Source: Chlorobiota bacterium
Lineage (GTDB): Bacteria; Bacteroidota; Ignavibacteria; OLB7
Assembly (NCBI GenBank): GCA_021296135.1
Contig: JAGWAZ010000002.1
Coordinates: forward strand, 1,060-65,059
Length of the DNA stretch: 64,000 nucleotides
Reading direction: 5' to 3'
Positions 1-64,000 of this stretch are shown here, in pieces. The notes beneath the pieces are model-generated. The model was not told the origin of the DNA, did not search any database, and saw only the letters and a list, made by a program, of their open reading frames with translations. Each line of letters begins with the position of its first letter. Position 1 is the stretch's first letter. The translations under genes were made by a program, and so were the position numbers.

Positions 1-2
1 AT

Positions 3-557
3 ATTGAACACCGTTCTTACGTGACAAATACCATCTTTTCAACTGTGGCATTTCTCGAAGCGGCGATCAACGAACTGTTCCAGGATGCCTATGAAGAACA
101 TCTTGCCTATATCGGAACGCTCGATCCCGCTGTGCGTGAGTCGATAGGGGAATTCTGGCGCATTATTGCGGAGCATAATGTTCGAGCACGCTCACGCTTC
201 GGAACAACTGAAAAATACGAGATTGCTCTTGCATTGACCCACAGCGAGCCGCTTGATCGGGAGGAAGAAGAGTATCAGGACGTACGTCTTGTGATTCGTA
301 TTCAGAACGCTTTGGTTCACTACAAACCGAGCAAACTGATGCAGATCGATAAATCAGGGTTCGATGAGTCTCTGCATGGTAAGTTCCCACTGAATTCGAT
401 AATGGCAAATACTGAAAACCCGTTTTTCCCCGACAAAGCACTTGGAGCCGGATGTGCTCGGTGGGCAATTGACTCCTGTCGTCAGTTTGCTGATGCGTTC
501 TTTCAGGCGATTGGTGTGAAACCGAATTATCAGGTGGCCGAGTTTGCTGAGAGATGA
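3..557 (+). CDS. Hypothetical helical protein, possibly HEPN-like (5'-truncated at window edge)
   Basis: The frame is open from position 3 (IEHRSYVTNTIF...), so the GTG at 21 is probably internal. Contains FLEAAINE and LVIRIQNALVHYKP, resembling the HEPN RNxxxH motif with Q in place of R. Confidence 0.6.
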   Translation: MEHRSYVTNTIFSTVAFLEAAINELFQDAYEEHLAYIGTLDPAVRESIGEFWRIIAEHNVRARSRFGTTEKYEIALALTHSEPLDREEEEYQDVRLVIRIQNALVHYKPSKLMQIDKSGFDESLHGKFPLNSIMANTENPFFPDKALGAGCARWAIDSCRQFADAFFQAIGVKPNYQVAEFAER

Positions 558-675
558 TTTTCTGGCAACAGATCGTGCCAAGGTTCTTCTATCTCCTTTG
601 AGCATAGCCTATGGTTTCTGAACACACTCTCTATCAATCCCCTTGAAGACTTCTGCGTATGTTCTTCTCTTTGCT

Positions 676-2172
676 ATGCGACAGCAACTGCGACAACTAT
701 CAGGAGACACGGCGATCTATGGTCTTACAACGATCATCCAGCGTTTTCTGTCTTTTCTTCTGACTCCATTCTATACCCATTTTCTTCTTCCAGCTGAACT
801 TGGCATCCAGGCTGATCTCTTCGTCATCATTGCGTTTCTTCTGATCCTGGCAAATGCCGGGATGGAGTCAGCCTATTTCAAGTATGATTCGGTCGCGAAG
901 AATGATGCCGAGCGACGAACAACCTTCTGGAACGCCCTTGGTATCAACTGGAGCGTTGCCGGAGCGCTTGGTATAGTGTTCATTCTCTTCCCCGACGCCC
1001 TCAATCAGATCACCTTCATGAATCTCCCCGAGAAGTATCACTACCTGATCCGTATAGCCGGGGTGATTATGACGCTCGATTCGATGAGCATGATCCCGCT
1101 CGGGTTACTCCGTATGCGCAGGCGAGCCTTCAAGTTCGGTGTCATCAAAATCATCACGATTCTTGTCAATGTCATCGTGAATGTCATTCTGGTTGGATTT
1201 CTTGACATGAAGCTGGAAGGAATCTTCATTGCAGGTATTCTCCAGTCGGCGGTGCAGTTTGCCTTGGTTATTCCGTTTGCTTTGTTGATGCGTCCTGTCG
1301 CATTCAATGGTGCGCTGCGTCGCCTGATGGTCCGTTTCGGTCTGCCAACCATCGGGGTTGGCCTGTCGATGGTAGCATTGCAGTTGATTGATCGACCGAT
1401 CATTCGCTCCATTGCTGGACATGAAGCCCTTGGGCTTTATCAGGCAAACTATCGTCTTGGCATTGTGATGATTGTTTTTGTCTCGATCTTCGAGTTTGCC
1501 TGGCGACCTTTCTTTCTTCAACAGGCATCGAAGGAGAACGCACAGAGGCTATATGCCAGAGTCTTTACATACTTCAATCTCATTGCTGGGATGATCCTTC
1601 TGGCCGTTGCATTCTTCATTCCTGATATTGCGGCCTTCCCGATACCATTCACAGACGCGACCTTTATCAACTCAATGTATTGGGAGGGATTGGGAATCGT
1701 ACCAATTATTCTTGGAGCCTATCTCTTCAATGGTTGGTACACAAACTTTATTGTCGGCGTCTACATTGAAAAGAGGACAAGTTCTCTTCTCTGGATTACA
1801 CTCGCAGGCGCAGCGATTGAAGCTCTCCTTTGTTTTGCTTTGGTGCCGGTTATCGGAATTTATGGCGGCGCCTGGGCAACATTCAGCGCCTATGCCCTGA
1901 TGGCCTTCGGGCTCTACTTCGACATCCGCCGATTCTATCCAATTCCCTACGAGTGGGGGAGAGTGTTACTGATTTTGCTTGGTGCCGGAGGATTGTTGGC
2001 TGCTAACCTGCTTCTGATCGACATCGGCGACCTCTCTGCGGAAGCATTCTTCCTGCGTCTGCTTCTTCTGGCCGGGATGCCCCTCTGGCTGTGGATCACT
2101 GGCTTTTTCACACGGTCAGAGAGAGCAGAAATGAAGCATCTGTTTGGGATGATGAAACAGGGGGGAAGATAA
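676..2172 (+). CDS. Oligosaccharide flippase (Wzx-like, MOP superfamily)
   Basis: Many TM segments; N-terminal LSGDTAIYGLTTIIQRFLSFLLTPFYT and IDR...LGLYQANYRLG are typical of polysaccharide-biosynthesis flippases. ATG 676 preferred over TTG 643. Confidence 0.85.
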   Translation: MRQQLRQLSGDTAIYGLTTIIQRFLSFLLTPFYTHFLLPAELGIQADLFVIIAFLLILANAGMESAYFKYDSVAKNDAERRTTFWNALGINWSVAGALGIVFILFPDALNQITFMNLPEKYHYLIRIAGVIMTLDSMSMIPLGLLRMRRRAFKFGVIKIITILVNVIVNVILVGFLDMKLEGIFIAGILQSAVQFALVIPFALLMRPVAFNGALRRLMVRFGLPTIGVGLSMVALQLIDRPIIRSIAGHEALGLYQANYRLGIVMIVFVSIFEFAWRPFFLQQASKENAQRLYARVFTYFNLIAGMILLAVAFFIPDIAAFPIPFTDATFINSMYWEGLGIVPIILGAYLFNGWYTNFIVGVYIEKRTSSLLWITLAGAAIEALLCFALVPVIGIYGGAWATFSAYALMAFGLYFDIRRFYPIPYEWGRVLLILLGAGGLLAANLLLIDIGDLSAEAFFLRLLLLAGMPLWLWITGFFTRSERAEMKHLFGMMKQGGR

Positions 2173-3047
2173 TGTTCTGGAAGCGTCGGAAGGTAGGGGT
2201 GAACGTTCAAGGGGCAGGAGTGCTGATTCTGATCACAGGCCTTATTGCCTTTGTAGCTTTTGCTCTTGCCCGATCGTTCGGATTTGCCTTTACCTCGCTG
2301 TGGGTTGGACCATTCTTCTACGGAGCGCTCTTACTTGGTACTCTCCTGACGGTCCCTCTTTTTGATCGAATGCCGGTCGATTGGGTCGGTTTAGGAGTTC
2401 ATCGCTGGGTTGGAAGAGAAATCGGATGGGGCATAGGGCTTGGCCTTGGTATGGCGACGTTCGCCTGGGTGCCGTCAGCCCTTTTGGGGACGGTTGAGTT
2501 CAGAGGAATTGAGCAGTCTTCAACGCTCCTCTATTGGTTTGTTTTCATTCTTATCGGTGCGACTGGGGAGGAACTTCTATTCCGAGGGTATCTTTTCCAG
2601 CGCGGGATTGAGGTGTTTGGCGTTCTGATTGCAACCCTCCTTTTTTCCGCTGGGTTTGCTTTGGCACATCTTGGTAATCCAGAGCTTTCGTGGCTTTCAC
2701 TTATTAATACCTTCATCGCCGGAATATTCTTCTCTGCCTGCTATCTGGTAACAGAGGGGTTATGGTTGCCAATTGCTGCTCACGTTGCCTGGAACTGTAT
2801 GCTATCTCTCGTGCTTGGCCTGCCAACAAGTGGCTTGATCTTCGAAGAGTCCTTGTTCCGTACAGGAGTTGAGGACCATTGTTTCCTGACCGGCGGTTCG
2901 TTTGGCCCCGAAGGTGGGATCGGAGCGACAGTTGCGTTGCTTCTGGGTGGAGCGATTCTCTATATTATTCCTGGTATCAGGATTGCTCCCTGGAGTTATG
3001 CACGTTCCTTCTGGGCGATATACAGGCAAAGGGGGGGAGAACATTAG
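2172..3047 (+). CDS. CPBP-family intramembrane glutamic endopeptidase (CAAX protease II-like)
   Basis: EELLFRG, FALAH and HVAWN motifs plus a GGSFGPEGG tail. ATG 2172 overlaps the flippase stop (TAATG). Confidence 0.9.
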   Translation: MFWKRRKVGVNVQGAGVLILITGLIAFVAFALARSFGFAFTSLWVGPFFYGALLLGTLLTVPLFDRMPVDWVGLGVHRWVGREIGWGIGLGLGMATFAWVPSALLGTVEFRGIEQSSTLLYWFVFILIGATGEELLFRGYLFQRGIEVFGVLIATLLFSAGFALAHLGNPELSWLSLINTFIAGIFFSACYLVTEGLWLPIAAHVAWNCMLSLVLGLPTSGLIFEESLFRTGVEDHCFLTGGSFGPEGGIGATVALLLGGAILYIIPGIRIAPWSYARSFWAIYRQRGGEH

Positions 3048-3186
3048 CGTGGTAGCCTCACATCCTGCAAGAAGTTTGGCATATCATGGTGAGCAAACCA
3101 TTTGAGGGGATATTGGTCTACGCCAACGCCTTTACAGATAAATAAAATGGAGAGATGTACCCTGGCTCAACTAACAGGAGAAACCG

Positions 3187-4395
3187 ATGAAAAGAACGTA
3201 CAGCGCGGCGATTACAGCCATTTTCGCACTTGTGATGTTATTTGGTCTTGGTCTTCCGCATTCGACACAAGCCCAGTGGATTCTGCTTGAAGATACTGCC
3301 CATCGTATGGTTCAGGAAGGGCTTGATGAGATGTACAATCTGAACCACAGCAAGGCCAACAAGATTTTTACATCGTTGTCAAAAATGATACCGGGGCATC
3401 CTGCTGGACCTTTCCTTCTTGGATTGAACGATTGGTGGCGTATCAAACCGAATATTGCGGACAAGGCCGCAGTCGACAAGTACTCGAAATCGTTCAATGC
3501 CCATATGAACAGGTCGATTGTTATTTGCGATTCGTTGCTCAAAGAAAATCCGTTTGACATTGCCGGACTCTTCTTCAAGGGAGCCGCCTATGGCTATCGG
3601 GCGCGACTGAAATCTTCTGATTTACGAGCGAAGTCAGTGACAACATGGGTGGGGGTGTTGAAGGATGCCCATGAGGGACGGAAGATGCTTCTGGAGTGTC
3701 AGCGTTTGGCCCCAGGCAATAGCGACGTACTTCTCGGTTCAGGACTGATACTCTACTGGTCAGAAGAGATCTTGAACAAGGTTCCAGGCTTAAAGACGTT
3801 GACATTGCCACCGGGTGACAAGCAGATCGGAATTCAGATGATCCGTATATCAGCTACAAAAGCTCTCTACACAAAAGTAGAAGCGAAGTATGCGTTGCTT
3901 GAGATTATGGCTAACAACGAGAAGGACTGGGCACAAGCCCTGAACCTTTCCAAGGAGCTCTATTCGAAGTACCCGAACAATCCGGACTTTCACAAGTATT
4001 ATGCTCGTGCCCTCTATTACAGAGGAAAGTTTCAGGAGTCGGATAACAAATGGCGAAAGTTGATGAAGCGTGTCAAGGCGCGTCAGTTTGGATATGAGCT
4101 TTCGTTTGTCAGGCAGGGATTATACTACCTGGGTGATATTCAGTTGCGGAAAGCAAATCCTGATCCAGCCGAGGCGGTGAGAATCCTGAAGGAGGCAATC
4201 AAAGTGAACAAGCGGTTGGATGAGGAAGATTCCGGTTACTATGTTGCTGCAATTCTTCGCCTTGGAAACGCGTATGACAAGCTTGGAAAACGGGCCGAGG
4301 CAGAGAGACAATACAAGAAAGTACTTTCGCTTGATGATGTCAATAATCAATATCATAGCAAAGCACGAGAGTTCCTGGAAAAACCATATAGTTAA
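3187..4395 (+). CDS. Exported tetratricopeptide-repeat protein
   Basis: Signal peptide ending TQA-Q; TPR-like helices (LRLGNAYDKLGKRAEAERQYKKVL); AGGAG RBS upstream. Confidence 0.8.
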   Translation: MKRTYSAAITAIFALVMLFGLGLPHSTQAQWILLEDTAHRMVQEGLDEMYNLNHSKANKIFTSLSKMIPGHPAGPFLLGLNDWWRIKPNIADKAAVDKYSKSFNAHMNRSIVICDSLLKENPFDIAGLFFKGAAYGYRARLKSSDLRAKSVTTWVGVLKDAHEGRKMLLECQRLAPGNSDVLLGSGLILYWSEEILNKVPGLKTLTLPPGDKQIGIQMIRISATKALYTKVEAKYALLEIMANNEKDWAQALNLSKELYSKYPNNPDFHKYYARALYYRGKFQESDNKWRKLMKRVKARQFGYELSFVRQGLYYLGDIQLRKANPDPAEAVRILKEAIKVNKRLDEEDSGYYVAAILRLGNAYDKLGKRAEAERQYKKVLSLDDVNNQYHSKAREFLEKPYS

Positions 4396-4515
4396 TCATA
4401 GTCGCTGGTTTCGGTGGTTCAATGTTGAACGGTTGGCCAATGTAACCGGCAATAGATCCAGGGCTCTCGGGATTTTTCCCAATGATGAATTGATCTTCAG
4501 AGGAATTATAGAGTA

Positions 4516-4563
4516 GCAAAGAGAAGCCCTGCCGAAATCAAATTCGGGAGGGCTTCTCTTTGC
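4516..4563. terminator. Bidirectional intrinsic terminator
   Basis: GCAAAGAGAAGCCCT...AGGGCTTCTCTTTGC inverted repeat between convergent genes. Confidence 0.8.
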
Positions 4564-4608
4564 AGATTCAAATCTTATGCAAGGGAATCAACTCCATCAT
4601 CCCTCGAC

Positions 4609-5082
4609 TCACAATCCAGCCTGGCTGGTTGCGTTCTCATTCCACTCGAGCCATCCGCCACGAAAGACCATGACGTTTGTATAGCCATCCTTCAGAACCT
4701 TGCGTGCAGCACGCGGAGCGGCTGAGCATCGCGGTCCACCACAATAGAAGACCATAGCGACATCTTTATCCTCAGGGAGAGTAAAGTGTGAGAAGAGAAC
4801 CGCTCCCTCGATGTGTCCTTTGTTGTAGGACTCTTCGCCACGAGCATCGATAACGTACACGTTTTCTTCCATCAGTTGGAGTAGCTGATCGTACGTAATT
4901 GAGGAGAACTGGATTTCCTCGCTCTTCTCTTCAGATTTCTTTTGCTTACTGCCTTTACATTTCTTCGCGCATTTGCTTGCAGATTTCTTGCTTGAGCAGC
5001 TTCCACCTGCTTGAGCTTGGAGCGCCTCAGCACTGAAAAACAACGCAAATGCGGCCGCGAATGGGATCAATCGTTTAATCAT
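4609..5082 (-). CDS. Exported rhodanese-like domain protein
   Basis: Signal peptide; VIDAR, GHIEGA, active-site loop YCGGPRC, FRGGWLEW. Confidence 0.88.
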   Translation of the reverse strand: MIKRLIPFAAAFALFFSAEALQAQAGGSCSSKKSASKCAKKCKGSKQKKSEEKSEEIQFSSITYDQLLQLMEENVYVIDARGEESYNKGHIEGAVLFSHFTLPEDKDVAMVFYCGGPRCSAAPRAARKVLKDGYTNVMVFRGGWLEWNENATSQAGL

Positions 5083-5211
5083 GGTAAACCCTCATTATGT
5101 TATGATGAAAAAAAACGGTGTTTTTCTGATAAATTCTAGACGGTAACCTGACTTTCAGATTGTCTGAAATTTTACTTGATTGACGTTATAACCGGATAAT
5201 TGTTCCGTCGG

Positions 5212-5595
5212 TCAGGATTCAATCGATGTGTGGAGTGCAATTTCCTCAAGGACCGAACTGACGCGAAGGCAGCGATCAAGCTCTCCCTCAAAGACAGAAG
5301 CAAGGCCACGAGAGTCGACTTCCATGGCAATCTGCTCAGCTTCAGATGGAGGACAATCAATTGCTTTCATCAATTGGTGAATCACTTCATCGAACGTGTG
5401 GATTTCATCGTTGTAGAGGATCACTTTGGCTGGAAAGCCAATTAAAGTATCCTCAGCAACCATTACATCTTTATCAGGAGATTCGATGATAGTAGAACCG
5501 GGCAACACTGCAGTTTTGGCAGGTGAGTTTGCCTCAGCAATTGTGCCGAAAAAACCTCTCAGTCGGCTTAATTGTTTTCTAAGTCTATCAAACAT
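5212..5595 (-). CDS. clpS: ATP-dependent Clp protease adaptor ClpS
   Basis: KVILYNDEIHTFDEVIHQL...AEQIAMEVDSRG is the ClpS core. Confidence 0.9.
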   Translation of the reverse strand: MFDRLRKQLSRLRGFFGTIAEANSPAKTAVLPGSTIIESPDKDVMVAEDTLIGFPAKVILYNDEIHTFDEVIHQLMKAIDCPPSEAEQIAMEVDSRGLASVFEGELDRCLRVSSVLEEIALHTSIES

Positions 5596-5659
5596 GTTTA
5601 TAAAATACTTTCTGTAGATGGATGAAACAAGAGCGAGGCCTACAAGGTTTCCATAGATG

Positions 5660-7018
5660 CTATGGAGCTACAAATTTATAAACAACGCTATTTTTTTCAT
5701 CGCTGACAAAAAATGTCTTACCCTCCTTACTCCAGGTAATTCCGACTGGCCGACCCCAGAAATCTCCCTTTTCATCAATCCATCCACTGATAAAATCTGC
5801 TTGATATGGGTCTGTTCCATCGTTGTTGCTCCGAACTCTAACAACCTTGAATCCCGTGCGTAGTTCGTTAGGACGACTGACAGCACTGATCACGTAGCCT
5901 TTATAGACGATAATCATTGCATTCTTCCATTCAGGGCCGAGAGCATCGTTCGTATAAAAGCGCATATCGGTTGGAAGAGAGTATGGTTGTAGCTCAATAA
6001 CAGGGGCCTTTGGATTTTCCGGTAGCCTGGGGTCGGTATCCTTGTAATCGCTGAATTTCGGGTTTCGATAATTCTGCGAGTAGTAATAGGGATGTCCGTA
6101 GTATTGGGCCGAATGTTCTCCTGTAAGAATATTGACTTCTTCGGGTGCTAATTGTTCTGCGAGGTCGTCCATTCCTTGATCAATACCCCACACATCTCCT
6201 GTTACCGGATGGATGTCCATACCCATCGTATTGCGAAGACCTACTTTGAACAGACGTTTCGGGCGCTCACCTTCTTTCTTCATACGCAGGATGATTGCAT
6301 GATCTCTGTCCCGTTCCTCACCATTGGCATTGGTTGCACCAACACTGATATAGAAACTATTGTCGGAAGGGCGATAGCGAATCGTCCGTGTGTAGAAGTC
6401 TCCTCCCTTTTTAATTCCATCGGTTAACTGTGTGCTTGTTCCTTCGATTGAGGTTGGAGAGGAAAAGTCAAAACGGTAAACGTGAGTCTCGTCGGTATAG
6501 TAAAGCGAACCGTCAACAAACTCCATTCCGTGGGGAGTTGCCAGACCATCAGCTATAATGGTTGGTGAACCCCCTTTAGGGATGGCAAGTATCCTTCCTC
6601 CTTCAATATCACTCACGAAAAGGGTGCCATCATCACGTAAGACAAGGCCACTTGGTTTACCGAGATTCCAGGCGTAGACTTCAGCGCTGAAGCCCGAAGG
6701 GAGATAAAGCTTTCGAGGCTGCTTTAAGGCTGCAACCTCCAGGCCTGCTGCATCGGGCACCTGAACGAGGACCGAATCCATACTCGGCAGAAACTCAACG
6801 GTTGCGAGTTTTATGACACCGTTCTCTTTGTAGTCGGCATAGTCAATCCAGGATCTCAGCTCACCCGAAAGAGTGAGCGTGTCACGTTGAAGAGCTTGTG
6901 GCTTCTTCTGATTGTAGAAGATCGATGTGAATCTACTACAGGAGATTGTGGTCAGTGAGACCGTTGAGAGCAGAATGATAAATGAGAATCGTGCAGTGCG
7001 TGAAGATTGGTCAACCAT
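5660..7018 (-). CDS. Glucose/sorbosone dehydrogenase-like beta-propeller lipoprotein
   Basis: LPSGFSAEVYA, GLRNTMG, PEEVN, YGHPY, GRPVGI motifs; lipobox TISC. ATG 7018 preferred over TTG 7114. Confidence 0.82.
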   Translation of the reverse strand: MVDQSSRTARFSFIILLSTVSLTTISCSRFTSIFYNQKKPQALQRDTLTLSGELRSWIDYADYKENGVIKLATVEFLPSMDSVLVQVPDAAGLEVAALKQPRKLYLPSGFSAEVYAWNLGKPSGLVLRDDGTLFVSDIEGGRILAIPKGGSPTIIADGLATPHGMEFVDGSLYYTDETHVYRFDFSSPTSIEGTSTQLTDGIKKGGDFYTRTIRYRPSDNSFYISVGATNANGEERDRDHAIILRMKKEGERPKRLFKVGLRNTMGMDIHPVTGDVWGIDQGMDDLAEQLAPEEVNILTGEHSAQYYGHPYYYSQNYRNPKFSDYKDTDPRLPENPKAPVIELQPYSLPTDMRFYTNDALGPEWKNAMIIVYKGYVISAVSRPNELRTGFKVVRVRSNNDGTDPYQADFISGWIDEKGDFWGRPVGITWSKEGKTFFVSDEKNSVVYKFVAP

Positions 7019-7151
7019 AACCTTCCTTGTGAGTTTGTCCTCGATACTATAATCCCGGACAAATCTACTGATTTTGATTGAACAGATACACAGCCGTACT
7101 TTCCAGCTTTCCAAGATGAGAATTGAGACTCACAAACGTTAAAAGAAACGA

Positions 7152-8825
7152 ATGAATGGTGAAACTGCCACGCGGTTGGTCCGTGCTCCAAGGGGAACCA
7201 CATTGACCTGCAAGAACTGGCAAATCGAGGCAGCCTATCGTATGATTCAGCACAACCTTGATCCCGAGGTTGCCGAAAAGCCTGATGAATTGATCGTCTA
7301 TGGAGGCTACGGGAAAGCAGCTCGAAACTGGGAAGCATTTGATGCGATTCTTGCGGCCCTCGAACGACTTGAGCCTGACGAGACTCTCCTCGTTCAATCT
7401 GGCAAACCGGTCGGGGTTGTTCCCACAGACTCTAATGCTCCTCGTGTTCTGATCGCTAACAGCAACCTTGTGCCCAAGTGGGCAACCTGGGAGGAGTTTC
7501 GGAAACTTGACGAAGCAGGGCTGATGATGTACGGACAGATGACCGCAGGGAGTTGGATCTATATCGGAACGCAGGGGATTTTGCAGGGGACATATGAGAC
7601 CTTTGCTGCCTGTGCAAAAGAACATTTTGGAAGTACCCTTGCGGGAAGGCTGGTAGTTACCGCTGGCCTTGGTGGGATGGGTGGAGCACAGCCGCTGGCT
7701 GTTGCTATGAATTCCGGTGCAGCTCTCTGCATCGAAGTTGATGAAAGCCGTATCGACAAACGGATTCATGACCGGTATTGTGACCGTAAAACCAGTGATC
7801 TCGATGAGGCTCTTGAGTGGCTGAATGAGGCGCGTGCAAACGGCAAGGGGCTTTCGGTTGGATTGCTCGGTAATGCTGCGGAGGTCTTGCCAGAGCTTGT
7901 TCGCAAAGGCATCACGCCAGACGTTGTGACCGATCAGACTTCAGCCCATGATCCCCTCCATGGATATTATCCGGCTGGCTTGACTAAAGAGGAAGGGGAC
8001 GCTTTGCGACAGAGTGATTCCGATCAATATTTGCGCAGGGCAGGAGAATCAATCCTTGCCCATGTTGAGGCGATGGTTGCGATGAAGGATAGTGGTGCCG
8101 TTGCCTTTGACTATGGGAACAACATTCGGGCTGAAGCTGAGAAGGCGGGTTTCACTCGCGCTTTTGAAATTCCGGGATTTGTTCCGGAGTATATCCGACC
8201 TCTCTTTTGTGATGGAAAGGGACCATTTCGTTGGGTTGCTCTTTCCGGCGATCCTGAGGATATCTATGCAACCGATCGTGCTATCATGGAGCTTTTTCCC
8301 CATGATGAACCACTTTATCGATGGTTAACGATGGCAGCCGAGCGGATTGCATGGCAGGGATTGCCGTCACGTATCTGCTGGTTGGGTTACGGAGATCGTG
8401 CCAAAGCCGGGCGACTCTTTAACGATATGGTAAAGGATGGTCGAGTCTCTGCACCGATTGTGATCGGTCGTGATCACCTCGATTGCGGCTCGGTCGCCAG
8501 TCCGAACCGTGAGACTGAGGGGATGAAGGATGGATCGGATGCTGTCAGCGATTGGCCAATGCTGAACTTTGCTCTTAACGCAATTGGGGGGGCTACCTGG
8601 GTCTCATTCCATCATGGTGGTGGAGTTGGAATCGGATACTCGCAACATGCTGGGATGGTTGTTGTTGCTGACGGAACTGACGAAGCGGCTGCTCGTCTTG
8701 AGCGCGTTCTTACCTACGACCCTGCAATGGGAATCTTCCGTCATGCCGATGCAGGATATGACAGGGCAATTGACAACGCACAGAAGTTTAAAGTGGACGT
8801 ACCAATGTTGAAGGGGAAAGAGTGA
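7152..8825 (+). CDS. hutU: Urocanate hydratase
   Basis: [58 protein letters not shown]. Confidence 0.98.
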
Positions 8826-9264
8826 GGATGACAAAATCCCTATGCGCTGTCTGAAGAACGAAGGAAGAGCAGAGAATACCTGATTGACTCGAAAGATGCA
8901 GTCATGGATCTTCTGGAGATGGAGTCGATGCTCGATCTGTTCAGCAAAGCTGACAGCCTTGCAGGATATTTCGCCAATTAGCGGGTATCTCTTCTTTCTC
9001 GTTATTATCTCTGGGTTTGTAATACGAAGTCAGCAGTTGATTGAGGAGCTTGGAAGAGAAGCGCGTGCTGAAAATGGTGACTGGGTGCTAATTCATCGTG
9101 ACAGACCAATAGAAGTTTCGAAAGCCTGAACAGAAAAGTGAAAAATTTTCTGTTCGGCCTTATCCTGTTCCTTATCTTTCAATTTGACAAGATCAGGACT
9201 CTTTGTCCGATGTCTTGTCTTTATTCTTAAAGACAAAACCACCATTTACTTTACAAACGGGCGT

Positions 9265-10476
9265 ATGGTCAATGGCTATGACGCCAGGAGTTTATCGTTG
9301 ACATCATTGAATAAAACCGTCATTGCTCCGGGTCCGAAAGTCGGATCACGTTACAACGGAACAAGCAAGGTCCCGATGGCCAAACTGGTTGAGGATTACA
9401 TCCATGGTCGCATTGACATCAAAGGGGATTTTCGGGATTTTATCGGTACTCGAACAGACTATGTCACCTATAAGTTGGTCGCCGATCACGTCAAGTTCTT
9501 CCTGACGCGGTTTATCCCTGAAGTCACAATCCACTCGAAGAAACAAGATGAACGTATCGTCCAAGATCATTATGATCGAGGCAACGATTTCTTCAACTGG
9601 TTTCTTGGTCCGCGTATGGTCTATACCAGCGCCTTCTTCACCGACCTCAATCAGGATCTTGAAACTGCTCAGGATCAAAAGATGAAACTGGTGTGCGACA
9701 AGCTACAGTTAAAGAGGAGTGAGACCCTGCTCGATATCGGATGTGGTTGGGGAACGCTTGTTCTGTATGCTGCTCGAGAAAGGGACGCTGATGCTACGGG
9801 CATTACGATCGCTGAAGAAGGAGCAGCGTACGCGACAGAGCAGATCGCTGAGGCTGGATACAGTGATTCGGCCCGCATTCTTCGCATGGACTATCGCGAT
9901 ATCCCTCACAAGAAATACAACAAGATTTCCTGCCTCGAGATGGCCGAACATGTCGGAGTCAAGTACTTCAGCAGGTTCATGAGACAGATCTATTCGATGC
10001 TTGAGGATGACGGACTCTTCTACTTACAGATCGCAGGCCTGAAAGCAGGAGTACATATGGAAAGTCTCGTATGGGGTCTCTTCATGAACAAGTATATCTT
10101 CTCCGGCGCTGATGCAAGTATGCCTCTGAGTTTTGTTGTCAAGAATCTGGAGAAGGCTGGTTTTGAAATTCATTCGGTCGAAAATATCGGTATTCACTAC
10201 TCGATTACCATTGACCGTTGGTATGATAACTGGATGCGGAACAAGGAGGCTATTGAAAAAAAGTATGGTCAGTTCTGGTTCCGACTCTGGCAAGTCTTCC
10301 TCGGTTGGTCAGTTCATATTGCCGCTCAAGGTAACTCAACCTGCTTCCAGATTGTCTGCAACAAGAACCTTGAGACATATAACCGAAAACGTTTCGTCGG
10401 TGAGATCGGTATGGGTGAACGATTGAATGAGTCAAGTAACAATATCCCGACCGAAATGCCTGCTGCGGTGGAGTAG
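9265..10476 (+). CDS. SAM-dependent lipid methyltransferase of the Cfa superfamily, sphingolipid C9-methyltransferase-like
   Basis: HYDRGNDFF-WFLGPRMVYTS, LLDIGCGWG, CLEMAEHVG, LVWGLFMNKYIFSGADASMPL. ATG 9265 preferred over TTG 9184. Confidence 0.85.
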   Translation: MVNGYDARSLSLTSLNKTVIAPGPKVGSRYNGTSKVPMAKLVEDYIHGRIDIKGDFRDFIGTRTDYVTYKLVADHVKFFLTRFIPEVTIHSKKQDERIVQDHYDRGNDFFNWFLGPRMVYTSAFFTDLNQDLETAQDQKMKLVCDKLQLKRSETLLDIGCGWGTLVLYAARERDADATGITIAEEGAAYATEQIAEAGYSDSARILRMDYRDIPHKKYNKISCLEMAEHVGVKYFSRFMRQIYSMLEDDGLFYLQIAGLKAGVHMESLVWGLFMNKYIFSGADASMPLSFVVKNLEKAGFEIHSVENIGIHYSITIDRWYDNWMRNKEAIEKKYGQFWFRLWQVFLGWSVHIAAQGNSTCFQIVCNKNLETYNRKRFVGEIGMGERLNESSNNIPTEMPAAVE

Positions 10477-10645
10477 GAATCATTTCTGGTCGAGGGGTAA
10501 TTTCGCAGGATCACGGATGAACATTAAGTATAGAGGATAGCAAGGGCATTCTCCGGAGTGCTCTTGTTTTTCTGTGACATGCAGCAAGCTATGGCCGGAT
10601 ATCACGGTCCCATTTTGGTCGCAATTGAACTATCGAACTACACCT

Positions 10646-12859
10646 TTATTCCTTCAACAACCTTACCATCTCATCTACATCATTTGTTGGCAGCTTGCAT
10701 ACATAATTCTCACACACATAGACTGTCGGTTTGCCGTCGATCATTGCTATGCTCTCAATGAATTCAAGATGCTCCGCTAATGCTTCCTGTCCAGCTCCTC
10801 CGTCAGTAAACAAGATGATTCTGTTCGGTAAGAAGAGAGACCAGACTGCTTGAAGCATTGATTCAGTCTCTCGATCATTCTGTTTCCCTGCGATCACAAT
10901 CTGCTTCGGTTTATCGAATGCAAAGTTAACGGCTGCAAGGAGTTGAGGTGATGCTGCAGGTGCTCGTTCAAGATCAGATCCAAAAATTTGGAAGATTCTC
11001 TCAGCAGTTGAACGATACTCTTCATTATCGGTCATCTCCCCCAGCCGCAACAGGTTCATCACTGAAACAGAATTCGGTGATGGCTCTGCTCCATCATAGC
11101 TATCCTTCATTCGCAGCAGTATTGTGGAGTCATTCCCTGTAGTTTCGTAATACCCGCCATTCTCCTTATCAAGAAAAAGTCGATTTTGTTGTTCCTGTAG
11201 GTTGATTGCCCAGATCAGTAACGAGACATCGAACGAAGCTTCATAGAGGTCGAGTAATCCCTGAATCAAAAAAGCATAGTCGTCAGCATAGGCAGCAATC
11301 GCAGATTCACCGTCACGGTATCGCCTGAGGAGCTCCCTTGTCTTCTTGTTGTATAGATGATCTCGAACGAAGGCCGCTGCCTGTTCTGCTGCTTCGAGAT
11401 ACCGGACGTCGCCAAGAGTCTGATATGCCTGAGCAAAGGCGGAGATCATCAGACCATTCCATGCGGTGATTGTCTTGTCATCGAGATGCGGACGCGGGCG
11501 TTCCTTTCGGACGTTGTAAAGCTTTGCGCGGGCTTCGGCAAGAGTGTGTTCTATCTCTTCAGGTGACTGATCGAACTTCTTCGCCGTCTCCTCAATAGTA
11601 TGAGCTACGTACAGAACGTTCTTTTGAGGAAACTCTACGAAGGGGTCATTGCGCACATTACCTTTCGGTTCAACTCCAAAGTAATCATTGAAGATTTGAC
11701 TTGCCTCCTTCCCGAGGATTTCTTCGATTTCGCTTTCTTCCCAAACGTAGAATGCTCCTTCTCCTTGCTCCTCAGGGTTTTCGGGCAGTGGACTGTCGGC
11801 ATCTTCGGCAGAGAAAAACTGCCCTTCTCCTCCAGTCATATTACGTAATACATAGTCAAGTACATCTCGTGCCACTCGTTCAAACTCAGGATCATGTGTG
11901 ATGCGATAGGCCTCAAGGTAACTGATGGCAATCTGTGCCTGGTCGTATAACATCTTCTCGAAGTGGGGGACGTGCCAGCGTTCATCAACAGAATAGCGAT
12001 GGAATCCTCCCCCTATATGATCATACATTCCTCCAGAAGCCATCTTTCGCAGAGTTGTAAGGGCCATGTCGGTCGCCCTCTGCTCGCCATTGCTATGGCC
12101 GTAGCGGAACAGAAAATTTAATGTCACCGGTCGGGGAAACTTCGGTGCGGTGCCAAAGCCACCGTTAACCGGATCAAATCGTCCGGCTATTTGTTGATAG
12201 CTTCTGCTGAGAAGACTTTCGTCAATTACCAAACTGAAGGTCTGACGAGCATTGACCATTTCGCGAAGGCCGTTTAACGTAGCATTACCTTGGTCGATGA
12301 TTTCGTCACGCTTGGTCTGCCATAGCTCGGTAATTTTGGTAAGGATATTTTTGAATCCCAGCCGTCCGCCTCGATCCTCCGGTGGAAAGTACGTACCTCC
12401 GATGAACGGCTTCAGATCAGGCGTGAGCCAGACACTAAGTGGCCAACCACCCCCACCGGTTGTTGCCTGCACAAACGTCATATAGACGTTATCAACATCC
12501 GGGCGCTCTTCGCGGTCAACTTTAACTGCTATGTAATGTTGGTTGAGAATGGCTGCCACTTCTTCGCTTTCGAACGATTCGCGTTCCATCACATGGCACC
12601 AGTGACAGGTCGAGTAGCCAATAGAGAGAAAGATCGGCTTGTCTTCGCTCCTGGCTTTCTCAAATGCCTCCTCACTCCAAGGATACCAGTCGACCGGGTT
12701 ATGAGCATGTTGTTGGAGATAGGGGGACTTCTCGTTGATCAATCTATTTGTATGAGCATGTTCGGTCTCCTTCCTTTCCTGTCCGTTTGATGAACAGGAT
12801 GGAAGAAGCAGGAATACAAACAGAAGGAAGCAATGTAATGTAGCTCTGAGATTTTTCAT
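10646..12859 (-). CDS. YyaL/SSP411 thioredoxin-domain + (alpha/alpha)6-barrel protein with lipoprotein signal
   Basis: [45 protein letters not shown]; lipobox LPSC. Confidence 0.93.
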
Positions 12860-13127
12860 GAAGTTAAACTCTTAGCATTAAGGATTCAGTCTGGTGGTTT
12901 TGGGTGCGCTAGCGCCAATCTTCCAAAGCCAGTAGTGGAGTTCAGCACGCTGATTCTGTAATAGTTATGCGATCTTTCATTACACGGGTGATGTCGAATG
13001 ACAATACAAAAGCGACCCAACAACAATGCCTGGTTCACAGTCTATTAACTACTAACCTACCGAAAAAGAAAGACTGTATTATCGGGCAGTGCGTTACAGG
13101 GTGGACTGAAGTTCATTGCAAGCTCAG

Positions 13128-13799
13128 TCAGGGAATCATAGGCTCTAACGCCCCATTACGGCTTGTGGAATAGCGTTCTTCTTCTGAAAGACGTTCGCTA
13201 ACGAGCCTCCAGATAATGCTATGAATCTCATCAACACTTTTTCCACCGTCAATAACATAGTAACGTCCCGAATTCATATTGGCTATGCGCATGTATCCAC
13301 GGATAACTCGTTTAAAAAACGTGATGCCAGCCTCTTCCATTCGATCTTGTACGATGCCTTCACGTCCGTCGGTCCTTTCAAGTGCCGTCTCCGGCGATAT
13401 ATCCAGATAGAATGTCATATCAGGTTCGGTCTCCTGCGTTGCAATCCGATTGATATGAACAATATCATTCAAAGGCAATCCTCTTCCGTAACCTTGATAG
13501 GCAATAGTAGAATCGGAAAAACGGTCACAAATCACGATCTTTCCTTTATGAAGCGAGGGAAGAATCACCTCGGCAACAAGCTGGGCGCGACTTGCTGAAA
13601 AAAGGAGCAGTTCTGTCCGTTCATTAATTTCTGAGTATTCTTTGTTGAGGAGTATCCCCCGGATGTGTTCGGAAAGGCGAGTGTTACCCGGTTCGCGGAG
13701 TTCGACAATATTGTGGTTGGCTTCTTGAAGTTTATTGGCCAGAAGTTGCGCCTGCGTAGATTTGCCACTGCAGTCAATGCCTTCGAATGTTATGAACAT
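13128..13799 (-). CDS. tmk: Thymidylate kinase
   Basis: FITFEGIDCSGKST, REPG, DRFSDSTIAYQGYGRG. Confidence 0.97.
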   Translation of the reverse strand: MFITFEGIDCSGKSTQAQLLANKLQEANHNIVELREPGNTRLSEHIRGILLNKEYSEINERTELLLFSASRAQLVAEVILPSLHKGKIVICDRFSDSTIAYQGYGRGLPLNDIVHINRIATQETEPDMTFYLDISPETALERTDGREGIVQDRMEEAGITFFKRVIRGYMRIANMNSGRYYVIDGGKSVDEIHSIIWRLVSERLSEEERYSTSRNGALEPMIP

Positions 13800-13974
13800 A
13801 CGCGCTCCTTGGAAAGATTTGTGATCGTAGAGAACATGTGCTGGAGATTGTTGCCGATTGTCGTCACTGACGACGTTGTCAACAATGAATGGCTATACAG
13901 ATAAGATGCCAGGTTCAGCATTTCCTCAAAATAGAGTTCAACGAAGTCAAAGTCAATAACCTTTTACGTTTTTT

Positions 13975-14751
13975 ATGATTGAAGCCCTGAAATTCTTTTT
14001 CTCGAACAATGCTAAATCTTCGTTTCCTGGTAACCTGATTGTTATACTCCTGCTATACACTGGTTGTGCCGGTTCAGGTCAGTCGAATGACTCATTGAAA
14101 AGCACGGCAATTACACTTGAGTCGATTGAAGGGAATAACGATACGATACGATTTCATATTGGCTCTCCACTTTTTCTCCGGATGAACATTAATACCAGGT
14201 TGGCCTGCGAGGCTTTTAACGGTCACCCCTTCTTTTTTGATGAAAAAGGCGTTCAGATTGGATGGGGATTTGAAGAAGTACAAGATACACTGGTTTTAGG
14301 GGGAGAAGAGGGATCTTGTGAAAGGTTTTTAATGCTTACTTCTGAATCCTCGAATTTGTTGGCAGAAGGCTACTACCCAATGTCGGTTGCCCTCCTAATC
14401 GACGAAAAATCCGAGCTTCGTTCCGATACTATTGTTCTTCATCCCGTTCATGCCTCTGGAGCGGATGAACGGTCGTACAGCAGATTTATTATCGAGCAAA
14501 TTATCTCGCGTTCGCCATTGCTGGACGATCCTGTCACGTTAAGGGAGCTTTTTGCCTCTCATCTCCCGCAAAGCTTTGCTTCAGACGTCTACAAAGCCGT
14601 GATTTTTTACCGAGGTGGGGATATGTTCGGAGCCGAAGAGGCTCTGACCGAAGCCGAGAAAAAGATGATGACACCTGTCGGAGAACTTTCCGTGAGCGCG
14701 CGCCGACTCTATAATGAGCTTAAACGCAGGATTTCCGATGATACAAAGTAA
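13975..14751 (+). CDS. Hypothetical lipoprotein
   Basis: 258-aa ORF with a hydrophobic stretch and lipobox-like LLLYTGC; no family recognised. Confidence 0.65.
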   Translation: MIEALKFFFSNNAKSSFPGNLIVILLLYTGCAGSGQSNDSLKSTAITLESIEGNNDTIRFHIGSPLFLRMNINTRLACEAFNGHPFFFDEKGVQIGWGFEEVQDTLVLGGEEGSCERFLMLTSESSNLLAEGYYPMSVALLIDEKSELRSDTIVLHPVHASGADERSYSRFIIEQIISRSPLLDDPVTLRELFASHLPQSFASDVYKAVIFYRGGDMFGAEEALTEAEKKMMTPVGELSVSARRLYNELKRRISDDTK

Positions 14752-15013
14752 AATAATTTTCTTTAGACAAGTTCTTGGCCTAAATCGCCGAAAACGGTTA
14801 GGTTCGCACGTTCTTTGTATCAGATGGCGATGACATGACATAGAAATAGGGGGTGGAAAACGTGATAAGGTATCATTACTGCAGTGCACTTTTGGAAGAA
14901 AATCTGTGGATCATAGACCTGATTGAGCACAACATTATGCAGGTGTCAATCGTCGTTAAACGCTATGAAGAGAAGAAATTCTACCATTTCGATAACATCC
15001 AGAAGAGGTTTAT

Positions 15014-15880
15014 TTGGTGCGTATCACAAAACAGTATACAAATCGAGAGAGTCAGTCGCTTGATCGGTACCTGCACGAAATTGGCAAGGTTGAGTTGCTT
15101 ACGCCGGACATGGAGATTGAGCTGGCAAAGCGAATCAAGCGTGGCGGCGCTGAAGGAGAGCATGCACTCGAAGCTCTCGTCAAGGCAAATCTTCGATTTG
15201 TGGTCTCGGTCGCAAAACAGTATCAGAATCAGGGTCTTTCACTCGGTGACTTGATTAATGAGGGGAATCTTGGTCTTATCAAAGCCGCAAAACGATTTGA
15301 TGAGACGCGTGGCTTCAAATTCATCTCCTATGCTGTTTGGTGGATTCGGCAGTCGATCCTGCAGGCTCTTGCCGAGCAGTCGCGTATTGTTCGTCTGCCG
15401 TTGAATCGAGTTGGGGCATTGAACAAAATTGGGAAGAAGTTTAGTGAGCTTGAGCAAAAGTATGAGCGCGCACCTACTGCTTCCGAGATTGGGGCAGAGC
15501 TTGAGATGTCCATGAACGAGGTGACCGAGACAATCAAGATCTCGGGTCGTCATCTTTCGGTCGATGCTCCATTTGCTCAAGGTGAAGATAATCGTCTCTT
15601 GGACGTGCTTACCAACGATGCACAGCCGTCTCCAGATCATGGGCTGATGAGTGAATCGTTGAAGATCGAAGTCCGCCGTGCTCTTTCGACCCTTTCAGAA
15701 CGTGAGGCGGAAGTGATTCGTTTTTACTTCGGTCTCGATCGCGAACACTCTCTGACTCTTGAGGAGATCGGTGAACGCTTTAACCTGACTCGCGAACGCG
15801 TTCGTCAGATTAAAGAAAAAGCAATTCGTCGTCTGAGACACACGTCTCGTTCAAAGGCTCTGAGAGCATATCTCGGTTAA
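15014..15880 (+). CDS. rpoD: Primary RNA polymerase sigma factor, short Bacteroidota-type lacking region 1.1
   Basis: [18 protein letters not shown]-terminus, [31 protein letters not shown]...[12 protein letters not shown]. Confidence 0.95.
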
Positions 15881-15900
15881 TCAATGGAGAAACGTTTGCA

Positions 15901-15932
15901 AAGAAAGCCCCGGTTACGACCGGGGCTTTCTT
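15901..15932 (+). terminator. Intrinsic terminator after rpoD
   Basis: 14-bp perfect stem AAGAAAGCCCCGGT/ACCGGGGCTTTCTT closed by a UACG loop. Confidence 0.85.
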
Positions 15933-15957
15933 CATCTACAACCTCCGATCAGTAGCG

Positions 15958-16956
15958 ATGCAATCCCTTCTGACCGATTTTAGAATCAATGAACTCGTTA
16001 GTAGTATGGAGAGATGCCATATTGCTATCGTTGGCGATGTAATGCTCGACCGCTATTACCGGGGGACAGCCTCGCGACTCTCTCCGGAAGCCCCTGTACC
16101 TGTAGTAGAGATCGTTGAAGAATCGGAGCATCTGGGGGGAGGGGCGAACGTTGCTTACAACCTTTCTTCTCTTGGCGTGCAGGCCTCAATTTTTGGCGTT
16201 GTCGGGGATGATCGTTCGGGTGAGCATCTCCGTCTCCTTTTGGAAGGATTGGGTATTGAGAGCAGCGGACTCATTGTGCAACGGGGCCGAACCACGACAG
16301 TCAAAACGCGAGTGATTGCCGATGGCCAGCATATCGTCCGTGCTGATCAGGAGACGAAAGAGAGGATCGGCTCACAGGTGCAGAAGAACTTGCTGGCCTC
16401 TCTCAATGAAAAGATTGAACAGCTCGACGGGCTCATCCTTCAGGACTATAATAAAGGGGTCTTCTCTCCTGAAGTTATTGAACAAATTCTTAGCCTTGCG
16501 CTGGCTCACAACATTCCGACGTTTGTTGATCCTAAGTTCGAGAACTTCTTTGCCTTTAAGGCGTCTACCCTCTTCAAGCCAAATAGAAAAGAGACAGAGG
16601 ATGCACTACAGTGTCGTCTCACTACGCTTGATGACAAGCTTAAGGCCGCACATGAGTTGAAGAGCCGTCTCCGTAGTCGCTATGTAGTTCTAACGCTCGG
16701 TAGCGATGGAATGATTCTTGTCGGTAGTGATGACGATCCTGTCCTCGTTCCAACACGTTCGATTCAAGTCGCAGATATCTCAGGCGCAGGCGATACTGTA
16801 ATTGCAATATTGGCAGCAGCTTCTTCTGTCGGAGCAACTATGCGAGAGGCTGTTGAGCTTGCGAACCATGCAGCCGGTATTGTCTGTGAACAAGTCGGCA
16901 CTGTCCCGGTTACGCGGCAGATGTTAGTCACCATGGGATCGAACGTTCATGCCTGA
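15958..16956 (+). CDS. rfaE1: D-glycero-beta-D-manno-heptose-7-phosphate kinase (HldE N-terminal domain, PfkB family)
   Basis: VGDVMLDRY, RLSPEAPVPVV, GGGANVA, DYNKG, DISGAGDTV. Confidence 0.93.
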   Translation: MQSLLTDFRINELVSSMERCHIAIVGDVMLDRYYRGTASRLSPEAPVPVVEIVEESEHLGGGANVAYNLSSLGVQASIFGVVGDDRSGEHLRLLLEGLGIESSGLIVQRGRTTTVKTRVIADGQHIVRADQETKERIGSQVQKNLLASLNEKIEQLDGLILQDYNKGVFSPEVIEQILSLALAHNIPTFVDPKFENFFAFKASTLFKPNRKETEDALQCRLTTLDDKLKAAHELKSRLRSRYVVLTLGSDGMILVGSDDDPVLVPTRSIQVADISGAGDTVIAILAAASSVGATMREAVELANHAAGIVCEQVGTVPVTRQMLVTMGSNVHA

Positions 16957-16962
16957 TGTCCA

Positions 16963-17484
16963 ATGACAAGCAACCGGCAAATCGCAGATCGGATTCTTGA
17001 CCAATCGCAGCTTCAACAGGAGTGTCAGCTTATACGAGAGCAAGGGCAACGTATCGTCTTTACGAACGGTTGCTTTGATATCCTTCATCTTGGGCATGTC
17101 ACCTATCTTCAACAAGCTGCTTTGCTTGGGGACAAATTGATTGTCGGATTGAATTCAGATGAATCGGTACGGCGATTAAAAGGGGAAGGGCGACCGATTC
17201 TACCTCAAGCAGAGCGCGCAACTCTTCTTGCAGCCTTACGTTCAGTCGATTATGTCTCTTTTTTTGAACAGGATACTCCGCTTGCTCTGATCGAGACGAT
17301 CCGTCCTGACCTGCTCGTAAAGGGTGGAGATTACAATACGGATGCAACCGAAGGACCTGAGTATATTGTCGGGAGTGACATCCTCCATTCGTATGGCGGT
17401 CAGGTAAAGGTCATCAATCTGGTTGAGGGGGGTTCAACTACAAATATCATCGAAGCTGTTCTGAAAGCTCAAAAGAGGCTTTAG
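16963..17484 (+). CDS. rfaE2: Heptose-1-phosphate adenylyltransferase (HldE C-terminal domain)
   Basis: FTNGCFDILHLGH, GLNSDESVRRLKG, KGGDY, STTNII. Confidence 0.95.
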   Translation: MTSNRQIADRILDQSQLQQECQLIREQGQRIVFTNGCFDILHLGHVTYLQQAALLGDKLIVGLNSDESVRRLKGEGRPILPQAERATLLAALRSVDYVSFFEQDTPLALIETIRPDLLVKGGDYNTDATEGPEYIVGSDILHSYGGQVKVINLVEGGSTTNIIEAVLKAQKRL

Positions 17485-17686
17485 TATTCATTTTACATCG
17501 GGATGAAACCAATGCTTACCTTATGCGCCTGAGAGAGTTAGAGTTCATAGAGTATGCCAGGAATAAGGCAAGAGTTGAAGAGGGGGGAAGAATGGTTGAT
17601 TAGTTGGATAGTGAAATAGTTAGAGGGGATGTAAGAGTACCGTTTCCTCGCTACACACTACCAAAGCATGATATAGCACACGAAGG

Positions 17687-20600
17687 ATGCAACAGAAGAT
17701 ATATAGAGCTGCGAAGGTATTGGCAAAGCTTGGCGTTCTGATGATCGCTCTGCTTTCGTTCCTTGGTGCTTTTGCTGTTGCAATGACTCAATATTCACCT
17801 TTCAGGAAATGGGCAATAGATCAAGGACTTGATGCTGCCAACAAAGCCTTGGCCGGAAATCTCTCAGTCGAAGAGATTGAAGGAAATTTCCTGACCGGGT
17901 TAACAATCAAAAATGCCTACTTGAACGCAGCCGATACCCCCCTTGCCGTTATTCCTCGGATTTCGTTGCAGTATCATCTCATTCCATTCTTTGAAGCCAA
18001 GACCATCCAGGCCTCGGTTATCTTTCACAACCCTGAACTCTATTTGCATAGGGATCAGGATGGTATCTGGAATTTTACACAGATTGCGCAACCCCCTGAG
18101 GAAGAAGAGGATAAACCTCGCCAGCCATTGGAATGGATCTTTGATATTCAAAACCTTGAAATCAGAGATGGCGTCGTCGAGTTCAATGACGAGACAACTC
18201 TACCATTCAACTCTGAGAACAACCGATTGAACTTGCTGGGTTCGCGACTTTACCGTTTCAATCTTGCACTCGGCGGATGGATTTCTGAGACGGAGCAGCA
18301 GATCGATGTAGAGCATCTCTCATTCTTGATTGACGATGTAGATCTGAGCCTTGTCGAGCTGTCCGCGGGAATTGCTGTAGACGACAAAGGGCTTCACATA
18401 GATGGTCTTCATATCGAAACCGAAAGAAGTTACCTCGAGTTGAATCTCTCAATCGACTCCGTCGATATCTTTGACTCGACACTGGCTACATCGTGGAGAG
18501 GATATCCATTCAGTGTGAGGATGAGTGGCAAACGAGTCGATACCCGTGAACTGATCACTCTCCTGCCATCGCTTGGTTTCCTTGGTGGAGTTATCGGCGT
18601 TGACCTTGAGGCTTCGGGGGTCTTTTCCGATATCCTTGTTAATCGTGTTGATCTTGAACTGGAACGGTCCCGACTGACTGGAAAAGCTCGCTTACGAGAT
18701 ATTGATAACTCTGTTCGTTCTCGCATTGATGCTGAATTTACCGACTCACGTCTTTTCTACAGTGATGCCTCCGTTCACATTCCTGGCATTTCGATTCCTG
18801 ATCTGAGCTATCTCGCAGAAGTAGAGGTTGAGAAGTTGACCTACTCGGGAACCTCGCGGGATTTTGTTTCTCTCTTTGATCTTTCTTCTGCAGTTGGTCG
18901 AATCAGGGGTGGAGGAGGAATGAACTTTAGTGATTTTCCCGTCTGGAGAGTTGATGCTGTAGTTGAGGAAGTTAATCCCGGGCCACTTCTTGGATCGGAT
19001 GAATATGAAGGAAAGGTCTCAGCACGATTGGTTGCTGAAGGGCAAGGGTTTACGCCGGAGGCAATGTCGTCGCGGTTCCGGCTGATTGGTGGTTCCTCGC
19101 AAGTAGGGCCTCGGACTATCGAGCGACTATGGGTAGATGGTTCGTTCGGTAATGGCGGAATCCTGTCGCTCGATACAGCCATGATTGCGTGGGGAAATGA
19201 GACTCAGTCCTACATCCCGGAAATGATTGGGCTAGATCCCCTTGAACAGCTTCTTCAGGATCAGAGAATCCAACCAATGACCGGTAGCTTCGCGGAACGT
19301 CTTGTGTTCTCCGAAGCTGATGCGGCTGTCATCGATGGTCTTCCATCACTTCGCGCAAGCGGTTGGTATGATGTGAGGGAGTCTGGGCTTCCTAAATACA
19401 GGGGAGCGGTTGAGACGGACAGACTCAACCTGGCCGACATTACTCTTAACCCCGAGCATGAAACAGAACTCGGGCTGACGTTGGTTGTTGAAGGGATTGG
19501 ACTTGAACCCGATCTGATGGACGGAACCGCCCGGCTTCGTGTGACCGATGCAGTGCTTCCCAGCGGAGTCGCGCTTCGACCATTTGGTGTTGATGTCACT
19601 CTACATCGCAATGAAAATGAACGACATCTCGCGTTGAACTCTGATTTTCTTGATGCCCGGGTAGAGGGAATCTGGAGATTTGAGTCTCTTCTTCCGGCGC
19701 TTACCGGTGGATTCAAGAAGTTGGTTAACTATATCTCACGTAAAGGGACATATAGTTCCGATGAGTTCGATTTTATCCTCGCAGATGATTTTGAGATAGA
19801 GCCGATCCTTGTTGAGTATGAGTTTATGCCAAGAGACCTTTCACTACTCAAAGCATTTATTCAGGGAACGACAATTCAGATGGATGCATCATTAAAGGGA
19901 ACAATCACAGGAACCTCGCAGCTTCTGGGCATTACTGCGCGGGGTGAGATAAATGAGTTTAACTATGAGAATGGAGATCAGGATGTCAAGTTTGGGGGGA
20001 CTACTGTCGACGCAGAGATCTGGAACATCAGCTCCGGTTCAATGGATGATCTTCTCGATGCTGAAATTGCTCTGCGTAGTGACTCCCTGATATATGTGAA
20101 TGATCTGAGAATTGCTTTACCCCACCTTGATCTCTCTTTCAGGGATGGGTTGTTGACTGCGAATGGCGCAACCATGATTGATAATACATACTCGGTCGCT
20201 CTTGATGGGAAAATTGATGTGTTGGATGATAGAGGGTATGCAGTTGCAATGGATACCTTGATTGTCGGTTGGTCCCGTGGCTTGAAGTGGCGAAATATCG
20301 ATCCGGTAAGATTTGTTCTTGCAGATGAGAAGGTCGACATTGAATCGTTCCGTCTTGTTCGTGAGGGGGCGGAGCTCATTTCAATAACCGGAGAGTTTCT
20401 TGACTATAACCGATTTGATGAGCTGCGTGTATCAGTTACTGGCACATCGCTTGAAGCTCTTCAACCTTTTATTGTTGATCCTAAAACACTGGAGATGCTT
20501 GAAACGCTCTCCGGAAGCTTGCAAGACCTTGATGTAGTTGTGAATGGAACACTTGATGCTCCGAAAATCAAGGGACATCTGAATGTAGATGGACTAAAGT

Positions 20601-22426
20601 ATACTAACATACAGATAGGGGATCTGGAACTTGATATTGACTATCGGGATCAGAATCTTACTGGAAAGGTTCGTATCCTGCGTCCTCTTACAATCGATGC
20701 TCTTTCCAATGTCTCCCTGGCGACAGTGAAGATAGAGTCGTTCCCCATCGATCTGGCAATGGCCTCGCGAGATGAGCGGATTATTACCGGAAAACCTGTT
20801 CTGATTACGGCCCAGACCAAGGAATTGCCACTCGCAATTGTTGGACCGTTTACTCCAAGCCTTGTTATCCAAAGGGGGACTGCCAACCTGGACTTTACCC
20901 TGAAAGGCAGCTATCCAAGGCTGACCTATTCGGGTAATGGGAGAATCAATGATGGTATAATGACAGTGGAGACAACAAACATCTCCTACATAGCCAACGG
21001 GAAGTTTGAATTCCGTGAGAACAGAGTTGACATTACAGGTGTTGTTCTGAACAATCTTCCCAGCGATTATCCGAGGGGAGTGGCACGAGCAAATGGTAGC
21101 ATCCGTTTTGATGGATTTATCCCTGAACTGTTTGATGTTAACATCCGTACGGGAGATGAAGGTCTTCTTGTCCTGAGTGATGCAACACAGACTGTAAACG
21201 ATGCTTACTACGGTGACCTTGTGGTAGCAACCCAAGAGAATATCCTTCACTTTGGTGGGTCGTATGCTGAACCAACCTTGACCGGCGAAATCGTGGTTCT
21301 CAACAGCAGCCTGAAGTATCCCTATCGGGAAACGTCTGCTGCATTCGTTGATCACGTTGAGTTCACTGAATATGATGAATGGGTATCTCAAAGAGAAAAA
21401 CAGTACGGACCAATTCTCTCTGATGAGCAACTCAAAGAGAATGAAATAAAGGCTCCCGATGAATTGAAAGGAGCAGATGCAGATTCGATCCAGCCGGATG
21501 GACTTGCAAAGACAGTCGACCAGATGCAACGGCAGTCAGACGCCGGAATATCGAAACCGATCCCACGAGGAACCTTTGCCGACAGACTACGGACAGACCT
21601 TCGTATCTCGCTCGAGAGTGGAGCAACGATCATTGTTGAGATCGGACCGCTCCAGGAACTCCGCCTAAATCTTGTCAACGATGGATTGCCCCTTGATTTC
21701 AAGATGAAAGGACGTGATATGTCGTTGCGAGGAACAGTTCGTCTTGTTGAGGGATCGAAGTTTATCTACTTAAAGACATTCGATGCGCGAGGAACCGTCA
21801 GTTTTGAGGAGGATATAGAGAATCCCTCGTTTGATATCAGCGGTGTATGCCAAGGGCGTCACACTAGTACCAACGAATCGTTTACTGTCACTGCTCGATT
21901 GACCGGGACGCGGGAGAAACCTGAGCTCGACTTTTCCTATTCGATTGGAGGTGTTACCGCGGTTGATGATAAAGAGCGTGTGCTTGCTAATGCAAGTGCG
22001 CTTCTGTTGACCGGACGGAGAATTTCAGAGGTTGAAGGGGGAGCAATTGGAGTTCTTTTTGAGAATGCGCTCCAGGATTTTTCAAGCGCTGCTGTAAGCG
22101 TTCTGTTAGATGACATTTTCAGTGATTTTGGCGTTGATATTAACCTCGGCAACTCAGTTGATCCGGCTGAAGCAGAAGTCAACGTTGTTCGCCAGCTTAG
22201 CGAAATTCTTTTCAGATATGATGCCAAAGTCAGATCACCGGAAAGCGGTACCATTTCAATAGAAATCCCGATCTCAGTTCTGATTGATCCCATCAAATTG
22301 AACAATCTTGTCCTTGAGCTTCAGCGTGAAGTGCTTGATAAGTTTGAAAGTGGAGGGACAGGTCCCACCACTACCGAGGGAGAAGACATCTTTCGGCTTC
22401 GTATCGGTCTGAAGGAGACATGGTAA
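17687..22426 (+). CDS. tamB: TamB/AsmA-like envelope-spanning protein
   Basis: 1579 aa; N-terminal TM anchor; GNFLTGLTI, WNF and repeated beta-taco-like motifs; C-terminal LTGTREKPEL (DUF490-like). Confidence 0.75.
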   Translation: MQQKIYRAAKVLAKLGVLMIALLSFLGAFAVAMTQYSPFRKWAIDQGLDAANKALAGNLSVEEIEGNFLTGLTIKNAYLNAADTPLAVIPRISLQYHLIPFFEAKTIQASVIFHNPELYLHRDQDGIWNFTQIAQPPEEEEDKPRQPLEWIFDIQNLEIRDGVVEFNDETTLPFNSENNRLNLLGSRLYRFNLALGGWISETEQQIDVEHLSFLIDDVDLSLVELSAGIAVDDKGLHIDGLHIETERSYLELNLSIDSVDIFDSTLATSWRGYPFSVRMSGKRVDTRELITLLPSLGFLGGVIGVDLEASGVFSDILVNRVDLELERSRLTGKARLRDIDNSVRSRIDAEFTDSRLFYSDASVHIPGISIPDLSYLAEVEVEKLTYSGTSRDFVSLFDLSSAVGRIRGGGGMNFSDFPVWRVDAVVEEVNPGPLLGSDEYEGKVSARLVAEGQGFTPEAMSSRFRLIGGSSQVGPRTIERLWVDGSFGNGGILSLDTAMIAWGNETQSYIPEMIGLDPLEQLLQDQRIQPMTGSFAERLVFSEADAAVIDGLPSLRASGWYDVRESGLPKYRGAVETDRLNLADITLNPEHETELGLTLVVEGIGLEPDLMDGTARLRVTDAVLPSGVALRPFGVDVTLHRNENERHLALNSDFLDARVEGIWRFESLLPALTGGFKKLVNYISRKGTYSSDEFDFILADDFEIEPILVEYEFMPRDLSLLKAFIQGTTIQMDASLKGTITGTSQLLGITARGEINEFNYENGDQDVKFGGTTVDAEIWNISSGSMDDLLDAEIALRSDSLIYVNDLRIALPHLDLSFRDGLLTANGATMIDNTYSVALDGKIDVLDDRGYAVAMDTLIVGWSRGLKWRNIDPVRFVLADEKVDIESFRLVREGAELISITGEFLDYNRFDELRVSVTGTSLEALQPFIVDPKTLEMLETLSGSLQDLDVVVNGTLDAPKIKGHLNVDGLKYTNIQIGDLELDIDYRDQNLTGKVRILRPLTIDALSNVSLATVKIESFPIDLAMASRDERIITGKPVLITAQTKELPLAIVGPFTPSLVIQRGTANLDFTLKGSYPRLTYSGNGRINDGIMTVETTNISYIANGKFEFRENRVDITGVVLNNLPSDYPRGVARANGSIRFDGFIPELFDVNIRTGDEGLLVLSDATQTVNDAYYGDLVVATQENILHFGGSYAEPTLTGEIVVLNSSLKYPYRETSAAFVDHVEFTEYDEWVSQREKQYGPILSDEQLKENEIKAPDELKGADADSIQPDGLAKTVDQMQRQSDAGISKPIPRGTFADRLRTDLRISLESGATIIVEIGPLQELRLNLVNDGLPLDFKMKGRDMSLRGTVRLVEGSKFIYLKTFDARGTVSFEEDIENPSFDISGVCQGRHTSTNESFTVTARLTGTREKPELDFSYSIGGVTAVDDKERVLANASALLLTGRRISEVEGGAIGVLFENALQDFSSAAVSVLLDDIFSDFGVDINLGNSVDPAEAEVNVVRQLSEILFRYDAKVRSPESGTISIEIPISVLIDPIKLNNLVLELQREVLDKFESGGTGPTTTEGEDIFRLRIGLKETW

Positions 22427-22561
22427 GCCTTAACATCCTCTCTGCCTTCTCTGAAACTCGTTCATCTACTCTGTTTCGTGATCACAGTTAAGCCCTCCGT
22501 ATCTTTCCGGAGATATGAGCCGTGACGAACGGGAACGCCTTCACGAATTCAAAAAGTCTTT

Positions 22562-23695
22562 ATGAGTCTTTCAGTATATCCTGCTCGCTCATCTTCAGAG
22601 CGAAAACAGTTCATTACAATGGTCTGGGATCTGTATCAGGACGATCCAAACTGGGTTCCGCCATTGATTGCCGATCGCAAGAAGCTCCTCAACGCGGAGA
22701 AAAATCCGTTCTGGAGACATGCTGATATGGAGATGTTTCTTGCAAAACAGGACGGAAAAATTGTCGGACGAATTGCGGCTATTATCAACTGGGCGCACAA
22801 CCAGATCCATGAGGACAAAGTTGGGTTTTTTGGCTTTTTTGAGTCAGAAAACAAGGTTTCAACGGCTCATTCTCTCTTTGGAGCAGCAGCAGAATGGCTG
22901 GCCGAACGTGATATAGAGGTGATGCGTGGGCCTGTCAATCCCTCAATCAATGATGAGGTCGGGTTGCTTGTTGATGGCTTCAACGATCCACCACAAATCC
23001 TTATGAATTATAATCCGGAATATTACAGTGCTTTAATCGAATCATATGGTCTTACAAAGGTCAAAGACCTATATGCTTGGAGACTGACACCCGATTTCCT
23101 TTCCCCGAAGCTTAACCGTGTACAGGAAGCTGTCCGTAAACGTGAGAATCTGAAGGTTAGAACCTTTCGGTTCAGCCCAAAATCGGCCTTCAAAGAGGAT
23201 ATCGAGATTCTTAGAGAGATATACAACAGAGCCTGGGAACCGAATTGGGGAGCGGTAAAAATGAATCGTGACGAGTTTAATGCGCTGGCAACCGATCTAA
23301 AACAGATGGCTGCAAAGGACCTTGTGTTGCTCGTTGAAGCAAACGCTCAACCAATCGGCTTTGCTTTGGCATTACCCGATATTAATCAGGCGTTGATACG
23401 TAACAGGAAAGGGGGAATGATTGGCGCTCTCTGGCATCTTGTAACAGGAAAGAAGCGTATAAAAAGGGGAAGAATCATTGTTTTGGGGGTTGCACCTGAG
23501 TTCCAACGGCGTGGGATAGATGGGGCACTCTATTATGAAATCGGCACTCGTATGGTACATAACCATGGTTATGTCGAAGCCGAGGCTTCCTGGGTTCTGG
23601 ATGACAACGAAATGATGAATCGGGCCGCAAAGATGTTGAAAGGCGAAATCTATAAGACCTACCGTTTGTACGACAAAACAATTAAAGAGAATTAA
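22562..23695 (+). CDS. Tandem-GNAT acyltransferase, bacterial ceramide synthase (bCerS)-like
   Basis: LYQDDPNWVPPL, NPFWRHA, VGRIAAII, GFFGFFES, GLLVDGF-PP-MNYNP-YY, EASWVLDDN. Confidence 0.78.
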   Translation: MSLSVYPARSSSERKQFITMVWDLYQDDPNWVPPLIADRKKLLNAEKNPFWRHADMEMFLAKQDGKIVGRIAAIINWAHNQIHEDKVGFFGFFESENKVSTAHSLFGAAAEWLAERDIEVMRGPVNPSINDEVGLLVDGFNDPPQILMNYNPEYYSALIESYGLTKVKDLYAWRLTPDFLSPKLNRVQEAVRKRENLKVRTFRFSPKSAFKEDIEILREIYNRAWEPNWGAVKMNRDEFNALATDLKQMAAKDLVLLVEANAQPIGFALALPDINQALIRNRKGGMIGALWHLVTGKKRIKRGRIIVLGVAPEFQRRGIDGALYYEIGTRMVHNHGYVEAEASWVLDDNEMMNRAAKMLKGEIYKTYRLYDKTIKEN

Positions 23696-23793
23696 GTCTC
23701 CACATAACACGTTCGGCACACTTTTCGCCGTCATGGAGGACAATGATTGTAAGCAATAACACTCTCACGTGATTTGAGAGATTTTCTTTCGGA

Positions 23794-24789
23794 GTGGTAA
23801 GTCGAATTCGAATAATGTTGAAGGCAGATTTGAGTATTCTGTTGAAATATGCTGCAGCTCGTCGAACCCGGATATGGGCCTTGATCGTTGCTGGAGCTAT
23901 CGGAATGTTTGCTTTTTCAGCCGATATGTTGCTGACAGCCGGAGCGGCTCCAGGCACGGATGAAGAAGAGACTCCGATTACACCCGAAATATCCGTCGAT
24001 CTCGATTCGCTTTATTCGGCCAAAGCAAGTGAAGATGAAACGGCCGATAGTAGCTACGTCGAGATTCTGGAACCACGGCATACAATTGAGGGGCATGTCA
24101 GTTGGTACGGCGGCAGATTTCATGGTCGCAAGACAGCTAATGGTGAGCGATTTGACATGAACAAGATGACTGCTGCACACAAAAAGCTCCCCTTCAATAC
24201 AATTGTCCGAGTGGTAGATACCAGAACTGGCAAGGCAGTGCTCGTGCGGATCAACGATCGTGGCCCTTACATCAGAGGTCGCGTCCTCGATCTTTCGCGC
24301 GAGGCAGCTTCACGTCTTGGTATGAAAGGGCGTGGTACCACCAGTGGACGTCTCGAGATGTTTAACGATGAAGAAAGAACTCTTCAGGTTGGAGACGAAG
24401 AACACGTTCTTCGGTTTGTGACCTTTGATAGGGACGTCAATGGAGCAAAGCCTAACGGTTGGTCAGTGATGGTTATTGAGGCAGAGAGTTTTGATGAAGC
24501 TGTCAAAACACATAACGGGCTCACCGATGAGTATGACAAGGTCTTTCTGACACGAGTGATTGAAAATGGCGACACGCTCTGGAGAGTTTCAGTTGGACTC
24601 TACGATGAAGATCGCCTTTCACGTGGCCTGCATCTGGAACTTGTTGAAAACTATACCGACGCCGTAGTCATACAGTTTCAGGACGGATTTCCAGAGATAC
24701 CCGCTCTCAGCAATGATGTAGCGGTAGAAGAGCTTAGCGAGGGAGAAAGTATAGCTAGCAGTCCGTTGAAAAAGTCGGAGAGTGAGTAG
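23794..24789 (+). CDS. rlpA: Septal ring lytic transglycosylase RlpA (DPBB domain + SPOR-like C-terminus)
   Basis: SWYGGRFHGRKTANGE, TAAHKKLPF, VRINDRGPY-GRVLDLS; C-terminal WRVSVG. Start may be ATG 23815. Confidence 0.92.
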   Translation: MVSRIRIMLKADLSILLKYAAARRTRIWALIVAGAIGMFAFSADMLLTAGAAPGTDEEETPITPEISVDLDSLYSAKASEDETADSSYVEILEPRHTIEGHVSWYGGRFHGRKTANGERFDMNKMTAAHKKLPFNTIVRVVDTRTGKAVLVRINDRGPYIRGRVLDLSREAASRLGMKGRGTTSGRLEMFNDEERTLQVGDEEHVLRFVTFDRDVNGAKPNGWSVMVIEAESFDEAVKTHNGLTDEYDKVFLTRVIENGDTLWRVSVGLYDEDRLSRGLHLELVENYTDAVVIQFQDGFPEIPALSNDVAVEELSEGESIASSPLKKSESE

Positions 24790-25010
24790 AGAATGCTTAG
24801 CGTAGCGTATAGTCCCTTTACGCATATCCGACCTGCCTGCAGCAGGCAGGCGCACAGAAGGAGTCCGTTGTATGTCGATGAGCAAGCGTCGAGAAAGTCA
24901 GCAGCAGCAGATGTGGGTGCAGACACAGGACCTGCCCGAGGCGCCGGGACATCCGTTTTATACCCAACTCAATACGCTGCTGGCATCGCATCGATTTGAT
25001 GCGTTTACGC
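24759..25010 (+). mobile_element. Truncated IS remnant (IS1182/IS5-like, DUF772-type transposase N-terminus) with left end only
   Basis: CAGTCCGTTGAAAAAG end-like motif directly after CTAG. ORF from 24872 reads QQQMWVQTQDLPEAPGHPFYTQLNTLL...FDAF and then loses transposase character. Confidence 0.72.
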
Positions 25011-25191
25011 CGGGGTCACAAGATTACTCTCGATGCAATCAGGCCATTGATGGCCTTGGCCTCAATCTACAGAGTCTCTTTCGGCGAATGAGAATCAAGA
25101 AGTAAGGTGGGCAAGGGAAAGATTGTAGGCTGATCTATTCCTTCGTAGTTTAAAAGTCATCGGAATGTAGAACGTTTGAGTTTGAGTAATA

Positions 25192-25815
25192 ATGCCACGT
25201 CGATTTGTTTCCAATCGAGATGAAACTGTGCGGATGTTCCAGAATGATTTCATGGAATTTTTTTCACATATTCATCCGTCAATACCTGTTGTCGTCTTTC
25301 TGCCAATCACGGTCTGGATAATTTGGTTGGCATCGTCAGTTAATGGTTTATCAATACTCTCAATTCTTGGCCTGTTTCTGCTCGGCCTCTTCTTCTGGAC
25401 GTTTATTGAATACATATTACATCGTTTTATCTTTCACTATGAACCGAAGACCAAGATCGGTAAACGTCTTCACTTTGTGCTCCATGGCGTCCATCATGAT
25501 TACCCCCAGGACTCAACACGACTGGTGATGACTCCTACCGTCAGTTTGCCATTGGCTGCATTCTTCTACGGCGTCTTCTGGCTGGCATTCGGTTCCGAAT
25601 ATGTCAACGGGATTTTTGCCGGAATGACCTTTGGCTATATGTGCTATGATCTCATTCACTATGCGGCACACCATTTCAAGATGAACAGAGGCATTGGAAA
25701 ATGGCTGCGACAGTATCATATGCGCCATCATTATCAGAATGAAACAGCCAAATATGGAGTAAGCGTTCCACTTTGGGATTACGTCTTTGGAACAGTCGAG
25801 AAAAGGAAAAAGTGA
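25192..25815 (+). CDS. Fatty acid hydroxylase/sterol desaturase family protein, Scs7/FA2H-like, without cytochrome b5 domain
   Basis: Histidine boxes HRFIFH, HGVHH, HYAAHH, HMRHH; D-RLVM-P and YGVS--LWDYVFGT. Confidence 0.9.
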   Translation: MPRRFVSNRDETVRMFQNDFMEFFSHIHPSIPVVVFLPITVWIIWLASSVNGLSILSILGLFLLGLFFWTFIEYILHRFIFHYEPKTKIGKRLHFVLHGVHHDYPQDSTRLVMTPTVSLPLAAFFYGVFWLAFGSEYVNGIFAGMTFGYMCYDLIHYAAHHFKMNRGIGKWLRQYHMRHHYQNETAKYGVSVPLWDYVFGTVEKRKK

Positions 25816-25840
25816 GAAGTGCAAAAGAAGAAAAAGAAAA

Positions 25841-25880
25841 GGGCGCGTCGTTAATAGTAAACGATGCGCCTGTTTTTTTT
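25841..25880. terminator. Intrinsic terminator, probably bidirectional
   Basis: GGCGCGTCGTT/AACGATGCGCC stem, T-tract downstream and A-tract upstream, between convergent genes. Confidence 0.85.
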
Positions 25881-25920
25881 GACGTTCGACTCTTAACTCC
25901 CGACCCTTGACTCAGAGCCC

Positions 25921-26391
25921 TTACTTCGTCTTCCGCAACGACGTCACGATATTCCACTCCTTCTTGGTCACTGGCTGCACTGAGAGGCGAGATCCTTTCT
26001 TGGTGACTACCATCTCTTCAAGTCCTTTGGTCTCTTTAAGCTCATTAAGGGGAATCAGAGTATCGAATTTGCTCACGAACTTTACGTCGACCATCATCCA
26101 CCGAGGGTTATCGGGCGATGCTTTTGGATCGCAGTGTATATCATTCGGATCGAACTGTGTATGATCGGGATAGCCCTCTTTAATGATTTCCATGACTCCA
26201 GCAATCCCAGGTGGCTCAGCGTTTGAATGATAGAAAAAGGCAAGATCGCCCGGCTTCATATCGTCCCGCATGCTATTCCGAGCCTGGTAATTTCGCACGC
26301 CGTCCCAGAACGTAGTCCCATCTCGTTTCAGGTCATCAATTGAATAGCTTCCCGGTTCGCATTTCATGAGCCAGTATTTTCGAGTCGACAT
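25921..26391 (-). CDS. EVE domain protein (THYN1-like)
   Basis: YWLMKCEP, WDGVRNYQARN, FFYHSN, SRLSVQPV. Confidence 0.95.
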   Translation of the reverse strand: MSTRKYWLMKCEPGSYSIDDLKRDGTTFWDGVRNYQARNSMRDDMKPGDLAFFYHSNAEPPGIAGVMEIIKEGYPDHTQFDPNDIHCDPKASPDNPRWMMVDVKFVSKFDTLIPLNELKETKGLEEMVVTKKGSRLSVQPVTKKEWNIVTSLRKTK

Positions 26392-26501
26392 AGCTAGTAA
26401 AATGATAATGGATAGTGAATATTAAGACTCCAAATTTAAAACTTAGATGTGTGATGTGAGAGAGTCTGAATTATCAATCGGTTATCTTTAAACTTGTCTC
26501 T

Positions 26502-26795
26502 TGGAGTCTCTTCTATCAAGTAGAGACGTTAAAGTTATAATACTACATATTTTCTAAGTCCATCGGACTGCTCTAACCAATGCTCGAAGGCAAACGCGTG
26601 CGATTGCGGACCTGCTCAATCCAATAGCCAATCTCTGAGCCTGCATCCTCAACTGATCGGACGATGATGCGAACAAGCAACTCGACTTCCAGTTACGCGA
26701 AGAAGCTCTCACTACCGGTGGTATCCCAGCAATTTTCCCGACGATTCCTGCTTTCGTTCTACACCCCAACTCGCAAGCAGTCCGCGAAACTCCCC
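26502..26795 (-). mobile_element. Degraded IS3-family element: transposase C-terminal fragment plus probable right end
   Basis: Minus strand reads EFRGLLASWGVE /frameshift/ SRNRRENCWDTTGSESFFA*LEVELL...EIGYWIEQVRNRTRLPSSIG*SSPMDLE, resembling the IS3 integrase-core tail (GNCWDNA.AESFF...YN..R.HS.LGY.SP). A TG-initiated IR-like end starts at 26502. Confidence 0.8.
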
Positions 26796-26946
26796 AGGGC
26801 TGTCAAGTTCTGTGCTGAAAACGGGGCCTCTCTTGCCTGACCAATTTGTTTGCATCTACCATTTGGCTTCTTTATGTTTAAGGAATTCATCTGCAAAATA
26901 TCCAAAATTCTTACTTGTAAGAGCGTTGTTGAAGGAGATTTGAGCA

Positions 26947-28113
26947 GTGGCCTGGAATTCTATCATTGGACAATTGAGGGCGAAGCGAATTGTGCGGACG
27001 GCAATTTCTTCAGGGCGTGTTCCGAACGCCTGGTTGTTTACAGGTCCGGAAGGTGTTGGGAAAGATGCTATTGCAATTGAAGTTGCGAAGGCATTGCGAT
27101 GTGAGAGATTAGGGCAAAATGCTGAGCCATGTGGTACATGTCATGGATGTCTGACGGTTGCTGAATTACAAAATCCGAACGTTCAGTTTGTCTTTGCCTT
27201 GCCGTCTGGAAAAGGGGAAGATACACGCTCGGATTCACCGATGTTGAAGCTGAGCGATAACGAAATCGCGTTGATTCGTGAGGAGGTTGCGAAGAAGGCA
27301 AGGGATCCGTATCACAACATCTCGATTCCTCGGGCACAGCAGATCAAAATCTCCTCGATCAGACAGATCAAGCGGGATGTTGCTCTTTCAACGGCAGAGC
27401 TGGGAACGCGGATTGTGATTATCAGTGAGGCTCATCAGATGCGTTCAGAGGCGGCAAACGCTTTTCTGAAGACGCTCGAAGAGCCATCGCCAAAGACGGT
27501 ATTAATCTTGACGACGTCGTATCCGGAGCGGCTGCTCTCAACGATTGTCAGTCGTTGTCAGGAAGTACGATTCGATCTCCTGAACGATGAGGAGTTGGTG
27601 CTGGCATTTCAAGAAAGGAATACGGCTGATGCTACAACAGCGGCTTTGACAGCCAAGCTTGCTGGAGGAAGCTACAGCAAAGGGGTTGAGCTGCTTCAGG
27701 GTGATCTTCGTCAGGTTCGTTTTGATATTGTCTCCTTTTTACGGGGGGCTTTGAAGCGTAGTCCGGTGGCAGCACACAGAGAAATTGAACGGGTAACAAG
27801 CACCGGAGACCGAACGCATCTGGAACGGGTGCTTGGTCTGCTTGCTCTTTGGCTTCGAGATGCCTACGCGTTGCGATTGACAGGAAATGAATCGATTATC
27901 GTTAATCAGGATCAGCTTGACGACATTAAGAGTTTCAACGATAAATTTGCTTCAGCTCCGACAGAGTTAATGATCGGCCATGTAGAACGAAGTATCAAAG
28001 CAATTCGCCGAAACGTCCAACCACCGCTTGTCTTAACGGTGTTGGCAATGCAATTAGCAGATGCGTGTTTTCTTCCACAGGAAGGGCATGGATCGTCTCT
28101 CGTAATACCTTAA
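26947..28113 (+). CDS. holB: DNA polymerase III delta-prime subunit
   Basis: AWLFTGPEGVGK, C-x9-C-x2-C-x2-C zinc site, AANAFLKTLEEP, TIVSRC. Confidence 0.93.
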   Translation: MAWNSIIGQLRAKRIVRTAISSGRVPNAWLFTGPEGVGKDAIAIEVAKALRCERLGQNAEPCGTCHGCLTVAELQNPNVQFVFALPSGKGEDTRSDSPMLKLSDNEIALIREEVAKKARDPYHNISIPRAQQIKISSIRQIKRDVALSTAELGTRIVIISEAHQMRSEAANAFLKTLEEPSPKTVLILTTSYPERLLSTIVSRCQEVRFDLLNDEELVLAFQERNTADATTAALTAKLAGGSYSKGVELLQGDLRQVRFDIVSFLRGALKRSPVAAHREIERVTSTGDRTHLERVLGLLALWLRDAYALRLTGNESIIVNQDQLDDIKSFNDKFASAPTELMIGHVERSIKAIRRNVQPPLVLTVLAMQLADACFLPQEGHGSSLVIP

Positions 28114-28123
28114 TTCTTACTCT

Positions 28124-29392
28124 ATGGGTAGTCCCGACAAGCATCGAAATAATCCAGCCCAAACTCGAGACTCAAACGAGAAAACCCTGCACAACAAACC
28201 GAAGAAAGGTCCGAGCGAGAGTCCCTCTGATCTCTCTGAACAGCTTGTTGCCGGAACTCTCCGAACCAGAAAGTCGCATTGCTCGCATTCCTGTGGTAAA
28301 GGGAATTGTGGAGCGGATGATGGTTGCGCAACCGGAGGTTGTGGCAAAGGATCTCTTCTTAAGATGATTGCCAATAACTTTGAGTACAAGGACAAACGTG
28401 ATATTGTTGAGATAACCTACGAAGGACATCGAAGAGGCTTTGCCTGTGTTGAGGATAAGGGAATGAGGCTAAGCCTCCGTGATGTTCTCATCGTCAAGCA
28501 TGGTAATGGACTTGACTGGGCTTCGATCTCGATGATGGGATCACTGGTTCATGCAAAGCGCAAAGCGAAAAGGCTTTCCGGAGAGGAATTGCCAACGGTA
28601 CTTCGCGTGGCTAACGAGGGTGATATCAAACGGATTGAACAGACCAAGGCTTCCGAACGTCAGGCATATTCGGTTTGTAAGACCCGTATCGAAGCCTTTG
28701 AATTGCCGATGGAACTTGTCGATGCAGAGTGGCAATTCGATCACAAGAAGCTGACGTTTTACTTCACTGCCGATGGTCGTGTTGATTTTCGTGAGTTGGT
28801 ACGAGACCTTGCGGCTATATTCAACACGCGAATCGAGCTTCGACAAATCGCAGTGCGCGATGCTGCCAAACGGCTTGGAGACGTTGGCATTTGTGGGCTA
28901 GAGCTTTGCTGCACAACACATTTGGGACGATATGAGCATATCACGCTCGACCATGTAAAGATTCAGCAAATACCAGCTAATCCCTCTAAACTATCAGGTC
29001 AATGTGGCCGCCTCAAATGTTGTCTCCTCTATGAAATTGATACATACGTTGAAGGGTTGAAACGCTTTCCTCCAATCACTACGGAGGTAAAGACACCCTC
29101 TGGGATCGGTACTGTCCAGAAAATCGACCTTTTCAAGGATATAATCTGGATCTACTACCCCGATCTTTCTTCCTGGGAGTCGTTGACGCTGGGACAATAC
29201 AAAGACGTACTTGAAGGGAAGATCCCCACCTCAGTTCGAGTTGATGAAGAGATTCCCGCCTATTTCCCATCCGAACTACAGCAGGAAGAGGGCAGGAAGA
29301 GGCAGAAGGAGAAGGCGGATTCCAATGGTGGTGAAGGGAAAGCCAAAAGAGAGGGAGCACAAAAACGGAAGCCAAAGAGAGGAAAAAAATAA
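28124..29392 (+). CDS. ricT: PSP1-domain protein RicT/YaaT
   Basis: FYFTADGRVDFRELV, RIELRQI, GICGLELCC, KLSGQCGRLKCCL; lies downstream of holB. Confidence 0.92.
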   Translation: MGSPDKHRNNPAQTRDSNEKTLHNKPKKGPSESPSDLSEQLVAGTLRTRKSHCSHSCGKGNCGADDGCATGGCGKGSLLKMIANNFEYKDKRDIVEITYEGHRRGFACVEDKGMRLSLRDVLIVKHGNGLDWASISMMGSLVHAKRKAKRLSGEELPTVLRVANEGDIKRIEQTKASERQAYSVCKTRIEAFELPMELVDAEWQFDHKKLTFYFTADGRVDFRELVRDLAAIFNTRIELRQIAVRDAAKRLGDVGICGLELCCTTHLGRYEHITLDHVKIQQIPANPSKLSGQCGRLKCCLLYEIDTYVEGLKRFPPITTEVKTPSGIGTVQKIDLFKDIIWIYYPDLSSWESLTLGQYKDVLEGKIPTSVRVDEEIPAYFPSELQQEEGRKRQKEKADSNGGEGKAKREGAQKRKPKRGKK

Positions 29393-29514
29393 AAGTGGGG
29401 AGACGCATCACAATCAGGTCAGGGATGGAGGAGATCGAGCGGGTTAAAAGCGAAAGGGGAAGAAAAAACCGAATAATCGGGGAGGGAAGAACGAAACCAA
29501 GAAATCAGAGCAGA

Positions 29515-30246
29515 ATGCTAAACAACCGAGTGGTTCATGAGAACTCTCTGCTGGTTTTTGCAAAGTATCCAAGACCTGGCAAGGTAAAGACTCGTTTGAC
29601 ACCTCCGTTGTCATTTGAAGAGGGAGCCGATCTCTACAGCGCATTTCTCTGTGACTCACTGGAAGTCTATCGTCGTCAGAAGGATTGCTTTGAATCGGTT
29701 CTTTACCTTTCTGATATACATGATGCAGATTTTGCAATCGACTTGCTTGAGCATGAAGACGTTATCACTGGATCATCTACTCTCGATCTCCGTTCGCAAC
29801 AGGGCGATGTGCTTGGAGAGCGACTGGTGAATGCCTTCAGAAGTGCATTTGAGGGTGGAAGCAAGAGGGTGTGTGTAATTGGCACCGATCATCCATCGTT
29901 GCCAATTGGTTACGTAGGCAAAGCGTTTGAAACATTAGAAAAAAACGATGTGGTGATTGGTCCGGCTGAAGATGGGGGATATTACCTGATCGGTATGTCT
30001 ACACTGCACCCAGAATTGTTTGTCGATATGCCGTGGAGTCAGAAGAACTTATATGAAGAACTAGTGCAGGTGATAGACGAAGCAGGACTTTCTCTGCATG
30101 TCTTGCCCAGTTGGTATGACGTTGACGATGAAGATTCTTTGCGGAAGTTGATGAGTAGTGTAGGTTTGCGCAAGATTGCTCCCCGGACAGCTCAAGTTAT
30201 CGACCGATTGGAATCTATTGTCGGAGATGAGAAAGATGAGCCTTGA
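29515..30246 (+). CDS. DUF2064/TIGR04282-type glycosyltransferase-like protein
   Basis: FAKYPRPGKVKTRL, QQGDVLGERL, IGTDHP, GPAEDGGYYLIG, DVD. ATG 29515 preferred over GTG 29395. Confidence 0.88.
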   Translation: MLNNRVVHENSLLVFAKYPRPGKVKTRLTPPLSFEEGADLYSAFLCDSLEVYRRQKDCFESVLYLSDIHDADFAIDLLEHEDVITGSSTLDLRSQQGDVLGERLVNAFRSAFEGGSKRVCVIGTDHPSLPIGYVGKAFETLEKNDVVIGPAEDGGYYLIGMSTLHPELFVDMPWSQKNLYEELVQVIDEAGLSLHVLPSWYDVDDEDSLRKLMSSVGLRKIAPRTAQVIDRLESIVGDEKDEP

Positions 30247-30841
30247 TCAACTGAGCAATGTTAAGTCTGTCGGGATATTCGGTGGTACGTTTGATCCAAT
30301 CCATACAGGACACCTTATTCTTGCTGAACGTGCTCGCGAAGAGTTGAACCTTGATAAAATTCTCTTTATGCCGGCACACATCCCTCCTCACAAATCAAAC
30401 GGTCAGAAGATTGCTTCCGGCAAGGCCAGACTTGAAATGACTCGTTTAGCCGTCGCAAGTCACCCGGATTTTGTTGTGACTGCTATTGAACTTAAGCGCG
30501 AAGGCCTCAGCTTTGCAGTCGATTCTCTCGATCAGATCAAACGACTCTGTCCGACGACAGAATTAGTCCTGCTGATGGGGAGCGACAATGCCCGTGATTT
30601 CTCATCTTGGCGAGAGCCGGAACGCATTCTCAAGCTTGCTCATGTTGCTGTGTGGGAGCGTCCCGGGAGCTATTACTGGCCTGAGGTTTATCGGGGTTAT
30701 ATTGCTCGAAAAATCAGTTCCCCACTTATTGAGATATCGAGCACTGAGATAAGAAGTCGGGTTTTAGAAGGGTATTCTGTTCGGTATCTGACGCCTGATT
30801 CAGTTATCACATACATTAAGGAGCATGGCCTCTATCTCTGA
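30236..30841 (+). CDS. nadD: Nicotinate-nucleotide adenylyltransferase
   Basis: GIFGGTFDPIHTGH, PPHK, MGSD, ISSTEIR. Confidence 0.95.
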   Translation: MSLDQLSNVKSVGIFGGTFDPIHTGHLILAERAREELNLDKILFMPAHIPPHKSNGQKIASGKARLEMTRLAVASHPDFVVTAIELKREGLSFAVDSLDQIKRLCPTTELVLLMGSDNARDFSSWREPERILKLAHVAVWERPGSYYWPEVYRGYIARKISSPLIEISSTEIRSRVLEGYSVRYLTPDSVITYIKEHGLYL

Positions 30842-31664
30842 GAAACGATTCGGTGTTGAGGGAGTAATTCGACAGTTGTTTCTGACAATCGTTCTTCTTC
30901 TTATGCTCTTCCCTCTTTTTTGGATGCTCATCATTGCCCTGCGAGAACGGACCCCCGATTTCTCTTCGTTCTTTGGTCTGCTCAGTGGGCCGTTTACTTT
31001 GACAAACTTCACTGATGTTATGACCTCTGGGCCGTTTGACACCTACTTTTTGAACTCCACAGTAGTGGCAACCCTTGTTGTGCTCGGTAACGTTCTATTT
31101 TGCTCTATGGTCGGCTATGGCCTTGCCCGGCGAAGAATTCCGGGGAAGGCATTCTGGGGTGTGACTGTTATCGCTGTTATGATGATCCCGCCACAGGTGG
31201 TCATGATTCCGCTCTACCGCCTGATGGTCACTTTTGGTTGGATAGATACCTATTGGGCGTTAATAGTTCCTTTCCTTGTTACCCCGTTTGGGGTCTTTCT
31301 CATGCGACAGTACATACTCGGACTTCCAATCGAAATTGAGGAGGCAGCACGTATTGACGGTGCGAGTGATCTTGGCATTCTCTTCAAAGTCGTGATGCCA
31401 ATGGCCAAACCAATGCTTGTTGTTCTCTCGGTCTTCACCTTTCTGACAACATGGAATACATTTCTCTATCCTTTCCTCTTCACCAACTCCGAATCGATGC
31501 GAACGCTGACAGTTGGCCTGACCTTCTACCTCGGAAATCAGTCAATTGATTGGGGACATCTGATGGCCGGAGCAAGCATTTCAGCACTACCGGTCATTAT
31601 TCTCTTCATCATCTTCCAAAAACAGATCATCGAAGGGATGACCGCCGGAGCGGTGAAAGGATAG
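30825..31664 (+). CDS. Carbohydrate ABC transporter permease (MalG-like)
   Basis: EAA loop EIEEAARIDGAS, WNTFLYP, FQKQIIEGMTAGAVKG. Confidence 0.93.
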   Translation: MASISEKRFGVEGVIRQLFLTIVLLLMLFPLFWMLIIALRERTPDFSSFFGLLSGPFTLTNFTDVMTSGPFDTYFLNSTVVATLVVLGNVLFCSMVGYGLARRRIPGKAFWGVTVIAVMMIPPQVVMIPLYRLMVTFGWIDTYWALIVPFLVTPFGVFLMRQYILGLPIEIEEAARIDGASDLGILFKVVMPMAKPMLVVLSVFTFLTTWNTFLYPFLFTNSESMRTLTVGLTFYLGNQSIDWGHLMAGASISALPVIILFIIFQKQIIEGMTAGAVKG

Positions 31665-31680
31665 ATGAGGCATCAGGGGT

Positions 31681-31770
31681 AAGACCTCAGACATCAGAGG
31701 GAGGGTCGATAAGTAGACCAAGCTTCTAATATCAACATACTAACGTCTGACATCTGATGTCTAAGATCTC
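31681..31770. repeat. Imperfect inverted repeat built from 7-mer-like units between convergent genes
   Basis: AGACCTCAGACATCAGA versus TCTGATGTCTAAGATCT; units TCTGACA/TCTGATG/TCTAAGA. Confidence 0.6.
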
Positions 31771-31774
31771 TTCC

Positions 31775-32797
31775 TCACTTCTTATTCAACGTCCAGTCGT
31801 ACTCAAGGAACTTGATTTTGACATTCCCGGCTCCTTCTAAACCGGACTTCATGCTCTCAGGACCATACTCTTTGGCAAAGGCGATCAATCCGGCAGTGTT
31901 ATCACTGAAGTCTACCTTGTACCATTCAAAGATCTTCGAGAGATAGAGCGTCTTTGTCCTGGCATCCCAGTGGTTCTGCTTTGGATTGGCAAGATAGGCG
32001 CGAGCATTTTCGACAAGTTGCGAGCGTACGTTGGAAGCTGTATAGGCTTTTCGGATCAGAGGAGGACAGCTTAAGGCCGCGCATACCAGACCGAAGTGAA
32101 TCAGAGGTTCCTTATAAGTTGGACGTACAATGTTATTCTCAATATCATTCAGTGTAACGCTTTTACCAGCGACCATGAACTTTTTCTTGTCGAAGAATCC
32201 CTTGGCATCAAGTGGTTGTTCGATGCCGGGATTGTTGTTCACGTTAAGAATTACAAGCCCGTTGTATGCGTTGATCCAGAAGGCAAGTCCTTCATCAGTT
32301 GACATTGAAAGAATGTCTGCTGTTTTCAGGCTTGTGATAAACTGAGTAAACTCATCGCTGGATTTGAAACCCCTATAATCGACTTTTCCGTTGGAGACAT
32401 AGCTCTTTAGAAGAAGATCAAAGACTGCTGGATCGTACGGAATCGGTTTCTCATCACCCGGTTCAGGGTTGAATGATATAGAAGATGAATTTGAGGAAGA
32501 ATGTGCATCGGATGTCTCATTTGTTTGTGATTCTGTCATGCGAGCCAACATTGCTCCGGAATTGCTTGGAGATTGTACGTCTTGCTGGGAAGAATGAGTC
32601 ATTGAATCACTCCCGATAGTTTCATCTCCATCGGCTTTTTTGTTATCTGACAAGGTTTCTACCAATGCTTCGCCAGCGTCATTTTTTTTGTTATCCGTAC
32701 CTTTGTTACAGGCGATGAGCATAGTACTACCGGTGAGGATAAGTATAAGAGACAGGTGAACGAACTGAAAGATGGGGGGCGATGTTACGTTCAACAT
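31775..32797 (-). CDS. DUF547-domain lipoprotein
   Basis: Lipobox LIAC, Ser-rich linker, VDY, LAFWINAYN, IHFGLVCAALSCP, SKIFEWY, YDWTLN. Confidence 0.9.
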   Translation of the reverse strand: MLNVTSPPIFQFVHLSLILILTGSTMLIACNKGTDNKKNDAGEALVETLSDNKKADGDETIGSDSMTHSSQQDVQSPSNSGAMLARMTESQTNETSDAHSSSNSSSISFNPEPGDEKPIPYDPAVFDLLLKSYVSNGKVDYRGFKSSDEFTQFITSLKTADILSMSTDEGLAFWINAYNGLVILNVNNNPGIEQPLDAKGFFDKKKFMVAGKSVTLNDIENNIVRPTYKEPLIHFGLVCAALSCPPLIRKAYTASNVRSQLVENARAYLANPKQNHWDARTKTLYLSKIFEWYKVDFSDNTAGLIAFAKEYGPESMKSGLEGAGNVKIKFLEYDWTLNKK

Positions 32798-32899
32798 GAT
32801 ATAACTCCGTATTTTATGTTCAATGTAATGGCAGTAAATTCTGTATAATTTAATGCTATATCAAAGATACATGAATTTCATCAGGGGAATCGTCTTACC

Positions 32900-33382
32900 A
32901 TGACAAAACGTGTAGAGGGGCATCTGAGTGCCCAAGGACTCAAAATCGGAGTCGTGACAACACGATGGAATGAGATTGTTACCGATCGCCTTTTGGCCGG
33001 AGCGCTCGATTGCCTGAAAATGCTTGGTGCAAATGAGGATCATATTACTGTTGTTCGTTGCCCCGGCGCATTCGAGTTGCCTGTTGTTCTAAAGGAGCTT
33101 GCAAGCTCAGGAGAATATAATGTGTTGGTAGCGCTCGGAGCGGTGATTCGCGGAGAAACACCACATTTTGATTATGTGGCGGGTGAAGCGGCATCCGGGA
33201 TTTCACGCGCGGCATACGACACCGGCATTCCCTGCGGATTTGGCCTTCTGACGGTCAATAGCCCTGAACAGGCTATGGATCGAGCCGGGACGAAATCGGG
33301 CAATAAAGGATGGGAGGCTGCCCAGGCTGCTGTGGAGACCGCAACATTGCTCAAGACTATCCGTGGTCAGGCAGGAACATAA
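32900..33382 (+). CDS. ribH: 6,7-dimethyl-8-ribityllumazine synthase
   Basis: PGAFELP, LGAVIRGETPHFDYV, GNKGWEAA. Confidence 0.97.
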   Translation: MTKRVEGHLSAQGLKIGVVTTRWNEIVTDRLLAGALDCLKMLGANEDHITVVRCPGAFELPVVLKELASSGEYNVLVALGAVIRGETPHFDYVAGEAASGISRAAYDTGIPCGFGLLTVNSPEQAMDRAGTKSGNKGWEAAQAAVETATLLKTIRGQAGT

Positions 33383-33484
33383 TCGATTGAACAGGGACAA
33401 ATTATTCTCTTGTCGATCCCGTAAAGGCTTTCTACATTCGTTCCTTCTCATGCTAGCGGGTCATACAAACATGAAAATCATACG

Positions 33485-35773
33485 ATGACGATTATTCAAT
33501 CAACGTTCTCATACGTAGCAGTATTTCTTCTGACCTTGAGCTTTATCTGGGCACCCGACCTTTCAGGGCAGGTTATTATAGAATCATGGGAGGTCTTCAG
33601 CGCACTTGACAGATCCACTGATGTTGCCGTAGATGGAGAGGGAAAAGTTTGGGTTGGATCGACCGGAGGAGCATACCAATTTGATCCAGTTACCAGAGAG
33701 GCCACTGTCTATCGGACGAATAATGGATTGCTCAGATTGAACGTGACGGCTGTTGGTGTTGACAGAGAGAGCGATGATGTCTATTTCGGTGGTGATAACG
33801 GCGCAATTTCAATCCTGCGCCAAGGGGGATGGTGGACCTATGTTACCGACATCACGCGACGTTCTCAGTCGCAACGAGCTATTAACGGCTTTGCTTTTGC
33901 TAACGGGCTTGCTTACATCCTTACGGAGTTTGGTGTTGCCGTCTTCGACCCATCTGACAGCGTAATCCGGGAGTCATGGACCCGGCTTGGGTCAATACAT
34001 CCGAACACTTCTGTAAACGATCTGGTTTTCTACAATGATTCGGTCTGGTTGGCAACGCCGTTCGGTGTTGCCGTAGCCCAGTCTACCGGCAAATACCTTG
34101 CCGATCCTTCGAATTGGACTGTTTACGATTCAGTCTCCCTCTGTAGTAGTCTGAAAGCTCTCTCTTTAGCCGTTGTTGACGGTTCTTTACTTATTGGTAC
34201 TGCCGATGGCGGTTGTGAATATATTGATGGAGTATTTACTAAACGAGGCGATCTTGGTGGAAGTATCAGGTTCGGTACTAACGGCGACCAGGTTGTTGCG
34301 GGAAATGATTATAGGCTTTACAGACGGGAGCAGAACGGACTGTTTCGTGAGGTAGGAGAACTGTCCGATCGTCTTACTGACGTCGTTGCTCTGCCGGACG
34401 GATCACCTCTCGGTTCTCTTAAACGTACCGGGGTTGCGTTTCTCTCATCAGATTCGGTTGAACTCTTTGCACCAAACGGGCCTTCCTCTAACAGATTCGT
34501 CGATCTAACGTTTGGAGCTGATGGTTCTCTTTGGGGAGCCACTTTTGATGATGGTGTTGTTCGATTGAATGAAGGAGAATGGTTTAACTATGATGCTGCC
34601 AACACGGTGGGACTTTCTACGAACTCCGCAAGGCAAATCGAGGATGATGACTTCGGCCGAGTCTGGGTCTCAGCTTATGGAGATGGAATGTACATTTTCC
34701 AACCTGAGAATGATGGTTCGTCAAAGGTGGATGTGCAGCACTATGATGAGACGAACTCACCATTGAGGGGGATAAACACAAATGCTGCCTATGTGATTTG
34801 TTCCGACATCTATGCAGACGGGTTTGGTACAACCTGGTTCATCAATTGGGATAACACTTCGGGAATTCGTGGTGCGGTTCTTCTGGCAAGCGTTTACGAT
34901 CCTAAGACCGGTGTCGATAATTTTCACCTTTTTCCAGCCTCTTCGACCTTCCCGGAACTGACTCGTGCGTACGCACGCCTGTCGATCGACTTTAACGGCA
35001 CAATCTGGCTTGCTTCCGAGAATCAGAGCGGACTCCTCTACTTCATTCCTGGCCAAACGCTCAACGATCAGGGTGAGTGGAGGCGCATAAGGACTGCCGA
35101 TGGCTTGATCTCAAACGACCAGAATGCTCTTCTGGTCGATCCGGATGGGGAAGTATGGATTGGAACGCCAAAGGGATTGACTGTCCTGGTGAATCCTGGG
35201 GCGGTTCGGAACAATGGATCAAACGCGGCGATCTTCAGGGAAATTCGTTCTCTTAAGGATGTTGTTATCCGCGATATTGCCGTTGACGCTTTGAATAGAA
35301 AGTGGGTAGGTACCGATAATGGTCTTTTTGTTCTTTCAAGCGATGGTACAGAACTGTTGGAAACTTATACGGAGTCAAATTCTTCTCTTGTTAAGAATGA
35401 GGTACTGGCCGTTTTGCCTAACAATAAGACAGGGGAAATATACATTGGTACCGGATCGGGGTTGAACAAAATCCAAACCGAGGCGATTGAATCGTCGTCC
35501 GACCCCGATCAGATTCAAGTTTCACCACAACCTTTTGATCCTACTCGTGATCAATCCCTGCGGATCACAGGACTTCCCTTGAACAGCAGAGTGAAAATTC
35601 TGAAGCTTGATGGTTCCCTTATCACAGAGTTTCGTGCACCAGGTGGTGATGTCGGGTTCTGGACCGGAAGAGATGCCCGCGGTGAGTTGGTTGCGAGTGG
35701 TGTCTATATTGTCGCGGCAGAATCAGCCCTTGGTGAGACAGTTATAGGGAAAATTGCAGTTGTTCGACAATAA
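33485..35773 (+). CDS. porZ: PorZ-like beta-propeller protein with T9SS/FlgD-like C-terminal domain
   Basis: Signal peptide, repeated propeller blades, IAVDALNRKWVGT, YIGTGSGL; C-terminal PQPF...VKI..LDGSLI...W.GRD..G..VASGVY...GKIAVVR. Confidence 0.75.
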   Translation: MTIIQSTFSYVAVFLLTLSFIWAPDLSGQVIIESWEVFSALDRSTDVAVDGEGKVWVGSTGGAYQFDPVTREATVYRTNNGLLRLNVTAVGVDRESDDVYFGGDNGAISILRQGGWWTYVTDITRRSQSQRAINGFAFANGLAYILTEFGVAVFDPSDSVIRESWTRLGSIHPNTSVNDLVFYNDSVWLATPFGVAVAQSTGKYLADPSNWTVYDSVSLCSSLKALSLAVVDGSLLIGTADGGCEYIDGVFTKRGDLGGSIRFGTNGDQVVAGNDYRLYRREQNGLFREVGELSDRLTDVVALPDGSPLGSLKRTGVAFLSSDSVELFAPNGPSSNRFVDLTFGADGSLWGATFDDGVVRLNEGEWFNYDAANTVGLSTNSARQIEDDDFGRVWVSAYGDGMYIFQPENDGSSKVDVQHYDETNSPLRGINTNAAYVICSDIYADGFGTTWFINWDNTSGIRGAVLLASVYDPKTGVDNFHLFPASSTFPELTRAYARLSIDFNGTIWLASENQSGLLYFIPGQTLNDQGEWRRIRTADGLISNDQNALLVDPDGEVWIGTPKGLTVLVNPGAVRNNGSNAAIFREIRSLKDVVIRDIAVDALNRKWVGTDNGLFVLSSDGTELLETYTESNSSLVKNEVLAVLPNNKTGEIYIGTGSGLNKIQTEAIESSSDPDQIQVSPQPFDPTRDQSLRITGLPLNSRVKILKLDGSLITEFRAPGGDVGFWTGRDARGELVASGVYIVAAESALGETVIGKIAVVRQ

Positions 35774-35874
35774 GGCTATTGTCCATTTATGCCGTTGTCC
35801 TTCGTCCCGATTGCCGTATATTTATGAACGGTTTGCTTGAATAGAGGTATAATTAATTGAGTGAGAGGAGGTTC

Positions 35875-36216
35875 ATGGAAGAAAATCGTGATGAGGTTTT
35901 TTCCCGTAGGGTAAGGGCAGGAAAACGTACGTACTACATCGATGTCCGTTCAACACGCTCCGGTGGGGATTACTACCTGACAATTACAGAGAGCAAACGG
36001 ACTGGGGAAAGCGAAAGAGAAAAGTTCAAAATCTTTCTCTATAAAGAAGATTTCGAGAAGTTCAAAACAGCACTTCTTGAAGCTCTTGACTATGCCTATA
36101 TAGAGCTTGAAAAGATTGATGCTCTTCCACGCGATTATTTTGCTTCAGATGAAGAGGTGAGCGACATTGACAGCGACGACAATGCTGACTCAGAGAATGA
36201 TGACAAGGGATTTTGA
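35875..36216 (+). CDS. DUF3276/PUR-family nucleic-acid-binding protein
   Basis: FSRRVRAGKRTYYIDV, YYLTITES, KIFLYKEDF; GAGGAGG RBS before ATG 35875. Confidence 0.92.
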   Translation: MEENRDEVFSRRVRAGKRTYYIDVRSTRSGGDYYLTITESKRTGESEREKFKIFLYKEDFEKFKTALLEALDYAYIELEKIDALPRDYFASDEEVSDIDSDDNADSENDDKGF

Positions 36217-36376
36217 GAAGTCGAAGTTAATGATCGCAGGAAAAACGTTAATGTTAAGGGGATAACTCCACATGTCTGATTCTGACAGATGTGTGGAGTT
36301 CCATTTCCAACCCATTGGGAAGCATATAACCTTCCGTTGATGACGTAATCAACATCACTATCTGTCAACGTAGAGA

Positions 36377-37132
36377 ATGGCATCTATACTCCTTGCTGGA
36401 GATCCCGAAAATATCAGAGCTTGTGTCAAAGATGTTTCCGAAGCATATGTCCTGTACACACTTCATGATGAGGAAATGTTACATGGCATGGATCGATTGA
36501 ACAGGATTGAAGCCTTTGACCAGGTGCCGGAAGACCTCTCGGCAGTCCTTCTCCTTACAACGCGAGATGATGGTGAGATCGAATCAACCCTCACGTTTCT
36601 CGATGAGTTACTAACCGAATCGAACATTCCTCTCTTCGTTAACACGCTATTTATGACAGCCACTGAAGTTTCTGCCCTTCTCGGAAACAGAATTCCAGTA
36701 GTCGGTATCTCCTGGATATCCGGTTTGACAAATGTGGCGGAACGTTTGGAGGCTGCGCCAGCATTGCAAGTTGGGAGTGAAGATGCCCAGCAGGTATTGT
36801 CATTGCTCTCTACAATTGTGCCGGGAGATATTGAGCAAGTTGAGGATCGAGTTGCTCTTGTCTCAGCACGTATTTTGTCGATGATCATCAATGAGGCGGC
36901 ATTTGCATTGATGGAAGATGTTGCCAATCCGGATGATATTGATACCGCAATGAAGCTTGGTACAAACTACCCGAACGGACCTCTAGCCTGGGTCGATTCC
37001 ATTGGCGCTGATGTGATCGTCCGTATCCTCCAGGCTCTCCACAATGAATATGGTGAAGAGCGCTATCGTCCCTGTGTTCTGCTCAAACAATATGCCCGTG
37101 CAGGCAAACAATTCCACTCCCACCCAAACTAA
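36377..37132 (+). CDS. 3-hydroxyacyl-CoA dehydrogenase C-terminal-domain protein with degenerate N-terminus
   Basis: RILSMIINEA, DIDTAMKLGTNYPNGP, YGEERYRP; no GxGxxG motif. Confidence 0.85.
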   Translation: MASILLAGDPENIRACVKDVSEAYVLYTLHDEEMLHGMDRLNRIEAFDQVPEDLSAVLLLTTRDDGEIESTLTFLDELLTESNIPLFVNTLFMTATEVSALLGNRIPVVGISWISGLTNVAERLEAAPALQVGSEDAQQVLSLLSTIVPGDIEQVEDRVALVSARILSMIINEAAFALMEDVANPDDIDTAMKLGTNYPNGPLAWVDSIGADVIVRILQALHNEYGEERYRPCVLLKQYARAGKQFHSHPN

Positions 37133-37176
37133 TCCAGTGAACAAAGGAACTATCTAACCCTATTGTATACTACGTC

Positions 37177-38394
37177 ATGATGAGTGAAGCATATATTGTC
37201 TCGCCAATCAGAACACCGATCGGTCGATATGGAGGTGCCCTTGCGGGGGTTCGTATTGATGATTTAACTGCCTATGTGTTGAAGAATCTGGTGGAACGTT
37301 CCGGAATTCCTGAAGACAGGATTGATGATGTGATTATCGGTTGTGCGAATCAGGCAGGGGAGGATAATCGGAACCTTGCGCGCATGGCAACGCTTTTGGC
37401 CGGATTGCCCGATACCACGCCGGCAACAACGCTGAATCGACTCTGTGGCTCGGCACTTGACGCAACGATCTATGCTGCTCGTGCAATCAGGTCAGGTGAG
37501 GCCGATATTATTATTGCCGGTGGAGCAGAAGTGATGTCGCGAGCGCCCTACGTTATCCCGAAAAACGCAACGGGAAAAACCCTCTTTGGTAATCTTACTG
37601 CCTATGACACGGCTCTGGGGTGGCGATTCGCAAATCCTGTGATGCAGAAGATGTTCCCTCTGGAGTCGATGGGAGAGACTGCTGAGAACATCGCCGAACG
37701 TTGGAAGATTGATCGCGAGACCCAAGATGAATTTGCGCTCCGCTCACATCAACTTTCTTTGAAAGCCTGGGATGAAGGAAGGTACGATTCAACGGTTATT
37801 CCGGTTGAGATACCACAGCGTAAAAAAGATCCGATTGCTGTCTCGCGTGATGAGGGACCGCGACCTGACACTTCTGTTGAAAAACTTGCAACCCTCCGTC
37901 CTGCCTTCAGAAAAGATGGCAGTGTTACGGCAGGAAACTCTTCGAGTTTGAACGATGGTGCGGGTGCGCTGGTGGTTGCCGGTGAAAAGGCTGTGAAAGA
38001 ATATGGGCTGAAACCGATGCTTCGATATATCTCTGGAGCAACAGCCGGCGTTGATCCCCGCATCATGGGGATCGGGCCGGTACCCGCTTCACGAAAAGCG
38101 CTGGAACGAGCGGGAATGACAATGGACCAGATCGATCTGATTGAGTTGAACGAGGCATTTGCTGTCCAGTCGTTAGCGGTCATCAGTGAGCTTGATATCA
38201 ATATCAACAAGCTTAACGTCAACGGAGGTGCAATTGCTTTGGGACACCCTCTCGGTATGTCGGGCGTCCGTCTCGTGGCGACACTCGGTGATGAAATGGC
38301 TCGACAAGGCCTCCGCTTTGGGCTGGCAACGATGTGCATCGGAGTTGGTCAGGGAGTCAGTGGGGTTTTTGAGAGAGTTGGAGATGAACTATAA
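37177..38394 (+). CDS. Thiolase (PaaJ/PcaF-like acetyl-CoA C-acyltransferase)
   Basis: GCANQAGEDNRN, NRLCGS, NEAF, GHPLG, CIGVGQG. Confidence 0.95.
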   Translation: MMSEAYIVSPIRTPIGRYGGALAGVRIDDLTAYVLKNLVERSGIPEDRIDDVIIGCANQAGEDNRNLARMATLLAGLPDTTPATTLNRLCGSALDATIYAARAIRSGEADIIIAGGAEVMSRAPYVIPKNATGKTLFGNLTAYDTALGWRFANPVMQKMFPLESMGETAENIAERWKIDRETQDEFALRSHQLSLKAWDEGRYDSTVIPVEIPQRKKDPIAVSRDEGPRPDTSVEKLATLRPAFRKDGSVTAGNSSSLNDGAGALVVAGEKAVKEYGLKPMLRYISGATAGVDPRIMGIGPVPASRKALERAGMTMDQIDLIELNEAFAVQSLAVISELDININKLNVNGGAIALGHPLGMSGVRLVATLGDEMARQGLRFGLATMCIGVGQGVSGVFERVGDEL

Positions 38395-38534
38395 AGTGAG
38401 AAGTGGGAAGTTAGAAGAGTGAAAAAGATGGTGAGGGACCGGAGGAGATGAGAAAGAAGTATGAAGGCAGAAGTTCGAAGTGAAGGCAGTGAAGCCCATT
38501 CTTGTATCGTACTAACAACCAACGAGTAGAGATT

Positions 38535-39455
38535 ATGCGCGTCATCTTCATGGGCACACCTGACTTTGCAATTCCTTCTCTTGAGGCAATTGTAGAGGCA
38601 GGATATACGATCCCTCTTGTTGTGACTCTTCCCGATAAACCGAAAGGTCGGGGACGAAAGCTGAGTCCCTCTCCGGTCAAAGCGAGAGCAGAGGAGCTTG
38701 GAATCGAGGTCGCAACTCCTGGAAAGCTTCGTGATCCGGAATTTCTTGAGTTGCTCAGTTTCAAAAAGCCGGATGTTATCTGTGTTGTCGCATTCCGAAT
38801 TCTTCCCGGAGAAGTCTTCTCAATTCCGTCTCGTGGCAGCTTTAATCTGCATGGCTCTCTTCTCCCGAAATACCGGGGAGCGGCGCCAATCAATCGAGCA
38901 ATTATGGCCGGCGAAAGGGAGACGGGAGTAACAACCTTTTTTCTAAAGCGGAAGGTCGATACGGGTGATGTCATTCTAAAAAAACGGATTCCTATCGGGC
39001 CTGAAATGACTGCTGGAGAATTACGTGACATTATGAAAATAGTTGGGGCAGAGGCAGTTATTGAAACATTGAGACTGATTGAGGAGGGCGGAGTTAAACT
39101 TGAACCTCAAGCTGATGAGGAGGCAACACCAGCTCCAAAAATCTTTCGTGAAGATTGTCGCATCGACTGGAGCCAGCCAGCTGTTCAACTCCACAATATG
39201 ATTCGAGGACTCTCTCCCTATCCAGGTGCATTCACTCTGTGGGAGGGGAAGTCTCTCAAGGTGCTTCGTGCAAAGCTCGGTGAAAAACAAGGCCTTGGCC
39301 AAGGCGAAGTGCTTGTTGAGGAGGAGCGTCTCTTTGTCGGTGCGGGGGATGGCAGTCTTGAGTTAGCTGAAGTTCAACGTGAAGGTAAACGAGTCATGGG
39401 TGTTACCGAATTCTTAAGGGGAATATCAATCCCTCAGGCTACCCGTTTCGATTGA
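38535..39455 (+). CDS. fmt: Methionyl-tRNA formyltransferase
   Basis: MRVIFMGTPDFA, NLHGSLLPKYRGAAPI, IRGLSPYPGA. Confidence 0.97.
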   Translation: MRVIFMGTPDFAIPSLEAIVEAGYTIPLVVTLPDKPKGRGRKLSPSPVKARAEELGIEVATPGKLRDPEFLELLSFKKPDVICVVAFRILPGEVFSIPSRGSFNLHGSLLPKYRGAAPINRAIMAGERETGVTTFFLKRKVDTGDVILKKRIPIGPEMTAGELRDIMKIVGAEAVIETLRLIEEGGVKLEPQADEEATPAPKIFREDCRIDWSQPAVQLHNMIRGLSPYPGAFTLWEGKSLKVLRAKLGEKQGLGQGEVLVEEERLFVGAGDGSLELAEVQREGKRVMGVTEFLRGISIPQATRFD

Positions 39456-39628
39456 TATCTGAGCATACCTTCACCGTTTCGATTTGTTCACTAACCCTTC
39501 AAAAGCGCCTCGCAATTACCGATGTTCATGGAACTCTACGTATCTTTTATTCTACAAGATCCTGAGCTTCTGAATTGAAGGGAATTCAGGCCAAACTTGC
39601 TCATCGATACAACGACTTAACGTACTCT

Positions 39629-40321
39629 ATGGAATCCCAATCCAAGCTTATAGTGGCATTAACCTCTCAAGTTGGTCGCAAATACCTTACCGGTATTACC
39701 GGAGTTCTTCTTGTCATCTTTATTATCGGTCATTTGCTTGGAAACTTGCAGTTGCTCGATTCCGATCCTGAGCGGTTTAACGCCTACGCAAAATCCCTTC
39801 ACGATTTTGGACTGCTTCTCTATATCATAGAAATTGCACTTGCGGGTGTTATTCTTCTGCATGCTTTTATTGGGATCGCAATATTTATGCGAAAACTGAA
39901 AGCTCGCAAACATGGATATAAGGTCTCAGGACAAAAACAGGGGGGCAATGGAAAGCAGTCACTCGCTTCTCGATCAATGATCTACACAGGAATTGTTCTG
40001 CTGATTTTCCTGGTTGTGCACATCGCGCAATTCCGGTTTGGACCCGCAAAAGAGACTGTAATCAATAATGAACCAGCAATGGATCTCCATGCACTTGTTA
40101 TGGAGACATTCTCAAATATCTGGTGGGTCATCTTTTATGTTGGTGTAATGGTTCTGATTGGCTTTCATTTGCGTCATGGGATCTGGAGCGCTTTGCAATC
40201 GCTCGGAGCCATGAAGCCACGCTGGTCCAAAGCGATTCATGGTGCTGCGCTGATTATCGGATTATTGTTGGCGATCGGCTTCCTGGTGCTTCCGATTATT
40301 ATTTACGTCCGACAGGTATAG
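39629..40321 (+). CDS. sdhC: Succinate dehydrogenase/fumarate reductase cytochrome b subunit (single anchor)
   Basis: GRKY..GITG, HLLGN, HL.HG.WSA.QSLG; lies upstream of sdhA. Confidence 0.92.
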
Positions 40322-40397
40322 CAGGACAAGGAATAAGCCAAGGGCTCTAAGTACAAATTCTATCCTCGAAGAATCAAGCTCAAAACACGTTTCATAC

Positions 40398-42320
40398 ATG
40401 TCAGACTCAATTCTTAACGCACGGATTCCTGAAGGCCGTCTTGAAGATAAGTGGCAGAACTTCCTTGATTCCTGCAAACTGGTAAATCCGAACAACAAGA
40501 GAAAGCATACGATTATTGTTGTAGGAACCGGATTGGCCGGAGCTTCTTCCGCTGCGTCGTTGGCCGAGCTTGGATATAACGTTAAGGCATTCTGTATTCA
40601 GGATTCGGCTCGTCGTGCACACAGCATCGCAGCGCAAGGTGGAATCAATGCTGCGAAAAACTATCATGATGATGGCGATACAGTCTGGCGACTCTTCTAT
40701 GATACAATCAAAGGGGGGGACTATCGTGCGCGAGAAGCAAATGTCTATCGACTGGCACAAATCAGCAATAACATTATCGATCAGTCTGTAGCGCAGGGCG
40801 TTCCCTTTGCGCGGGAGTATGGAGGGTTGTTAGCCAACCGGTCGTTTGGTGGTGCTCAGGTTTCTCGTACGTTTTATGCACGTGGCCAGACCGGGCAACA
40901 GTTATTGCTTGGAGCCTATCAGGCGCTTTCGAAGATGGTAGATGCTGGCAAGGTTGAGATGCTGCCACGTCAGGAGATGTTGGATCTCGTTGTTATTGAG
41001 GGCAAAGCACGAGGCATTATCACTCGGAATCTTGTGACCGGAGAGTACGAGCGTCATGTAGCAGATGCGGTTCTGCTTTGCACCGGTGGTTACGGAAATG
41101 TATTCTATCTCTCAACCAACGCAAAAAATTCGAACGTTACAGCAGCATGGCGATGCTATAAACGCGGAGCATACTTTGCGAACCCTTGTTATACGCAGAT
41201 TCACCCAACCTGCATTCCGGTATCGGGGGACTATCAATCGAAACTGACCCTGATGTCGGAGAGTCTCCGGAATGATGGACGCGTATGGGTTCCGAAGAAT
41301 GCCGACGACAAACGCCCTCCAAACCAGATACCGGAGTCGGATCGCGACTATTATCTTGAACGGAGATATCCCAGCTTCGGCAATCTGGTTCCACGTGACG
41401 TTGCTTCTCGCAATGCCAAGCACGTTGTTGATGACGGGCGTGGTGTAGGGGCAAGGGGCGTGGCTGTCTACCTCGATTTTGCCGATTCAATCAATCGCCT
41501 TGGTGTGGATGCAATTTCTGCTCGATATGGAAATCTCTTCGACATGTACGAGCGGATTACGGGAGAAAACCCCTACGAGAAACCGATGCGTATCTATCCT
41601 GCCGTTCACTATACAATGGGAGGCCTCTGGGTCGATTATCACCTTATGAGCACAATCCCTGGTCTCTTTGTCCTCGGAGAGGCCAACTTCTCAGATCACG
41701 GAGCAAACCGTCTTGGTGCAAGCGCTTTGATGCAAGGGCTTTCTGATGGCTATTTTGTGATCTCTCATACACTCGGAGATTATATTGCCAACAACAGTTT
41801 CCCTGATGTTAGTGATAGCAACGAAGCCTTTGCCGAGGTTGAAAGCGAATCCTCACAGCGAATAGAGAAGCTTCTCTCGATTCAGGGTGAGAGGACAGTC
41901 CTCGAATTCCATCGTGATCTTGGAAAAATCATGTGGGACAATGTCGGGATGTCCAGAAACAGGGAGGGATTAGGGAGTGCAATTTCAGAGATTCAAAAGT
42001 TGCGGGACGAATTCTGGCAGAATCTGAAAGTTCCTGGCCAGGCAACCACTTACAACAAAAATCTGGAATTTGCCGGACGTGTTGCCGATTTTCTTGAGCT
42101 TGGCGAGCTAATGGCAAAGGATGCGCTCCACCGTGAAGAATCCTGTGGAGGACATTTCCGTGAGGAGTATCAGACCGAGGAAGGAGAGGCTCTTCGCAAC
42201 GACGAAGAGTTTACCTATGTCGCTGCATGGGAGTATTCGGACCTGAATGGTGAGTCGACGCTCCACAAAGAGAATCTTGAATTTGAGCGTGTTGCTCCGA
42301 GCCAACGAAGCTATAAGTAA
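40398..42320 (+). CDS. sdhA: Succinate dehydrogenase/fumarate reductase flavoprotein subunit
   Basis: [39 protein letters not shown]. Confidence 0.97.
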
Positions 42321-42405
42321 TTAAAAATTCAAAAGGAAGTCTGGTTCTATTGCTGCATCCTCCTTTTTGAATTTTGAATTTTTATTTTTGAACTGATCAA
42401 GCGAT

Positions 42406-43143
42406 ATGAAGCTTAGTTTGAAGATATGGAGACAAGAAGGACCGGATAAGGAGGGACGACTTGTTCGGTACCAGGTCGAAGCCAATCCACATATGTCGTT
42501 TCTCGAGATGATCGACGTGCTCAACGAGCAACTTATCAAAGCGGGGGAGGATCCGGTAGAATTCGATCATGATTGTCGTGAGGGGATCTGTGGCTCCTGC
42601 AACATGGTGATTAATGGTGTGCCGCACGGGCCTCTACGCGGGACGGCCGCCTGTCAGTTGCACATGCGACATTACAAGGATGGAGATACTATCGTTATCG
42701 AACCCTGGCTTGCTCGAGGCTTCCCGATTATCAAAGACCTTGTTGTCGACCGGAGCGCGTTTGACAGAATTATTGCAGCTGGCGGATATGTAAGTGTGGA
42801 TACAGGTTCAGCCCCCGATGCAAATGCCATCCCGATTGAAAAGGTGAAATCTGATACTGCGTTCGACTATGCAACCTGTATCGGTTGTGGCGCTTGTGTT
42901 GCTGCCTGTCCAAACGCTTCGGCTTCTCTTTTCACGGCATCAAAAATTGCACATCTTGCTCTTCTTCCTCAAGGGGATGCTGAGAGGAAGACCCGCGTGG
43001 TTCGCATGGTTGATCAAATGGAGAAGGAGGGATTTGGTGATTGTTCAAATCATGGCGCTTGTGAAGTGGTCTGTCCAAAAGAAATTCCAATTGATGCTAT
43101 TGCCTTCATGAGAAGGGAGTATATGAAGGCCGTTCTCTCGTAG
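42406..43143 (+). CDS. sdhB: Succinate dehydrogenase/fumarate reductase iron-sulfur subunit
   Basis: [33 protein letters not shown]. Confidence 0.97.
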
Positions 43144-43259
43144 TACCAGAGAACAGCGATTTCTTTAGCGCCTGTTTGTTGTAGGAGCAAAGCTTAATGA
43201 GTTGAAAGTTTATAGAGTCGAAGAGCTTGTGAGTCGAAAGTTGGGGGGTGAGAGCTTGA

Positions 43260-43610
43260 GATGTTATTATTGGTGCTGGCCCAAAGGGATTGGCTTGCGG
43301 GGTATATGCGCGACGTGCAGAACTACGACAGGTAGTAATTGAGAAAGAGACTATTGTCAATACGATTGTCGGGTATCCTCGATCGATAACGTTCTTTTCA
43401 ACTCCTGAACGGCGCTCAATTGGTGATCTTCCCTTTTCATCTCCTCATTTTCGCCCATCAAGGCAAGAGGCTATTGTCTATTGAAGCCAACGTTCCCGAC
43501 CTGTTTCTGGCCGGGTCGGTTGCCTGCGGGTGCAAAACATGGGAGACTTTTATTGAAAATGGACGAGAACATGCAAAAATTGTGATGGAGCAGATCCTTG
43601 CCTATGCTAT
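43260..43610 (+). pseudogene. ypdA: YpdA-family (putative bacillithiol disulfide reductase) pseudogene with large internal deletion
   Basis: DVIIGAGPKGLAC...IEK...YP...FFSTPE..SIGDLPF...PSRQEAIVY* is joined out of frame to EANVPDLFLAG...FIENGREHA. The central NADPH-binding region and the start codon are missing. Confidence 0.85.
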
Positions 43611-43830
43611 TAAGAACTCAAGAGTGGAGGATCTTAATCTGAGAGGGAGGCTGAATGGTATTGTCTCCACACCGTTGCAGGGCTATATTGGGATTAATCC
43701 GTGTAAGTCTCAGGAATAATTACGCATGATACATATCAAGTTGCTATTCTCAGGACCGGAAATCCTTCCGTCAAATCAAGCTAACTCTTCACGTAGAAAA
43801 ACACACCGCTTCAATCGGAGTGGTGGTTTT

Positions 43831-45483
43831 ATGTGGTACGTTTTCCTCTTCGCATCTTTTTTTTATGTCACCAAGCTTTTCGCACAGGTGGAAGCACCGG
43901 TTAGTGGAGAAGGTCCGCGTTGGTTTGGAACTACCGGCAAATCGTTGCCATACGATACCTCGGCCCAGGAAGCGTTGGCCGAACGTGCGCTCGCAACTGC
44001 CGGTTTGCTCGAAGGAGCTATTGACCCGGAACAATATCATGTGGGGCCAAATGATATTCTGACGGTTACAATCTGGACTTCCAGGACTCAGCAGTATGAT
44101 ATTCTCGTGACACCTGATGCCAAGGTTTTGATACAGACTGTGGGGGAGGTGAATTTAAGGGATAAAACGTTAGCAGAAGCAGAGAAGGAGATCAAAAAGG
44201 CGGTTGCTCGTGTCTATAACGTTGATGCTTCAGTCTCTTTGAGGAAGATGAGAGAGTTCAAAGTGAACGTTACCGGTGCCGTTCGGCTTCCCGGTGCTGT
44301 GACTGCAACGCCTGCGACGCGGGTTTCGGAAGTGGTTGGTCTTGCTGGCGGGCCTTTACAACGGGGAAACCAGCGTGACATACTCATCTATCGACGAAAG
44401 CCTGAAGGAACCCGTGAGGTAATTCGTGTTGATCTACTTCCGTTCTTTGCTTTTGCTGATCTCTCCAGCAATCAGTTTGTGTGTGATGGCGATGTTATCA
44501 AGGTAGGTATTGTCGATCCGGACAATGTTGTGCAGATCTATGGTGAAGTTGCCATGGAGGGAGAGTATTCCTTCCAACCGACTGATTCGATCTCAACGAT
44601 CATCAACGCATCGTTTGGGTTCACGGCTAATGCCCGTCGCGATTCAATCCTGGTAATAAGTGTCACAGAGGCAGGGGAGATAAGCAGTGAGACGTGGCAT
44701 AGTTATCTGAATGATGGAATACTCACAAATGATCGTGCTCTCCAGAACGGTGACAGGATATTTGTTTGGGGCAAACCCAGGTTTCGTCAGCGGGATCAGG
44801 TCGTTGTGGCTGGAGAAGTGCAGCAGCCGGGGGTCTATCCGATTGTTCCTGGCTCGACAACCTTGCGGGAGTTGATTTCCATGTCGGGAGGATTTACTCA
44901 AGAGGCTTCCCTGATCGATGCAGTACTTATTCGCCGTGAAGCCATCGGACAACCCGATGAGTATTTCCGGTATGTTAGCGCGATTGAGTCTACGAATCGA
45001 ACATTAGATGAGCAAGCATACTTCCGGACGAAGTTGTTGGAGCTAGCCAAGCAGGGTGAGATGGCAGTAGATTTTCGTGCTCTCATGAACGGAGATGAAT
45101 CGCAGAATATCCCGTTGATGAGCAATGACTCACTTTACGTGCCGGTGCTTCTCGGCCATATTCGTGTTTCGGGCAAAGTGAAGAATCCGGGACACTTTCT
45201 TTACGAGTCGGGTTCAGAGTATGAGGCATATGTTGATAGGGCTGGAGGATATGGTTGGAAGGCGGATAAAGGTGAGACGCAGGTTATCAAGGGGAGATCA
45301 GGGGATCGATTCCCGGCTAAAGATGAAGAGAACTATATCCTTGAACCAGGAGATGCAATTTTTGTTCCTGAAGAGCAACCTTCAAATTTCTGGGAAAGTT
45401 TTACGATTGCGTTAACGATTGCGACGCAAACGACTGCGATAGTTGCTCTTGTCATAAGTCTGACCGGAAGCAACAATCCGTAG
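43831..45483 (+). CDS. Polysaccharide export protein with multiple SLBB domains (Wza/KpsD-like)
   Basis: YHVGPNDILTV export motif; repeated V.VTGAV..PG, GEVQQPGVY, SGKVKNPG SLBB repeats. ATG 43831 gives a clean signal peptide (alternative 43726). Confidence 0.9.
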   Translation: MWYVFLFASFFYVTKLFAQVEAPVSGEGPRWFGTTGKSLPYDTSAQEALAERALATAGLLEGAIDPEQYHVGPNDILTVTIWTSRTQQYDILVTPDAKVLIQTVGEVNLRDKTLAEAEKEIKKAVARVYNVDASVSLRKMREFKVNVTGAVRLPGAVTATPATRVSEVVGLAGGPLQRGNQRDILIYRRKPEGTREVIRVDLLPFFAFADLSSNQFVCDGDVIKVGIVDPDNVVQIYGEVAMEGEYSFQPTDSISTIINASFGFTANARRDSILVISVTEAGEISSETWHSYLNDGILTNDRALQNGDRIFVWGKPRFRQRDQVVVAGEVQQPGVYPIVPGSTTLRELISMSGGFTQEASLIDAVLIRREAIGQPDEYFRYVSAIESTNRTLDEQAYFRTKLLELAKQGEMAVDFRALMNGDESQNIPLMSNDSLYVPVLLGHIRVSGKVKNPGHFLYESGSEYEAYVDRAGGYGWKADKGETQVIKGRSGDRFPAKDEENYILEPGDAIFVPEEQPSNFWESFTIALTIATQTTAIVALVISLTGSNNP

Positions 45484-45527
45484 AGAAACTATCCTACCGA
45501 GACAGGATTGATCCGATAGAAGCATAA

Positions 45528-46790
45528 ATGTGTATGGATAATCAACGCTTGAATGAGGGGGAGAGTACCTTGTTCCCTGAGACCCCTCAACAAAGTTCAG
45601 CACGACTTTACGATTACCTTGTGGTCGTTTGGCGGCACAAACGTTTCTTTGTCATCTTCACGATAGTTGGTCTTCTTCTTGCAATAGCCTATTCTCTGAC
45701 CATCCCCTACACGTATGTTGCCACTGCAACGTTAATGCCGCCTGAGCGGGAATCGGGGTCACGGTCAAATTTTACATCGCTCATACAATCGGGTGGTATA
45801 GACCTGTTCGGTCTTGGAGAAACTTCTTCAGGGCGCATCTTTATAGAAATGCTTCAGAGTCGCACACTTGCCGACAGCTTGATAGAGCGATTGGATCTGA
45901 TGGAGCGACTTGGACTCCCGGAAAGCCGTATTGTTGCGATAGATGAGTTGAAGGGGAAAATCGAGGTTGAAGAAACGAAGTCAGGCGTCATTATGATCGG
46001 GTTCAGCATAGGCACGCCCCGGTTCCCGAGTGATGAAGATATTACCAAAGCGAAGACTCTTTCGGCAGAGATTGTGAACGAGGCCATCGAAGTCCTTGAT
46101 ATTCTGAACAGGGAGAAGATGGTCACTCAAGCGAAGAGCTCTCGTGAGTTCCTTGGTCGTATGGTAGAGTTGAAGCAAGCCGAGCTTGACTCAGCCCGAC
46201 TGAGGATGGCTACGTTTCAGAAAGAAAACCGGGCCTTTGCTGTCGATAAACAATTAGAGCTTGTGGTTAAGTCGCTCGCTGAAACTCAGTACAGGATTCA
46301 GACGCTTGAGCTTGAGATTGCTTCAGTGGAGCAGGAATTCCGGCCTGACGCACAGGTCCTTGCCAATATGAGGGGAGAGCTTGCGGAGCTACGACAACAG
46401 CAAGCAGCAATGTCTACAAGAGATGTCCTGGGTATGAATCTGGACAATGCTCCCGATATTGCTATGGAGTATTTGAAGCGGCGACTTGATCTTGAGGTGG
46501 CAACGCAAGTATACTCCTATCTCGTGAGCCAGTACAATTCCGAACAGGTGCAGGAGGCACGTGACTTGCCAACAATTTCGGTGCTCGATCCGGCTGTTCC
46601 GCCTGAGTATCGTTCCGCTCCTCGCCGTACGTTCCTGGTAATGATCTCATTTTTCATCATAGTCATAATTGGCGTTGTGCTGATCTTTTTGCTCGAATGG
46701 TTTGGCAAAGATGTTCGCAGGTTCAGTTCCGATTACTTCCCTCGATGGGTTAAACGAATCCTGCGTCTTCCTTCTACTTCCGGAGGTTGA
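45528..46790 (+). CDS. Wzz/GumC-like polysaccharide co-polymerase without kinase domain
   Basis: Two TM segments flanking a coiled coil; Y.ATATLMPP, LQSRTL, VLDPAVPPE..SAP.R. Confidence 0.88.
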   Translation: MCMDNQRLNEGESTLFPETPQQSSARLYDYLVVVWRHKRFFVIFTIVGLLLAIAYSLTIPYTYVATATLMPPERESGSRSNFTSLIQSGGIDLFGLGETSSGRIFIEMLQSRTLADSLIERLDLMERLGLPESRIVAIDELKGKIEVEETKSGVIMIGFSIGTPRFPSDEDITKAKTLSAEIVNEAIEVLDILNREKMVTQAKSSREFLGRMVELKQAELDSARLRMATFQKENRAFAVDKQLELVVKSLAETQYRIQTLELEIASVEQEFRPDAQVLANMRGELAELRQQQAAMSTRDVLGMNLDNAPDIAMEYLKRRLDLEVATQVYSYLVSQYNSEQVQEARDLPTISVLDPAVPPEYRSAPRRTFLVMISFFIIVIIGVVLIFLLEWFGKDVRRFSSDYFPRWVKRILRLPSTSGG

Positions 46791-46796
46791 GTTCGT

Positions 46797-47996
46797 ATGA
46801 ATTCGGGGACTACAACTTCGGGCGATAGCTTGGAACAGATCAGGGTACTTGCTATTGACAAAACGGCTGTACTGGCGCATGTTCGTGATCGGTGGGACAG
46901 ACTTTCGGCACACCAGGAGATCGATCTTGCTCTACTTTCACCCGATTCATGGATAGAAAACTTTCGCACCTACCGATTTACATCTTCAGATGCCTATCAT
47001 TTCAAGGCCGTCGTGGGGAAGGTTATCGGGATTGGCCGTGAGTTGAAAGCGATCTATCGTTCGGGATTGTTCAAAGCGTTTCGTCAGACTCGTCCTGAAG
47101 TTGTGCTGATGTTCGAGGAGTCCTTCTCCTTCTTTGCTCTGCAAACACTTATTGCCCGGAGGCTATTCGCTCCGAATGCCAGGTTGGTCTTCTACAGCAA
47201 CAACGTTACTTCATATAAAATTCCTGGCTACAGGCTTTCTAGACTCTACCGTGCGATAGCCAGGATTGTCACTCCACGTTGTGATGTAGGATTATGTGTG
47301 AACGATGCCGCCGAGAGAGTCCTCCGGGAAGCGGGCTATGGAATCGAAATCCGCACGCTCTTCTATGGGATTGATGAACGCCGGTTTGCTCCTGTCGAAC
47401 GGATAAAAGCACGGAATGAGGTAGGCCTTTCCCCCGATCAAAGAGTCTTGCTCTATGCGGGTCGTTTGATTGAATTGAAGGGAGTACAGGATTTGATCGC
47501 AGCCTTTGAGGGCCTGTACAAGAGACGGCCAGACGATAAATTAAAGCTTCTGATCGTCGGTGATGGGCCTTATAGAGAAGCGTTGCTTCAACAGGCAAAT
47601 GCTCTTGATGCAAAAGAAAGAATTGAGTTCCGTCAGGTAGTTCCGATCGAGTCGATGCCGACCCTGATAGGCGCCTGCGACATGTTGGTTCTTCCCTCAC
47701 GGAAAGAATTCAACGAACAGTTCGGGCGTGTGAATGCTGAAACGATGCTGTGTGGAACAACTATAGTAGCATCGACAAGTGGAGCGATCCCGAAAGTGTT
47801 AGGCGAAAACGGTTTTGTTTTCGAGGCCGGTAATGTTGAGGAATTGACTGAGAAGATTATCTATATACTTGAGCATCCTGGTGAAGCAGAGGACCGAAGA
47901 ACCAAGGGGCGAGCTTATGCTTTGAAGCACTATTCTACTCAGGCGGCTATTAGGAATCTGCTTCAACTTATTAAAGATATGACCGGAGAACGATAA
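46797..47996 (+). CDS. Glycosyltransferase family 4 (GT-B)
   Basis: YAGRLIELKGVQDLI, LLIVGDGP, LVLPS...EQFGRVNAE. Confidence 0.92.
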   Translation: MNSGTTTSGDSLEQIRVLAIDKTAVLAHVRDRWDRLSAHQEIDLALLSPDSWIENFRTYRFTSSDAYHFKAVVGKVIGIGRELKAIYRSGLFKAFRQTRPEVVLMFEESFSFFALQTLIARRLFAPNARLVFYSNNVTSYKIPGYRLSRLYRAIARIVTPRCDVGLCVNDAAERVLREAGYGIEIRTLFYGIDERRFAPVERIKARNEVGLSPDQRVLLYAGRLIELKGVQDLIAAFEGLYKRRPDDKLKLLIVGDGPYREALLQQANALDAKERIEFRQVVPIESMPTLIGACDMLVLPSRKEFNEQFGRVNAETMLCGTTIVASTSGAIPKVLGENGFVFEAGNVEELTEKIIYILEHPGEAEDRRTKGRAYALKHYSTQAAIRNLLQLIKDMTGER

Positions 47997-47999
47997 GCG

Positions 48000-49379
48000 T
48001 TGCATACCCTGTTAGCTGATAGAACGCGCCGTGAAACGGCAATGACACAGGATCGCTTCCTTCGCGACCCTATAGGCATGCTCATGCTTGTTCTGAGTGC
48101 GTTTATTCTGGGGTATGGTGGTGTCGGGTGGATAGAAACTCCTTTTCGAATCAAGTTCTTCGAGGCATGGGCCGGGGCAATTTTCTCCGGGATTGAGGTC
48201 ATCATTTTGCTATTACCCTGTCTTGCCATGATTCGCCGCATTGTCAGTGATGACTTCTACATATCACCATCCCGGTTGACCATGCCTGTTGTACTACTTG
48301 CTCTGTACATGGCGATCATCCCTTTCATCAGGATGACTTTTGCCGAGGGAGGATTTCGTATCCCGATGGAGGCAAACTTTGTTCCCTTCTTTATCATTAT
48401 GTTTTTTACCTGGCGTCTGATCTTTCATCCATCAGATGTGCGATTGATGGTCTGGATGTTGATCGTTTGTATCGGCTTCCGATGTGTTGAAGGGGTGGCA
48501 ATATGGTTCAGCAACGACATAATCTGGGGGCTCCTGACAGGTTGGAGAGATGGATTACTTCTGTCGCTCGGTCTGTGTGGTGCGTTGTTTGCCTACGTTA
48601 TCAGACCGGAAGGTGAAGAATGGTACGCAAAGATTCGCAAGGCTTTGTATATGATTTTTCCCCTGGTGATTTTTGTCTTTATCGCTTCGATGCGGCGTTC
48701 CTATATGCTCGGCCTTGTGCTCACAATTCCAATCCTGGCATTCTATCTCAAGCCCGCGGAGAGGAAGCGTCTTTTCAGGATTTTGCTTCTGGTTGCACCG
48801 TTGTTCATTGCTGCCATCTTTATAGTGGGAGCAGATCGTTTTACCAATCGAATAAGTGGGATTACTTCTCCAGGAGAAGAAAGCTCTGCAGCATGGAGGG
48901 TAATTGAGTACTACAACGTCTATCGGATGGCCCTCGAACGTCCGCTTTTTGGTTGGCCCTGGGGGTTTGCGTTCATTAATTATACCGGGATTGAGTTAAC
49001 CTGGCTGAATATCCTGATCCCTCATAATGTCTATCTGTATGTTGTCATGCGTAGTGGACTTGTTGGCCTTGTCTTTTTTATCTGGTTGATCTGGAGATAT
49101 GTACGACTTAGTCTCGATACCGTCAGAAATACTCCTTCACCAGGATACAGGTTCCTTGCTCTCTGGATGGCGAGTGCAACATTCCTTGTTGTCACTTCCG
49201 GTATAACAAACCCTGTCTTTGCCAGTAAATTGATAATTCTCATCCCCTTTTTGATGACTCTTACGAGTTTTCTCCCAGGCGCTATCAGATCAAACAACAA
49301 AGGGGAAAAAAAATCCCTTGCATACTATCACGATTCGGCTGATCTTTTCGTCAAAGAAAGGAACCATTCATCATTTTGA
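48000..49379 (+). CDS. O-antigen ligase/Wzy_C-family membrane protein
   Basis: Polytopic; SMRRS, WR..EY, RPLFGW.WG and the conserved HN (PHNVYL) followed by GLVGL. Start may be ATG 48042. Confidence 0.85.
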   Translation: MHTLLADRTRRETAMTQDRFLRDPIGMLMLVLSAFILGYGGVGWIETPFRIKFFEAWAGAIFSGIEVIILLLPCLAMIRRIVSDDFYISPSRLTMPVVLLALYMAIIPFIRMTFAEGGFRIPMEANFVPFFIIMFFTWRLIFHPSDVRLMVWMLIVCIGFRCVEGVAIWFSNDIIWGLLTGWRDGLLLSLGLCGALFAYVIRPEGEEWYAKIRKALYMIFPLVIFVFIASMRRSYMLGLVLTIPILAFYLKPAERKRLFRILLLVAPLFIAAIFIVGADRFTNRISGITSPGEESSAAWRVIEYYNVYRMALERPLFGWPWGFAFINYTGIELTWLNILIPHNVYLYVVMRSGLVGLVFFIWLIWRYVRLSLDTVRNTPSPGYRFLALWMASATFLVVTSGITNPVFASKLIILIPFLMTLTSFLPGAIRSNNKGEKKSLAYYHDSADLFVKERNHSSF

Positions 49380-52300
49380 GATATAACCTCTCTATGCACG
49401 TACGCAGTTTACTCAGTATCACAGCCTTGCTGCTCCTGACAGCGTTCCGTTCAACCTATGCCCAAGGTGATCAGGCGTTCCCACATCCTCAAGCTGAAGT
49501 GCGGATCATCACGAGTGATGTTTCATCAGTAATCCTTGAAGTAAATCAGCTTAAACCCGTCCTGGATTCAGAGGGGTTTCTGGTTCATAATGCACGCCGC
49601 TATCTCTTCAGGGAGGAGTTTAATGCCCTTCCGGAATTGCACTTCAGATTGGCAGTTCCAACAAATGCCGGCAGCCTCAGAGTATCAGTTCAAAAAAATG
49701 GAGAGAACGTCGAAGGGCTTGGGTCTCAAGGAGTTGTCAATGGCCTTAATTCGCAACAGCGCGAGGAGATTGAGATTCTTGGAGAGTCAAGACTTCGTTC
49801 CCTGCGGACCGTTTTCATTGTATGGCGCCCCTTTCGACTGCAAGGAAGATCGCTGATCTGGTCACCCGAAGCTACTATCAAGCTTGAGTGGGACGCAACG
49901 GGCGACATGGAGAAGGGAGAGGGTATGATTGCCGAGGAGATTCCGGTGATTGAAGAGGAACTCCGAAAATCTGTTCTGAACTATGACCAGGTACGATCGT
50001 TGCCCGGGTTTTCGACATCAACACAAAGAACACTTCTAAGCCGGGCAGATTCTGATTGGGGCTTAGGTGAAGAGGCACTGATTTTGCTGGTTCCGGAGAC
50101 CGGAATTTATACGCTAAGTATAAAAGAGCTTGTTGCGGCAGGATTGCCTTCTGGTGTTAATATCAACGATCTCCGCCTTCGAAATCGAGAAGAATTCGTT
50201 GAAATTCTCGTTTATGACAATGGTATAAAGAATGTGTTGGATGCCGAGGACGTTCTGGAGTTTCTTGGTGTGCGCAATCCGGGTGAGCCTGGCATTTATT
50301 TTAACGAGATTACCGATACCAATGCTTACGTGTTGACGTGGAGTGGGGGAGAGGGCAATCCCCCAGTAATAGTGCAGAGCAAGCAGAACCAATATGACAA
50401 CGTAATTGAGTCATACGATTCAACAATCCATATTGAAAAGGAAGAGTTCTGGTTTGGAGGATTGACGCTGCCGAAATATTTGGATGGCGACGTCCGTACG
50501 CTCCATACGACCGAACGTGTTCCACATGAAAGGTTCTATTGGCGTAAATCAAGACTGACGATACAGAATCCACTCACCTTCGACTGCTCTCCTGTATATG
50601 GGCCGGGATTACGAACAACTATGGACGTACGCGTTGCTGGCATTACGTATGTGGATGTTGCCAAAGGTTCCGTATCCCCTCCGCAGGAGATGACGTTCAT
50701 TCTGAATGGTATTACAATAGGAACGGCATCGATTCGAGACACCGCAGATACAACAGTCTCCTTTTCATTCCCTTCAAATTATCTCATAAACGGAACCAAC
50801 AAGCTCATCGTTCGACTTACCCCGCATGATAGTATTAGGAACGAAGTGATTATTGACTATCTGGAGTTGGAAGGACGGTGGTATGCTATGGCAGAGAACC
50901 ATTCGTTAGTGGTGCCTGCAACTCCAGCTCTTCATACCGGACTCTCCATTGTCGGTTTGCCAGGACCTGATGTCGGTTTGCCAGGACCTGATGTCCGGAG
51001 CATAGTTTCCGGGGAAACCTATCGTGCTGACTCCGTGGAACGGGGTTATCTATTCAGACTCTCTTCCAGGGCCGGAACTGCCCTTCGCGGATTTCCCGGC
51101 TTTTACGCTAAGGTAGGGGAGGAGCAAGCTGTAGCTGATGCTCCCGGGAGAGTTGGTGTCATGGTTGTGGAAGTGGAGCCAAACTCTGAGGGGGGGCGTA
51201 TCCTCCGAAGTGAACATTTCAAGACGGGAGAATCGTTCGATGGGTGTGACGCGTTTGACAAAGCGGCCGATTTCCTCGACGAAGTCGAGGATAGCAATAT
51301 TGTCCTGGCTGGACTTGCGTTTGCAACGGGTTGCAAAGAGAAGTCAGAGGCCTTTATCCAAGCATTTAAGGGACTTGGAAGCAGAGTAGTAAGTGAAAAG
51401 GATCTGTTTGCAGGTGCCTGGGTCTTTGCAGCGAGGAAGGGGGACCCAAACTCAGCGGTTGAGAAATTTGTGGCGGATGATCAGGGGATAACGGCTAACC
51501 TGTTCATTCCCGATCCAAATGGAAATAGGTGGAGAGCCGTAGCTCCAATATCAGGAGGCAATGGGGAAGAGGTCACCATCAGCACCCTTCTCGAACCCAG
51601 AATCCGACATCATAATGGTGACCAACTTATAGAAACGACAAACCAGGCCGACCTGATTATCATCACACACTCAGCCTTCGCAAGTGAGGCTGAAAGACTT
51701 GCTTCACATCGTCGTTCACATGATGGCTATTCCGTCGTAGTTGTAGACATTGAAAGAATCTATGATGAGTTTAATGATGGAGTAAAGGATCCGGTAGCAA
51801 TTCGACGCTTCCTTCAGTATGCCGATACGAACTGGGCAGAACCCAAGCCTGCTTTCGTGACGCTCTTTGGAGATGCTTCGTGGGATTCGCAGCAACGAAT
51901 GCTCGGGTCGATTATGATCGATTATATCCCGAGTTTTGGAGTCCCATCGACCGATCAACTCTATGTGGTTGCCTTTGGGGATACCACACTCACTCCCCGT
52001 CAATTCATCGGACGACTTCCGGCTACATCGTCGGCCGATGCTAAGGCAATTGTCGACAAGCTGATCGAGTACGACTCTCAGCCTCCAGCCCGATGGAACA
52101 AAAGGTTTGTCTTTGCAACCGGGGGATTGAAGGTGAGAGAGCGCGACCGGTTGCGCGATGATGCGTTGATCTTGGCCGGGAATGTGACTGGAAGTCCTCT
52201 TCAAGGAGAAGCGATTGTCATCTCCCGGTCAGGGCAGACCGACAGTGACTTGAGTTTGCCAAGCACAGTGGATGGTGATACTGTCAGAAGAGAAGTTAAT

Positions 52301-55300
52301 AGAGGGGCGGTATCCCTCGACTTCAACGGTCATGGTGCAACTACAACCCTTGATTTGAACTTCGGTTATCCTGAAGATTTTGACAACGAGGGTCGCTACT
52401 TCATTTTTTCTACATGGTCGTGTCAGACCGGTCTATACAGTGATCCCGGCAAGACGCTCCGTAACGAACGGTTCGTGACAATACCGGGTAAGGGGGCAAT
52501 TGCTTCGATAGGGGCGACAAGTTACTCCTTTACAAATGTCGACTTCAAAATTCGTGAAGGCATTTACTCCAGATTTGCAGATCCTGATGGAAATGTTCGG
52601 CTTGGACCATTGTTTGCGCTTGCCAAGCATGATATGTTTGCATTGTACAACTTCGGGTCGTTATATGAGCAATTCGGTCCCCGTTCGCGCACACATATGT
52701 TGATGTATAATCTGCTGGGCGATCCTTCCATGCGAATCCCAATTCGTCGAACCCCAGAGCTTGCAATTCCAGGCGAATCCGCAGTTATCTTGAATGAGCA
52801 GAATAAAGAGCCGGAGTTAGGTGATACGCTTTTGTTAGTCCGTGCTGCCCTTTGGAATTACGGTCGTCCCCTGACCGGTATCCCCTTTGATTCGGGGGTT
52901 GTTGTCAGGGCAACGCTAATTGATCCACTTGGAGAGCAAACATCGGTTGAATTGAAGATTAGCCGTCTCGTCCGGTTCGATTCGATACATGCTACGTTGC
53001 CCATTGGAACCACTGCAGGCGAATATGTTGTGAAGCTCGAAGCAGATCCTGAAGGAGTTGTCGAAGAGACATGGCTCAAAGATAATATCCTGACGCTCTC
53101 ATTCCTGCTACGTGGATCCCAACCGTTGCCCCTGGAGCCATTACCTTATGGGGTTGTAGAGGCATATGATGATATAACGATTCGATTATTGAATCCTGCC
53201 TCTGGTCCCGGTGCAAAGTTTACTCTTGATACGGTGCCGACGTTTAACTCGCGAGCCTTGATATCGAGCGATCAACACGGGAAAGTTGAGTTGCAGGAGT
53301 TGACGACAACTTGGGAGTTCTCAGTCCCATCGCAATTGAGGGATGCAACGCAGTTCTGGTGGAAAGCAATATCCACTTCCGGTGATCCTGACCTGGCAGA
53401 ACGATTCCCTCTTGTTGAATCCTTTACAGTTGAGAGGGGCAATCCAGATGTTGTCGAGGTGAGTGGAGTTTATCAGATGGCAACCACTCATCTTGTCGAT
53501 CTGGTAAACACCCCTCAGGGGGTTGGACCTGGTACAAGAGCTGTTCCGATCTATCTCTACGCAGTCGGACAGACTCGAGTAGACAGTATAATCCCGAGTC
53601 TGGAACTGGATGGAAAGCGAATTACGGTGCGGATCGGGAGCATAGATTATCGCAAGGGGAATGTGACCGGATTAAGTGTCATCGTACTGCCGCCAAACGA
53701 TGTTGTCCCTCTGATTGATACTGTCTTCAACTTCGATAAAGTCCGGATTGCTGACTTTAAAGATCTTGTGGACAACCATATTGAGCCCGGCCAACGGGTC
53801 CTTCTTGGTACAAGTGGCATCTCATTCTTTTTCGGAGCTGATGGTCCGAAAGAAATCAGGTCTGTACTCAAAATGCTTGGGAGCAGAGTCGCCGACGATA
53901 CTCTGACTTTTCTTGATTATGAGGGGTCATATGCATTGATAGGTGGGAAGGGGGTTCCACCCGATCAGGTCAAAGAGGCCTGGCTGCCGGCACGCCCTCT
54001 CAGAAGAGAAGGGAAGATTCCTCCGTTCCCGGTCGAGTTGTTTGATACGATTACTGCTATTCCAAGGGCAGGAGTCTGGAAGAGTCCGACGTTCGGTCCG
54101 GCAACTGCCTTCCGACAAGCCACGTTCAGTCTCGATCCTGTCTCATCGGAATCCCTTGATGTTGTTGTGCTCGGAGTGCACCGCGATGGAATTCGAGATA
54201 CACTGATTACCCAGATAATTTCTTCTGATCTAAAGAGTATAGATCTTCGCTCAATTGATGCTCTGGAATATCCACGGGTTGAAGTCCTGGCCGGATTTAC
54301 AGCCGATACATTGCAGCGGCTTCAGTCGGTATCGGTTGAGCTTGATCCATCTCCCGAACTGGCCATCGTCCCTTCAACTGTCCGCCTCTCTCCCGATTCC
54401 ATTCTTCAGGGTGATCCTGTGGCATTTGAGGCAACTGTAATGAACCTGACTTCCTTCCAGTCAGCGACCAATGTTCAATTTCAGGTCGATGAGCTTGGAG
54501 AACTTGGTGGGATAATCGATTCAGGCATTATAGATGAAATTGCACCTCTCAACTCGGCTCAAGTAAAGCTTGCGATCAATACAAACAGATTCCGTTCGAA
54601 CAGAGTATACAGGCTCCTTGTGAACTCAGATGACAGACCGGGCGAACCCTATACATATAACAATCGGCGTGGCCCCCTTCCTTTGAAGGTTGTCACCGAT
54701 GGTATTCCCCCGGGCTTCGCCCTCTATGCAGATGATAATCGTTTAATCGACGGCGATTTTGTCTCGCCACGGCCAACGCTTGAAGCCCGTGTCTTTGATA
54801 ACTCAGTTCTTGCTCTCGATTCAATTCAGGCGGTGACAATGGTACTTGATAACCAGTGGATTACTGTTAAGGAGGGTGGAATCCTCGAGTCTTTTGTTAA
54901 AGGCGATTATAGGGCATCATTCCGCTACACTCCTCCAGAGCCTTTAGCCGAGGGACCACATGATCTACTAGTTTTTATCAAAGATGCTTCTGGAAACGGG
55001 GACACTTCGGAAATCATAACATTCTTTGTCGAACCTGATGTGAGCCTCCGTACGGTAGCCAATTGGCCCAATCCGTTTGCAAAGAAGACAACGTTTACGT
55101 TTATGATAACAGGTGAAGCCCCGCCTGAATCTGGCGAGATTGCCATCTTTACTCCGTCCGGTAGAAAGATCAAGACAATATATTTGGGTCAGAGGGATCT
55201 TTCTGCAGGTGATCTTTCCATAGGCCATAATACTGTTGAGTGGGATGGTCTTGATGCGGACGGAGATCGGCTCGCCAACGGGGTATACTTTTACCGATTG

Positions 55301-55360
55301 AAAGTGAGCGCCGCAGGCAAAACAACAGAGGTGATTGAAAAACTTGTGGTACTGAGATGA
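49376..55360 (+). CDS. PorU-like C25 (gingipain-family) cysteine peptidase with two ILEI-like inserts, CARDB-like domains and a T9SS-type CTD
   Basis: Signal peptide; TGIY...DTNAY.LTW; ADLIIITH, IYDEF, LFGDA, IGRLP; FNGHG (His986) and WSC (Cys1016); LLGDP; C-terminal NWPNPF...WDG.D.DG..LANGVYFY...KLVVLR. Confidence 0.85.
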   Translation: MRYNLSMHVRSLLSITALLLLTAFRSTYAQGDQAFPHPQAEVRIITSDVSSVILEVNQLKPVLDSEGFLVHNARRYLFREEFNALPELHFRLAVPTNAGSLRVSVQKNGENVEGLGSQGVVNGLNSQQREEIEILGESRLRSLRTVFIVWRPFRLQGRSLIWSPEATIKLEWDATGDMEKGEGMIAEEIPVIEEELRKSVLNYDQVRSLPGFSTSTQRTLLSRADSDWGLGEEALILLVPETGIYTLSIKELVAAGLPSGVNINDLRLRNREEFVEILVYDNGIKNVLDAEDVLEFLGVRNPGEPGIYFNEITDTNAYVLTWSGGEGNPPVIVQSKQNQYDNVIESYDSTIHIEKEEFWFGGLTLPKYLDGDVRTLHTTERVPHERFYWRKSRLTIQNPLTFDCSPVYGPGLRTTMDVRVAGITYVDVAKGSVSPPQEMTFILNGITIGTASIRDTADTTVSFSFPSNYLINGTNKLIVRLTPHDSIRNEVIIDYLELEGRWYAMAENHSLVVPATPALHTGLSIVGLPGPDVGLPGPDVRSIVSGETYRADSVERGYLFRLSSRAGTALRGFPGFYAKVGEEQAVADAPGRVGVMVVEVEPNSEGGRILRSEHFKTGESFDGCDAFDKAADFLDEVEDSNIVLAGLAFATGCKEKSEAFIQAFKGLGSRVVSEKDLFAGAWVFAARKGDPNSAVEKFVADDQGITANLFIPDPNGNRWRAVAPISGGNGEEVTISTLLEPRIRHHNGDQLIETTNQADLIIITHSAFASEAERLASHRRSHDGYSVVVVDIERIYDEFNDGVKDPVAIRRFLQYADTNWAEPKPAFVTLFGDASWDSQQRMLGSIMIDYIPSFGVPSTDQLYVVAFGDTTLTPRQFIGRLPATSSADAKAIVDKLIEYDSQPPARWNKRFVFATGGLKVRERDRLRDDALILAGNVTGSPLQGEAIVISRSGQTDSDLSLPSTVDGDTVRREVNRGAVSLDFNGHGATTTLDLNFGYPEDFDNEGRYFIFSTWSCQTGLYSDPGKTLRNERFVTIPGKGAIASIGATSYSFTNVDFKIREGIYSRFADPDGNVRLGPLFALAKHDMFALYNFGSLYEQFGPRSRTHMLMYNLLGDPSMRIPIRRTPELAIPGESAVILNEQNKEPELGDTLLLVRAALWNYGRPLTGIPFDSGVVVRATLIDPLGEQTSVELKISRLVRFDSIHATLPIGTTAGEYVVKLEADPEGVVEETWLKDNILTLSFLLRGSQPLPLEPLPYGVVEAYDDITIRLLNPASGPGAKFTLDTVPTFNSRALISSDQHGKVELQELTTTWEFSVPSQLRDATQFWWKAISTSGDPDLAERFPLVESFTVERGNPDVVEVSGVYQMATTHLVDLVNTPQGVGPGTRAVPIYLYAVGQTRVDSIIPSLELDGKRITVRIGSIDYRKGNVTGLSVIVLPPNDVVPLIDTVFNFDKVRIADFKDLVDNHIEPGQRVLLGTSGISFFFGADGPKEIRSVLKMLGSRVADDTLTFLDYEGSYALIGGKGVPPDQVKEAWLPARPLRREGKIPPFPVELFDTITAIPRAGVWKSPTFGPATAFRQATFSLDPVSSESLDVVVLGVHRDGIRDTLITQIISSDLKSIDLRSIDALEYPRVEVLAGFTADTLQRLQSVSVELDPSPELAIVPSTVRLSPDSILQGDPVAFEATVMNLTSFQSATNVQFQVDELGELGGIIDSGIIDEIAPLNSAQVKLAINTNRFRSNRVYRLLVNSDDRPGEPYTYNNRRGPLPLKVVTDGIPPGFALYADDNRLIDGDFVSPRPTLEARVFDNSVLALDSIQAVTMVLDNQWITVKEGGILESFVKGDYRASFRYTPPEPLAEGPHDLLVFIKDASGNGDTSEIITFFVEPDVSLRTVANWPNPFAKKTTFTFMITGEAPPESGEIAIFTPSGRKIKTIYLGQRDLSAGDLSIGHNTVEWDGLDADGDRLANGVYFYRLKVSAAGKTTEVIEKLVVLR
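50950..50995 (+). repeat. Perfect in-frame 21-bp tandem duplication (VGLPGPD x2)
   Basis: TGTCGGTTTGCCAGGACCTGA occurs twice, followed by TGTC. Confidence 0.95.
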
Positions 55361-55521
55361 GATGCTGCCAGAGAACCGATGTTTCGACCAGAAGGCGACA
55401 GTCTTTGGCACGGATAATTTTTGGGAAAATGGTTGATGTCGTCTGTAGCATCAAGCTGGAGGGTGATTTGTCATGTACGAAATCCCCTCTCTATGATGTT
55501 GTTGCTACAGATCAAATTAGG

Positions 55522-55869
55522 TTAGGCAATTACGGGGTCAATTGCCCAACTGTTTGTATTTCCCAACCAGACCATTATGACTTTTGGTGAGGTAACTTCC
55601 GGAAGGTAGTGCACCGTGACGAGGGCGGATCCTTTTAGAGCGTCATACTCCTTGTATTCAACCTTTGTGACCCCGTCAAGCTTGTTAAGTGCTTCGCTAT
55701 AGTCCATCAAGGCTTGTTCGTAGGGAACTCCGACAACTCGTCGTATGATAGTATGATCATTACTGAGCGTAATCCATCCACTTACAAGGCCTACTGTAAA
55801 GATCATGCTCAGACCCAGAAGGGCTATTGGGATATATTGGACTATTGTTCTGTGTACTTGCTGTTTCAT
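55522..55869 (-). CDS. Membrane-anchored protein with HMA-like domain lacking CxxC
   Basis: N-terminal TM; ALNKLDGVTKV...VTVHY.P..TSP pattern; GGAGG RBS. Confidence 0.65.
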   Translation of the reverse strand: MKQQVHRTIVQYIPIALLGLSMIFTVGLVSGWITLSNDHTIIRRVVGVPYEQALMDYSEALNKLDGVTKVEYKEYDALKGSALVTVHYLPEVTSPKVIMVWLGNTNSWAIDPVIA

Positions 55870-55991
55870 CGTGAACCTCCATAGGGCATTATCTATACTC
55901 TCTTATACTCTTCAGATGTTCCTTTCATAGAAACGATTACTTTGACTTCTATCTTGTAGAAAGGTTCAATGAAAGTATCAGTCCCTATGGT

Positions 55992-56669
55992 CTATTCTTT
56001 CTCAGTACTATCCTCCTCGACCAGAGAGTTCCCTTCGAGTCGCAGAGTTCTGGCATCGGGAAAAGCTTCAAATGCCCGGTCATAGTCATGAGTTGCGATA
56101 ACGAAGAGGTTACTGGTCTTTCTTCGTGCGGCCAGAAAACTGAAAATATCACGGGATGTTTCGGGATCAAGATCGCCGGTCGGCTCATCAGCAAGAATAA
56201 TGGCGGGATCGCTTGATAAGGCGCGGGCAACTCCAACCCGTTGAGCTTCGCCTCCAGAGAGTTGGTCAGGGTATTTTGAACGTACATGGCTCAATCCAAT
56301 CTCAGCAAGCGTCTGTAGGGCTATTCTATTGATTTCCTTCGAAGATTTTAGCCGAATGGATAGGGCAAAACGCATGTTTTCGTAGACGTTACGGTCTTCA
56401 AGAAGGCGATCATCCTGGAAGATCAGCCCCATTCCCCTTCGTATCCTTGGCAGTTTACCGGGAGCAATCGTTCCAATATCTCTATCGTTGACCTTAATAC
56501 TTCCTTGCAAAGGCTTAAGATCACCGTAAAGTGCGCGGATCAGTGAAGTTTTGCCGGATCCTGTCGGGCCAATCAGCAAGACCGCTTCCCCTGGGCTAAC
56601 AGTAAGGGATGCTTCCCGAATAACTGGCATTCCACGATGCGCAATTGTCACATTATCAAGTCTGATCAT
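55992..56669 (-). CDS. ftsE: Cell-division ABC ATPase, FtsE-like
   Basis: GPTGSGKT, RR.MG.IFQD.RLL.DRNVYEN, LSGGE, ADEPTG.LD. Confidence 0.82.
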   Translation of the reverse strand: MIRLDNVTIAHRGMPVIREASLTVSPGEAVLLIGPTGSGKTSLIRALYGDLKPLQGSIKVNDRDIGTIAPGKLPRIRRGMGLIFQDDRLLEDRNVYENMRFALSIRLKSSKEINRIALQTLAEIGLSHVRSKYPDQLSGGEAQRVGVARALSSDPAIILADEPTGDLDPETSRDIFSFLAARRKTSNLFVIATHDYDRAFEAFPDARTLRLEGNSLVEEDSTEKE

Positions 56670-56700
56670 TCTGTCCCTTGTGTGCCATTACCGTACGTTG

Positions 56701-57705
56701 TTACCGGTCGTGCCTTCGATTATTGATGATTTTCAAGGCCATATCTATTGCCTGTACTGTGCTTGTTTCATCGGCAATACCCTTTCCTGCGATTCCATAT
56801 GCTGTACCATGATCAGGCGAGGTCCGAACAATCGGAAGCCCGGCAGTGATGTGTACGCCTGCGCCACGGGCGATCATTTTTAAGGGGATAAGTCCCTGGT
56901 CGTGATAAGAGGCCAGCACTCCATCATATTCTCCCGGCCGATATCGGGCAAAAAAGCCATCAGCAGGAAATGGTCCCTCGGCTAAATAACCGTTGGAACA
57001 AAGGTTGTTAATTGTTGGAACAAATATTTTTTTCTCTTCCCAACCAAGTATACCATCCTCACCTGCGTGTGGATTCAGGCCAAGAAGGGCGATACGAGGG
57101 GAGGCAATACCAAAATCTTCTCGTAAAGATTTGTGGAACGCAATAAACTTCTCTTGAATCAAATCGGAAGTGATGAGAGAAGGAACATCCTGTAAGGGGA
57201 GATGTGATGTGGTCAATGCAACTCTGAGGGTCTCTGTTGCAAGAATCATCAAAGGTGCGTTTCCTCCCGAAAGATGAGTGATCATCTCTGTGTGACCTAG
57301 CCAGTTGAATCCGCCAAGGTTCAGACCACTTTTTGAGATGGGCATTGTGACAAGTCCTTCTGCCTCATCCCGAAGCAACATCTCGACACCTCGAGTAATA
57401 GATTCACCTGCTAAACGACCGATCTCAGCCGATAACGAACCGAACGCAAGGGGTTCGTTCACAGGAAGATTGAGAACCGGAACCTGGTGGGAGTTAATCG
57501 AAAGGTCGGAGTTGTCGATACGTGCTGTGGAAAGTGAAAGGGCGTCTATTGTCTCGGCAATGAGCCTGAGATTGCCGACAATTATTGGGCTGAACTTGAT
57601 GATGTCGAGAGTTTTTGTCAGTCCTTTCAGCAGGACTTCCGGACCGATACCATTGCAATCTCCGATTGAGAAGACGAGGCGTGGTAAATGATCTCCTGTA
57701 CTCAT
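56701..57705 (-). CDS. pdxA: 4-hydroxythreonine-4-phosphate dehydrogenase
   Basis: GD.NGIGPE, GHTE, NPHAGE, YHDQGLIP.K, RTSPDHGTA. Confidence 0.96.
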   Translation of the reverse strand: MSTGDHLPRLVFSIGDCNGIGPEVLLKGLTKTLDIIKFSPIIVGNLRLIAETIDALSLSTARIDNSDLSINSHQVPVLNLPVNEPLAFGSLSAEIGRLAGESITRGVEMLLRDEAEGLVTMPISKSGLNLGGFNWLGHTEMITHLSGGNAPLMILATETLRVALTTSHLPLQDVPSLITSDLIQEKFIAFHKSLREDFGIASPRIALLGLNPHAGEDGILGWEEKKIFVPTINNLCSNGYLAEGPFPADGFFARYRPGEYDGVLASYHDQGLIPLKMIARGAGVHITAGLPIVRTSPDHGTAYGIAGKGIADETSTVQAIDMALKIINNRRHDR

Positions 57706-58760
57706 GGAGTTGATGCAGCAATGTTCTCCCGGACCTCCTCACTGATCGGATCATTCTCGACAAAGGTTTGAGCCTTTTCAACATCCTTAACACTTCCGCA
57801 CATAAGAGGACAACGTTGATGTAGACTTTCGGGGACAAGGTCGAGAACTCGATTACGACCATCTACTGCAAGGCCACCTGCTTGCTCAATCAGCATCGCA
57901 AGAGGATTCACCTCGTACATCAGGCGCAATTTACCTCTTGGAGATTTTTTGTCTGCGGGATAGAGGAAGATGCCACCATACATCAGGGTACGGTGAACGT
58001 CAGCGACTGCCGTACCAATATATCGAAGGCTGTAGGGACGTTTCGTCTCTGAATCTTCGTCTTTCAGGTAAGCGATATAGTTTTGCATTCCCTCGTGCCA
58101 GCGTAATGAATTCCCTTCGTTAATCGAGTAATAGCCGCCATGCTCCGGCATTTTGATTGAGGGGTTTGAAAGTAGGAATTCACCAAGCGTTGGATCATAC
58201 GTGAACATATCGACGCCATTGCCGGTTGTATAGACAAGGGCCGTGCTCGAACCATAGAGCGCGTATCCGGCTGCAACCTGTCGGTAACCTGGCTGAGTCA
58301 GATCGTCCATATCACCTGTTTGATCAATGTCCGGGGAGACACGGCGGAAGATCGAGAAAATGGTGCCAATCGTGACATTTATGTCGATATTGGAAGAACC
58401 GTCCAGAGGATCGAAGAGCAGCACGTAGGAGCCTTTCTGCAGAGCGTCAGGAATCGGGATAATCCCTTCAGCCTCTTCGGACGCCATAGCACAAAGATGG
58501 CCACCGTAACGCATAGCTTTGATAATTGTCTCGTTTGAAAAATCATCGAGCTTTCGTACGGCTTCGCCATGAACGTTCTCATCACCGGTTGTGCCGAAGA
58601 CATCCGCGAATCCGGCACGGCGAACCTCGCGTGAGATAACTCGGATTGCAAGCATCAGATCGCGCAGCAGACGACTGAAGGCTCCTGTTGCATACGGATG
58701 GAGATGTTGTTGGTCGGCTATATGCCGTTCAATCGTGATCAGAGAACTTCTATACGGCAT
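57702..58760 (-). CDS. fbp: Fructose-1,6-bisphosphatase class 1
   Basis: SEE, FDPLDGSSNID, RYIG..VADVHR, GKLRLMYE. ATG 58760 overlaps the USP stop. Confidence 0.96.
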   Translation of the reverse strand: MPYRSSLITIERHIADQQHLHPYATGAFSRLLRDLMLAIRVISREVRRAGFADVFGTTGDENVHGEAVRKLDDFSNETIIKAMRYGGHLCAMASEEAEGIIPIPDALQKGSYVLLFDPLDGSSNIDINVTIGTIFSIFRRVSPDIDQTGDMDDLTQPGYRQVAAGYALYGSSTALVYTTGNGVDMFTYDPTLGEFLLSNPSIKMPEHGGYYSINEGNSLRWHEGMQNYIAYLKDEDSETKRPYSLRYIGTAVADVHRTLMYGGIFLYPADKKSPRGKLRLMYEVNPLAMLIEQAGGLAVDGRNRVLDLVPESLHQRCPLMCGSVKDVEKAQTFVENDPISEEVRENIAASTP

Positions 58761-59242
58761 TAGCGATGTTCGCGATGTGCATGTTTGTTTACTGTATTCT
58801 TTGGACGGACTGTCAATACAGGGCATGGTGCTTCACGCACCACACGTTCGGCAGTCGATCCAAAAATCAAATGTTTGAGTCCACGCCGACCGTGTGTTGC
58901 GATAATAATCAAGTCGATATCGTTCGCCGTTGCATACTCGATGATAGCCGAACTTGCCCTTCCTTGTGCCAGCGCAGTCTGAGTTTTCAGTCCGGCAAGC
59001 TCTTCCGAAGAGGCAATCTTCTCGATGTTAACCCGGGCTGACGACTCCATCTCTTCACCCAGATTCATTGTACCGATTGGGGTTAGGCCAGCTTCAGTAG
59101 GGAAGACAGCCGGCTCAATCACATTGAGTAGATGTAATTCCGCATCCCACCGTTCCGTAAACGTGCGTGCATATCCTAATGCATGATGAGCATGATCGGA
59201 AAAATCGGTCGGAGCTAATATCTTGCGAATCGAATAATGCAT
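58760..59242 (-). CDS. Universal stress protein
   Basis: KILAPTDFS, DLIIIATHGRRG, GSTAERVVR.APCPVL. ATG 59242 preferred over TTG 59326. Confidence 0.95.
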   Translation of the reverse strand: MHYSIRKILAPTDFSDHAHHALGYARTFTERWDAELHLLNVIEPAVFPTEAGLTPIGTMNLGEEMESSARVNIEKIASSEELAGLKTQTALAQGRASSAIIEYATANDIDLIIIATHGRRGLKHLIFGSTAERVVREAPCPVLTVRPKNTVNKHAHREHR

Positions 59243-59392
59243 AATCTTGTGGTTATATCTTCCGTAGTATACAGACAAGTCGCTATACATGACAACAATT
59301 TTCTTGTATGTCACTATTTCTCGCAACGTAACCCTTAAATAACTGAACTGAGCGAACGGCTGAGCAGAGGAGTCTCAAAACTATCAAATTAT

Positions 59393-60589
59393 ATGAAGGC
59401 TGAACAACTTAGGCGTATTCAGAACGCAATGAAAGAGGCAGGCGTGAAGGCGTGGCTTCTTTCGAATTTCCGCGATTCAAACGTCATTGCTTCTCGCCTC
59501 GTCGGTTTTTCTCCGGAGATCCATCAGACAAGGCGATGGGCGCTACTGATTCCTGATGAGGGAGAGCCAAAAGGACTTATTCATCGTATCGAATCACATC
59601 TTGCCCAATCGATGCCTGATTCAGTCACCTTCTATTCCAGTCAAAACGAATATGAGGATGGATTGCGGGGAATGCTTACCGGTCTTTCCGAAGTGGTGAT
59701 GGAGTACTCGCCAAAGAACGCCCTGCCTGTGGTTGCGAAAGTCGATGCAGGAACGGTTGAGCTTGTTCGTTCTTTTGGGGTAAACGTCGTCTCCTCTGGG
59801 GAGTTGATAGCACGACTTGATAGCACGCTAAGCCATGCTCAGCTCGAGTCGGCTATTCGAGCAGGTCAGGAGTGCCGTCGCGTTATGATGGAAACCTTTG
59901 GTATGATTCGAGACAGGATTCTCGCTGAAACCCCGATAACGGAGTATGATGTAGTTCAATATATTCTTGGTCAGTTTGAGACTTCAGGATTGATCGCAGA
60001 GCATGAGCCAAACTGTTCAGTAGGTCCAAACAGCGCAAATCCACACTATCAACCGACGGCTGAGTCTGCATCCCCGGTTGAGAGGGGGTCATTTGTTTTG
60101 ATCGATCTCTGGGGAAAAGAAAAGACGGAGGGATCAGTCTATGGAGATATTACCTGGACAGGATATGTTGGCGAGACTGTTCCCGATGAGTATGAAGATG
60201 TATTCCGGATTGTCCGAGATGCCCGTGATGCCGTGCTCGAGGGAGTACGGGAAGCTTTCGAGGCTGGAAGGGGAGTGACAGGGGCTGAGCTTGATGACAT
60301 TGCTCGGACCATCATTGACAATGCTGGGTATGCCGACCAATTTATCCATCGGACTGGTCATAGTATCAGTGCAGACTTGCATGGAGCCGGGACGAACCTT
60401 GATAATTTTGAGACAAGAGATGAACGACCAATTTTTCCGTCAACTTCCTTCTCGATTGAGCCAGGGGTTTACCTGCCGGATCGTTTCGGAATACGGTCTG
60501 AGTTGGATGTTGTTATCTCCGGTTCCGGAAAAATTCTGGTGCCGACGGAGCCTTTACAGGAGCACGTTATCCCTATCCTTGCTGAATAA
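59393..60589 (+). CDS. M24-family metallopeptidase (Xaa-Pro peptidase-like)
   Basis: PHY, LIDLW, DIT, HRTGH, SIEPGVY, GIRSE. Confidence 0.92.
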   Translation: MKAEQLRRIQNAMKEAGVKAWLLSNFRDSNVIASRLVGFSPEIHQTRRWALLIPDEGEPKGLIHRIESHLAQSMPDSVTFYSSQNEYEDGLRGMLTGLSEVVMEYSPKNALPVVAKVDAGTVELVRSFGVNVVSSGELIARLDSTLSHAQLESAIRAGQECRRVMMETFGMIRDRILAETPITEYDVVQYILGQFETSGLIAEHEPNCSVGPNSANPHYQPTAESASPVERGSFVLIDLWGKEKTEGSVYGDITWTGYVGETVPDEYEDVFRIVRDARDAVLEGVREAFEAGRGVTGAELDDIARTIIDNAGYADQFIHRTGHSISADLHGAGTNLDNFETRDERPIFPSTSFSIEPGVYLPDRFGIRSELDVVISGSGKILVPTEPLQEHVIPILAE

Positions 60590-60595
60590 AACTGA

Positions 60596-62455
60596 TTGAA
60601 CAGAATGGAGAAGATGAAGATGAATCGCCTCGTCATATTGCTGACCTGTTCCCTTGTGCTCTTTGTGAGGGATTCTCTTGTTGCCTGGTCGCAACCGGGA
60701 GATGAGGATCGACGCTACAGAATGGCGCAGAACTATGAGCGGGAAGGAGACCTTGCAAGTGCGGCACGCATCTACCTGGAACTGCTTGAGATTGATCCCG
60801 ATTCCCGAAGTTACTTTGATGGATTGAAAAGGACGTGGCTACAGCTTGGGAAGTTCACTGAACTTGAACCAATTGTTGCCCGACACCTTGAACAGTATAT
60901 AGACGATGTTGAGTTGCTAATACTATATGCCGAGCTTCTGCACCGGGCAGGCAAAACGAAACTGGCAGAGACGAAGTGGAGAGAGGCTCTTGATGCGGGT
61001 TCAAGAGATGTGGGGACGTACATCCTGGTAGGCGAATCCTATTCCAAACTCAGGTTGTTCAGCAGGGCTGCGGAGACATACGAAACCGCTCGCAAACGAT
61101 TTGGCCGCAATATGGTAGTGGTTGACCGTCTTGCCCGCCTTTACGCAATTCTTGGAGAGTACAAGAAGTCGGCAAATGACTATGTCGATCTTCTGGGCGA
61201 TCAGCCAGGGCGATTGAGCTACGTACAATCCGGGCTTAGCCTGATTACAGGCACACCTGCTGGTATCGAGGCTGCAATTGAAGTAACTGCCCATCTTGCC
61301 AAGGTGAGAAAGGGACGACCCGAGTATCTTGAACTCCTTGCATGGTTGTACACTGAAAAAGGAGATGACAGCTCTGCCTTTCAGACGGTTGTTCAACTCG
61401 ACAAGTCACGCAAATCGCGCGGTTCCGATCTTTACGGTTACGCCGACCGGATGCTTCGACAAGCAAAGTATGATGTAGCTATCAGTGCCTACGAATATTT
61501 TCTGGATGAGTTTGATCGGAATCATGCGTTGACCCCATCAGTTATCTACAACTACGTTTACGCCTTGCAGCAGAGATATAATGAGCAGGGGAGTCTTACA
61601 AAGGAAACCGCACACAACCTGATCAAACAATATCAGGAAGTCCTTCAATATGGAAAGAGGCATACTATTGGAGACCAAGCTATTCTGGCGATTGCCGAAC
61701 TTCAGGCTGATGTGTTGAATGATCCGAAGGAGGCATTGAAGACATTGCAAGGATCACAGATCGATCGGCGTTCACCGATTGCCGTTGAGACTCTGTTGAT
61801 GAAAGCCAGTATCACCCTCCGTCTCGGCAAACTCGATGAAGCACGTCGTCTCTACCGTGATGTAACTCTGCATCCGGTAACATCTACTGATGCAGAGAAG
61901 TATCGTGAGCTTGCCAGACTTCGATATGCTGAGACGTTGCTTTTCACCGGAGACTATACCGAAGGGGTCGATTCACTAACTACCTTGACACAGGATGTCG
62001 GTAGTGACGCTGTTAACGATGCACTTGATTGGTTGGTTCTATTGCAAGAACATCTTGAGGTCAACGATAGTGCGTTGCATCATTTTGTTCAGGGGCGGTA
62101 CGGCCAGAGAAGGCGTGACTGGGACAAGGTCATCACTGAAATGCAGGTAGCCTACCAGGTGAGTCCCGGGAGTGGACTGGCAGATGATGCTCTCTACTCG
62201 AAGGCAGAGGGACTTCGGCAACAAGGAAAGTTTGCGGAGGCAATTGAGACAGCGCTGGTGCTTGTTGAGCAATACCCGGAGGGTACTCACGCGGATCAGG
62301 CTCTCTTCTTCGCCGCCCGGGTTGCAGAGGATGATTTGGTACAAAAGGAAAAAGCTATAGAACTGTATACAAAAATCCTGATCGATTACCCTCGTTCTCA
62401 GCGTTTAGGTGAGGCACGTGATCGGATCAGATCGTTGAGAGGGGAAGGAAGCTGA
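60596..62455 (+). CDS. Exported tetratricopeptide-repeat protein
   Basis: Signal-like N-terminus, multiple TPRs, C-terminal ADDALY...YP.S...EAR.RIR.LRG. True start may be an ATG at 60605-60620. Confidence 0.85.
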   Translation: MNRMEKMKMNRLVILLTCSLVLFVRDSLVAWSQPGDEDRRYRMAQNYEREGDLASAARIYLELLEIDPDSRSYFDGLKRTWLQLGKFTELEPIVARHLEQYIDDVELLILYAELLHRAGKTKLAETKWREALDAGSRDVGTYILVGESYSKLRLFSRAAETYETARKRFGRNMVVVDRLARLYAILGEYKKSANDYVDLLGDQPGRLSYVQSGLSLITGTPAGIEAAIEVTAHLAKVRKGRPEYLELLAWLYTEKGDDSSAFQTVVQLDKSRKSRGSDLYGYADRMLRQAKYDVAISAYEYFLDEFDRNHALTPSVIYNYVYALQQRYNEQGSLTKETAHNLIKQYQEVLQYGKRHTIGDQAILAIAELQADVLNDPKEALKTLQGSQIDRRSPIAVETLLMKASITLRLGKLDEARRLYRDVTLHPVTSTDAEKYRELARLRYAETLLFTGDYTEGVDSLTTLTQDVGSDAVNDALDWLVLLQEHLEVNDSALHHFVQGRYGQRRRDWDKVITEMQVAYQVSPGSGLADDALYSKAEGLRQQGKFAEAIETALVLVEQYPEGTHADQALFFAARVAEDDLVQKEKAIELYTKILIDYPRSQRLGEARDRIRSLRGEGS

Positions 62456-62518
62456 GGATCAGGGATAAGGGCGGAGAGAAGAAGGATGAAACAATGTTGA
62501 GAGAGATAGTGAAGAACG

Positions 62519-62927
62519 TTCCGAAGTGGATCTGTACGCCGAATTCTGTACGCTACCACCAATGTGGTTACGCTGCAGTCATTTATCTGGAAACCAGATT
62601 ACTCTGATCCTCGAGCAGCCTACCCGACGCCGCTCTACCGCAGGCAGAGGAGTGGACAACTTCACGGCGTCTGCTTGGCCTTGCTCCGCGTGGGGTTTAC
62701 ACTGCCATCCCGGTTACCCGAAGATGCGGTAAGCTCTTACCTTACCATTTCACCCTTACCCACCGTGGCGGGCGGTCTCTTTTCTGTTGCACTTTCCGTC
62801 GTCTCTCCAGAATTCTACGCTAACTGGATTGGACGCCCCCGATGTTATCGGGGCACGCTGTCCTGTGGAGTTCGGACGTTCCTCTCCGATACAAAGTATC
62901 GGAGCGACTGCTCGATCCACTTCGGAA
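62519..62927 (-). ncRNA. rnpB: RNase P RNA, bacterial type A
   Basis: P1 is formed by the 62519-62532 / 62914-62927 inverted repeat. Conserved segments GAGGAACGUCCGAAC, AGUGCAACAGAAA, GGGUGAAA-GGUAAGAG, UAAACCCC-GAGCAAG, AGAUAAAUGAC and ACAGAAUUCGGCGUA are present. Confidence 0.97.
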
Positions 62928-63087
62928 TCTATCTCCTGTTGACAATGATCGTATACCGTCTTTAATAACTGAAGACGTTTATCTGAAGCCAAATCTTTTA
63001 CTCTCTTCGTCTTGGGGTATCTTGACCTGCCAGAGGCCAATGGCGATTCGAGGTGTGCAAAGAAGCATCGTGGCGCTAAATTCTCGA

Positions 63088-63816
63088 CTATACTTCAACC
63101 GATTCGGCCAATTCCTCATCCAGAAGAAGACGTCCGCAATGCTCGCAATAGAAAACCTGCTCATGTCGACGCATTTCAACCAAAGTTTGCGGTGTTACGG
63201 CTCTGAAGCAGCCTGAGCATGCTCCTTTCCTGACTTTTACGACGGCATCAGGATGCTTTGCCCGAACATAGCCGTAGCGTTCCAGTAACTTTTCGGAAAG
63301 CTCTTTCAATGCCTTTTCACGTTGCGAACGGAAGTCTTCGACCTCGTCGCTATTGCTCTCCCTGATGGAGTAGAGCGTCTCCTTCTTATCGTCGAAATTT
63401 GTTGTGATCTCATCCCTCTTTTTCTCATGAGTCTGAACCTCACGAAGTATCTCAGCTTCACGGTCGTCGAAGGCCGAGAGGGCTTTACTTAAATCTTTCG
63501 AGCGTTCTTCCGCAGCGGCAATTTCTGTTGTTGTAGCGTCATACTCCCTGTTGTTTCTGACAGTACCAAGACGTTCATTCAATTTAATTGAGCGAGTACG
63601 TAGTTCCTGCATCTGCAGATTCTCTTCATTCCGCTCACGTCTGATCTCAGAAAGCTCACTTTCAAATTCAGAAATAGTTGATTGAACCTCGGCTAATTCA
63701 GATTCAAGTTGCTTTATTTCACTTGGAAGATCACCACTTCCTGCCTCAAGGTCATCCAGTTCAAGGTCTATCTGTTGAAGGTGATAAAGCGCACGCAATG
63801 TTTGTTCCACGAACAA
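63088..63816 (-). CDS. Coiled-coil protein with C4 zinc ribbon (DUF164/HP0958-like)
   Basis: LQQID, V.NNREY, CSGC...CEHCGRLL; AGGAGG RBS before TTG. Confidence 0.92.
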   Translation of the reverse strand: MFVEQTLRALYHLQQIDLELDDLEAGSGDLPSEIKQLESELAEVQSTISEFESELSEIRRERNEENLQMQELRTRSIKLNERLGTVRNNREYDATTTEIAAAEERSKDLSKALSAFDDREAEILREVQTHEKKRDEITTNFDDKKETLYSIRESNSDEVEDFRSQREKALKELSEKLLERYGYVRAKHPDAVVKVRKGACSGCFRAVTPQTLVEMRRHEQVFYCEHCGRLLLDEELAESVEV

Positions 63817-63866
63817 TGTCCTCCTTCTGAGTCGTGAATTTTCGTAGAAGAATATACCGTTTTTAT

Positions 63867-64000
63867 TCAGACAATATATTGGATCGGATTTGTCGGCTCG
63901 TTGATACGCACTACACGAATTCCCTGATTCAGGTCCAGAACCATCTCTCCTATCAAATCGGCCATTCCGTTGACAACAAATGCCTCCGATTCTGCATGAC
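63867..64000 (-). CDS. Nif3-like (YbgI) dinuclear metal protein, 3' end only
   Basis: Too short for the ORF track. Reads HAESEAFVV...PTNPIQYIV*, matching the Nif3 C-terminal H.ESE...TNP pattern; Nif3 next to the Zn-ribbon gene is a common arrangement. Confidence 0.8.
   Translation of the reverse strand, partial: HAESEAFVVNGMADLIGEMVLDLNQGIRVVRINEPTNPIQYIV

Follow-up and report, generated by a model that had tools for sequence, protein, structure and literature searches.

Enzymes of the cyclopropane/mycolic-acid synthase (CMAS) superfamily transfer the methyl carbon of S-adenosylmethionine (SAM) to a carbon-carbon double bond in the chain of a membrane lipid. Some members of the family, including UfaM of Rhodobacter and the mycobacterial tuberculostearic-acid enzymes, form a methyl-branched olefin or a methylene group instead of a ring. 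Antifungal defensins target the 9-methyl branch of fungal glucosylceramide, as does immune recognition in plants. This branch is used as a fungal hallmark, and 9-methyl-type sphingoid bases are treated as a signature of fungi and of invertebrates. The founding paper on the sphingolipid C9-methyltransferase (C9-MT) is said to be that of Ternes et al. (2006) in J Biol Chem.

Literature searches on sphingolipid C9-methyltransferase and bacteria returned no bacterial characterisation, the matches listed being fungal or general. We found no experiment on any bacterial member of the family in the literature, and nothing relevant on Kapabacteria sphingolipids or on Cystobacter ceramides. Here we describe a gene, referred to as MT, in a 64,000-nucleotide stretch of DNA (the window) from a Chlorobiota bacterium. 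A sequence-only reading of the window had taken the product for a bacterial homologue of the fungal C9-MTs, with motifs distinct from those of the cyclopropane synthase (Cfa) of Escherichia coli, and had suggested that the bacterium may make 9-methyl-branched sphingoid bases.

Results

The MT reading frame begins with an ATG at position 9265 of the + strand, and its stop codon ends at 10476, as given by the list of open reading frames and the translation. An alternative TTG start at 9184, which would lengthen the protein, is unlikely because record P0003 is also 403 amino acids long and orthologues from the same genus align from query residues 2-3. The parts of the gene are as follows.

9265..10476, + strand: MT coding sequence (P0002), 403 amino acids, stop included (list of open reading frames, translation)
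9367..9531, + strand: N-terminal subdomain, residues 35-89 (KVPM...IDIKGD...FFLTRFIPEV), ahead of the Pfam CMAS domain (alignment A1)
9532..10353, + strand: CMAS / class I SAM-methyltransferase domain, residues 90-363 (Pfam PF02353, profile positions 1-273 of 273)
9727..9753, + strand: glycine-rich motif LLDIGCGWG, residues 155-163 (invariant columns in alignment A1)

The Pfam search matched MT to CMAS over the full profile (1.6e-66), and MT was the sole strong CMAS gene of the genome. Within the glycine-rich motif, which from general knowledge of class I methyltransferases we take to be the SAM-binding motif, D157, G159, C160, G161, W162 and G163 were invariant in alignment A1. The N-terminal subdomain is conserved in fungal and long bacterial forms, and in MT no membrane helix lies ahead of it (A1 and hydropathy scan); alignments with Cfa proteins of the PDB begin at query residues 37-39. 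The translation contains the blocks KVPMAKLVEDYIHGRIDIKGD, FFLTRFIPEVTIHSKKQDERIVQDHYDRGNDFFNWFLGPRMVYTS, CLEMAEHVG, LVWGLFMNKYIFSGADASMPL, IGIHYSITIDRWYDNW and QGNSTCFQIVCNKN. All of the motifs quoted in the sequence-only reading were present in MT and were conserved with the six named fungal proteins in A1.

The core of MT (residues 100-365) shared 55-59% identity with named fungal sphingolipid C9-methyltransferases, with 98-100% of the length covered, compared with about 31-36% for ordinary cyclopropane synthases. Over the full length, identity to the six named fungal proteins was 47-51%, with common motifs from about residue 35 to about residue 375, and long bacterial C9-MT-like forms were 47% identical to MT (A1). 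Cfa-like proteins of related genomes scored at most 177 bits at no more than 36% identity. Among proteins in the PDB, cyclopropane synthases (E. coli 6bqc, Lactobacillus 5z9o and Aquifex 7qos) scored 131-179 bits and mycolic-acid methyltransferases 90-97 bits. All four NCBIfam Cfa or mycolic models fell far under their cut-offs: the curated Cfa models gave 202.4 bits against 600, 200.5 against 650 and 199.4 against 400, and the fourth model gave 127 bits against 390. The family is large: at least 550 stretches of species-representative genomes matched it. The C9-MT name is already in use in some database annotation, and several sources call close relatives of MT 'cyclopropane fatty-acyl-phospholipid synthase-like'.

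The sequence-only reading had proposed a tree of Cfa, UfaM, mycolic-type and fungal C9-MT proteins. In an IQ-TREE analysis of 60 rows, in which the Cfa-like outgroup included E. coli Cfa and from which UfaM and the plant cyclopropane synthases were absent, C9-MT-like rows were split from Cfa-like rows with support of 100/100, and MT was on the C9-MT side. A second tree of 80 rows, which included two myxobacterial mycolic-type paralogues, gave the C9-MT split an SH-aLRT of 99. MT belongs to an anchor-less bacterial subclade of Kapabacteria-like and Archangiaceae sequences (100/99), whose sister group is formed by the membrane-anchored proteins, among them those of fungi; the fungal clade itself had support of 100/99. 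The long bacterial forms cluster with fungi and protist-like sequences (88/94), apart from the short forms to which MT belongs. When the tree is rooted on Cfa-like proteins, the fungal and protist-like sequences are embedded in a grade whose other branches are bacterial or metagenomic. Thus the kinship with the fungal enzymes held up on both identity and tree position, and the alternative suggestion, of a bacterial lineage akin to the fungal enzyme, was borne out in that MT belongs to a large lineage of this kind. The analysis shows that MT belongs to the sphingolipid-C9-methyltransferase branch of the CMAS superfamily and is a soluble protein that lacks the membrane anchor.

An excerpt of PMC3132707 gives C139, E239, H266, I268 and Y317 as the bicarbonate-site residues of E. 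coli Cfa. Alignment with that enzyme placed the following residues of MT at these positions.

9628..9630, + strand: S122, at the position of E. coli Cfa C139 (bicarbonate site)
9946..9948, + strand: E228, at the position of E. coli Cfa E239; conserved in all rows
10027..10035, + strand: Q255-I256-A257, at the positions of E. coli Cfa H266-T-I268
10198..10200, + strand: Y312, at the position of E. coli Cfa Y317; conserved

MT therefore differs from Cfa at three of the five positions. The pattern S/E/Q/A/Y was found in MT and in four fungal and four bacterial C9-MT-like rows, as against C/E/H/I/Y in five Cfa-like rows; Q255 and A257 were common to all eight of the other C9-MT-like rows, and H and I to all five Cfa-like rows. 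According to the same excerpt, cotton cyclopropane synthases also carry the H-to-Q and C-to-S replacements (PMC3132707). Because active plant cyclopropane synthases share Q and S, the residue signature is no proof of a methyl-olefin product.

Hydropathy was scanned with a 19-residue window at a Kyte-Doolittle threshold of 1.6 or above. MT and three other short bacterial forms had no hydrophobic segment, in agreement with the earlier remark that the fungal N-terminal membrane segment is absent, and four long bacterial and five fungal forms had one to three N-terminal segments. The lack of the fungal anchor was counted against a sphingoid base as the substrate. The MT of one 12.5-Mb genome (G312) was considered as a long anchored form and ruled out, as its closest relatives are short forms and the extension at its N terminus lacks hydrophobic character.

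The genome encodes two FA_desaturase proteins, each with PF00487 alone. One of them, here called the C75-type desaturase (G000:C75:393-1361), has 322 amino acids and the His boxes HNHNH, HNMNHH and HTVHH. It matched no characterised desaturase among NCBIfam models, PDB sequences, the ESM Atlas or source names and was assigned to FA_desaturase only; its relatives are named 'fatty acid desaturase' or, in some cases at JGI, 'beta-carotene hydroxylase', and the NCBIfam CrtR model gave it 17.8 bits against a cut-off of 475. The sequence-only reading had proposed to look for a sphingolipid delta-8 desaturase; one of the fungal type, fused to cytochrome b5, was absent from the genome.

We determined the distribution of MT and the C75-type desaturase in 251 genomes of the class, scoring an MT orthologue at 465 bits or above. 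An MT orthologue was present in 43 genomes, 41 of which also had the C75-type desaturase; the two exceptions were 95% and 74% complete. MT occurred in only 2 of the 181 desaturase-negative genomes, and the desaturase occurred without MT in 29. The same relationship was seen in a sample of 151 genomes from the Myxococcales order, in which 23/24 MT-positive but only 25/127 MT-negative genomes carried the desaturase, as well as in five further MT-positive genomes (5/5). G312, which is MT-positive, had no desaturase match at E <= 1e-20. As a control, the second desaturase of the genome was found in 0/29 genomes of family f6, 24 of which have MT. The distribution of MT is thus nested within that of the C75-type desaturase in two phyla, although the genomes are related rather than independent and these co-occurrence counts overstate the evidence. 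In two genomes (G256 and L059) MT and the desaturase are adjacent on the same strand with MT first; in G256 they form a two-gene unit with a gap of 144 bp. The co-occurrence suggests a bacterial desaturate-then-methylate lipid pathway, in which the previously unlinked C75-type desaturase would be the partner of MT. In fungi, the delta-8 desaturase Sld8 precedes the C9-methyltransferase Smt1, as given in the Figure 2 legend of PMC3887071.

The genome also contains a candidate serine palmitoyltransferase (Spt), the other gene that the sequence-only reading had proposed to search for. This candidate is an Spt-GNAT fusion (G000:C73:32702-35089) whose N-domain scored 378 bits with the Sphingobacterium Spt (3a2b), about 245-264 bits with KBL/BioF and 216 bits with cysteate acyltransferase. 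The best NCBIfam model was serine palmitoyltransferase NF047600 (477 bits, under its 640-bit cut-off). With the N-domain alone as the query, Spt was found in 242/251 genomes of the class, MT-positive and MT-negative alike, and in 40 of the 43 MT-positive genomes. Since Spt is nearly universal in the class, it does not discriminate MT-positive genomes. There was a mild enrichment in the Myxococcales-order sample, in which canonical Spt was present in 14/24 MT-positive and 52/127 MT-negative genomes. When a polyketide synthase (PKS) ending in an oxoamine-synthase domain (AOS) was accepted in addition to a canonical Spt-like gene, the counts were 23/24 and 84/127; one MT-positive genome (G279) had neither. 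All five of the further MT-positive genomes had an Spt-like gene. The glucosylceramide synthase profile PF13506 gave four weak matches in the genome and is not specific, as it also matched 12/14 control genomes; PF08557 had no match in the genome or in any of the 14 controls and is therefore uninformative. A Cfa-like match was found in 1/43 MT-positive genomes of the class compared with 46/208 MT-negative genomes. Given this near mutual exclusion, MT could fill the acyl-chain-modifying role of Cfa.

Inspection of the region downstream of MT revealed a terminator-like hairpin that starts 63 bases 3' of the stop codon.

10539..10568, + strand: terminator-like hairpin with a 13-pair stem and a T-rich tail (pattern scan, consensus match only)

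The pattern scan found six such sites, with 1.6 expected in shuffled sequence. The gene that follows MT is convergent in the open reading frame map, and MT therefore looks monocistronic. Clustering of flanking open reading frames from the window and 80 related loci identified no conserved neighbour of MT, the top family being present in at most 11/81 loci. Similarly, there was no conserved neighbour of the desaturase among 20 desaturase loci plus the genome's own (top family in at most 4/21), and no Spt, GNAT or other sphingolipid gene in the MT flanks of the 80 loci (1.23 Mb in total). Apart from the two MT-desaturase adjacencies, operon context was uninformative.

Discussion

The reading that best explains these observations as a whole is that MT, a member of the C9-MT branch, acts after the C75-type desaturase on the long-chain base of ceramide-type lipids made by the bacterium itself, and we regard it as a little short of an even bet. 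By the chemistry of its family, MT would transfer the methyl group of S-adenosylmethionine onto a double bond in a lipid chain within the membrane. From the gene distribution, the double bond would be made by one membrane desaturase, the C75-type enzyme, with MT as an optional second step, an order that would match that of Sld8 and the C9-methyltransferase in fungi. The least certain step is the identity of the chain, which may be a long-chain base whose synthesis is begun by the Spt-GNAT fusion; in that case MT would yield an unsaturated sphingoid base with a methyl branch. More tentatively, we propose that Kapabacteria-like bacteria and many Myxococcota use a desaturase-then-MT module to methylate an unsaturated sphingoid base, and that the eukaryotic C9-methyltransferases descend from this bacterial lineage. 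The proposed direction of descent follows from the position of the fungal and protist-like sequences within the Cfa-rooted bacterial and metagenomic grade.

A serious alternative, although we consider it somewhat doubtful, is that the same two enzymes act in the same order on a fatty acyl chain, either of a glycerophospholipid or the N-acyl chain of a ceramide. Such a reaction would yield a fatty acid with a methyl branch, a methylene group or a cyclopropane ring in mid-chain, and the sphingolipid name would reflect ancestry only. MT resembles the phospholipid-acting Cfa in being soluble (no hydrophobic segment) and in having a Cfa-like N-terminal subdomain, with alignments from residue 37-39, and the near exclusion of MT and Cfa-like genes in the class (1/43 versus 46/208) points the same way. 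The link to the desaturase (41/43 and 23/24) is far stronger than that to Spt, and the names given to desaturase relatives are only 'fatty acid desaturase' or 'beta-carotene hydroxylase'. Bacteria-rich sponges are known for mid-chain methyl-branched fatty acids, and MT's DNA is present in sequencing runs labelled sponge metagenome. No run of RNA was among those listed. The S and Q residues are also those of plant cyclopropane fatty-acid synthases, as stated in the excerpt of PMC3132707. Against an acyl-chain substrate, the MT core is 55-59% identical to ceramide-acting enzymes but only about 31-36% identical to the cyclopropane synthases that act on acyl chains, and a route to long-chain bases was found in 23/24 Myxococcales-order and 40/43 class genomes with MT. 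In addition, the fatty acids of Archangium and Cystobacter are reported to be mainly iso-branched and monounsaturated rather than mid-chain methylated.

Two other explanations appear less probable. That MT methylates a different olefinic lipid is unlikely. Examples would be an amino alcohol of polyketide origin, a long-chain alkene, or a chain of isoprenoid or carotenoid-like type on which the FA_desaturase-family partner had acted. This partner could then be a hydroxylase or ketolase rather than a desaturase; the FA_desaturase family PF00487 includes both, and JGI names some partner relatives 'beta-carotene hydroxylase'. Eight Myxococcales-order genomes with MT lack canonical Spt, seven of which carry a KS-AT-KR-DH-AOS megasynthase. 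However, the CrtR score was far under its cut-off (17.8 versus 475 bits), a CMAS enzyme requires a double bond that a hydroxylase does not supply, and the only characterised members of the MT clade act on ceramide. Moreover, the product of a PKS-AOS would itself be a sphingoid-like base, in which case this explanation merges with the sphingoid-base reading. Very improbable is that MT is an ordinary cyclopropane fatty-acyl-phospholipid synthase that acts, independently of a desaturase, on cis-unsaturated chains from the anaerobic FabA/FabB route, its fungal likeness being due to shared ancestry. The full-length Pfam CMAS match, the Cfa-like names that several sources give to near relatives and the status of MT as the sole strong CMAS gene of its genome are consistent with such an enzyme, but MT lies outside the Cfa-like clade (100/100), is far under every NCBIfam Cfa cut-off and differs at 3/5 bicarbonate-site positions, and a distribution nested within that of a desaturase in two phyla is not expected of a desaturase-independent enzyme.

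Whether the substrate is a sphingoid base or an acyl chain, either outcome would give a function to a large unstudied family. If bacteria methylate sphingoid bases as proposed, then finding methyl-branched bases in environmental, sponge or host samples would no longer be evidence of fungi. If acyl chains are the substrate, the family would become a candidate for producing mid-chain branched fatty acids, which serve as biomarkers of bacteria. MT and the C75-type desaturase provide a candidate desaturate-then-methylate pathway for an uncharacterised pair of gene families in two phyla, and the methyltransferase family bears on the origin of the eukaryotic C9-methyltransferase. As this bacterial sister family is widespread, cultured myxobacteria make bacterial 9-methyl branching directly testable.

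Comparison with known systems

MT shares with the fungal sphingolipid C9-methyltransferase (EC 2.1.1.317; MTS1 / SMT1 / MT1 / MT2) the CMAS fold, the conserved blocks from the N-terminal subdomain through the C-terminal QG..TC.QI...KN, and the S/E/Q/A/Y pattern at the Cfa bicarbonate-site positions. MT is present almost only where a desaturase is, much as the fungal enzyme requires Sld8. Both belong to the same superclade (100/100), but MT lies in a separate bacterial subclade and lacks the N-terminal membrane helices, and its partner is a 322-amino-acid FA_desaturase without cytochrome b5 rather than one of the fungal delta-8 type. The long anchored bacterial C9-MT-like proteins of Polyangiaceae and other metagenome-assembled genomes (about 485-495 amino acids; P0168, P0130 and P0163) have the same superclade, motifs and residue signature as MT but, unlike MT, carry one to three N-terminal hydrophobic segments as in the fungal proteins. 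With Cfa, MT has in common the Pfam family, the two-part architecture, solubility and the conserved active-site E and Y, and presumably, from the chemistry of the family, a SAM-dependent attack on a lipid double bond; in contrast, C139, H266 and I268 of the E. coli enzyme are replaced by S, Q and A, and the two fall in separate clades (100/100). The chemistry that we propose for MT would resemble that of UfaM and the tuberculostearic-acid enzymes in yielding a methyl-olefin or methylene product.

The methyltransferase gene and its surroundings

The C9-MT-like methyltransferase (MT; the query below) is encoded by a 403-codon open frame with an ATG start, identified in the ORF list and by translation. 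A TTG codon 81 bases upstream of this ATG would add 27 residues, although its use as the start is unlikely because a protein record of the same length exists (P0003, 403 aa) and alignments with same-genus orthologues begin at query residues 2-3. The CMAS family (Pfam PF02353) covers MT residues 90-363 over the whole profile (1.6e-66). MT is the sole strong CMAS gene of the assembly (2.86 Mb, 132 contigs, 99.8% complete), the next match scoring 34 bits. Its neighbours are urocanase, a DUF255 thioredoxin-domain protein and thymidylate kinase; no lipid genes were found elsewhere in the window, the remainder of which consists of envelope and housekeeping genes.

Features of the window
7152-8825, urocanase (hutU)
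9265-10476 (+), MT, 403 aa
10539-10568, terminator-like hairpin 3′ of MT; the next gene is convergent
17687-22426 (+), 1579-aa TamB/DUF748 protein
33485-35773 (+), PorZ-like beta-propeller protein
43726-49379, polysaccharide export and polymerase cluster (Poly_export/SLBB, Wzz, GT1 glycosyltransferase, Wzy_C), directly before the C25 protein
49376-55360 (+), peptidase C25 (gingipain-type) domain protein, 1994 aa

The TamB/DUF748 and PorZ-like proteins, along with a Por_Secre_tail protein encoded on contig C73, point to a putative type IX secretion system and an envelope of the Bacteroidota type. Nearly the whole window was present in 9 sequencing runs from 5 studies. Two of these runs are possible sources of the DNA itself, and none of those listed was an RNA run. 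As the MT gene (98-100% of sampled words) was present in these runs, which are labelled sponge metagenome or with a coded organism, the bacterium is probably sponge-associated.

MT resembles fungal C9-methyltransferases rather than cyclopropane synthases

All six motif blocks that the sequence-only reading had picked out are present in the MT translation. The best 120 of 5827 similar-length protein matches (~380-410 aa) were 62-100% identical to the query and belong to MAGs of Bacteroidetes, Kapaibacterium and Ignavibacteria or to Archangiaceae; JGI or UniRef gives the name sphingolipid C9-methyltransferase (C9-MT) to eight of these 120. Longer proteins (>467 aa) were sought with the query core only (residues 100-365). 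Named fungal proteins were 55-59% identical to this core and covered 98-100% of it, with matches, several of them named C9-MT, in chytrids, Mucoromycota, Zoopagomycota, Ascomycota and Basidiomycota; bacterial proteins of ~485-495 aa (Polyangiaceae and other MAGs) were interspersed among them. In contrast, solved cyclopropane synthases scored just 131-179 bits and solved mycolic-acid methyltransferases 90-97 bits against the query, which fell far under the cut-offs of all four NCBIfam Cfa (cyclopropane fatty-acyl-phospholipid synthase) and mycolic models. The 1.84 billion cluster representatives searched yielded 9857 relatives with E <= 0.001, of which 702 had E <= 1e-30. By these comparisons, MT resembles fungal C9-MT.

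In a 12-sequence alignment, conservation extends over residues ~35-375. A hydropathy scan found no hydrophobic segment in the query or in three other short forms, bearing out the earlier observation that the fungal N-terminal membrane segment is missing; in long forms, bacterial and fungal alike, it found 1-3 such segments at the N-terminus. The bicarbonate ligands of E. coli Cfa are given as C139, E239, H266, I268 and Y317 (PMC3132707). Five Cfa-like rows have C/E/H/I/Y at these positions; S/E/Q/A/Y is found instead in the query and in each of the eight further C9-MT-like rows. Because active cotton cyclopropane synthases are described as having Q and S at two of the five positions (PMC3132707), the S/E/Q/A/Y pattern is a clade marker and does not fix the product.

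Phylogeny

An 80-row tree was built with a quick IQ-TREE search (LG+C20+F+G4). On the C9-MT side it comprised the query, 17 of the named fungal proteins and bacterial proteins of both lengths (4 long, 11 short); to these were added 21 near-full-length representatives with scores above the Cfa band, 23 from within that band, two mycolic-type paralogues from myxobacteria and E. coli Cfa. Neither this tree nor the next sampled UfaM, plant cyclopropane synthases or tuberculostearic-acid enzymes. C9-MT-like and Cfa-like rows split at 99 SH-aLRT. Twenty rows were then dropped, eight of them flagged as long branches and the other twelve being near-duplicates or surplus outgroup sequences. Only columns with 60% or more of rows occupied were kept, which gave 60 rows and 401 columns for a careful search.

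In the 60-row tree the outgroup separated from the C9-MT-like rows at 100/100. These splits place MT outside the bacterial Cfa clades; a position inside them was what the sequence-only reading had named as fatal to its proposal. Its alternative suggestion, a bacterial lineage related to the fungal enzyme, fits the short bacterial clade that holds the query (100/99). Fungi were likewise recovered at 100/99, and all long forms grouped at 88/94, consisting of fungi, long bacterial forms and a clade with one named member, a MAST-4 stramenopile. Short and long forms were joined at 86/86, with two metagenomic representatives basal to both (97/89). With Cfa as the root, the eukaryotic sequences are embedded in a grade made up of bacterial or metagenomic branches. 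This arrangement is a hint that eukaryotic C9-MTs are of bacterial origin, tempered by moderate supports and by several unlabelled branches in the grade.

MT occurs with a desaturase

CMAS chemistry requires a C=C bond. The search for a sphingolipid delta-8 desaturase that the sequence-only reading had proposed returned none of the fungal, b5-fused type; the query genome has two FA_desaturase genes only, C75 (322 aa) and C82. We surveyed 251 genomes of the query's class, in which MT scores were sharply bimodal: 43 genomes scored at least 465 bits, and 46 others had only Cfa-like matches of at most 177 bits. The C75-type desaturase was found in 70 of the 251 genomes, in seven families that include all six MT-bearing families, and in 41 of the 43 MT-positive genomes; the two exceptions are 95% complete (510 contigs) and 74% complete. 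The desaturase occurred without MT in 29 genomes and MT in only 2 of 181 desaturase-negative genomes, although such co-occurrence counts overstate the evidence because related genomes are not independent.

The same nesting was seen within families. Both MT-positive genomes of f16 are among its 6 of 17 with the desaturase, all four of f19 are among its 9 of 13, and the single MT-positive genomes of f4 and f17 both carry it; desaturase-lacking genomes of f1 and f6 also lack MT, save the two exceptions. Close orthologues of the control desaturase C82 were almost confined to f1; f6, with MT in 24 of its 29 genomes, had none.

We also examined a second phylum, using 151 genomes of the order around Archangium minus (Myxococcales). 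MT was present in 24 and the C75-type desaturase in 48, the latter in 23 of 24 MT-positive versus 25 of 127 MT-negative genomes. Five further MT-positive genomes with other labels all had the desaturase. The two genes adjoin in one of 80 loci, from an Ignavibacteria MAG (L059), and in genome G256, where they form a same-strand two-gene unit, MT first, between nadC and a convergent gene. Since MT presence is nested within that of the C75-type desaturase, we conclude that MT is an optional add-on to it. This dependence appears to be new.

In Archangium minus itself, a short mycolic-type CMAS gene (L107) accompanies two C9-MT-like paralogues, L098 and L102, which share 66% and 71% identity with the query.

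Probable routes to long-chain bases and candidate substrates of MT

The query genome has eight PF00155 matches, of which the one on contig C31 can be assigned clearly to glycine C-acetyltransferase (TIGR01822, 703 bits). The search for serine palmitoyltransferase (Spt), also proposed earlier, did yield a candidate, outside the window:

G000:C73:32702-35089 = L013:10004-12388 (-), Spt-GNAT candidate, 795-codon frame

Its N-terminal 400 residues matched Sphingobacterium serine palmitoyltransferase best (378 bits, versus ~245-264 for KBL/BioF and 216 for cysteate acyltransferase), so a route to long-chain bases is likely; the top NCBIfam model for this domain was SPT, with a score of 477 bits, which is under its 640-bit cut-off. 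The C-terminal half is a GNAT-type acyltransferase (~395 aa) that might be a ceramide-synthase-like domain, which could make the frame an Spt-ceramide-synthase fusion. Long Spt-GNAT frames (~800-950 aa) occur in f1, f6 and one f18 genome, and a stand-alone ~400-aa Spt-like gene in the remaining class families. Orthologues of the Spt domain (63-94% identity) were found in 242 of 251 class genomes, and its presence therefore cannot discriminate; they include 40 of the 43 MT-positive genomes, the other three being 74-88% complete.

Among the 24 MT-positive genomes of the Myxococcales-order sample, a canonical Spt-like gene (at least 479 bits, NF047600) is present in 14 and a partial one in one more; eight have no Spt match at E <= 1e-100. 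Seven of these eight encode a megasynthase of ~2260 aa. The type is represented by:

L167:4257-11030 = G276:C18 (+), KS-AT-KR-DH-...-alpha-oxoamine-synthase megasynthase, 2258 aa

Where complete, its neighbours are a 3-beta-HSD/epimerase-type reductase and an acyl-AMP ligase. This type, present in 43 of the 151 genomes, mostly those without canonical Spt, has the appearance of a polyketide pathway leading to sphingoid-like bases (compare PMC12134224). Either route was found in 23 of 24 MT-positive versus 84 of 127 MT-negative genomes.

That MT acts on the chain of a sphingoid base is, in our judgement, close to an even chance. It is favoured by the high identity of MT to enzymes acting on ceramide and by a long-chain-base route in nearly every MT-positive genome. 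However, Spt and MT are only weakly linked, none of 80 loci has a sphingolipid gene close to MT, and the partner desaturase is uncharacterised and unlike the fungal delta-8 enzyme. MT is soluble, as Cfa is, and the two are near-mutually exclusive, as if one took the place of the other: a Cfa-like gene (at most 177 bits) was found in 1 of 43 MT-positive (only G118) versus 46 of 208 MT-negative class genomes. An acyl chain is a somewhat less probable candidate substrate.

Relation to known systems

The 9-methyl-4,8-diene sphingoid base is described as typically fungal, and the bacterial case in the corresponding passages of that review is limited to cyclopropane-bearing bases in Sphingomonas (PMC2444003). 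Our literature searches, at the level of titles and abstracts, found no paper on a bacterial C9-MT member among the matches listed. The C9-MT name has already been given to bacterial relatives in some databases, and thus the homology itself is not new. MT shares the fold, clade and motifs of the C9-MT family and is predicted to work like C9-MT. Because the membrane anchor of the fungal enzymes and the b5-fused delta-8 desaturase partner of the fungal pathway are absent, and the substrate assignment is only predicted, we file MT as a bacterial variant related to this family, not as a proven member. The fungal pathway is reported to proceed through Sld8 and then Smt1 (PMC3887071), which is the order read here, desaturase and then MT.

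Follow-up and report, generated by a model that had tools for sequence, protein, structure and literature searches.

Bacterial sphingolipid synthesis has been worked out only recently, and the enzymes known so far make the backbone. Long-chain bases methylated at C9 count as a hallmark of fungi and have been studied for fungal growth and recognition. The locus described here raises the question of whether a bacterium could build a fungal-like ceramide on a bacterial backbone. A sequence-only reading of the window, a stretch of 64,000 nucleotides from contig JAGWAZ010000002.1 (GenBank assembly GCA_021296135.1), had proposed this on account of three genes lying within about 17 kb. The host is an uncultured Kapabacteria-like bacterium.

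Gene content and synteny of the window

All three proposed genes are present as plus-strand ORFs:

9265..10476, plus strand: CMAS-superfamily methyltransferase of the sphingolipid C9-methyltransferase-like clade (403 aa; PF02353)
22562..23695, plus strand: GNAT N-acyltransferase of the bCerS/YghO family, free copy (377 aa; PF00583 and homology)
25192..25815, plus strand: FA2H/Scs7-type fatty acid 2-hydroxylase domain protein without a cytochrome b5 domain (207 aa; PF04116)

The intervening genes are unrelated (DUF255 thioredoxin, thymidylate kinase, sigma-70, PfkB kinase plus cytidylyltransferase, TamB and RlpA), and the three genes are separately transcribed and do not form one operon, as had been stated from the sequence. 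The 17-kb distance is not conserved. The three are close to each other inside the genus only, one member of which (G002) has 39 kb between the methyltransferase and the GNAT; elsewhere in the family, they sit on separate contigs or are separated by megabases (as in G005). GNAT-RlpA-hydroxylase is the one group with a constant spacing, and this again in the genus only. Among 21 relatives, the methyltransferase occurs in 7 and the hydroxylase in 17, though Spt and GNAT are present in all 21; the decorations are thus dispensable and independent of one another.

Relationship of the methyltransferase to fungal C9-methyltransferases

The methyltransferase ORF (9184/9265-10476), for which a start at the ATG at 9265 agrees with the lengths of its orthologs, matches the CMAS family PF02353 with an E-value of 1.9e-66. 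It aligns with the fungal protein P0246, from a family whose UniRef names read 'sphingolipid C(9)-methyltransferase', at 50% identity over about 355 residues (E-value 1.8e-119), as against 31-36% identity to CFA-synthase-like proteins. The best solved-structure matches are CFA synthases (E. coli Cfa, 6bqc; 5z9o; 7qos) with an E-value of 1e-51, and the CFA-synthase models of NCBIfam score it at 199-202 bits, where their cut-offs are 400-650.

Two alignment positions are informative, at which CFA synthases carry a Cys and a His that we take to be bicarbonate ligands. The His is replaced by Gln in 13/13 bacterial and 11/11 fungal C9-methyltransferase-like rows and the Cys by Ser in 12/13 and 10/11, respectively, whereas 13 of the 17 CFA-synthase-like rows retain Cys plus His. 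The corresponding motifs are YTSAFF and YLQIAG in the window protein, YTSG (YTAG in one) and xQIAGL or xQVAGL in the 11 fungal rows, and YSCAYF and LLHxI in the CFA-synthase-like rows. In the tree, a C9-methyltransferase-like clade (37 rows) and a CFA-synthase-like clade (14 rows) each receive an SH-aLRT support of 100, and within the former a bacterial subclade of 12 rows (support 100) branches as sister to the eukaryote-like one. Judged by its sequence, the window methyltransferase belongs to the fungal sphingolipid C9-methyltransferase clade, as the sequence-only reading had supposed, and the sub-cut-off scores, the Ser/Gln pair in place of Cys/His and the separate clade rule out its being a cyclopropane fatty acid synthase.

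An N-terminal hydrophobic segment is found in all six fungal proteins checked, and no hydrophobic segment could be detected in the window protein, for which no membrane helix is predicted, or in two bacterial orthologs. Across 26 loci encoding the methyltransferase, there is neither a pathway gene within 6 kb nor a neighbour conserved across phyla. Atlas look-ups returned generic names only for the methyltransferase, and likewise for the desaturase described below, and a limited literature search found no paper on a bacterial C9-methyltransferase homologue.

Backbone genes and the two GNAT copies

The window GNAT shows a weak match to PF00583 (E-value 1.3e-7); no NCBIfam model matched it, the hydroxylase or the desaturase, and a sequence search against solved structures returned no match for the GNAT or the desaturase. 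The homology of the window GNAT to members of the bCerS/YghO family extends over its full length: it is 35.6% identical to E. coli YghO over 97% of the length (E-value 6e-58) and 36.5% identical to a Streptomyces GNAT (E-value 3e-70), which bears out the earlier suggestion of a bCerS-like GNAT. In E. coli, the genes around yghO are, in order, lptF/lptG paralogues, an AOS, an ACP, a member of the NAD-epimerase family, a fatty acyl-AMP ligase and yghO itself, and in Streptomyces the order is AOS (Spt-like), GNAT and NAD-epimerase family.

Spt and CerR, which the sequence-only reading had noted as missing from the window, are both encoded elsewhere in the genome; their absence, which it had named as refuting, is thus not borne out. 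An Spt-like domain is fused to a second GNAT copy on contig C73; its best solved match is the Sphingobacterium Spt (3a2b; E-value 9e-113, as compared with 1e-72 for Kbl), and it scores 476.6 bits on the NCBIfam model NF047600. An Spt ortholog is present in 21/21 relatives, in 14 of them fused to a GNAT, and in five of the seven relatives with an unfused Spt it lies directly upstream of a GNAT. A CerR ortholog on contig C104 is 32.7% and 29.4% identical to cluster-encoded reductases (E-values 3e-49 and 8e-37), the next match in the same search being at 1e-10, and its own orthologs (45-49% identity) are encoded divergently beside spt-GNAT in three genomes (G013, G014 and G019). A limited literature search found no paper on an Spt-GNAT fusion. 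The fusion is independent support for the bacterial order of steps, in which acylation follows straight after condensation.

The fused GNAT, 44.6% identical to the window protein, is the only other copy in the genome, and the window copy is linked to neither spt (contig C73) nor cerR (contig C104). In a tree of 40 rows, the window GNAT falls in a 20-row clade that holds all five spt-adjacent GNATs (SH-aLRT 81), with an inner clade of 15 rows (SH-aLRT 98). Its tree orthologs are spt-adjacent in five sister genomes, with cerR alongside in three. On this grouping, the free window GNAT is the ortholog of the GNATs encoded in the cerR|spt-GNAT clusters of sister families, which indicates that the free copy keeps the ancestral position.

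The hydroxylase

The third window protein matches FA_hydroxylase (PF04116; E-value 9.8e-21), and its residues 31-201 align with residues 200-370 of yeast Scs7 (4zr0) with an E-value of 1.2e-32. All four histidine boxes of Scs7 have counterparts (HRFIFH, HFVLHGVHH, HYAAHH and HMRHH) and hydrophobic segments are present, in agreement with the Scs7/FA2H-like assignment made earlier. The 207-residue protein contains no cytochrome b5 domain and no Pfam domain besides PF04116. A second FA_hydroxylase of the genome is OlsE-like. Functional FA2H-like 2-hydroxylases tied to sphingolipids are described for myxobacteria in a review (PMC10002949, with reference to Ring et al. 2009). The hydroxylase family is absent from all 63 genomes of one large GNAT-bearing family and is present in families whose best AOS attains no more than about 350-360 bits with the Spt model; the hydroxylase is therefore not confined to clear Spt carriers.

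Co-occurrence of the methyltransferase with a membrane desaturase

A membrane desaturase, for which PF00487 is the only diagnostic family, is encoded on contig C75. In a sample of 300 Bacteroidota genomes, orthologs of the methyltransferase were found in four and the C75-type desaturase in 13, namely 4/4 methyltransferase carriers and 9/296 of the others (Fisher p 2e-6, with kin that are not independent and three of the four carriers from one family). Of the co-occurrence that had been suggested as a check, this pairing with a desaturase, which a fungal-like route would require, held, and the part resting on the GNAT proved uninformative: with the family in 284/300 genomes it is ordinary for the phylum, carries no information in the carrier genomes and was dropped as a marker. 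An apparent GNAT-desaturase cluster in G235 and G010 (about 4-5 kb apart) was rejected, as unrelated genes lie between the two (gamma-glutamyltranspeptidase and a TPR protein in one; CinA and a Cys/Met PLP enzyme in the other).

Beyond this sample, 26 carrier genomes from three phyla (Kapabacteria/Ignavibacteria, Myxococcota, Cyclobacteriaceae and Spirochaetota) encode the desaturase, the hydroxylase and the GNAT in 25 cases each, counts that are not independent of those above, as 6 of the 26 are the same assemblies as relatives G001-G006. Archangium gephyra, A. violaceum, A. minus and Vitiosangium are carriers that are in culture. Each of the five carriers scored on the Spt model has an AOS match, at 482-673 bits in four and 381 in Turneriella. 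What is new here is that a rare methyltransferase travels with one particular membrane desaturase, a pairing that parallels the fungal logic of desaturating and then methylating. The pairing yields a specific prediction on two genes, and one that is easily tested.

A proposed pathway and its alternatives

Genes for every step of the proposed ceramide pathway are present in the genome, and spt, GNAT and cerR are clustered or fused within the class. We consider it somewhat probable that the three window genes serve a single lipid pathway, the rest of which is encoded on other contigs, and that its product is a 2-hydroxylated, methyl-branched ceramide. By homology and conserved clustering, the Spt-like domain would condense serine with an acyl thioester to 3-ketosphinganine, which a bCerS-type GNAT, either the Spt-fused copy or the free window copy, would N-acylate before the CerR-type reductase reduces the keto group. 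The di-iron hydroxylase of the Scs7/FA2H type would place a 2-hydroxyl on the N-acyl chain, the C75 desaturase would introduce a double bond, and the C9-methyltransferase-clade enzyme would transfer a methyl group from SAM onto that double bond with no closure of a cyclopropane ring. The methylated chain would then be the sphingoid base, and the predicted ceramide, with its 2-hydroxy acyl chain and methyl-branched, unsaturated long-chain base, would be the equivalent in bacteria of the ceramide that fungi use in glucosylceramide. We infer all substrates, as well as the order of the decoration steps, from family membership. The notion of a fungal-like ceramide on a bacterial backbone thus stands in part, as far as the families, the backbone genes and the desaturase are concerned; the linkage of the three genes goes no further than the genus, and the substrates are predictions from the sequences.

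One alternative is that the methyltransferase and desaturase modify the fatty acyl chains of other membrane lipids, such as glycerolipids, giving mid-chain methyl or methylene-branched acids, and that the likeness to fungi reflects a shared chemistry (methyl transfer to a double bond without ring closure) and not a shared substrate. The membrane anchor of the fungal enzymes is missing from the bacterial methyltransferases, which look soluble, like the CFA synthases that act on phospholipid bilayers and furnish their best solved matches, none of the 26 loci links them to spt, GNAT or cerR, and the desaturase is a generic PF00487 protein. However, an identity of 50% to fungal C9-methyltransferases versus 31-36% to CFA-synthase-like proteins, the sister relationship to the eukaryote-like clade in a fully supported group and the AOS match on the Spt model in 5/5 carriers scored all tell against this, and we regard a role confined to acyl chains of other lipids as unlikely. 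Far less plausible is that the three genes are functionally unrelated housekeeping neighbours, with a hydroxylase that works on lipids other than sphingolipids (amino lipids or lipid A acyl chains, for instance). The absence of an operon, the unrelated genes in between and a synteny limited to one genus are what such neighbours would show, and the OlsE-like second FA_hydroxylase illustrates that the superfamily also serves amino lipids; but each of the three falls, independently of the others, in a family or clade linked to sphingolipids, the full backbone set is in the genome, and in three phyla the methyltransferase is found together with the desaturase and the hydroxylase.

Within a ceramide pathway, the working synthase might be the Spt-fused GNAT, with the free copy drawing on another acyl donor (2-hydroxy acyl chains, for instance), acting on a different amine or salvaging free long-chain bases. 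Both copies, about 45-53% identical, are kept in all 13 genomes of the family, and this long-term retention suggests divided work; a fusion would also channel the product of Spt directly to its own GNAT domain. It is nevertheless the free copy that groups with the GNATs of the cerR|spt-GNAT clusters, and it carries no sequence sign of degeneration, so that we rate another role for it as rather doubtful. The reading that we prefer keeps the free window GNAT as a candidate ceramide synthase beside the hydroxylase and the methyltransferase.

Tentatively, and as a possibility somewhat short of probable, we extend this reading to a conserved bacterial module of desaturase, soluble C9-methyltransferase-clade enzyme and FA2H-type hydroxylase across Kapabacteria/Ignavibacteria, Archangium-group myxobacteria, Cyclobacteriaceae and Leptospiraceae-like spirochaetes, which would turn the Spt-bCerS-CerR ceramide into the methyl-branched, unsaturated and 2-hydroxylated kind thought typical of fungi. 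Given the sister relationship of the bacterial and eukaryotic methyltransferase clades, fungal and bacterial C9-methylation may have a single origin by inter-domain transfer. Should bacteria produce this decoration by means of a sister enzyme, that would change what 9-methyl bases are worth as markers in environmental lipidomics, call into question how the fungal step originated in evolution and make cultured Archangium a tractable bacterial system for the chemistry of the methyltransferase.

Comparison with known systems

The fungal sphingolipid C9-methyltransferase (EC 2.1.1.317), the biochemistry of which was reportedly described by Ternes et al. in 2006, shares with the bacterial proteins its clade, about 50% identity and the motifs YTS, CLEMAEHVG and xQIAGL. 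The bacterial proteins differ in an N-terminus that is shorter by about 100 residues and devoid of a hydrophobic segment, and the desaturase paired with them is of no recognisable sphingolipid delta-8 type. CFA synthase belongs to the same fold family and is set apart by its clade, the Ser/Gln replacements and the low equivalog scores. The window hydroxylase has its histidine boxes and hydrophobic segments in common with yeast Scs7, mammalian FA2H and the FA2H-like enzymes of myxobacteria, but unlike Scs7/FA2H it has no cytochrome b5 domain, and its electron donor must therefore be a separate protein.

The bacterial ceramide pathway Spt - bCerS - CerR is known from Caulobacter (CCNA_01220/01212/01222) and B. 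fragilis (BF9343_4218/4240), as described in PMC11087976, PMC10865984 and bioRxiv 10.1101/2023.05.23.541633. The same three enzyme families occur here, a likeness that is drawn via YghO, the Streptomyces GNAT and these published descriptions, and the cerR|spt-GNAT cluster of the sister families has the same make-up as the E. coli yghO and Streptomyces clusters. Unlike the Caulobacter and B. fragilis pathway described there, that of the host family has a second GNAT copy as the fusion partner of Spt and an ancestral GNAT that is unlinked, with no dedicated ACP or acyl ligase alongside in the host.

Three sphingolipid-type genes and their surroundings

All three plus-strand genes from which the sequence-only reading had built a fungal-like ceramide were recovered by ORF and Pfam checks.

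Window genes considered in this analysis
9265-10476 (alternative TTG start 9184), plus strand: CMAS-family methyltransferase (PF02353, E 1.9e-66)
22562-23695, plus strand: GNAT protein, 377 aa (weak PF00583 match, E 1.3e-7)
25192-25815, plus strand: FA_hydroxylase protein, 207 aa (PF04116, E 9.8e-21)

As that reading had also recognised, the genes are not one operon. Unrelated genes intervene (DUF255 thioredoxin, thymidylate kinase, sigma-70 factor, PfkB kinase and cytidylyltransferase, 1579-aa TamB, RlpA) and the order is kept solely within the genus, where the methyltransferase-GNAT distance is 13 kb in the window versus 39 kb in the relative G002; in other genera the three genes are dispersed. 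A 258-aa ORF with no match in Pfam or NCBIfam separates the thymidylate kinase gene from the sigma-70 gene (13975-14751, plus strand). The PfkB-family kinase (332 aa) and the cytidylyltransferase-like protein (173 aa) are adjacent (15958-17484, plus strand, gap 6 bp) and presumably resemble the two halves of a bifunctional heptose kinase/adenylyltransferase. The closest database relatives are named Candidatus Kapaibacterium, Ignavibacteria and Chlorobiota MAGs. The genome itself comprises 2.86 Mb in 132 contigs and is 99.8% complete; its size differs greatly from the 4.4-4.7 Mb listed for three genomes of the same genus.

The GNAT and the hydroxylase belong to known bacterial families

Database searches return thousands of homologues of the window GNAT, named merely 'GNAT' or 'hypothetical', and no solved-structure relative was found by sequence search. 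Using tblastn against annotated plasmid-collection records, the protein could be aligned over its full length with E. coli YghO (35.6% identity, 97% coverage, E 6e-58) and with a Streptomyces GNAT (36.5% identity, E 3e-70). The neighbours of E. coli yghO are genes for a fatty acyl-AMP ligase, an NAD-dependent epimerase/dehydratase-family protein, an ACP and an alpha-oxoamine synthase, together with lptF/lptG paralogues, and the Streptomyces order is alpha-oxoamine synthase, GNAT, NAD-epimerase-family gene. [quoted passage not shown] The proposed bCerS-like character of the GNAT is borne out by these full-length matches.

Over residues 31-201 the window hydroxylase aligns with Scs7, the ceramide fatty acid 2-hydroxylase of yeast (PDB identifier 4zr0), at E 1.2e-32; all four histidine boxes align and hydrophobic segments are present, which upholds its description as Scs7/FA2H-like, although unlike Scs7 it has no cytochrome b5 domain. 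A bacterial FA2H-type enzyme is already known, given the statement in a review (PMC10002949) that myxobacteria possess functional FA2H-like 2-hydroxylases tied to sphingolipid formation. Homologues occur in 17 of the 21 genomes of the class (the window's own included), and 81 of the 300 Bacteroidota genomes sampled have one; one large Bacteroidota family has the hydroxylase in 0/63 genomes versus the GNAT in 62/63. A second FA_hydroxylase of the window's genome (contig C116) is OlsE-like. The GNAT and the hydroxylase are ordinary members of known bacterial families.

Backbone genes and a Spt-GNAT fusion

Absence of Spt or CerR had been named as evidence against a ceramide pathway; a Spt-like domain and a CerR candidate are both present elsewhere in the genome. 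The former lies on contig C73 (32705-35101, minus strand; 10703-13090 of the extracted locus L009) in a single 795-aa ORF, where a Spt-like alpha-oxoamine synthase is joined by a linker of ~30 residues to a bCerS-family GNAT. The best solved match of its N-terminal half is the Sphingobacterium serine palmitoyltransferase (E 9e-113, versus 2e-72 for the best glycine C-acetyltransferase), and among NCBIfam models it scores highest on the CFB-group Spt, with 476.6 bits, below the strict cut-off of 640. Just one further close alpha-oxoamine synthase is encoded in the genome, and at 703 bits on TIGR01822 it is clearly a Kbl. The CerR candidate, on contig C104, shares 32.7% identity with the cluster reductase of Streptomyces (E 3e-49) and 29.4% with that of E. 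coli (E 8e-37), the next-best protein of the genome reaching just 1e-10. The ORF directly downstream of the fusion (L009:9557-10678, minus strand; 373 aa) matches neither Pfam nor NCBIfam families, and next come genes for a molybdopterin oxidoreductase and a c-type cytochrome.

A Spt ortholog is found in 21/21 genomes of the class (63-100% identity). The fusion is present in 14 of them, namely 13/13 of the window's family and G017, with open frames of 796-947 aa. In five of the seven unfused genomes spt lies directly upstream of a GNAT gene, and for three of these (G013, G014 and G019) the divergent gene next to spt is orthologous to that of the C104 reductase (45-49% identity). The complete, single-contig relative G010 carries one in-frame TAA in the GNAT part of its fusion (C1:988924-990048), and also has neither hydroxylase nor methyltransferase. 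A search of one literature library found no paper on such a fusion.

This GNAT family is represented just twice in the window's genome, by the window gene and by the C-terminal half of the C73 protein, which share 44.6% identity over 368 residues; both free and fused copies are retained in 13/13 genomes of the family. In a tree of 40 rows, a 20-row clade (SH-aLRT 81; inner 15-row clade, 98) unites the window GNAT and the family's other free copies with all five of the spt-adjacent GNATs, and the fused copies fall in a clade of their own. By this topology, the window GNAT is orthologous to the bCerS-type enzyme encoded in the clusters, and the Spt-fused domain is the derived paralogue. Three fusion-less genomes have a third, divergent paralogue (G014:C28:42191-43258, G016:C4:122478-123548, G020:C35:119010-120107) with 25-28% identity to the window protein and long branches in the tree.

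A bacterial sister clade of fungal C9-methyltransferases

CFA-synthase equivalog models score the window methyltransferase at 199-202 bits against cut-offs of 400-650, and among solved structures it matches bacterial CFA synthases best (E 1e-51). The window protein carries Ser and Gln at two sites where these synthases have a Cys and a His, which we take to be the bicarbonate ligands of cyclopropane synthases. Its close homologues (62-87% identity) are encoded by Kapabacteria/Ignavibacteria MAGs and, with 65-70%, by Archangium and Hyalangium; several are automatically named 'sphingolipid C9-methyltransferase'. When 50%-identity representatives were searched exhaustively, the cluster ranking second was a Coemansia fungal protein of 505 aa (50% identity, E 1.8e-119), whose family extends from chytrids to ascomycetes with many rows named sphingolipid C(9)-methyltransferase in UniRef. 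In the motif table, Gln occupies the His site in 13/13 bacterial and 11/11 fungal rows and Ser the Cys site in 12/13 and 10/11, respectively; Cys and His occur together in 13/17 CFA-synthase-like rows.

The tree of 51 rows, from which five aberrant rows were excluded, separates a C9-MT-like group (37 rows) from a CFA-synthase-like group (14 rows), each with SH-aLRT 100. Within the former, 12 bacterial rows form a subclade (support 100) whose sister is a eukaryote-like subclade. Placement, fungal identity and common substitutions together sustain the original identification as a C9-MT-like enzyme. In the same literature library, no paper dealing with C9-methyltransferase homologues from bacteria was found.

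A desaturase accompanies the methyltransferase

Orthologs of the methyltransferase occur in 7/21 genomes of the class and 4/300 sampled Bacteroidota. A species-genome collection yielded 26 loci: nine in Kapabacteria/Ignavibacteria-type MAGs, 11 in Archangium/Vitiosangium/Myxococcaceae-type genomes, two in Cyclobacteriaceae MAGs and four in spirochaete MAGs. None of the 26 has a pathway gene within 6 kb of the methyltransferase or a neighbour conserved across phyla. Of two FA_desaturase genes in the window's genome, one tracks the methyltransferase.

Desaturase accompanying the methyltransferase
Contig C75, 393-1361 (locus L075), plus strand: FA_desaturase-family protein, 322 aa, His boxes HNHNH, HNMNHH and HTVHH

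Within the class this desaturase type is present in six of the seven carriers of the methyltransferase, the exception being G001 (95% complete, 510 contigs), and in five non-carriers. It is found in 25/26 carrier genomes of the collection (44-89% identity) and in 13/300 genomes of the phylum sample (4/4 carriers versus 9/296 non-carriers; Fisher p 2e-6, kin not being independent), counts that overstate independence, as six of the 26 are the same assemblies as G001-G006 and three of the four sample carriers belong to one family. The hydroxylase is present in 25/26 carriers, 4/4 sample carriers and 12/13 desaturase carriers. With the Spt model, four of five carrier genomes have an alpha-oxoamine synthase at 482-673 bits, and Turneriella, the one spirochaete carrier scored, reaches just 381 bits; in Archangium minus and Vitiosangium the synthase adjoins a GNAT. 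The spirochaete MAG carriers G043-G046 (L071-L074) have two to three copies each of the hydroxylase homologue and the C75-type desaturase.

Proposed function and comparison with the fungal enzymes

We hypothesize that the C75-type desaturase would supply a double bond and that the methyltransferase would act after it, adding a methyl group at that bond with no ring closed. The methyltransferase carriers form a subset of the desaturase carriers, which fits an enzyme needing the desaturase's double bond, and the replacement of Cys and His fits methyl addition without ring closure. The 50% identity to fungal enzymes favours ceramide as the probable substrate. Since all three lines bear on the substrate indirectly, we regard modification of other acyl chains as unlikely, yet a serious contender. 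The observation behind the sequence-only reading is therefore confirmed and its fungal-like ceramide partly supported: the family assignments, Spt, CerR and the co-occurring desaturase speak for it, while the genes are dispersed beyond the genus and a ceramide substrate of the methyltransferase is a prediction.

Among the three window genes the methyltransferase is the interesting one, and its pairing with the desaturase yields a definite prediction, open to testing in cultured organisms. Fungal C9-methyltransferases have N-terminal hydrophobic segments (6/6 checked), whereas the bacterial proteins checked (the window protein and two orthologs) lack them; judged by sequence, the window methyltransferase is a rare bacterial sister of these fungal enzymes, paired with a specific desaturase.

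Follow-up and report, generated by a model that had tools for sequence, protein, structure and literature searches.

A surface-glycan locus of a Chlorobiota bacterium that may end in a second, enlarged T9SS sortase of the PorU/PorU2 kind

Introduction

How T9SS cargo is matched to its glycan anchor has, to our knowledge, been worked out only for a few oral Bacteroidia, whose anchor genes are scattered over the genome. In Porphyromonas gingivalis, as described in two articles (PMC8545088, PMC5562754), PorU joins cargo to A-LPS that is delivered by PorZ. A stretch of 64,000 nucleotides of contig JAGWAZ010000002.1 (assembly GCA_021296135.1), referred to here as the window and used for all coordinates below, carries polysaccharide genes followed by a gene for a very large PorU-like cysteine peptidase. 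The original prediction had taken this run of genes for a module that builds a surface glycan and co-expresses a dedicated transpeptidase attaching secreted proteins to it. We asked what kind of enzyme the peptidase is, whether its place behind the polysaccharide genes is conserved, and how such a linkage may be read.

Results

Layout of the locus

Analysis of the ORF coordinates and of the Pfam matches indicated that five genes lie in tandem on the + strand as predicted, separated by gaps of 44, 6 and 3 nt and then by a 4-nt overlap, TTGA, when the TTG at 49376 is taken as the start of the last gene:

43726..45483, + strand, Wza-type outer-membrane polysaccharide export protein (Pfam Poly_export 52.8 bits; SLBB 109 bits in three stretches)
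45528..46790, + strand, Wzz/PCP-type chain-length or co-polymerase protein (Pfam Wzz 44.7 bits, GNVR 36.9 bits)
46797..47996, + strand, GT4 glycosyltransferase (Pfam Glycos_transf_1 109.7 bits)
48000..49379, + strand, TTG start, Wzy_C-family integral membrane protein of the O-antigen ligase or polymerase type (Pfam Wzy_C 46 bits)
49376..55360, + strand, giant PorU-paralogous C25 cysteine peptidase (Peptidase_C25 226 bits)

The true start of the Wza gene is probably 43831 (MWYVFLF...) and not 43726; this was the start given originally, and it was favoured after the start codon had been read. The giant peptidase is 1994 aa long from TTG 49376 and 1988 aa long from ATG 49394, and the ATG appears more likely, since MHVRSLL...AQ has the form of a signal peptide that fits the N-terminal consensus of the orthologues. 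The overlap at the Wzy_C/peptidase junction thus exists from the TTG start as had been claimed, but the likelier start would leave a 14-nt gap and no overlap.

Directly downstream of the giant gene lies a convergent 115-aa ORF. Between 43000 and 56000 we counted 24 promoter-like sites against a shuffle mean of 14.7 (sd 4.0), using sigma-70 consensus rules that suit this phylum poorly, and the number of terminator-like sites equalled the shuffle expectation; the scan of this interval under these rules gave no clear operon-boundary site.

Domains of the giant peptidase

By giants we mean large C25 PorU paralogues such as the ~2,000-aa protein of the window; there are ~24 full-length orthologues of the window protein. 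Six regions were delimited in the latter:

49484..49996, + strand, gingipain-prodomain-like N-terminal domain (residues ~37-207; VIA-align)
50408..50884, + strand, beta-sandwich resembling carbohydrate-binding modules (residues ~345-503; weak match)
51044..51520, + strand, ILEI/PANDER/POMGnT1-stem (lectin-like) domain (residues ~557-715; Pfam ILEI 36.3 bits)
51656..52738, + strand, C25 catalytic domain (residues 761-1121; His986 codon 52331-52333, Cys1016 codon 52421-52423)
52748..55063, + strand, Ig-like beta-sandwich array with one alpha/beta insert (residues ~1125-1896; AF2 model pLDDT 89)
55064..55357, + strand, T9SS-type C-terminal domain, CTD (residues ~1897-1994; FlgD_ig 31.7 bits)

The catalytic domain matched Peptidase_C25 (PF01364) far above the gathering threshold of 23 bits. 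The His/Cys dyad reported from the first reading was found in the motifs FNGHG (His986) and WSC (Cys1016), and neither residue varied among the 57 aligned sequences (37/37 giants, 20/20 canonical PorU). VIA-align placed the N-terminal domain on 4IEF_C (Z 12.3, rmsd 3.6, 155 aligned) and on 5MUN (Z 9.6), and the ILEI domain on 5GGN_B (Z 17.2, rmsd 2.4, 143 aligned) and on FAM3 structures (Z ~15), with target-normalised Foldseek TM values of 0.67-0.72 for the latter domain. The carbohydrate-binding-module-like sandwich matched CBM36, CBM35 and BcsB rows at Z 6.4-7.5, a range which the tool deems common. The Ig-like array had PorU 6ZA2 as its top Foldseek match (E 1.3e-16), followed by generic multi-Ig proteins.

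The T9SS-like nature of the CTD, also part of the original reading, was borne out by the FlgD_ig match and by a match of 91 bits to positions 873-1095 (the last ~220) of the PorU model, while the match to TIGR04183 was weak (16.4 or 19.5 bits; 23.1 bits summed with neighbouring matches). When the last 220 residues were modelled together with the PorV/PorQ-family barrel of the genome, the complex scored 0.89 against 0.25 for the best control; 58 of 80 solved complexes attain the mark for this score, as do 2 of 110 mismatched pairs. The runs shared at least 86% of contacts, with a partner pLDDT of at least 82. CTDs are known to contact PorV-family barrels, and the model indicates that the predicted domain is CTD-like; specific binding of this pair does not follow from it. 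A related-locus search keyed on the CTD motif returned mostly the C-termini of PorU and PorU2 proteins.

Relationship to PorU, PorU2 and gingipains

The genome has a functional T9SS with numerous cargo proteins: it encodes SprA, PorV, PorZ and a canonical PorU, gave 106 CTD matches at E<=0.01, and has roughly 80-100 CTD proteins other than the giant. A separate canonical porU is present, and it scored 781 bits against the cut-off of 420 of model NF033707; canonical PorU was detected in 59 of the 61 genomes of the class, and the giants are separated from it by a tree branch with an SH-aLRT of 100. The window giant reached 257.6 bits on NF033707, under the cut-off, covering positions 346-735 and 873-1095 only, and 231.4 bits on the PorU2 model NF052324, under the cut-off of 450, covering positions 395-879 of the 879-position model. 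An extra weak PorU2 match (positions 37-146, 30 bits) was seen in the whole-genome search. The giant is a second, divergent PorU paralogue beside the canonical PorU of the genome, and the nearest named family is NCBIfam PorU2, below its cut-off.

A search of the PDB sequences with the giant returned PorU 6ZA2 as the sole solved relative (E 2.7e-11); gingipain chains were absent from the hits at E<=1. The predicted folds of both flanks of the catalytic domain were most like PorU 6ZA2 in Foldseek (E 1.2e-11 for the N-terminal and 1.3e-16 for the C-terminal flank). The model scores, the PDB search and the flank folds agree in placing the giant nearer to PorU than to gingipains, and the label PorU-like was well chosen.

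With P. gingivalis PorU (6ZA2) the giant shares a C25 domain with the His/Cys dyad, the N- and C-terminal flank folds and the C-terminal T9SS domain. It differs in size (~2,000 aa, against 1,322-1,493 aa for the canonical PorU ORFs sampled in the class), in the added ILEI lectin-like domain and extra Ig-like domains, and in having no adjacent porV; PorV lies on another contig. A porV gene beside porU is usual, not universal, and the canonical porU of the window genome's family likewise has no adjacent porV. A PorV2-like barrel on another contig (C52; 205 bits against a cut-off of 325) was considered as a dedicated partner of the giant and rejected, because it occurs in 55 of the 61 class genomes, including families seemingly devoid of giants, and because this type was not found in the giant-bearing families f7, f17, f19 and f22.

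PorU2 proteins (NF052324, labelled putative T9SS sortases) are likewise paralogues of PorU found alongside it in genomes, with long ORFs of ~1,660-1,780 aa, and the glycosyltransferase-linked giants of the class cover nearly the entire PorU2 model at 259-407 bits. Bona fide PorU2, present in 31 of 251 genomes of the phylum, sits behind a PorV2 gene (NF052325), whereas the window giant has Wzy_C upstream. Among 20 bona fide PorU2 loci examined in other classes, the PorV2 gene was upstream in 11 and none lay in a glycan cluster, which indicates that the family as a whole is not tied to glycan genes. No papers on PorU2 were found, the one T9SS article in which the name occurs not dealing with a paralogue; the name is a database label.

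Gingipains RgpB and Kgp share with the giant the Pfam C25 domain, the prodomain-like N-terminus and the general form of large multidomain proteins with a CTD, but the PorU-type flanks are missing in them and the catalytic domain of the giant has no gingipain sequence match at E<=1. In the structure comparison, which covered the regions outside the catalytic domain, the gingipain match was limited to the prodomain-like region.

These likenesses bear on an alternative that we consider unlikely though far from negligible, namely that the giant is itself T9SS cargo, a surface hydrolytic cysteine protease or adhesin of gingipain-like build with many Ig-like and lectin-like domains; its adjacency to glycan genes would then reflect a co-regulated surface layer, or the canonical PorU would anchor or decorate the giant with that glycan. 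The cargo-type CTD, the prodomain-like N-terminus, the long Ig-like arrays typical of adhesins, and a genome that already holds a complete canonical attachment set (PorU, PorV, PorZ) along with its many other CTD proteins are consistent with such a role. However, the catalytic domain matches PorU and PorU2 in sequence and no gingipain, both flanks fold most like PorU, and the prodomain and the CTD do not discriminate: P. gingivalis PorU presumably retains its CTD, and its crystal 6ZA2 is titled 'latent'. Moreover, most of the class maintains one to four giant copies per genome next to glycan genes.

Glycan machinery and gene-order conservation

The locus holds, according to Pfam, the OPX protein (Wza, with Poly_export and SLBB), the PCP protein (Wzz and GNVR) and the Wzy_C protein of a Wzx/Wzy-dependent assembly and export set. 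The Wzz-like protein has no kinase domain. The Wzy_C protein has ~10 hydrophobic segments and gave no match to PDB sequences, either as a single protein or as a 13-row profile, no NCBIfam family, and in the ESM Atlas solely generic 'O-antigen ligase domain' clusters. Its original description as O-antigen-ligase-like was right as to the Wzy_C family, but 'ligase' is merely the Pfam family name, and a protein of this kind beside Wza and Wzz could equally be a Wzy polymerase. Neither a flippase nor an initiating phosphoglycosyl transferase was detected by Pfam in the five genes and the flanking ORFs; with a single glycosyltransferase besides, the cluster alone cannot build a glycan.

All five genes were found in order at 13 of 19 loci of the window genome's own family, so the order is not unique to this genome, and Wzy_C was immediately upstream of the giant at 18 of 19, making it the most constant neighbour; these counts, like those below, come from related genomes and not from independent samples. 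Other genera of the family, at 36-50% amino-acid identity, retain the order with varying flanking genes, and a recurrence of this kind argues against chance. Exceptions in the family are a locus with an MFS transporter gene upstream of the giant (L026), one in which GT4 is missing (L021), and one in which Wzy_C alone is kept and the giant is split into two ORFs (L025). The sole family genome with no giant (G122, 95% complete) also has no orthologue of Wzy_C when that of the window is used as query. The giant is co-inherited with the Wzy_C membrane protein, and usually also with the Wza, Wzz and GT4 genes.

Elsewhere in the class, 11 of 20 giant genes follow in the same orientation, or adjoin, genes for glycosyltransferases or other polysaccharide functions, against 0 of 20 matched canonical porU loci with a multi-glycosyltransferase cluster and 5 of 20 with one polysaccharide-type gene. 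The remaining nine giant loci have no glycan genes; at five of them the upstream gene encodes a 4-TM protein instead. An ORF of ~445 aa upstream of giants at five loci was considered as Wzy-like and set aside, since it has 4-5 hydrophobic segments, does not resemble the Wzy_C of the window and matches no Pfam family.

The constancy of Wzy_C would also agree with an enzyme that serves the polysaccharide itself, either fixing the exported capsule or EPS polymer on a surface protein or processing a Wza, Wzz or Wzy component, with capsule retention and not protein display as the outcome. Wza and Wzz do suggest a free exported polymer over LPS, and the giant has lectin-like domains, but we regard this reading as improbable: we know of no C25 enzyme that tethers polysaccharide or processes its machinery, and elsewhere in the class the neighbours are glycosyltransferases, WecG and flippases, not export proteins. 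Chemically it would amount to an identical transpeptidation viewed from the polymer's end, and it overlaps with the explanation that we prefer. That the adjacency is functionally meaningless, a large surface-protein gene being kept near envelope genes by descent, is very improbable, since, although the own-family loci are related with partly inherited synteny and nearly half of the other-family loci have no glycan genes, the order survives divergence while its flanks differ, distinct types of glycan cluster precede giants on separate tree branches, and no matched canonical porU locus lies in such a cluster.

Discussion

The reading that we prefer, tentatively and with somewhat less than even confidence, is that the locus is a conserved surface-glycan module whose terminal gene encodes an additional T9SS sortase, enlarged, of PorU/PorU2 type and coupled to the glycan. 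The giant would be exported via the T9SS and remain at the cell surface, its CTD holding it on a PorV-family barrel. It would remove the CTD from some T9SS cargo through a thioester at Cys1016, and the thioester would be resolved by transfer to an amine group in the glycan whose polymerisation or ligation, and export, the upstream genes would carry out. The ILEI domain, possibly together with the carbohydrate-binding-module-like domain, may grip the glycan, a role which PorZ fills for canonical PorU. The conserved pairing points to a joint production of enzyme and anchor.

In a bolder form, which we hold to be doubtful, Kapaibacteria and Ignavibacteria would possess a second, self-contained anchoring system in which a lectin-bearing PorU paralogue replaces PorZ and ties a subset of the cargo to a Wzy-dependent, Wza-exported polymer and not to LPS. 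If true, this would be the T9SS counterpart of the exosortase/PEP-CTERM-EPS partnership, with the glycan locus defining the anchor.

According to Haft and colleagues, exosortase/PEP-CTERM systems reportedly sit in EPS loci, and the window resembles these in having a gene for a putative sorting transpeptidase among Wza-like, chain-length-determinant, GT4 and Wzy_C-like genes. Its Wza, Wzz and GT4 proteins match pepcterm_export, pepcterm_ChnLen and stp2; of these, pepcterm_ChnLen is the top match for Wzz, and the other two do not rank first. Wza has EpsE and pepcterm_export as its best NCBIfam matches. The PEP-CTERM-type matches are far under the cut-offs: on the XrtA-system models the export protein reached 91.6 against 180 bits, the chain-length protein 43.9 against 278.85 and the glycosyltransferase 75.8 against 409, and EpsE was likewise under its cut-off. 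The sorting enzyme of the window would differ in being a secreted C25 peptidase and not a membrane exosortase, and its signal would be a T9SS CTD; the likeness is best taken as analogy, not membership.

No description of a PorU paralogue in a polysaccharide locus was found in the literature searched. The impression that the arrangement was undescribed accordingly holds for the link to a polysaccharide locus, but not for the enzymes, as NCBIfam already names relatives PorU2 with a partner PorV2.

At this locus a candidate sortase and the genes for its candidate anchor are physically linked, and the link recurs over many environmental lineages. The linkage offers direct genetic access to the pairing of glycans with the proteins that they anchor, to whether bacteria operate two attachment systems side by side and to the role of the PorU2 family, and it would extend the idea of an EPS-embedded sorting enzyme from exosortases to a second, unrelated class of enzymes.

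Organization of the gene cluster

The five genes of the original prediction were all recovered as open reading frames on the + strand of the window, with Pfam assignments as follows.

43726-45483, + strand: Wza, carrying Poly_export and SLBB
45528-46790, + strand: Wzz, carrying Wzz and GNVR domains and lacking a kinase domain
46797-47996, + strand: GT4
48000-49379, + strand: Wzy_C, which may be either a ligase or a polymerase
49376-55360, + strand: giant PorU-like C25 peptidase of 1994 residues, carrying ILEI, Peptidase_C25 and a FlgD_ig-type C-terminal domain

The predicted gaps of 44, 6 and 3 nt and the 4-nt TTGA overlap agree with the ORFs as listed, and the Wza start proposed at 43831 is probably correct. 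The peptidase ORF at 49376 also exists, but ATG 49394 is its more probable start, since the resulting signal peptide matches the orthologue consensus.

Housekeeping genes flank the cluster: upstream lie sdhCAB and a decayed ypdA, and downstream, on the opposite strand, ftsE and pdxA. The locus contains a single glycosyltransferase gene and neither a flippase nor an initiating transferase. The region 43260-43719 looks like a ypdA-like (bacillithiol-disulfide-reductase-like) remnant, in which a 99-aa ORF covers only the last ~40 model positions and an N-terminal motif fragment lies upstream, out of frame; relatives carry a ypdA-like match at the equivalent position. A 115-aa ORF of no family (55522-55869, - strand), convergent to the giant gene, is conserved in position in two congeners and has a weak counterpart there in a further genus. 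The genome has 2.86 Mb at 99.8% completeness versus 4.4-4.7 Mb in three congeneric genomes, which may reflect genome reduction.

Domains and active site of the giant peptidase

Two domains of the giant were delimited by Pfam.

Residues 594-690: ILEI domain
Residues 761-1121: Peptidase_C25 domain (226 bits)

Residues His986 and Cys1016 are invariant in 57/57 C25 sequences (20 canonical PorU and 37 giants). In sequence searches P. gingivalis PorU (6ZA2, E 2.7e-11) was the sole solved structure related to the catalytic domain, and gingipain structures gave no match at E<=1. AlphaFold2 models of residues 30-760 (pLDDT 82) and 1125-1994 (pLDDT 89) both had 6ZA2 as best Foldseek match, with E values of 1.2e-11 and 1.3e-16, respectively. 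VIA-align resolved the N-terminal part into a domain resembling gingipain prodomains (Z 12.3), domains similar to those of PorU (Z 15.1, 306 aligned, rmsd 5.4), a sandwich with weak similarity to CBMs (Z about 7) and a domain of the ILEI/PANDER/POMGnT1-stem type (Z 17.2, rmsd 2.4, 143 aligned). POMGnT1 stem structures among the ILEI-domain matches carry "complex" titles, one of which names a mannosyl peptide; we take the ligands in these complexes to be sugars or mannosyl peptides.

The giant is separate from the canonical sortase

With the PorU model the giant reached 257.6 bits and with the PorU2 model 231.4 bits, below the respective cut-offs of 420 and 450. A separate canonical porU, whose existence the original prediction had left to be checked, is present on contig C11 of the same genome (781 bits), together with PorV (275 bits, cut-off 250), SprA and, at E<=0.01, 106 hits with the model for the type A CTD (T9SS C-terminal domain). 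PorZ is encoded within the window itself (33485-35773, + strand; NCBIfam T9SS_PorZ, 303 bits, cut-off 260). Its gene lies ~8 kb upstream of the cluster, with fatty-acid, fmt and sdh genes in between. Since the genome holds a canonical attachment set, the giant is an extra paralogue. An IQ-TREE quick tree of 57 C25 domains divided the 20 canonical PorU from the 37 giants on a branch with SH-aLRT 100; the giant is a paralogue separate from the canonical sortase.

Conservation within the family

Protein searches returned about 24 full-length orthologues of 1944-2009 aa (37-97% identity), one of them labelled Candidatus Kapaibacterium. Across the GTDB class (301 genomes), whole-query matches were confined to the family of the window's genome, where 19/20 other genomes were matched; in one genome (G016) the giant gene is split into two ORFs. 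The remaining genome (G122), a single case with a 95%-complete assembly, had no match to the giant and none to the window's Wzy_C.

Mapping of the window's proteins by tblastn onto 19 family loci revealed the order Wza-Wzz-GT4-Wzy_C-giant on the same strand in 13, with 36-50% identity between genera, so the predicted order extends beyond this genome. Locus L021 lacks GT4, L025 (from a complete genome) retains Wzy_C alone before a split giant, and L027, L028 and L029 are interrupted by contig ends with Wzy_C still adjacent to the giant; in 18/19 loci the gene directly upstream of the giant is thus Wzy_C, while in L026 an MFS transporter gene takes this place. The giant is co-inherited with Wzy_C, and usually also with Wza, Wzz and GT4.

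Giant and canonical porU loci in other families of the class

Beyond the window's own family, C25 ORFs of 1,600-2,000 aa matched residues ~750-1994 only (25-33% identity). Twenty such giant loci from 16 families were taken from the top search rows irrespective of context; ORFs were called with a simple longest-ORF script, and at most six ORFs upstream and one downstream were scanned with Pfam at E<=1e-5, unassigned ORFs being rescanned more loosely. Twenty canonical porU loci from 18 families, treated in the same way, served as control.

Glycan genes were linked to 11/20 giants. In 10 of these, co-directional glycosyltransferases (GT2, GT4, GT9, WecG) lie directly upstream, accompanied in some by flippases, UDP-galactopyranose mutase, heparinase-II/III-like proteins and AsnB-like amidotransferases; in the eleventh (L044), Wzy_C lies directly downstream, with Wzi and a sugar transferase divergently upstream. 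The other nine had no glycan genes among the ORFs scanned. In five loci, from three other families, the upstream place is taken by a conserved protein of ~445 aa (45-67% identity) that matches no Pfam entry, has 4-5 hydrophobic segments and may be an alternative partner of giants.

L033: 7717-9051
L034: 7466-8809
L045: 7801-9324
L046: 8997-10388
L048: 7743-9089

Four loci showed neither a glycan link nor this neighbour within the same scan.

No canonical porU locus (0/20) carried a multi-glycosyltransferase cluster; five had just one upstream gene of flippase-like or GT9 type, and 16 had porV directly downstream. The glycan link therefore belongs to the giant paralogues of the class and not to porU. 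The gene directly upstream of porU is a co-directional Polysacc_synt (Wzx/MurJ-like flippase) gene in L055, L059, L060 and L066, from four families. The three porU loci of the window's family (L050, L051, L052) lack the porV that follows in 16/17 other-family loci; a DNA_pol_B_exo2-like gene is the first gene upstream in L050 and L051 and the fourth in L052.

Relation to PorU2 and PorV2

Glycosyltransferase-linked giants match nearly the whole PorU2 model (259-407 bits), whereas the window's type matches its second half only. In a phylum-wide sample of 251 genomes, PorU2 above cut-off occurred in 31, every one from another class. Scans of the three nearest upstream ORFs at 20 bona fide PorU2 loci revealed no glycan cluster; 11 had a conserved upstream gene, and the two tested were NCBIfam PorV2 (562 and 554 bits, cut-off 325). 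The PorV2-PorU2 pair is seen in L070-L087, with tyrS divergently upstream in 8/20 loci; no literature on such a conserved second pair was found. Tandem duplicates of giant C25 or PorU2 genes occur in L036, L043 and L079, and genome G331 has three copies inside 15 kb.

A PorV2-like barrel of the window's genome (contig C52, 205 bits, under cut-off) has counterparts in 55/61 class genomes. It is present in families apparently without giants and was not found in four giant-bearing families, and this mismatch rules it out as the dedicated partner of the giant; it may be the PorQ-like protein of the class. Modelled in complex with this barrel, the last 220 residues of the giant passed, scoring 0.89 versus 0.25 for the best control (at least 86% of contacts common to runs, partner pLDDT at least 82), a mark attained by 58/80 solved complexes and 2/110 mismatched pairs, close cousins of a true partner passing too. 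Interfaces of CTDs with PorV-family barrels are of a known kind, and the model is therefore read only as showing that the giant's C-terminus behaves like a T9SS CTD.

Proposed role of the giant peptidase

How PorU works with PorZ and A-LPS is described, along with the linking sugar, in PMC8545088, PMC5562754 and PMC7468200. The literature, exclusive of supplementary material, yielded no report dealing with PorU2 or placing a PorU paralogue inside a polysaccharide locus. Against a glycan-coupled sortase stand the lone glycosyltransferase at the window locus, without flippase or initiating transferase there, the bona fide PorU2 without glycan linkage and the 9/20 other-family giants without glycan genes. 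The giant is a PorU-type C25 enzyme, predicted to be secreted, whose active site is intact and which carries lectin-like domains and a CTD. It would act as a second sortase, which may transfer cargo, or a subset of the cargo, onto the glycan of the neighbouring genes.
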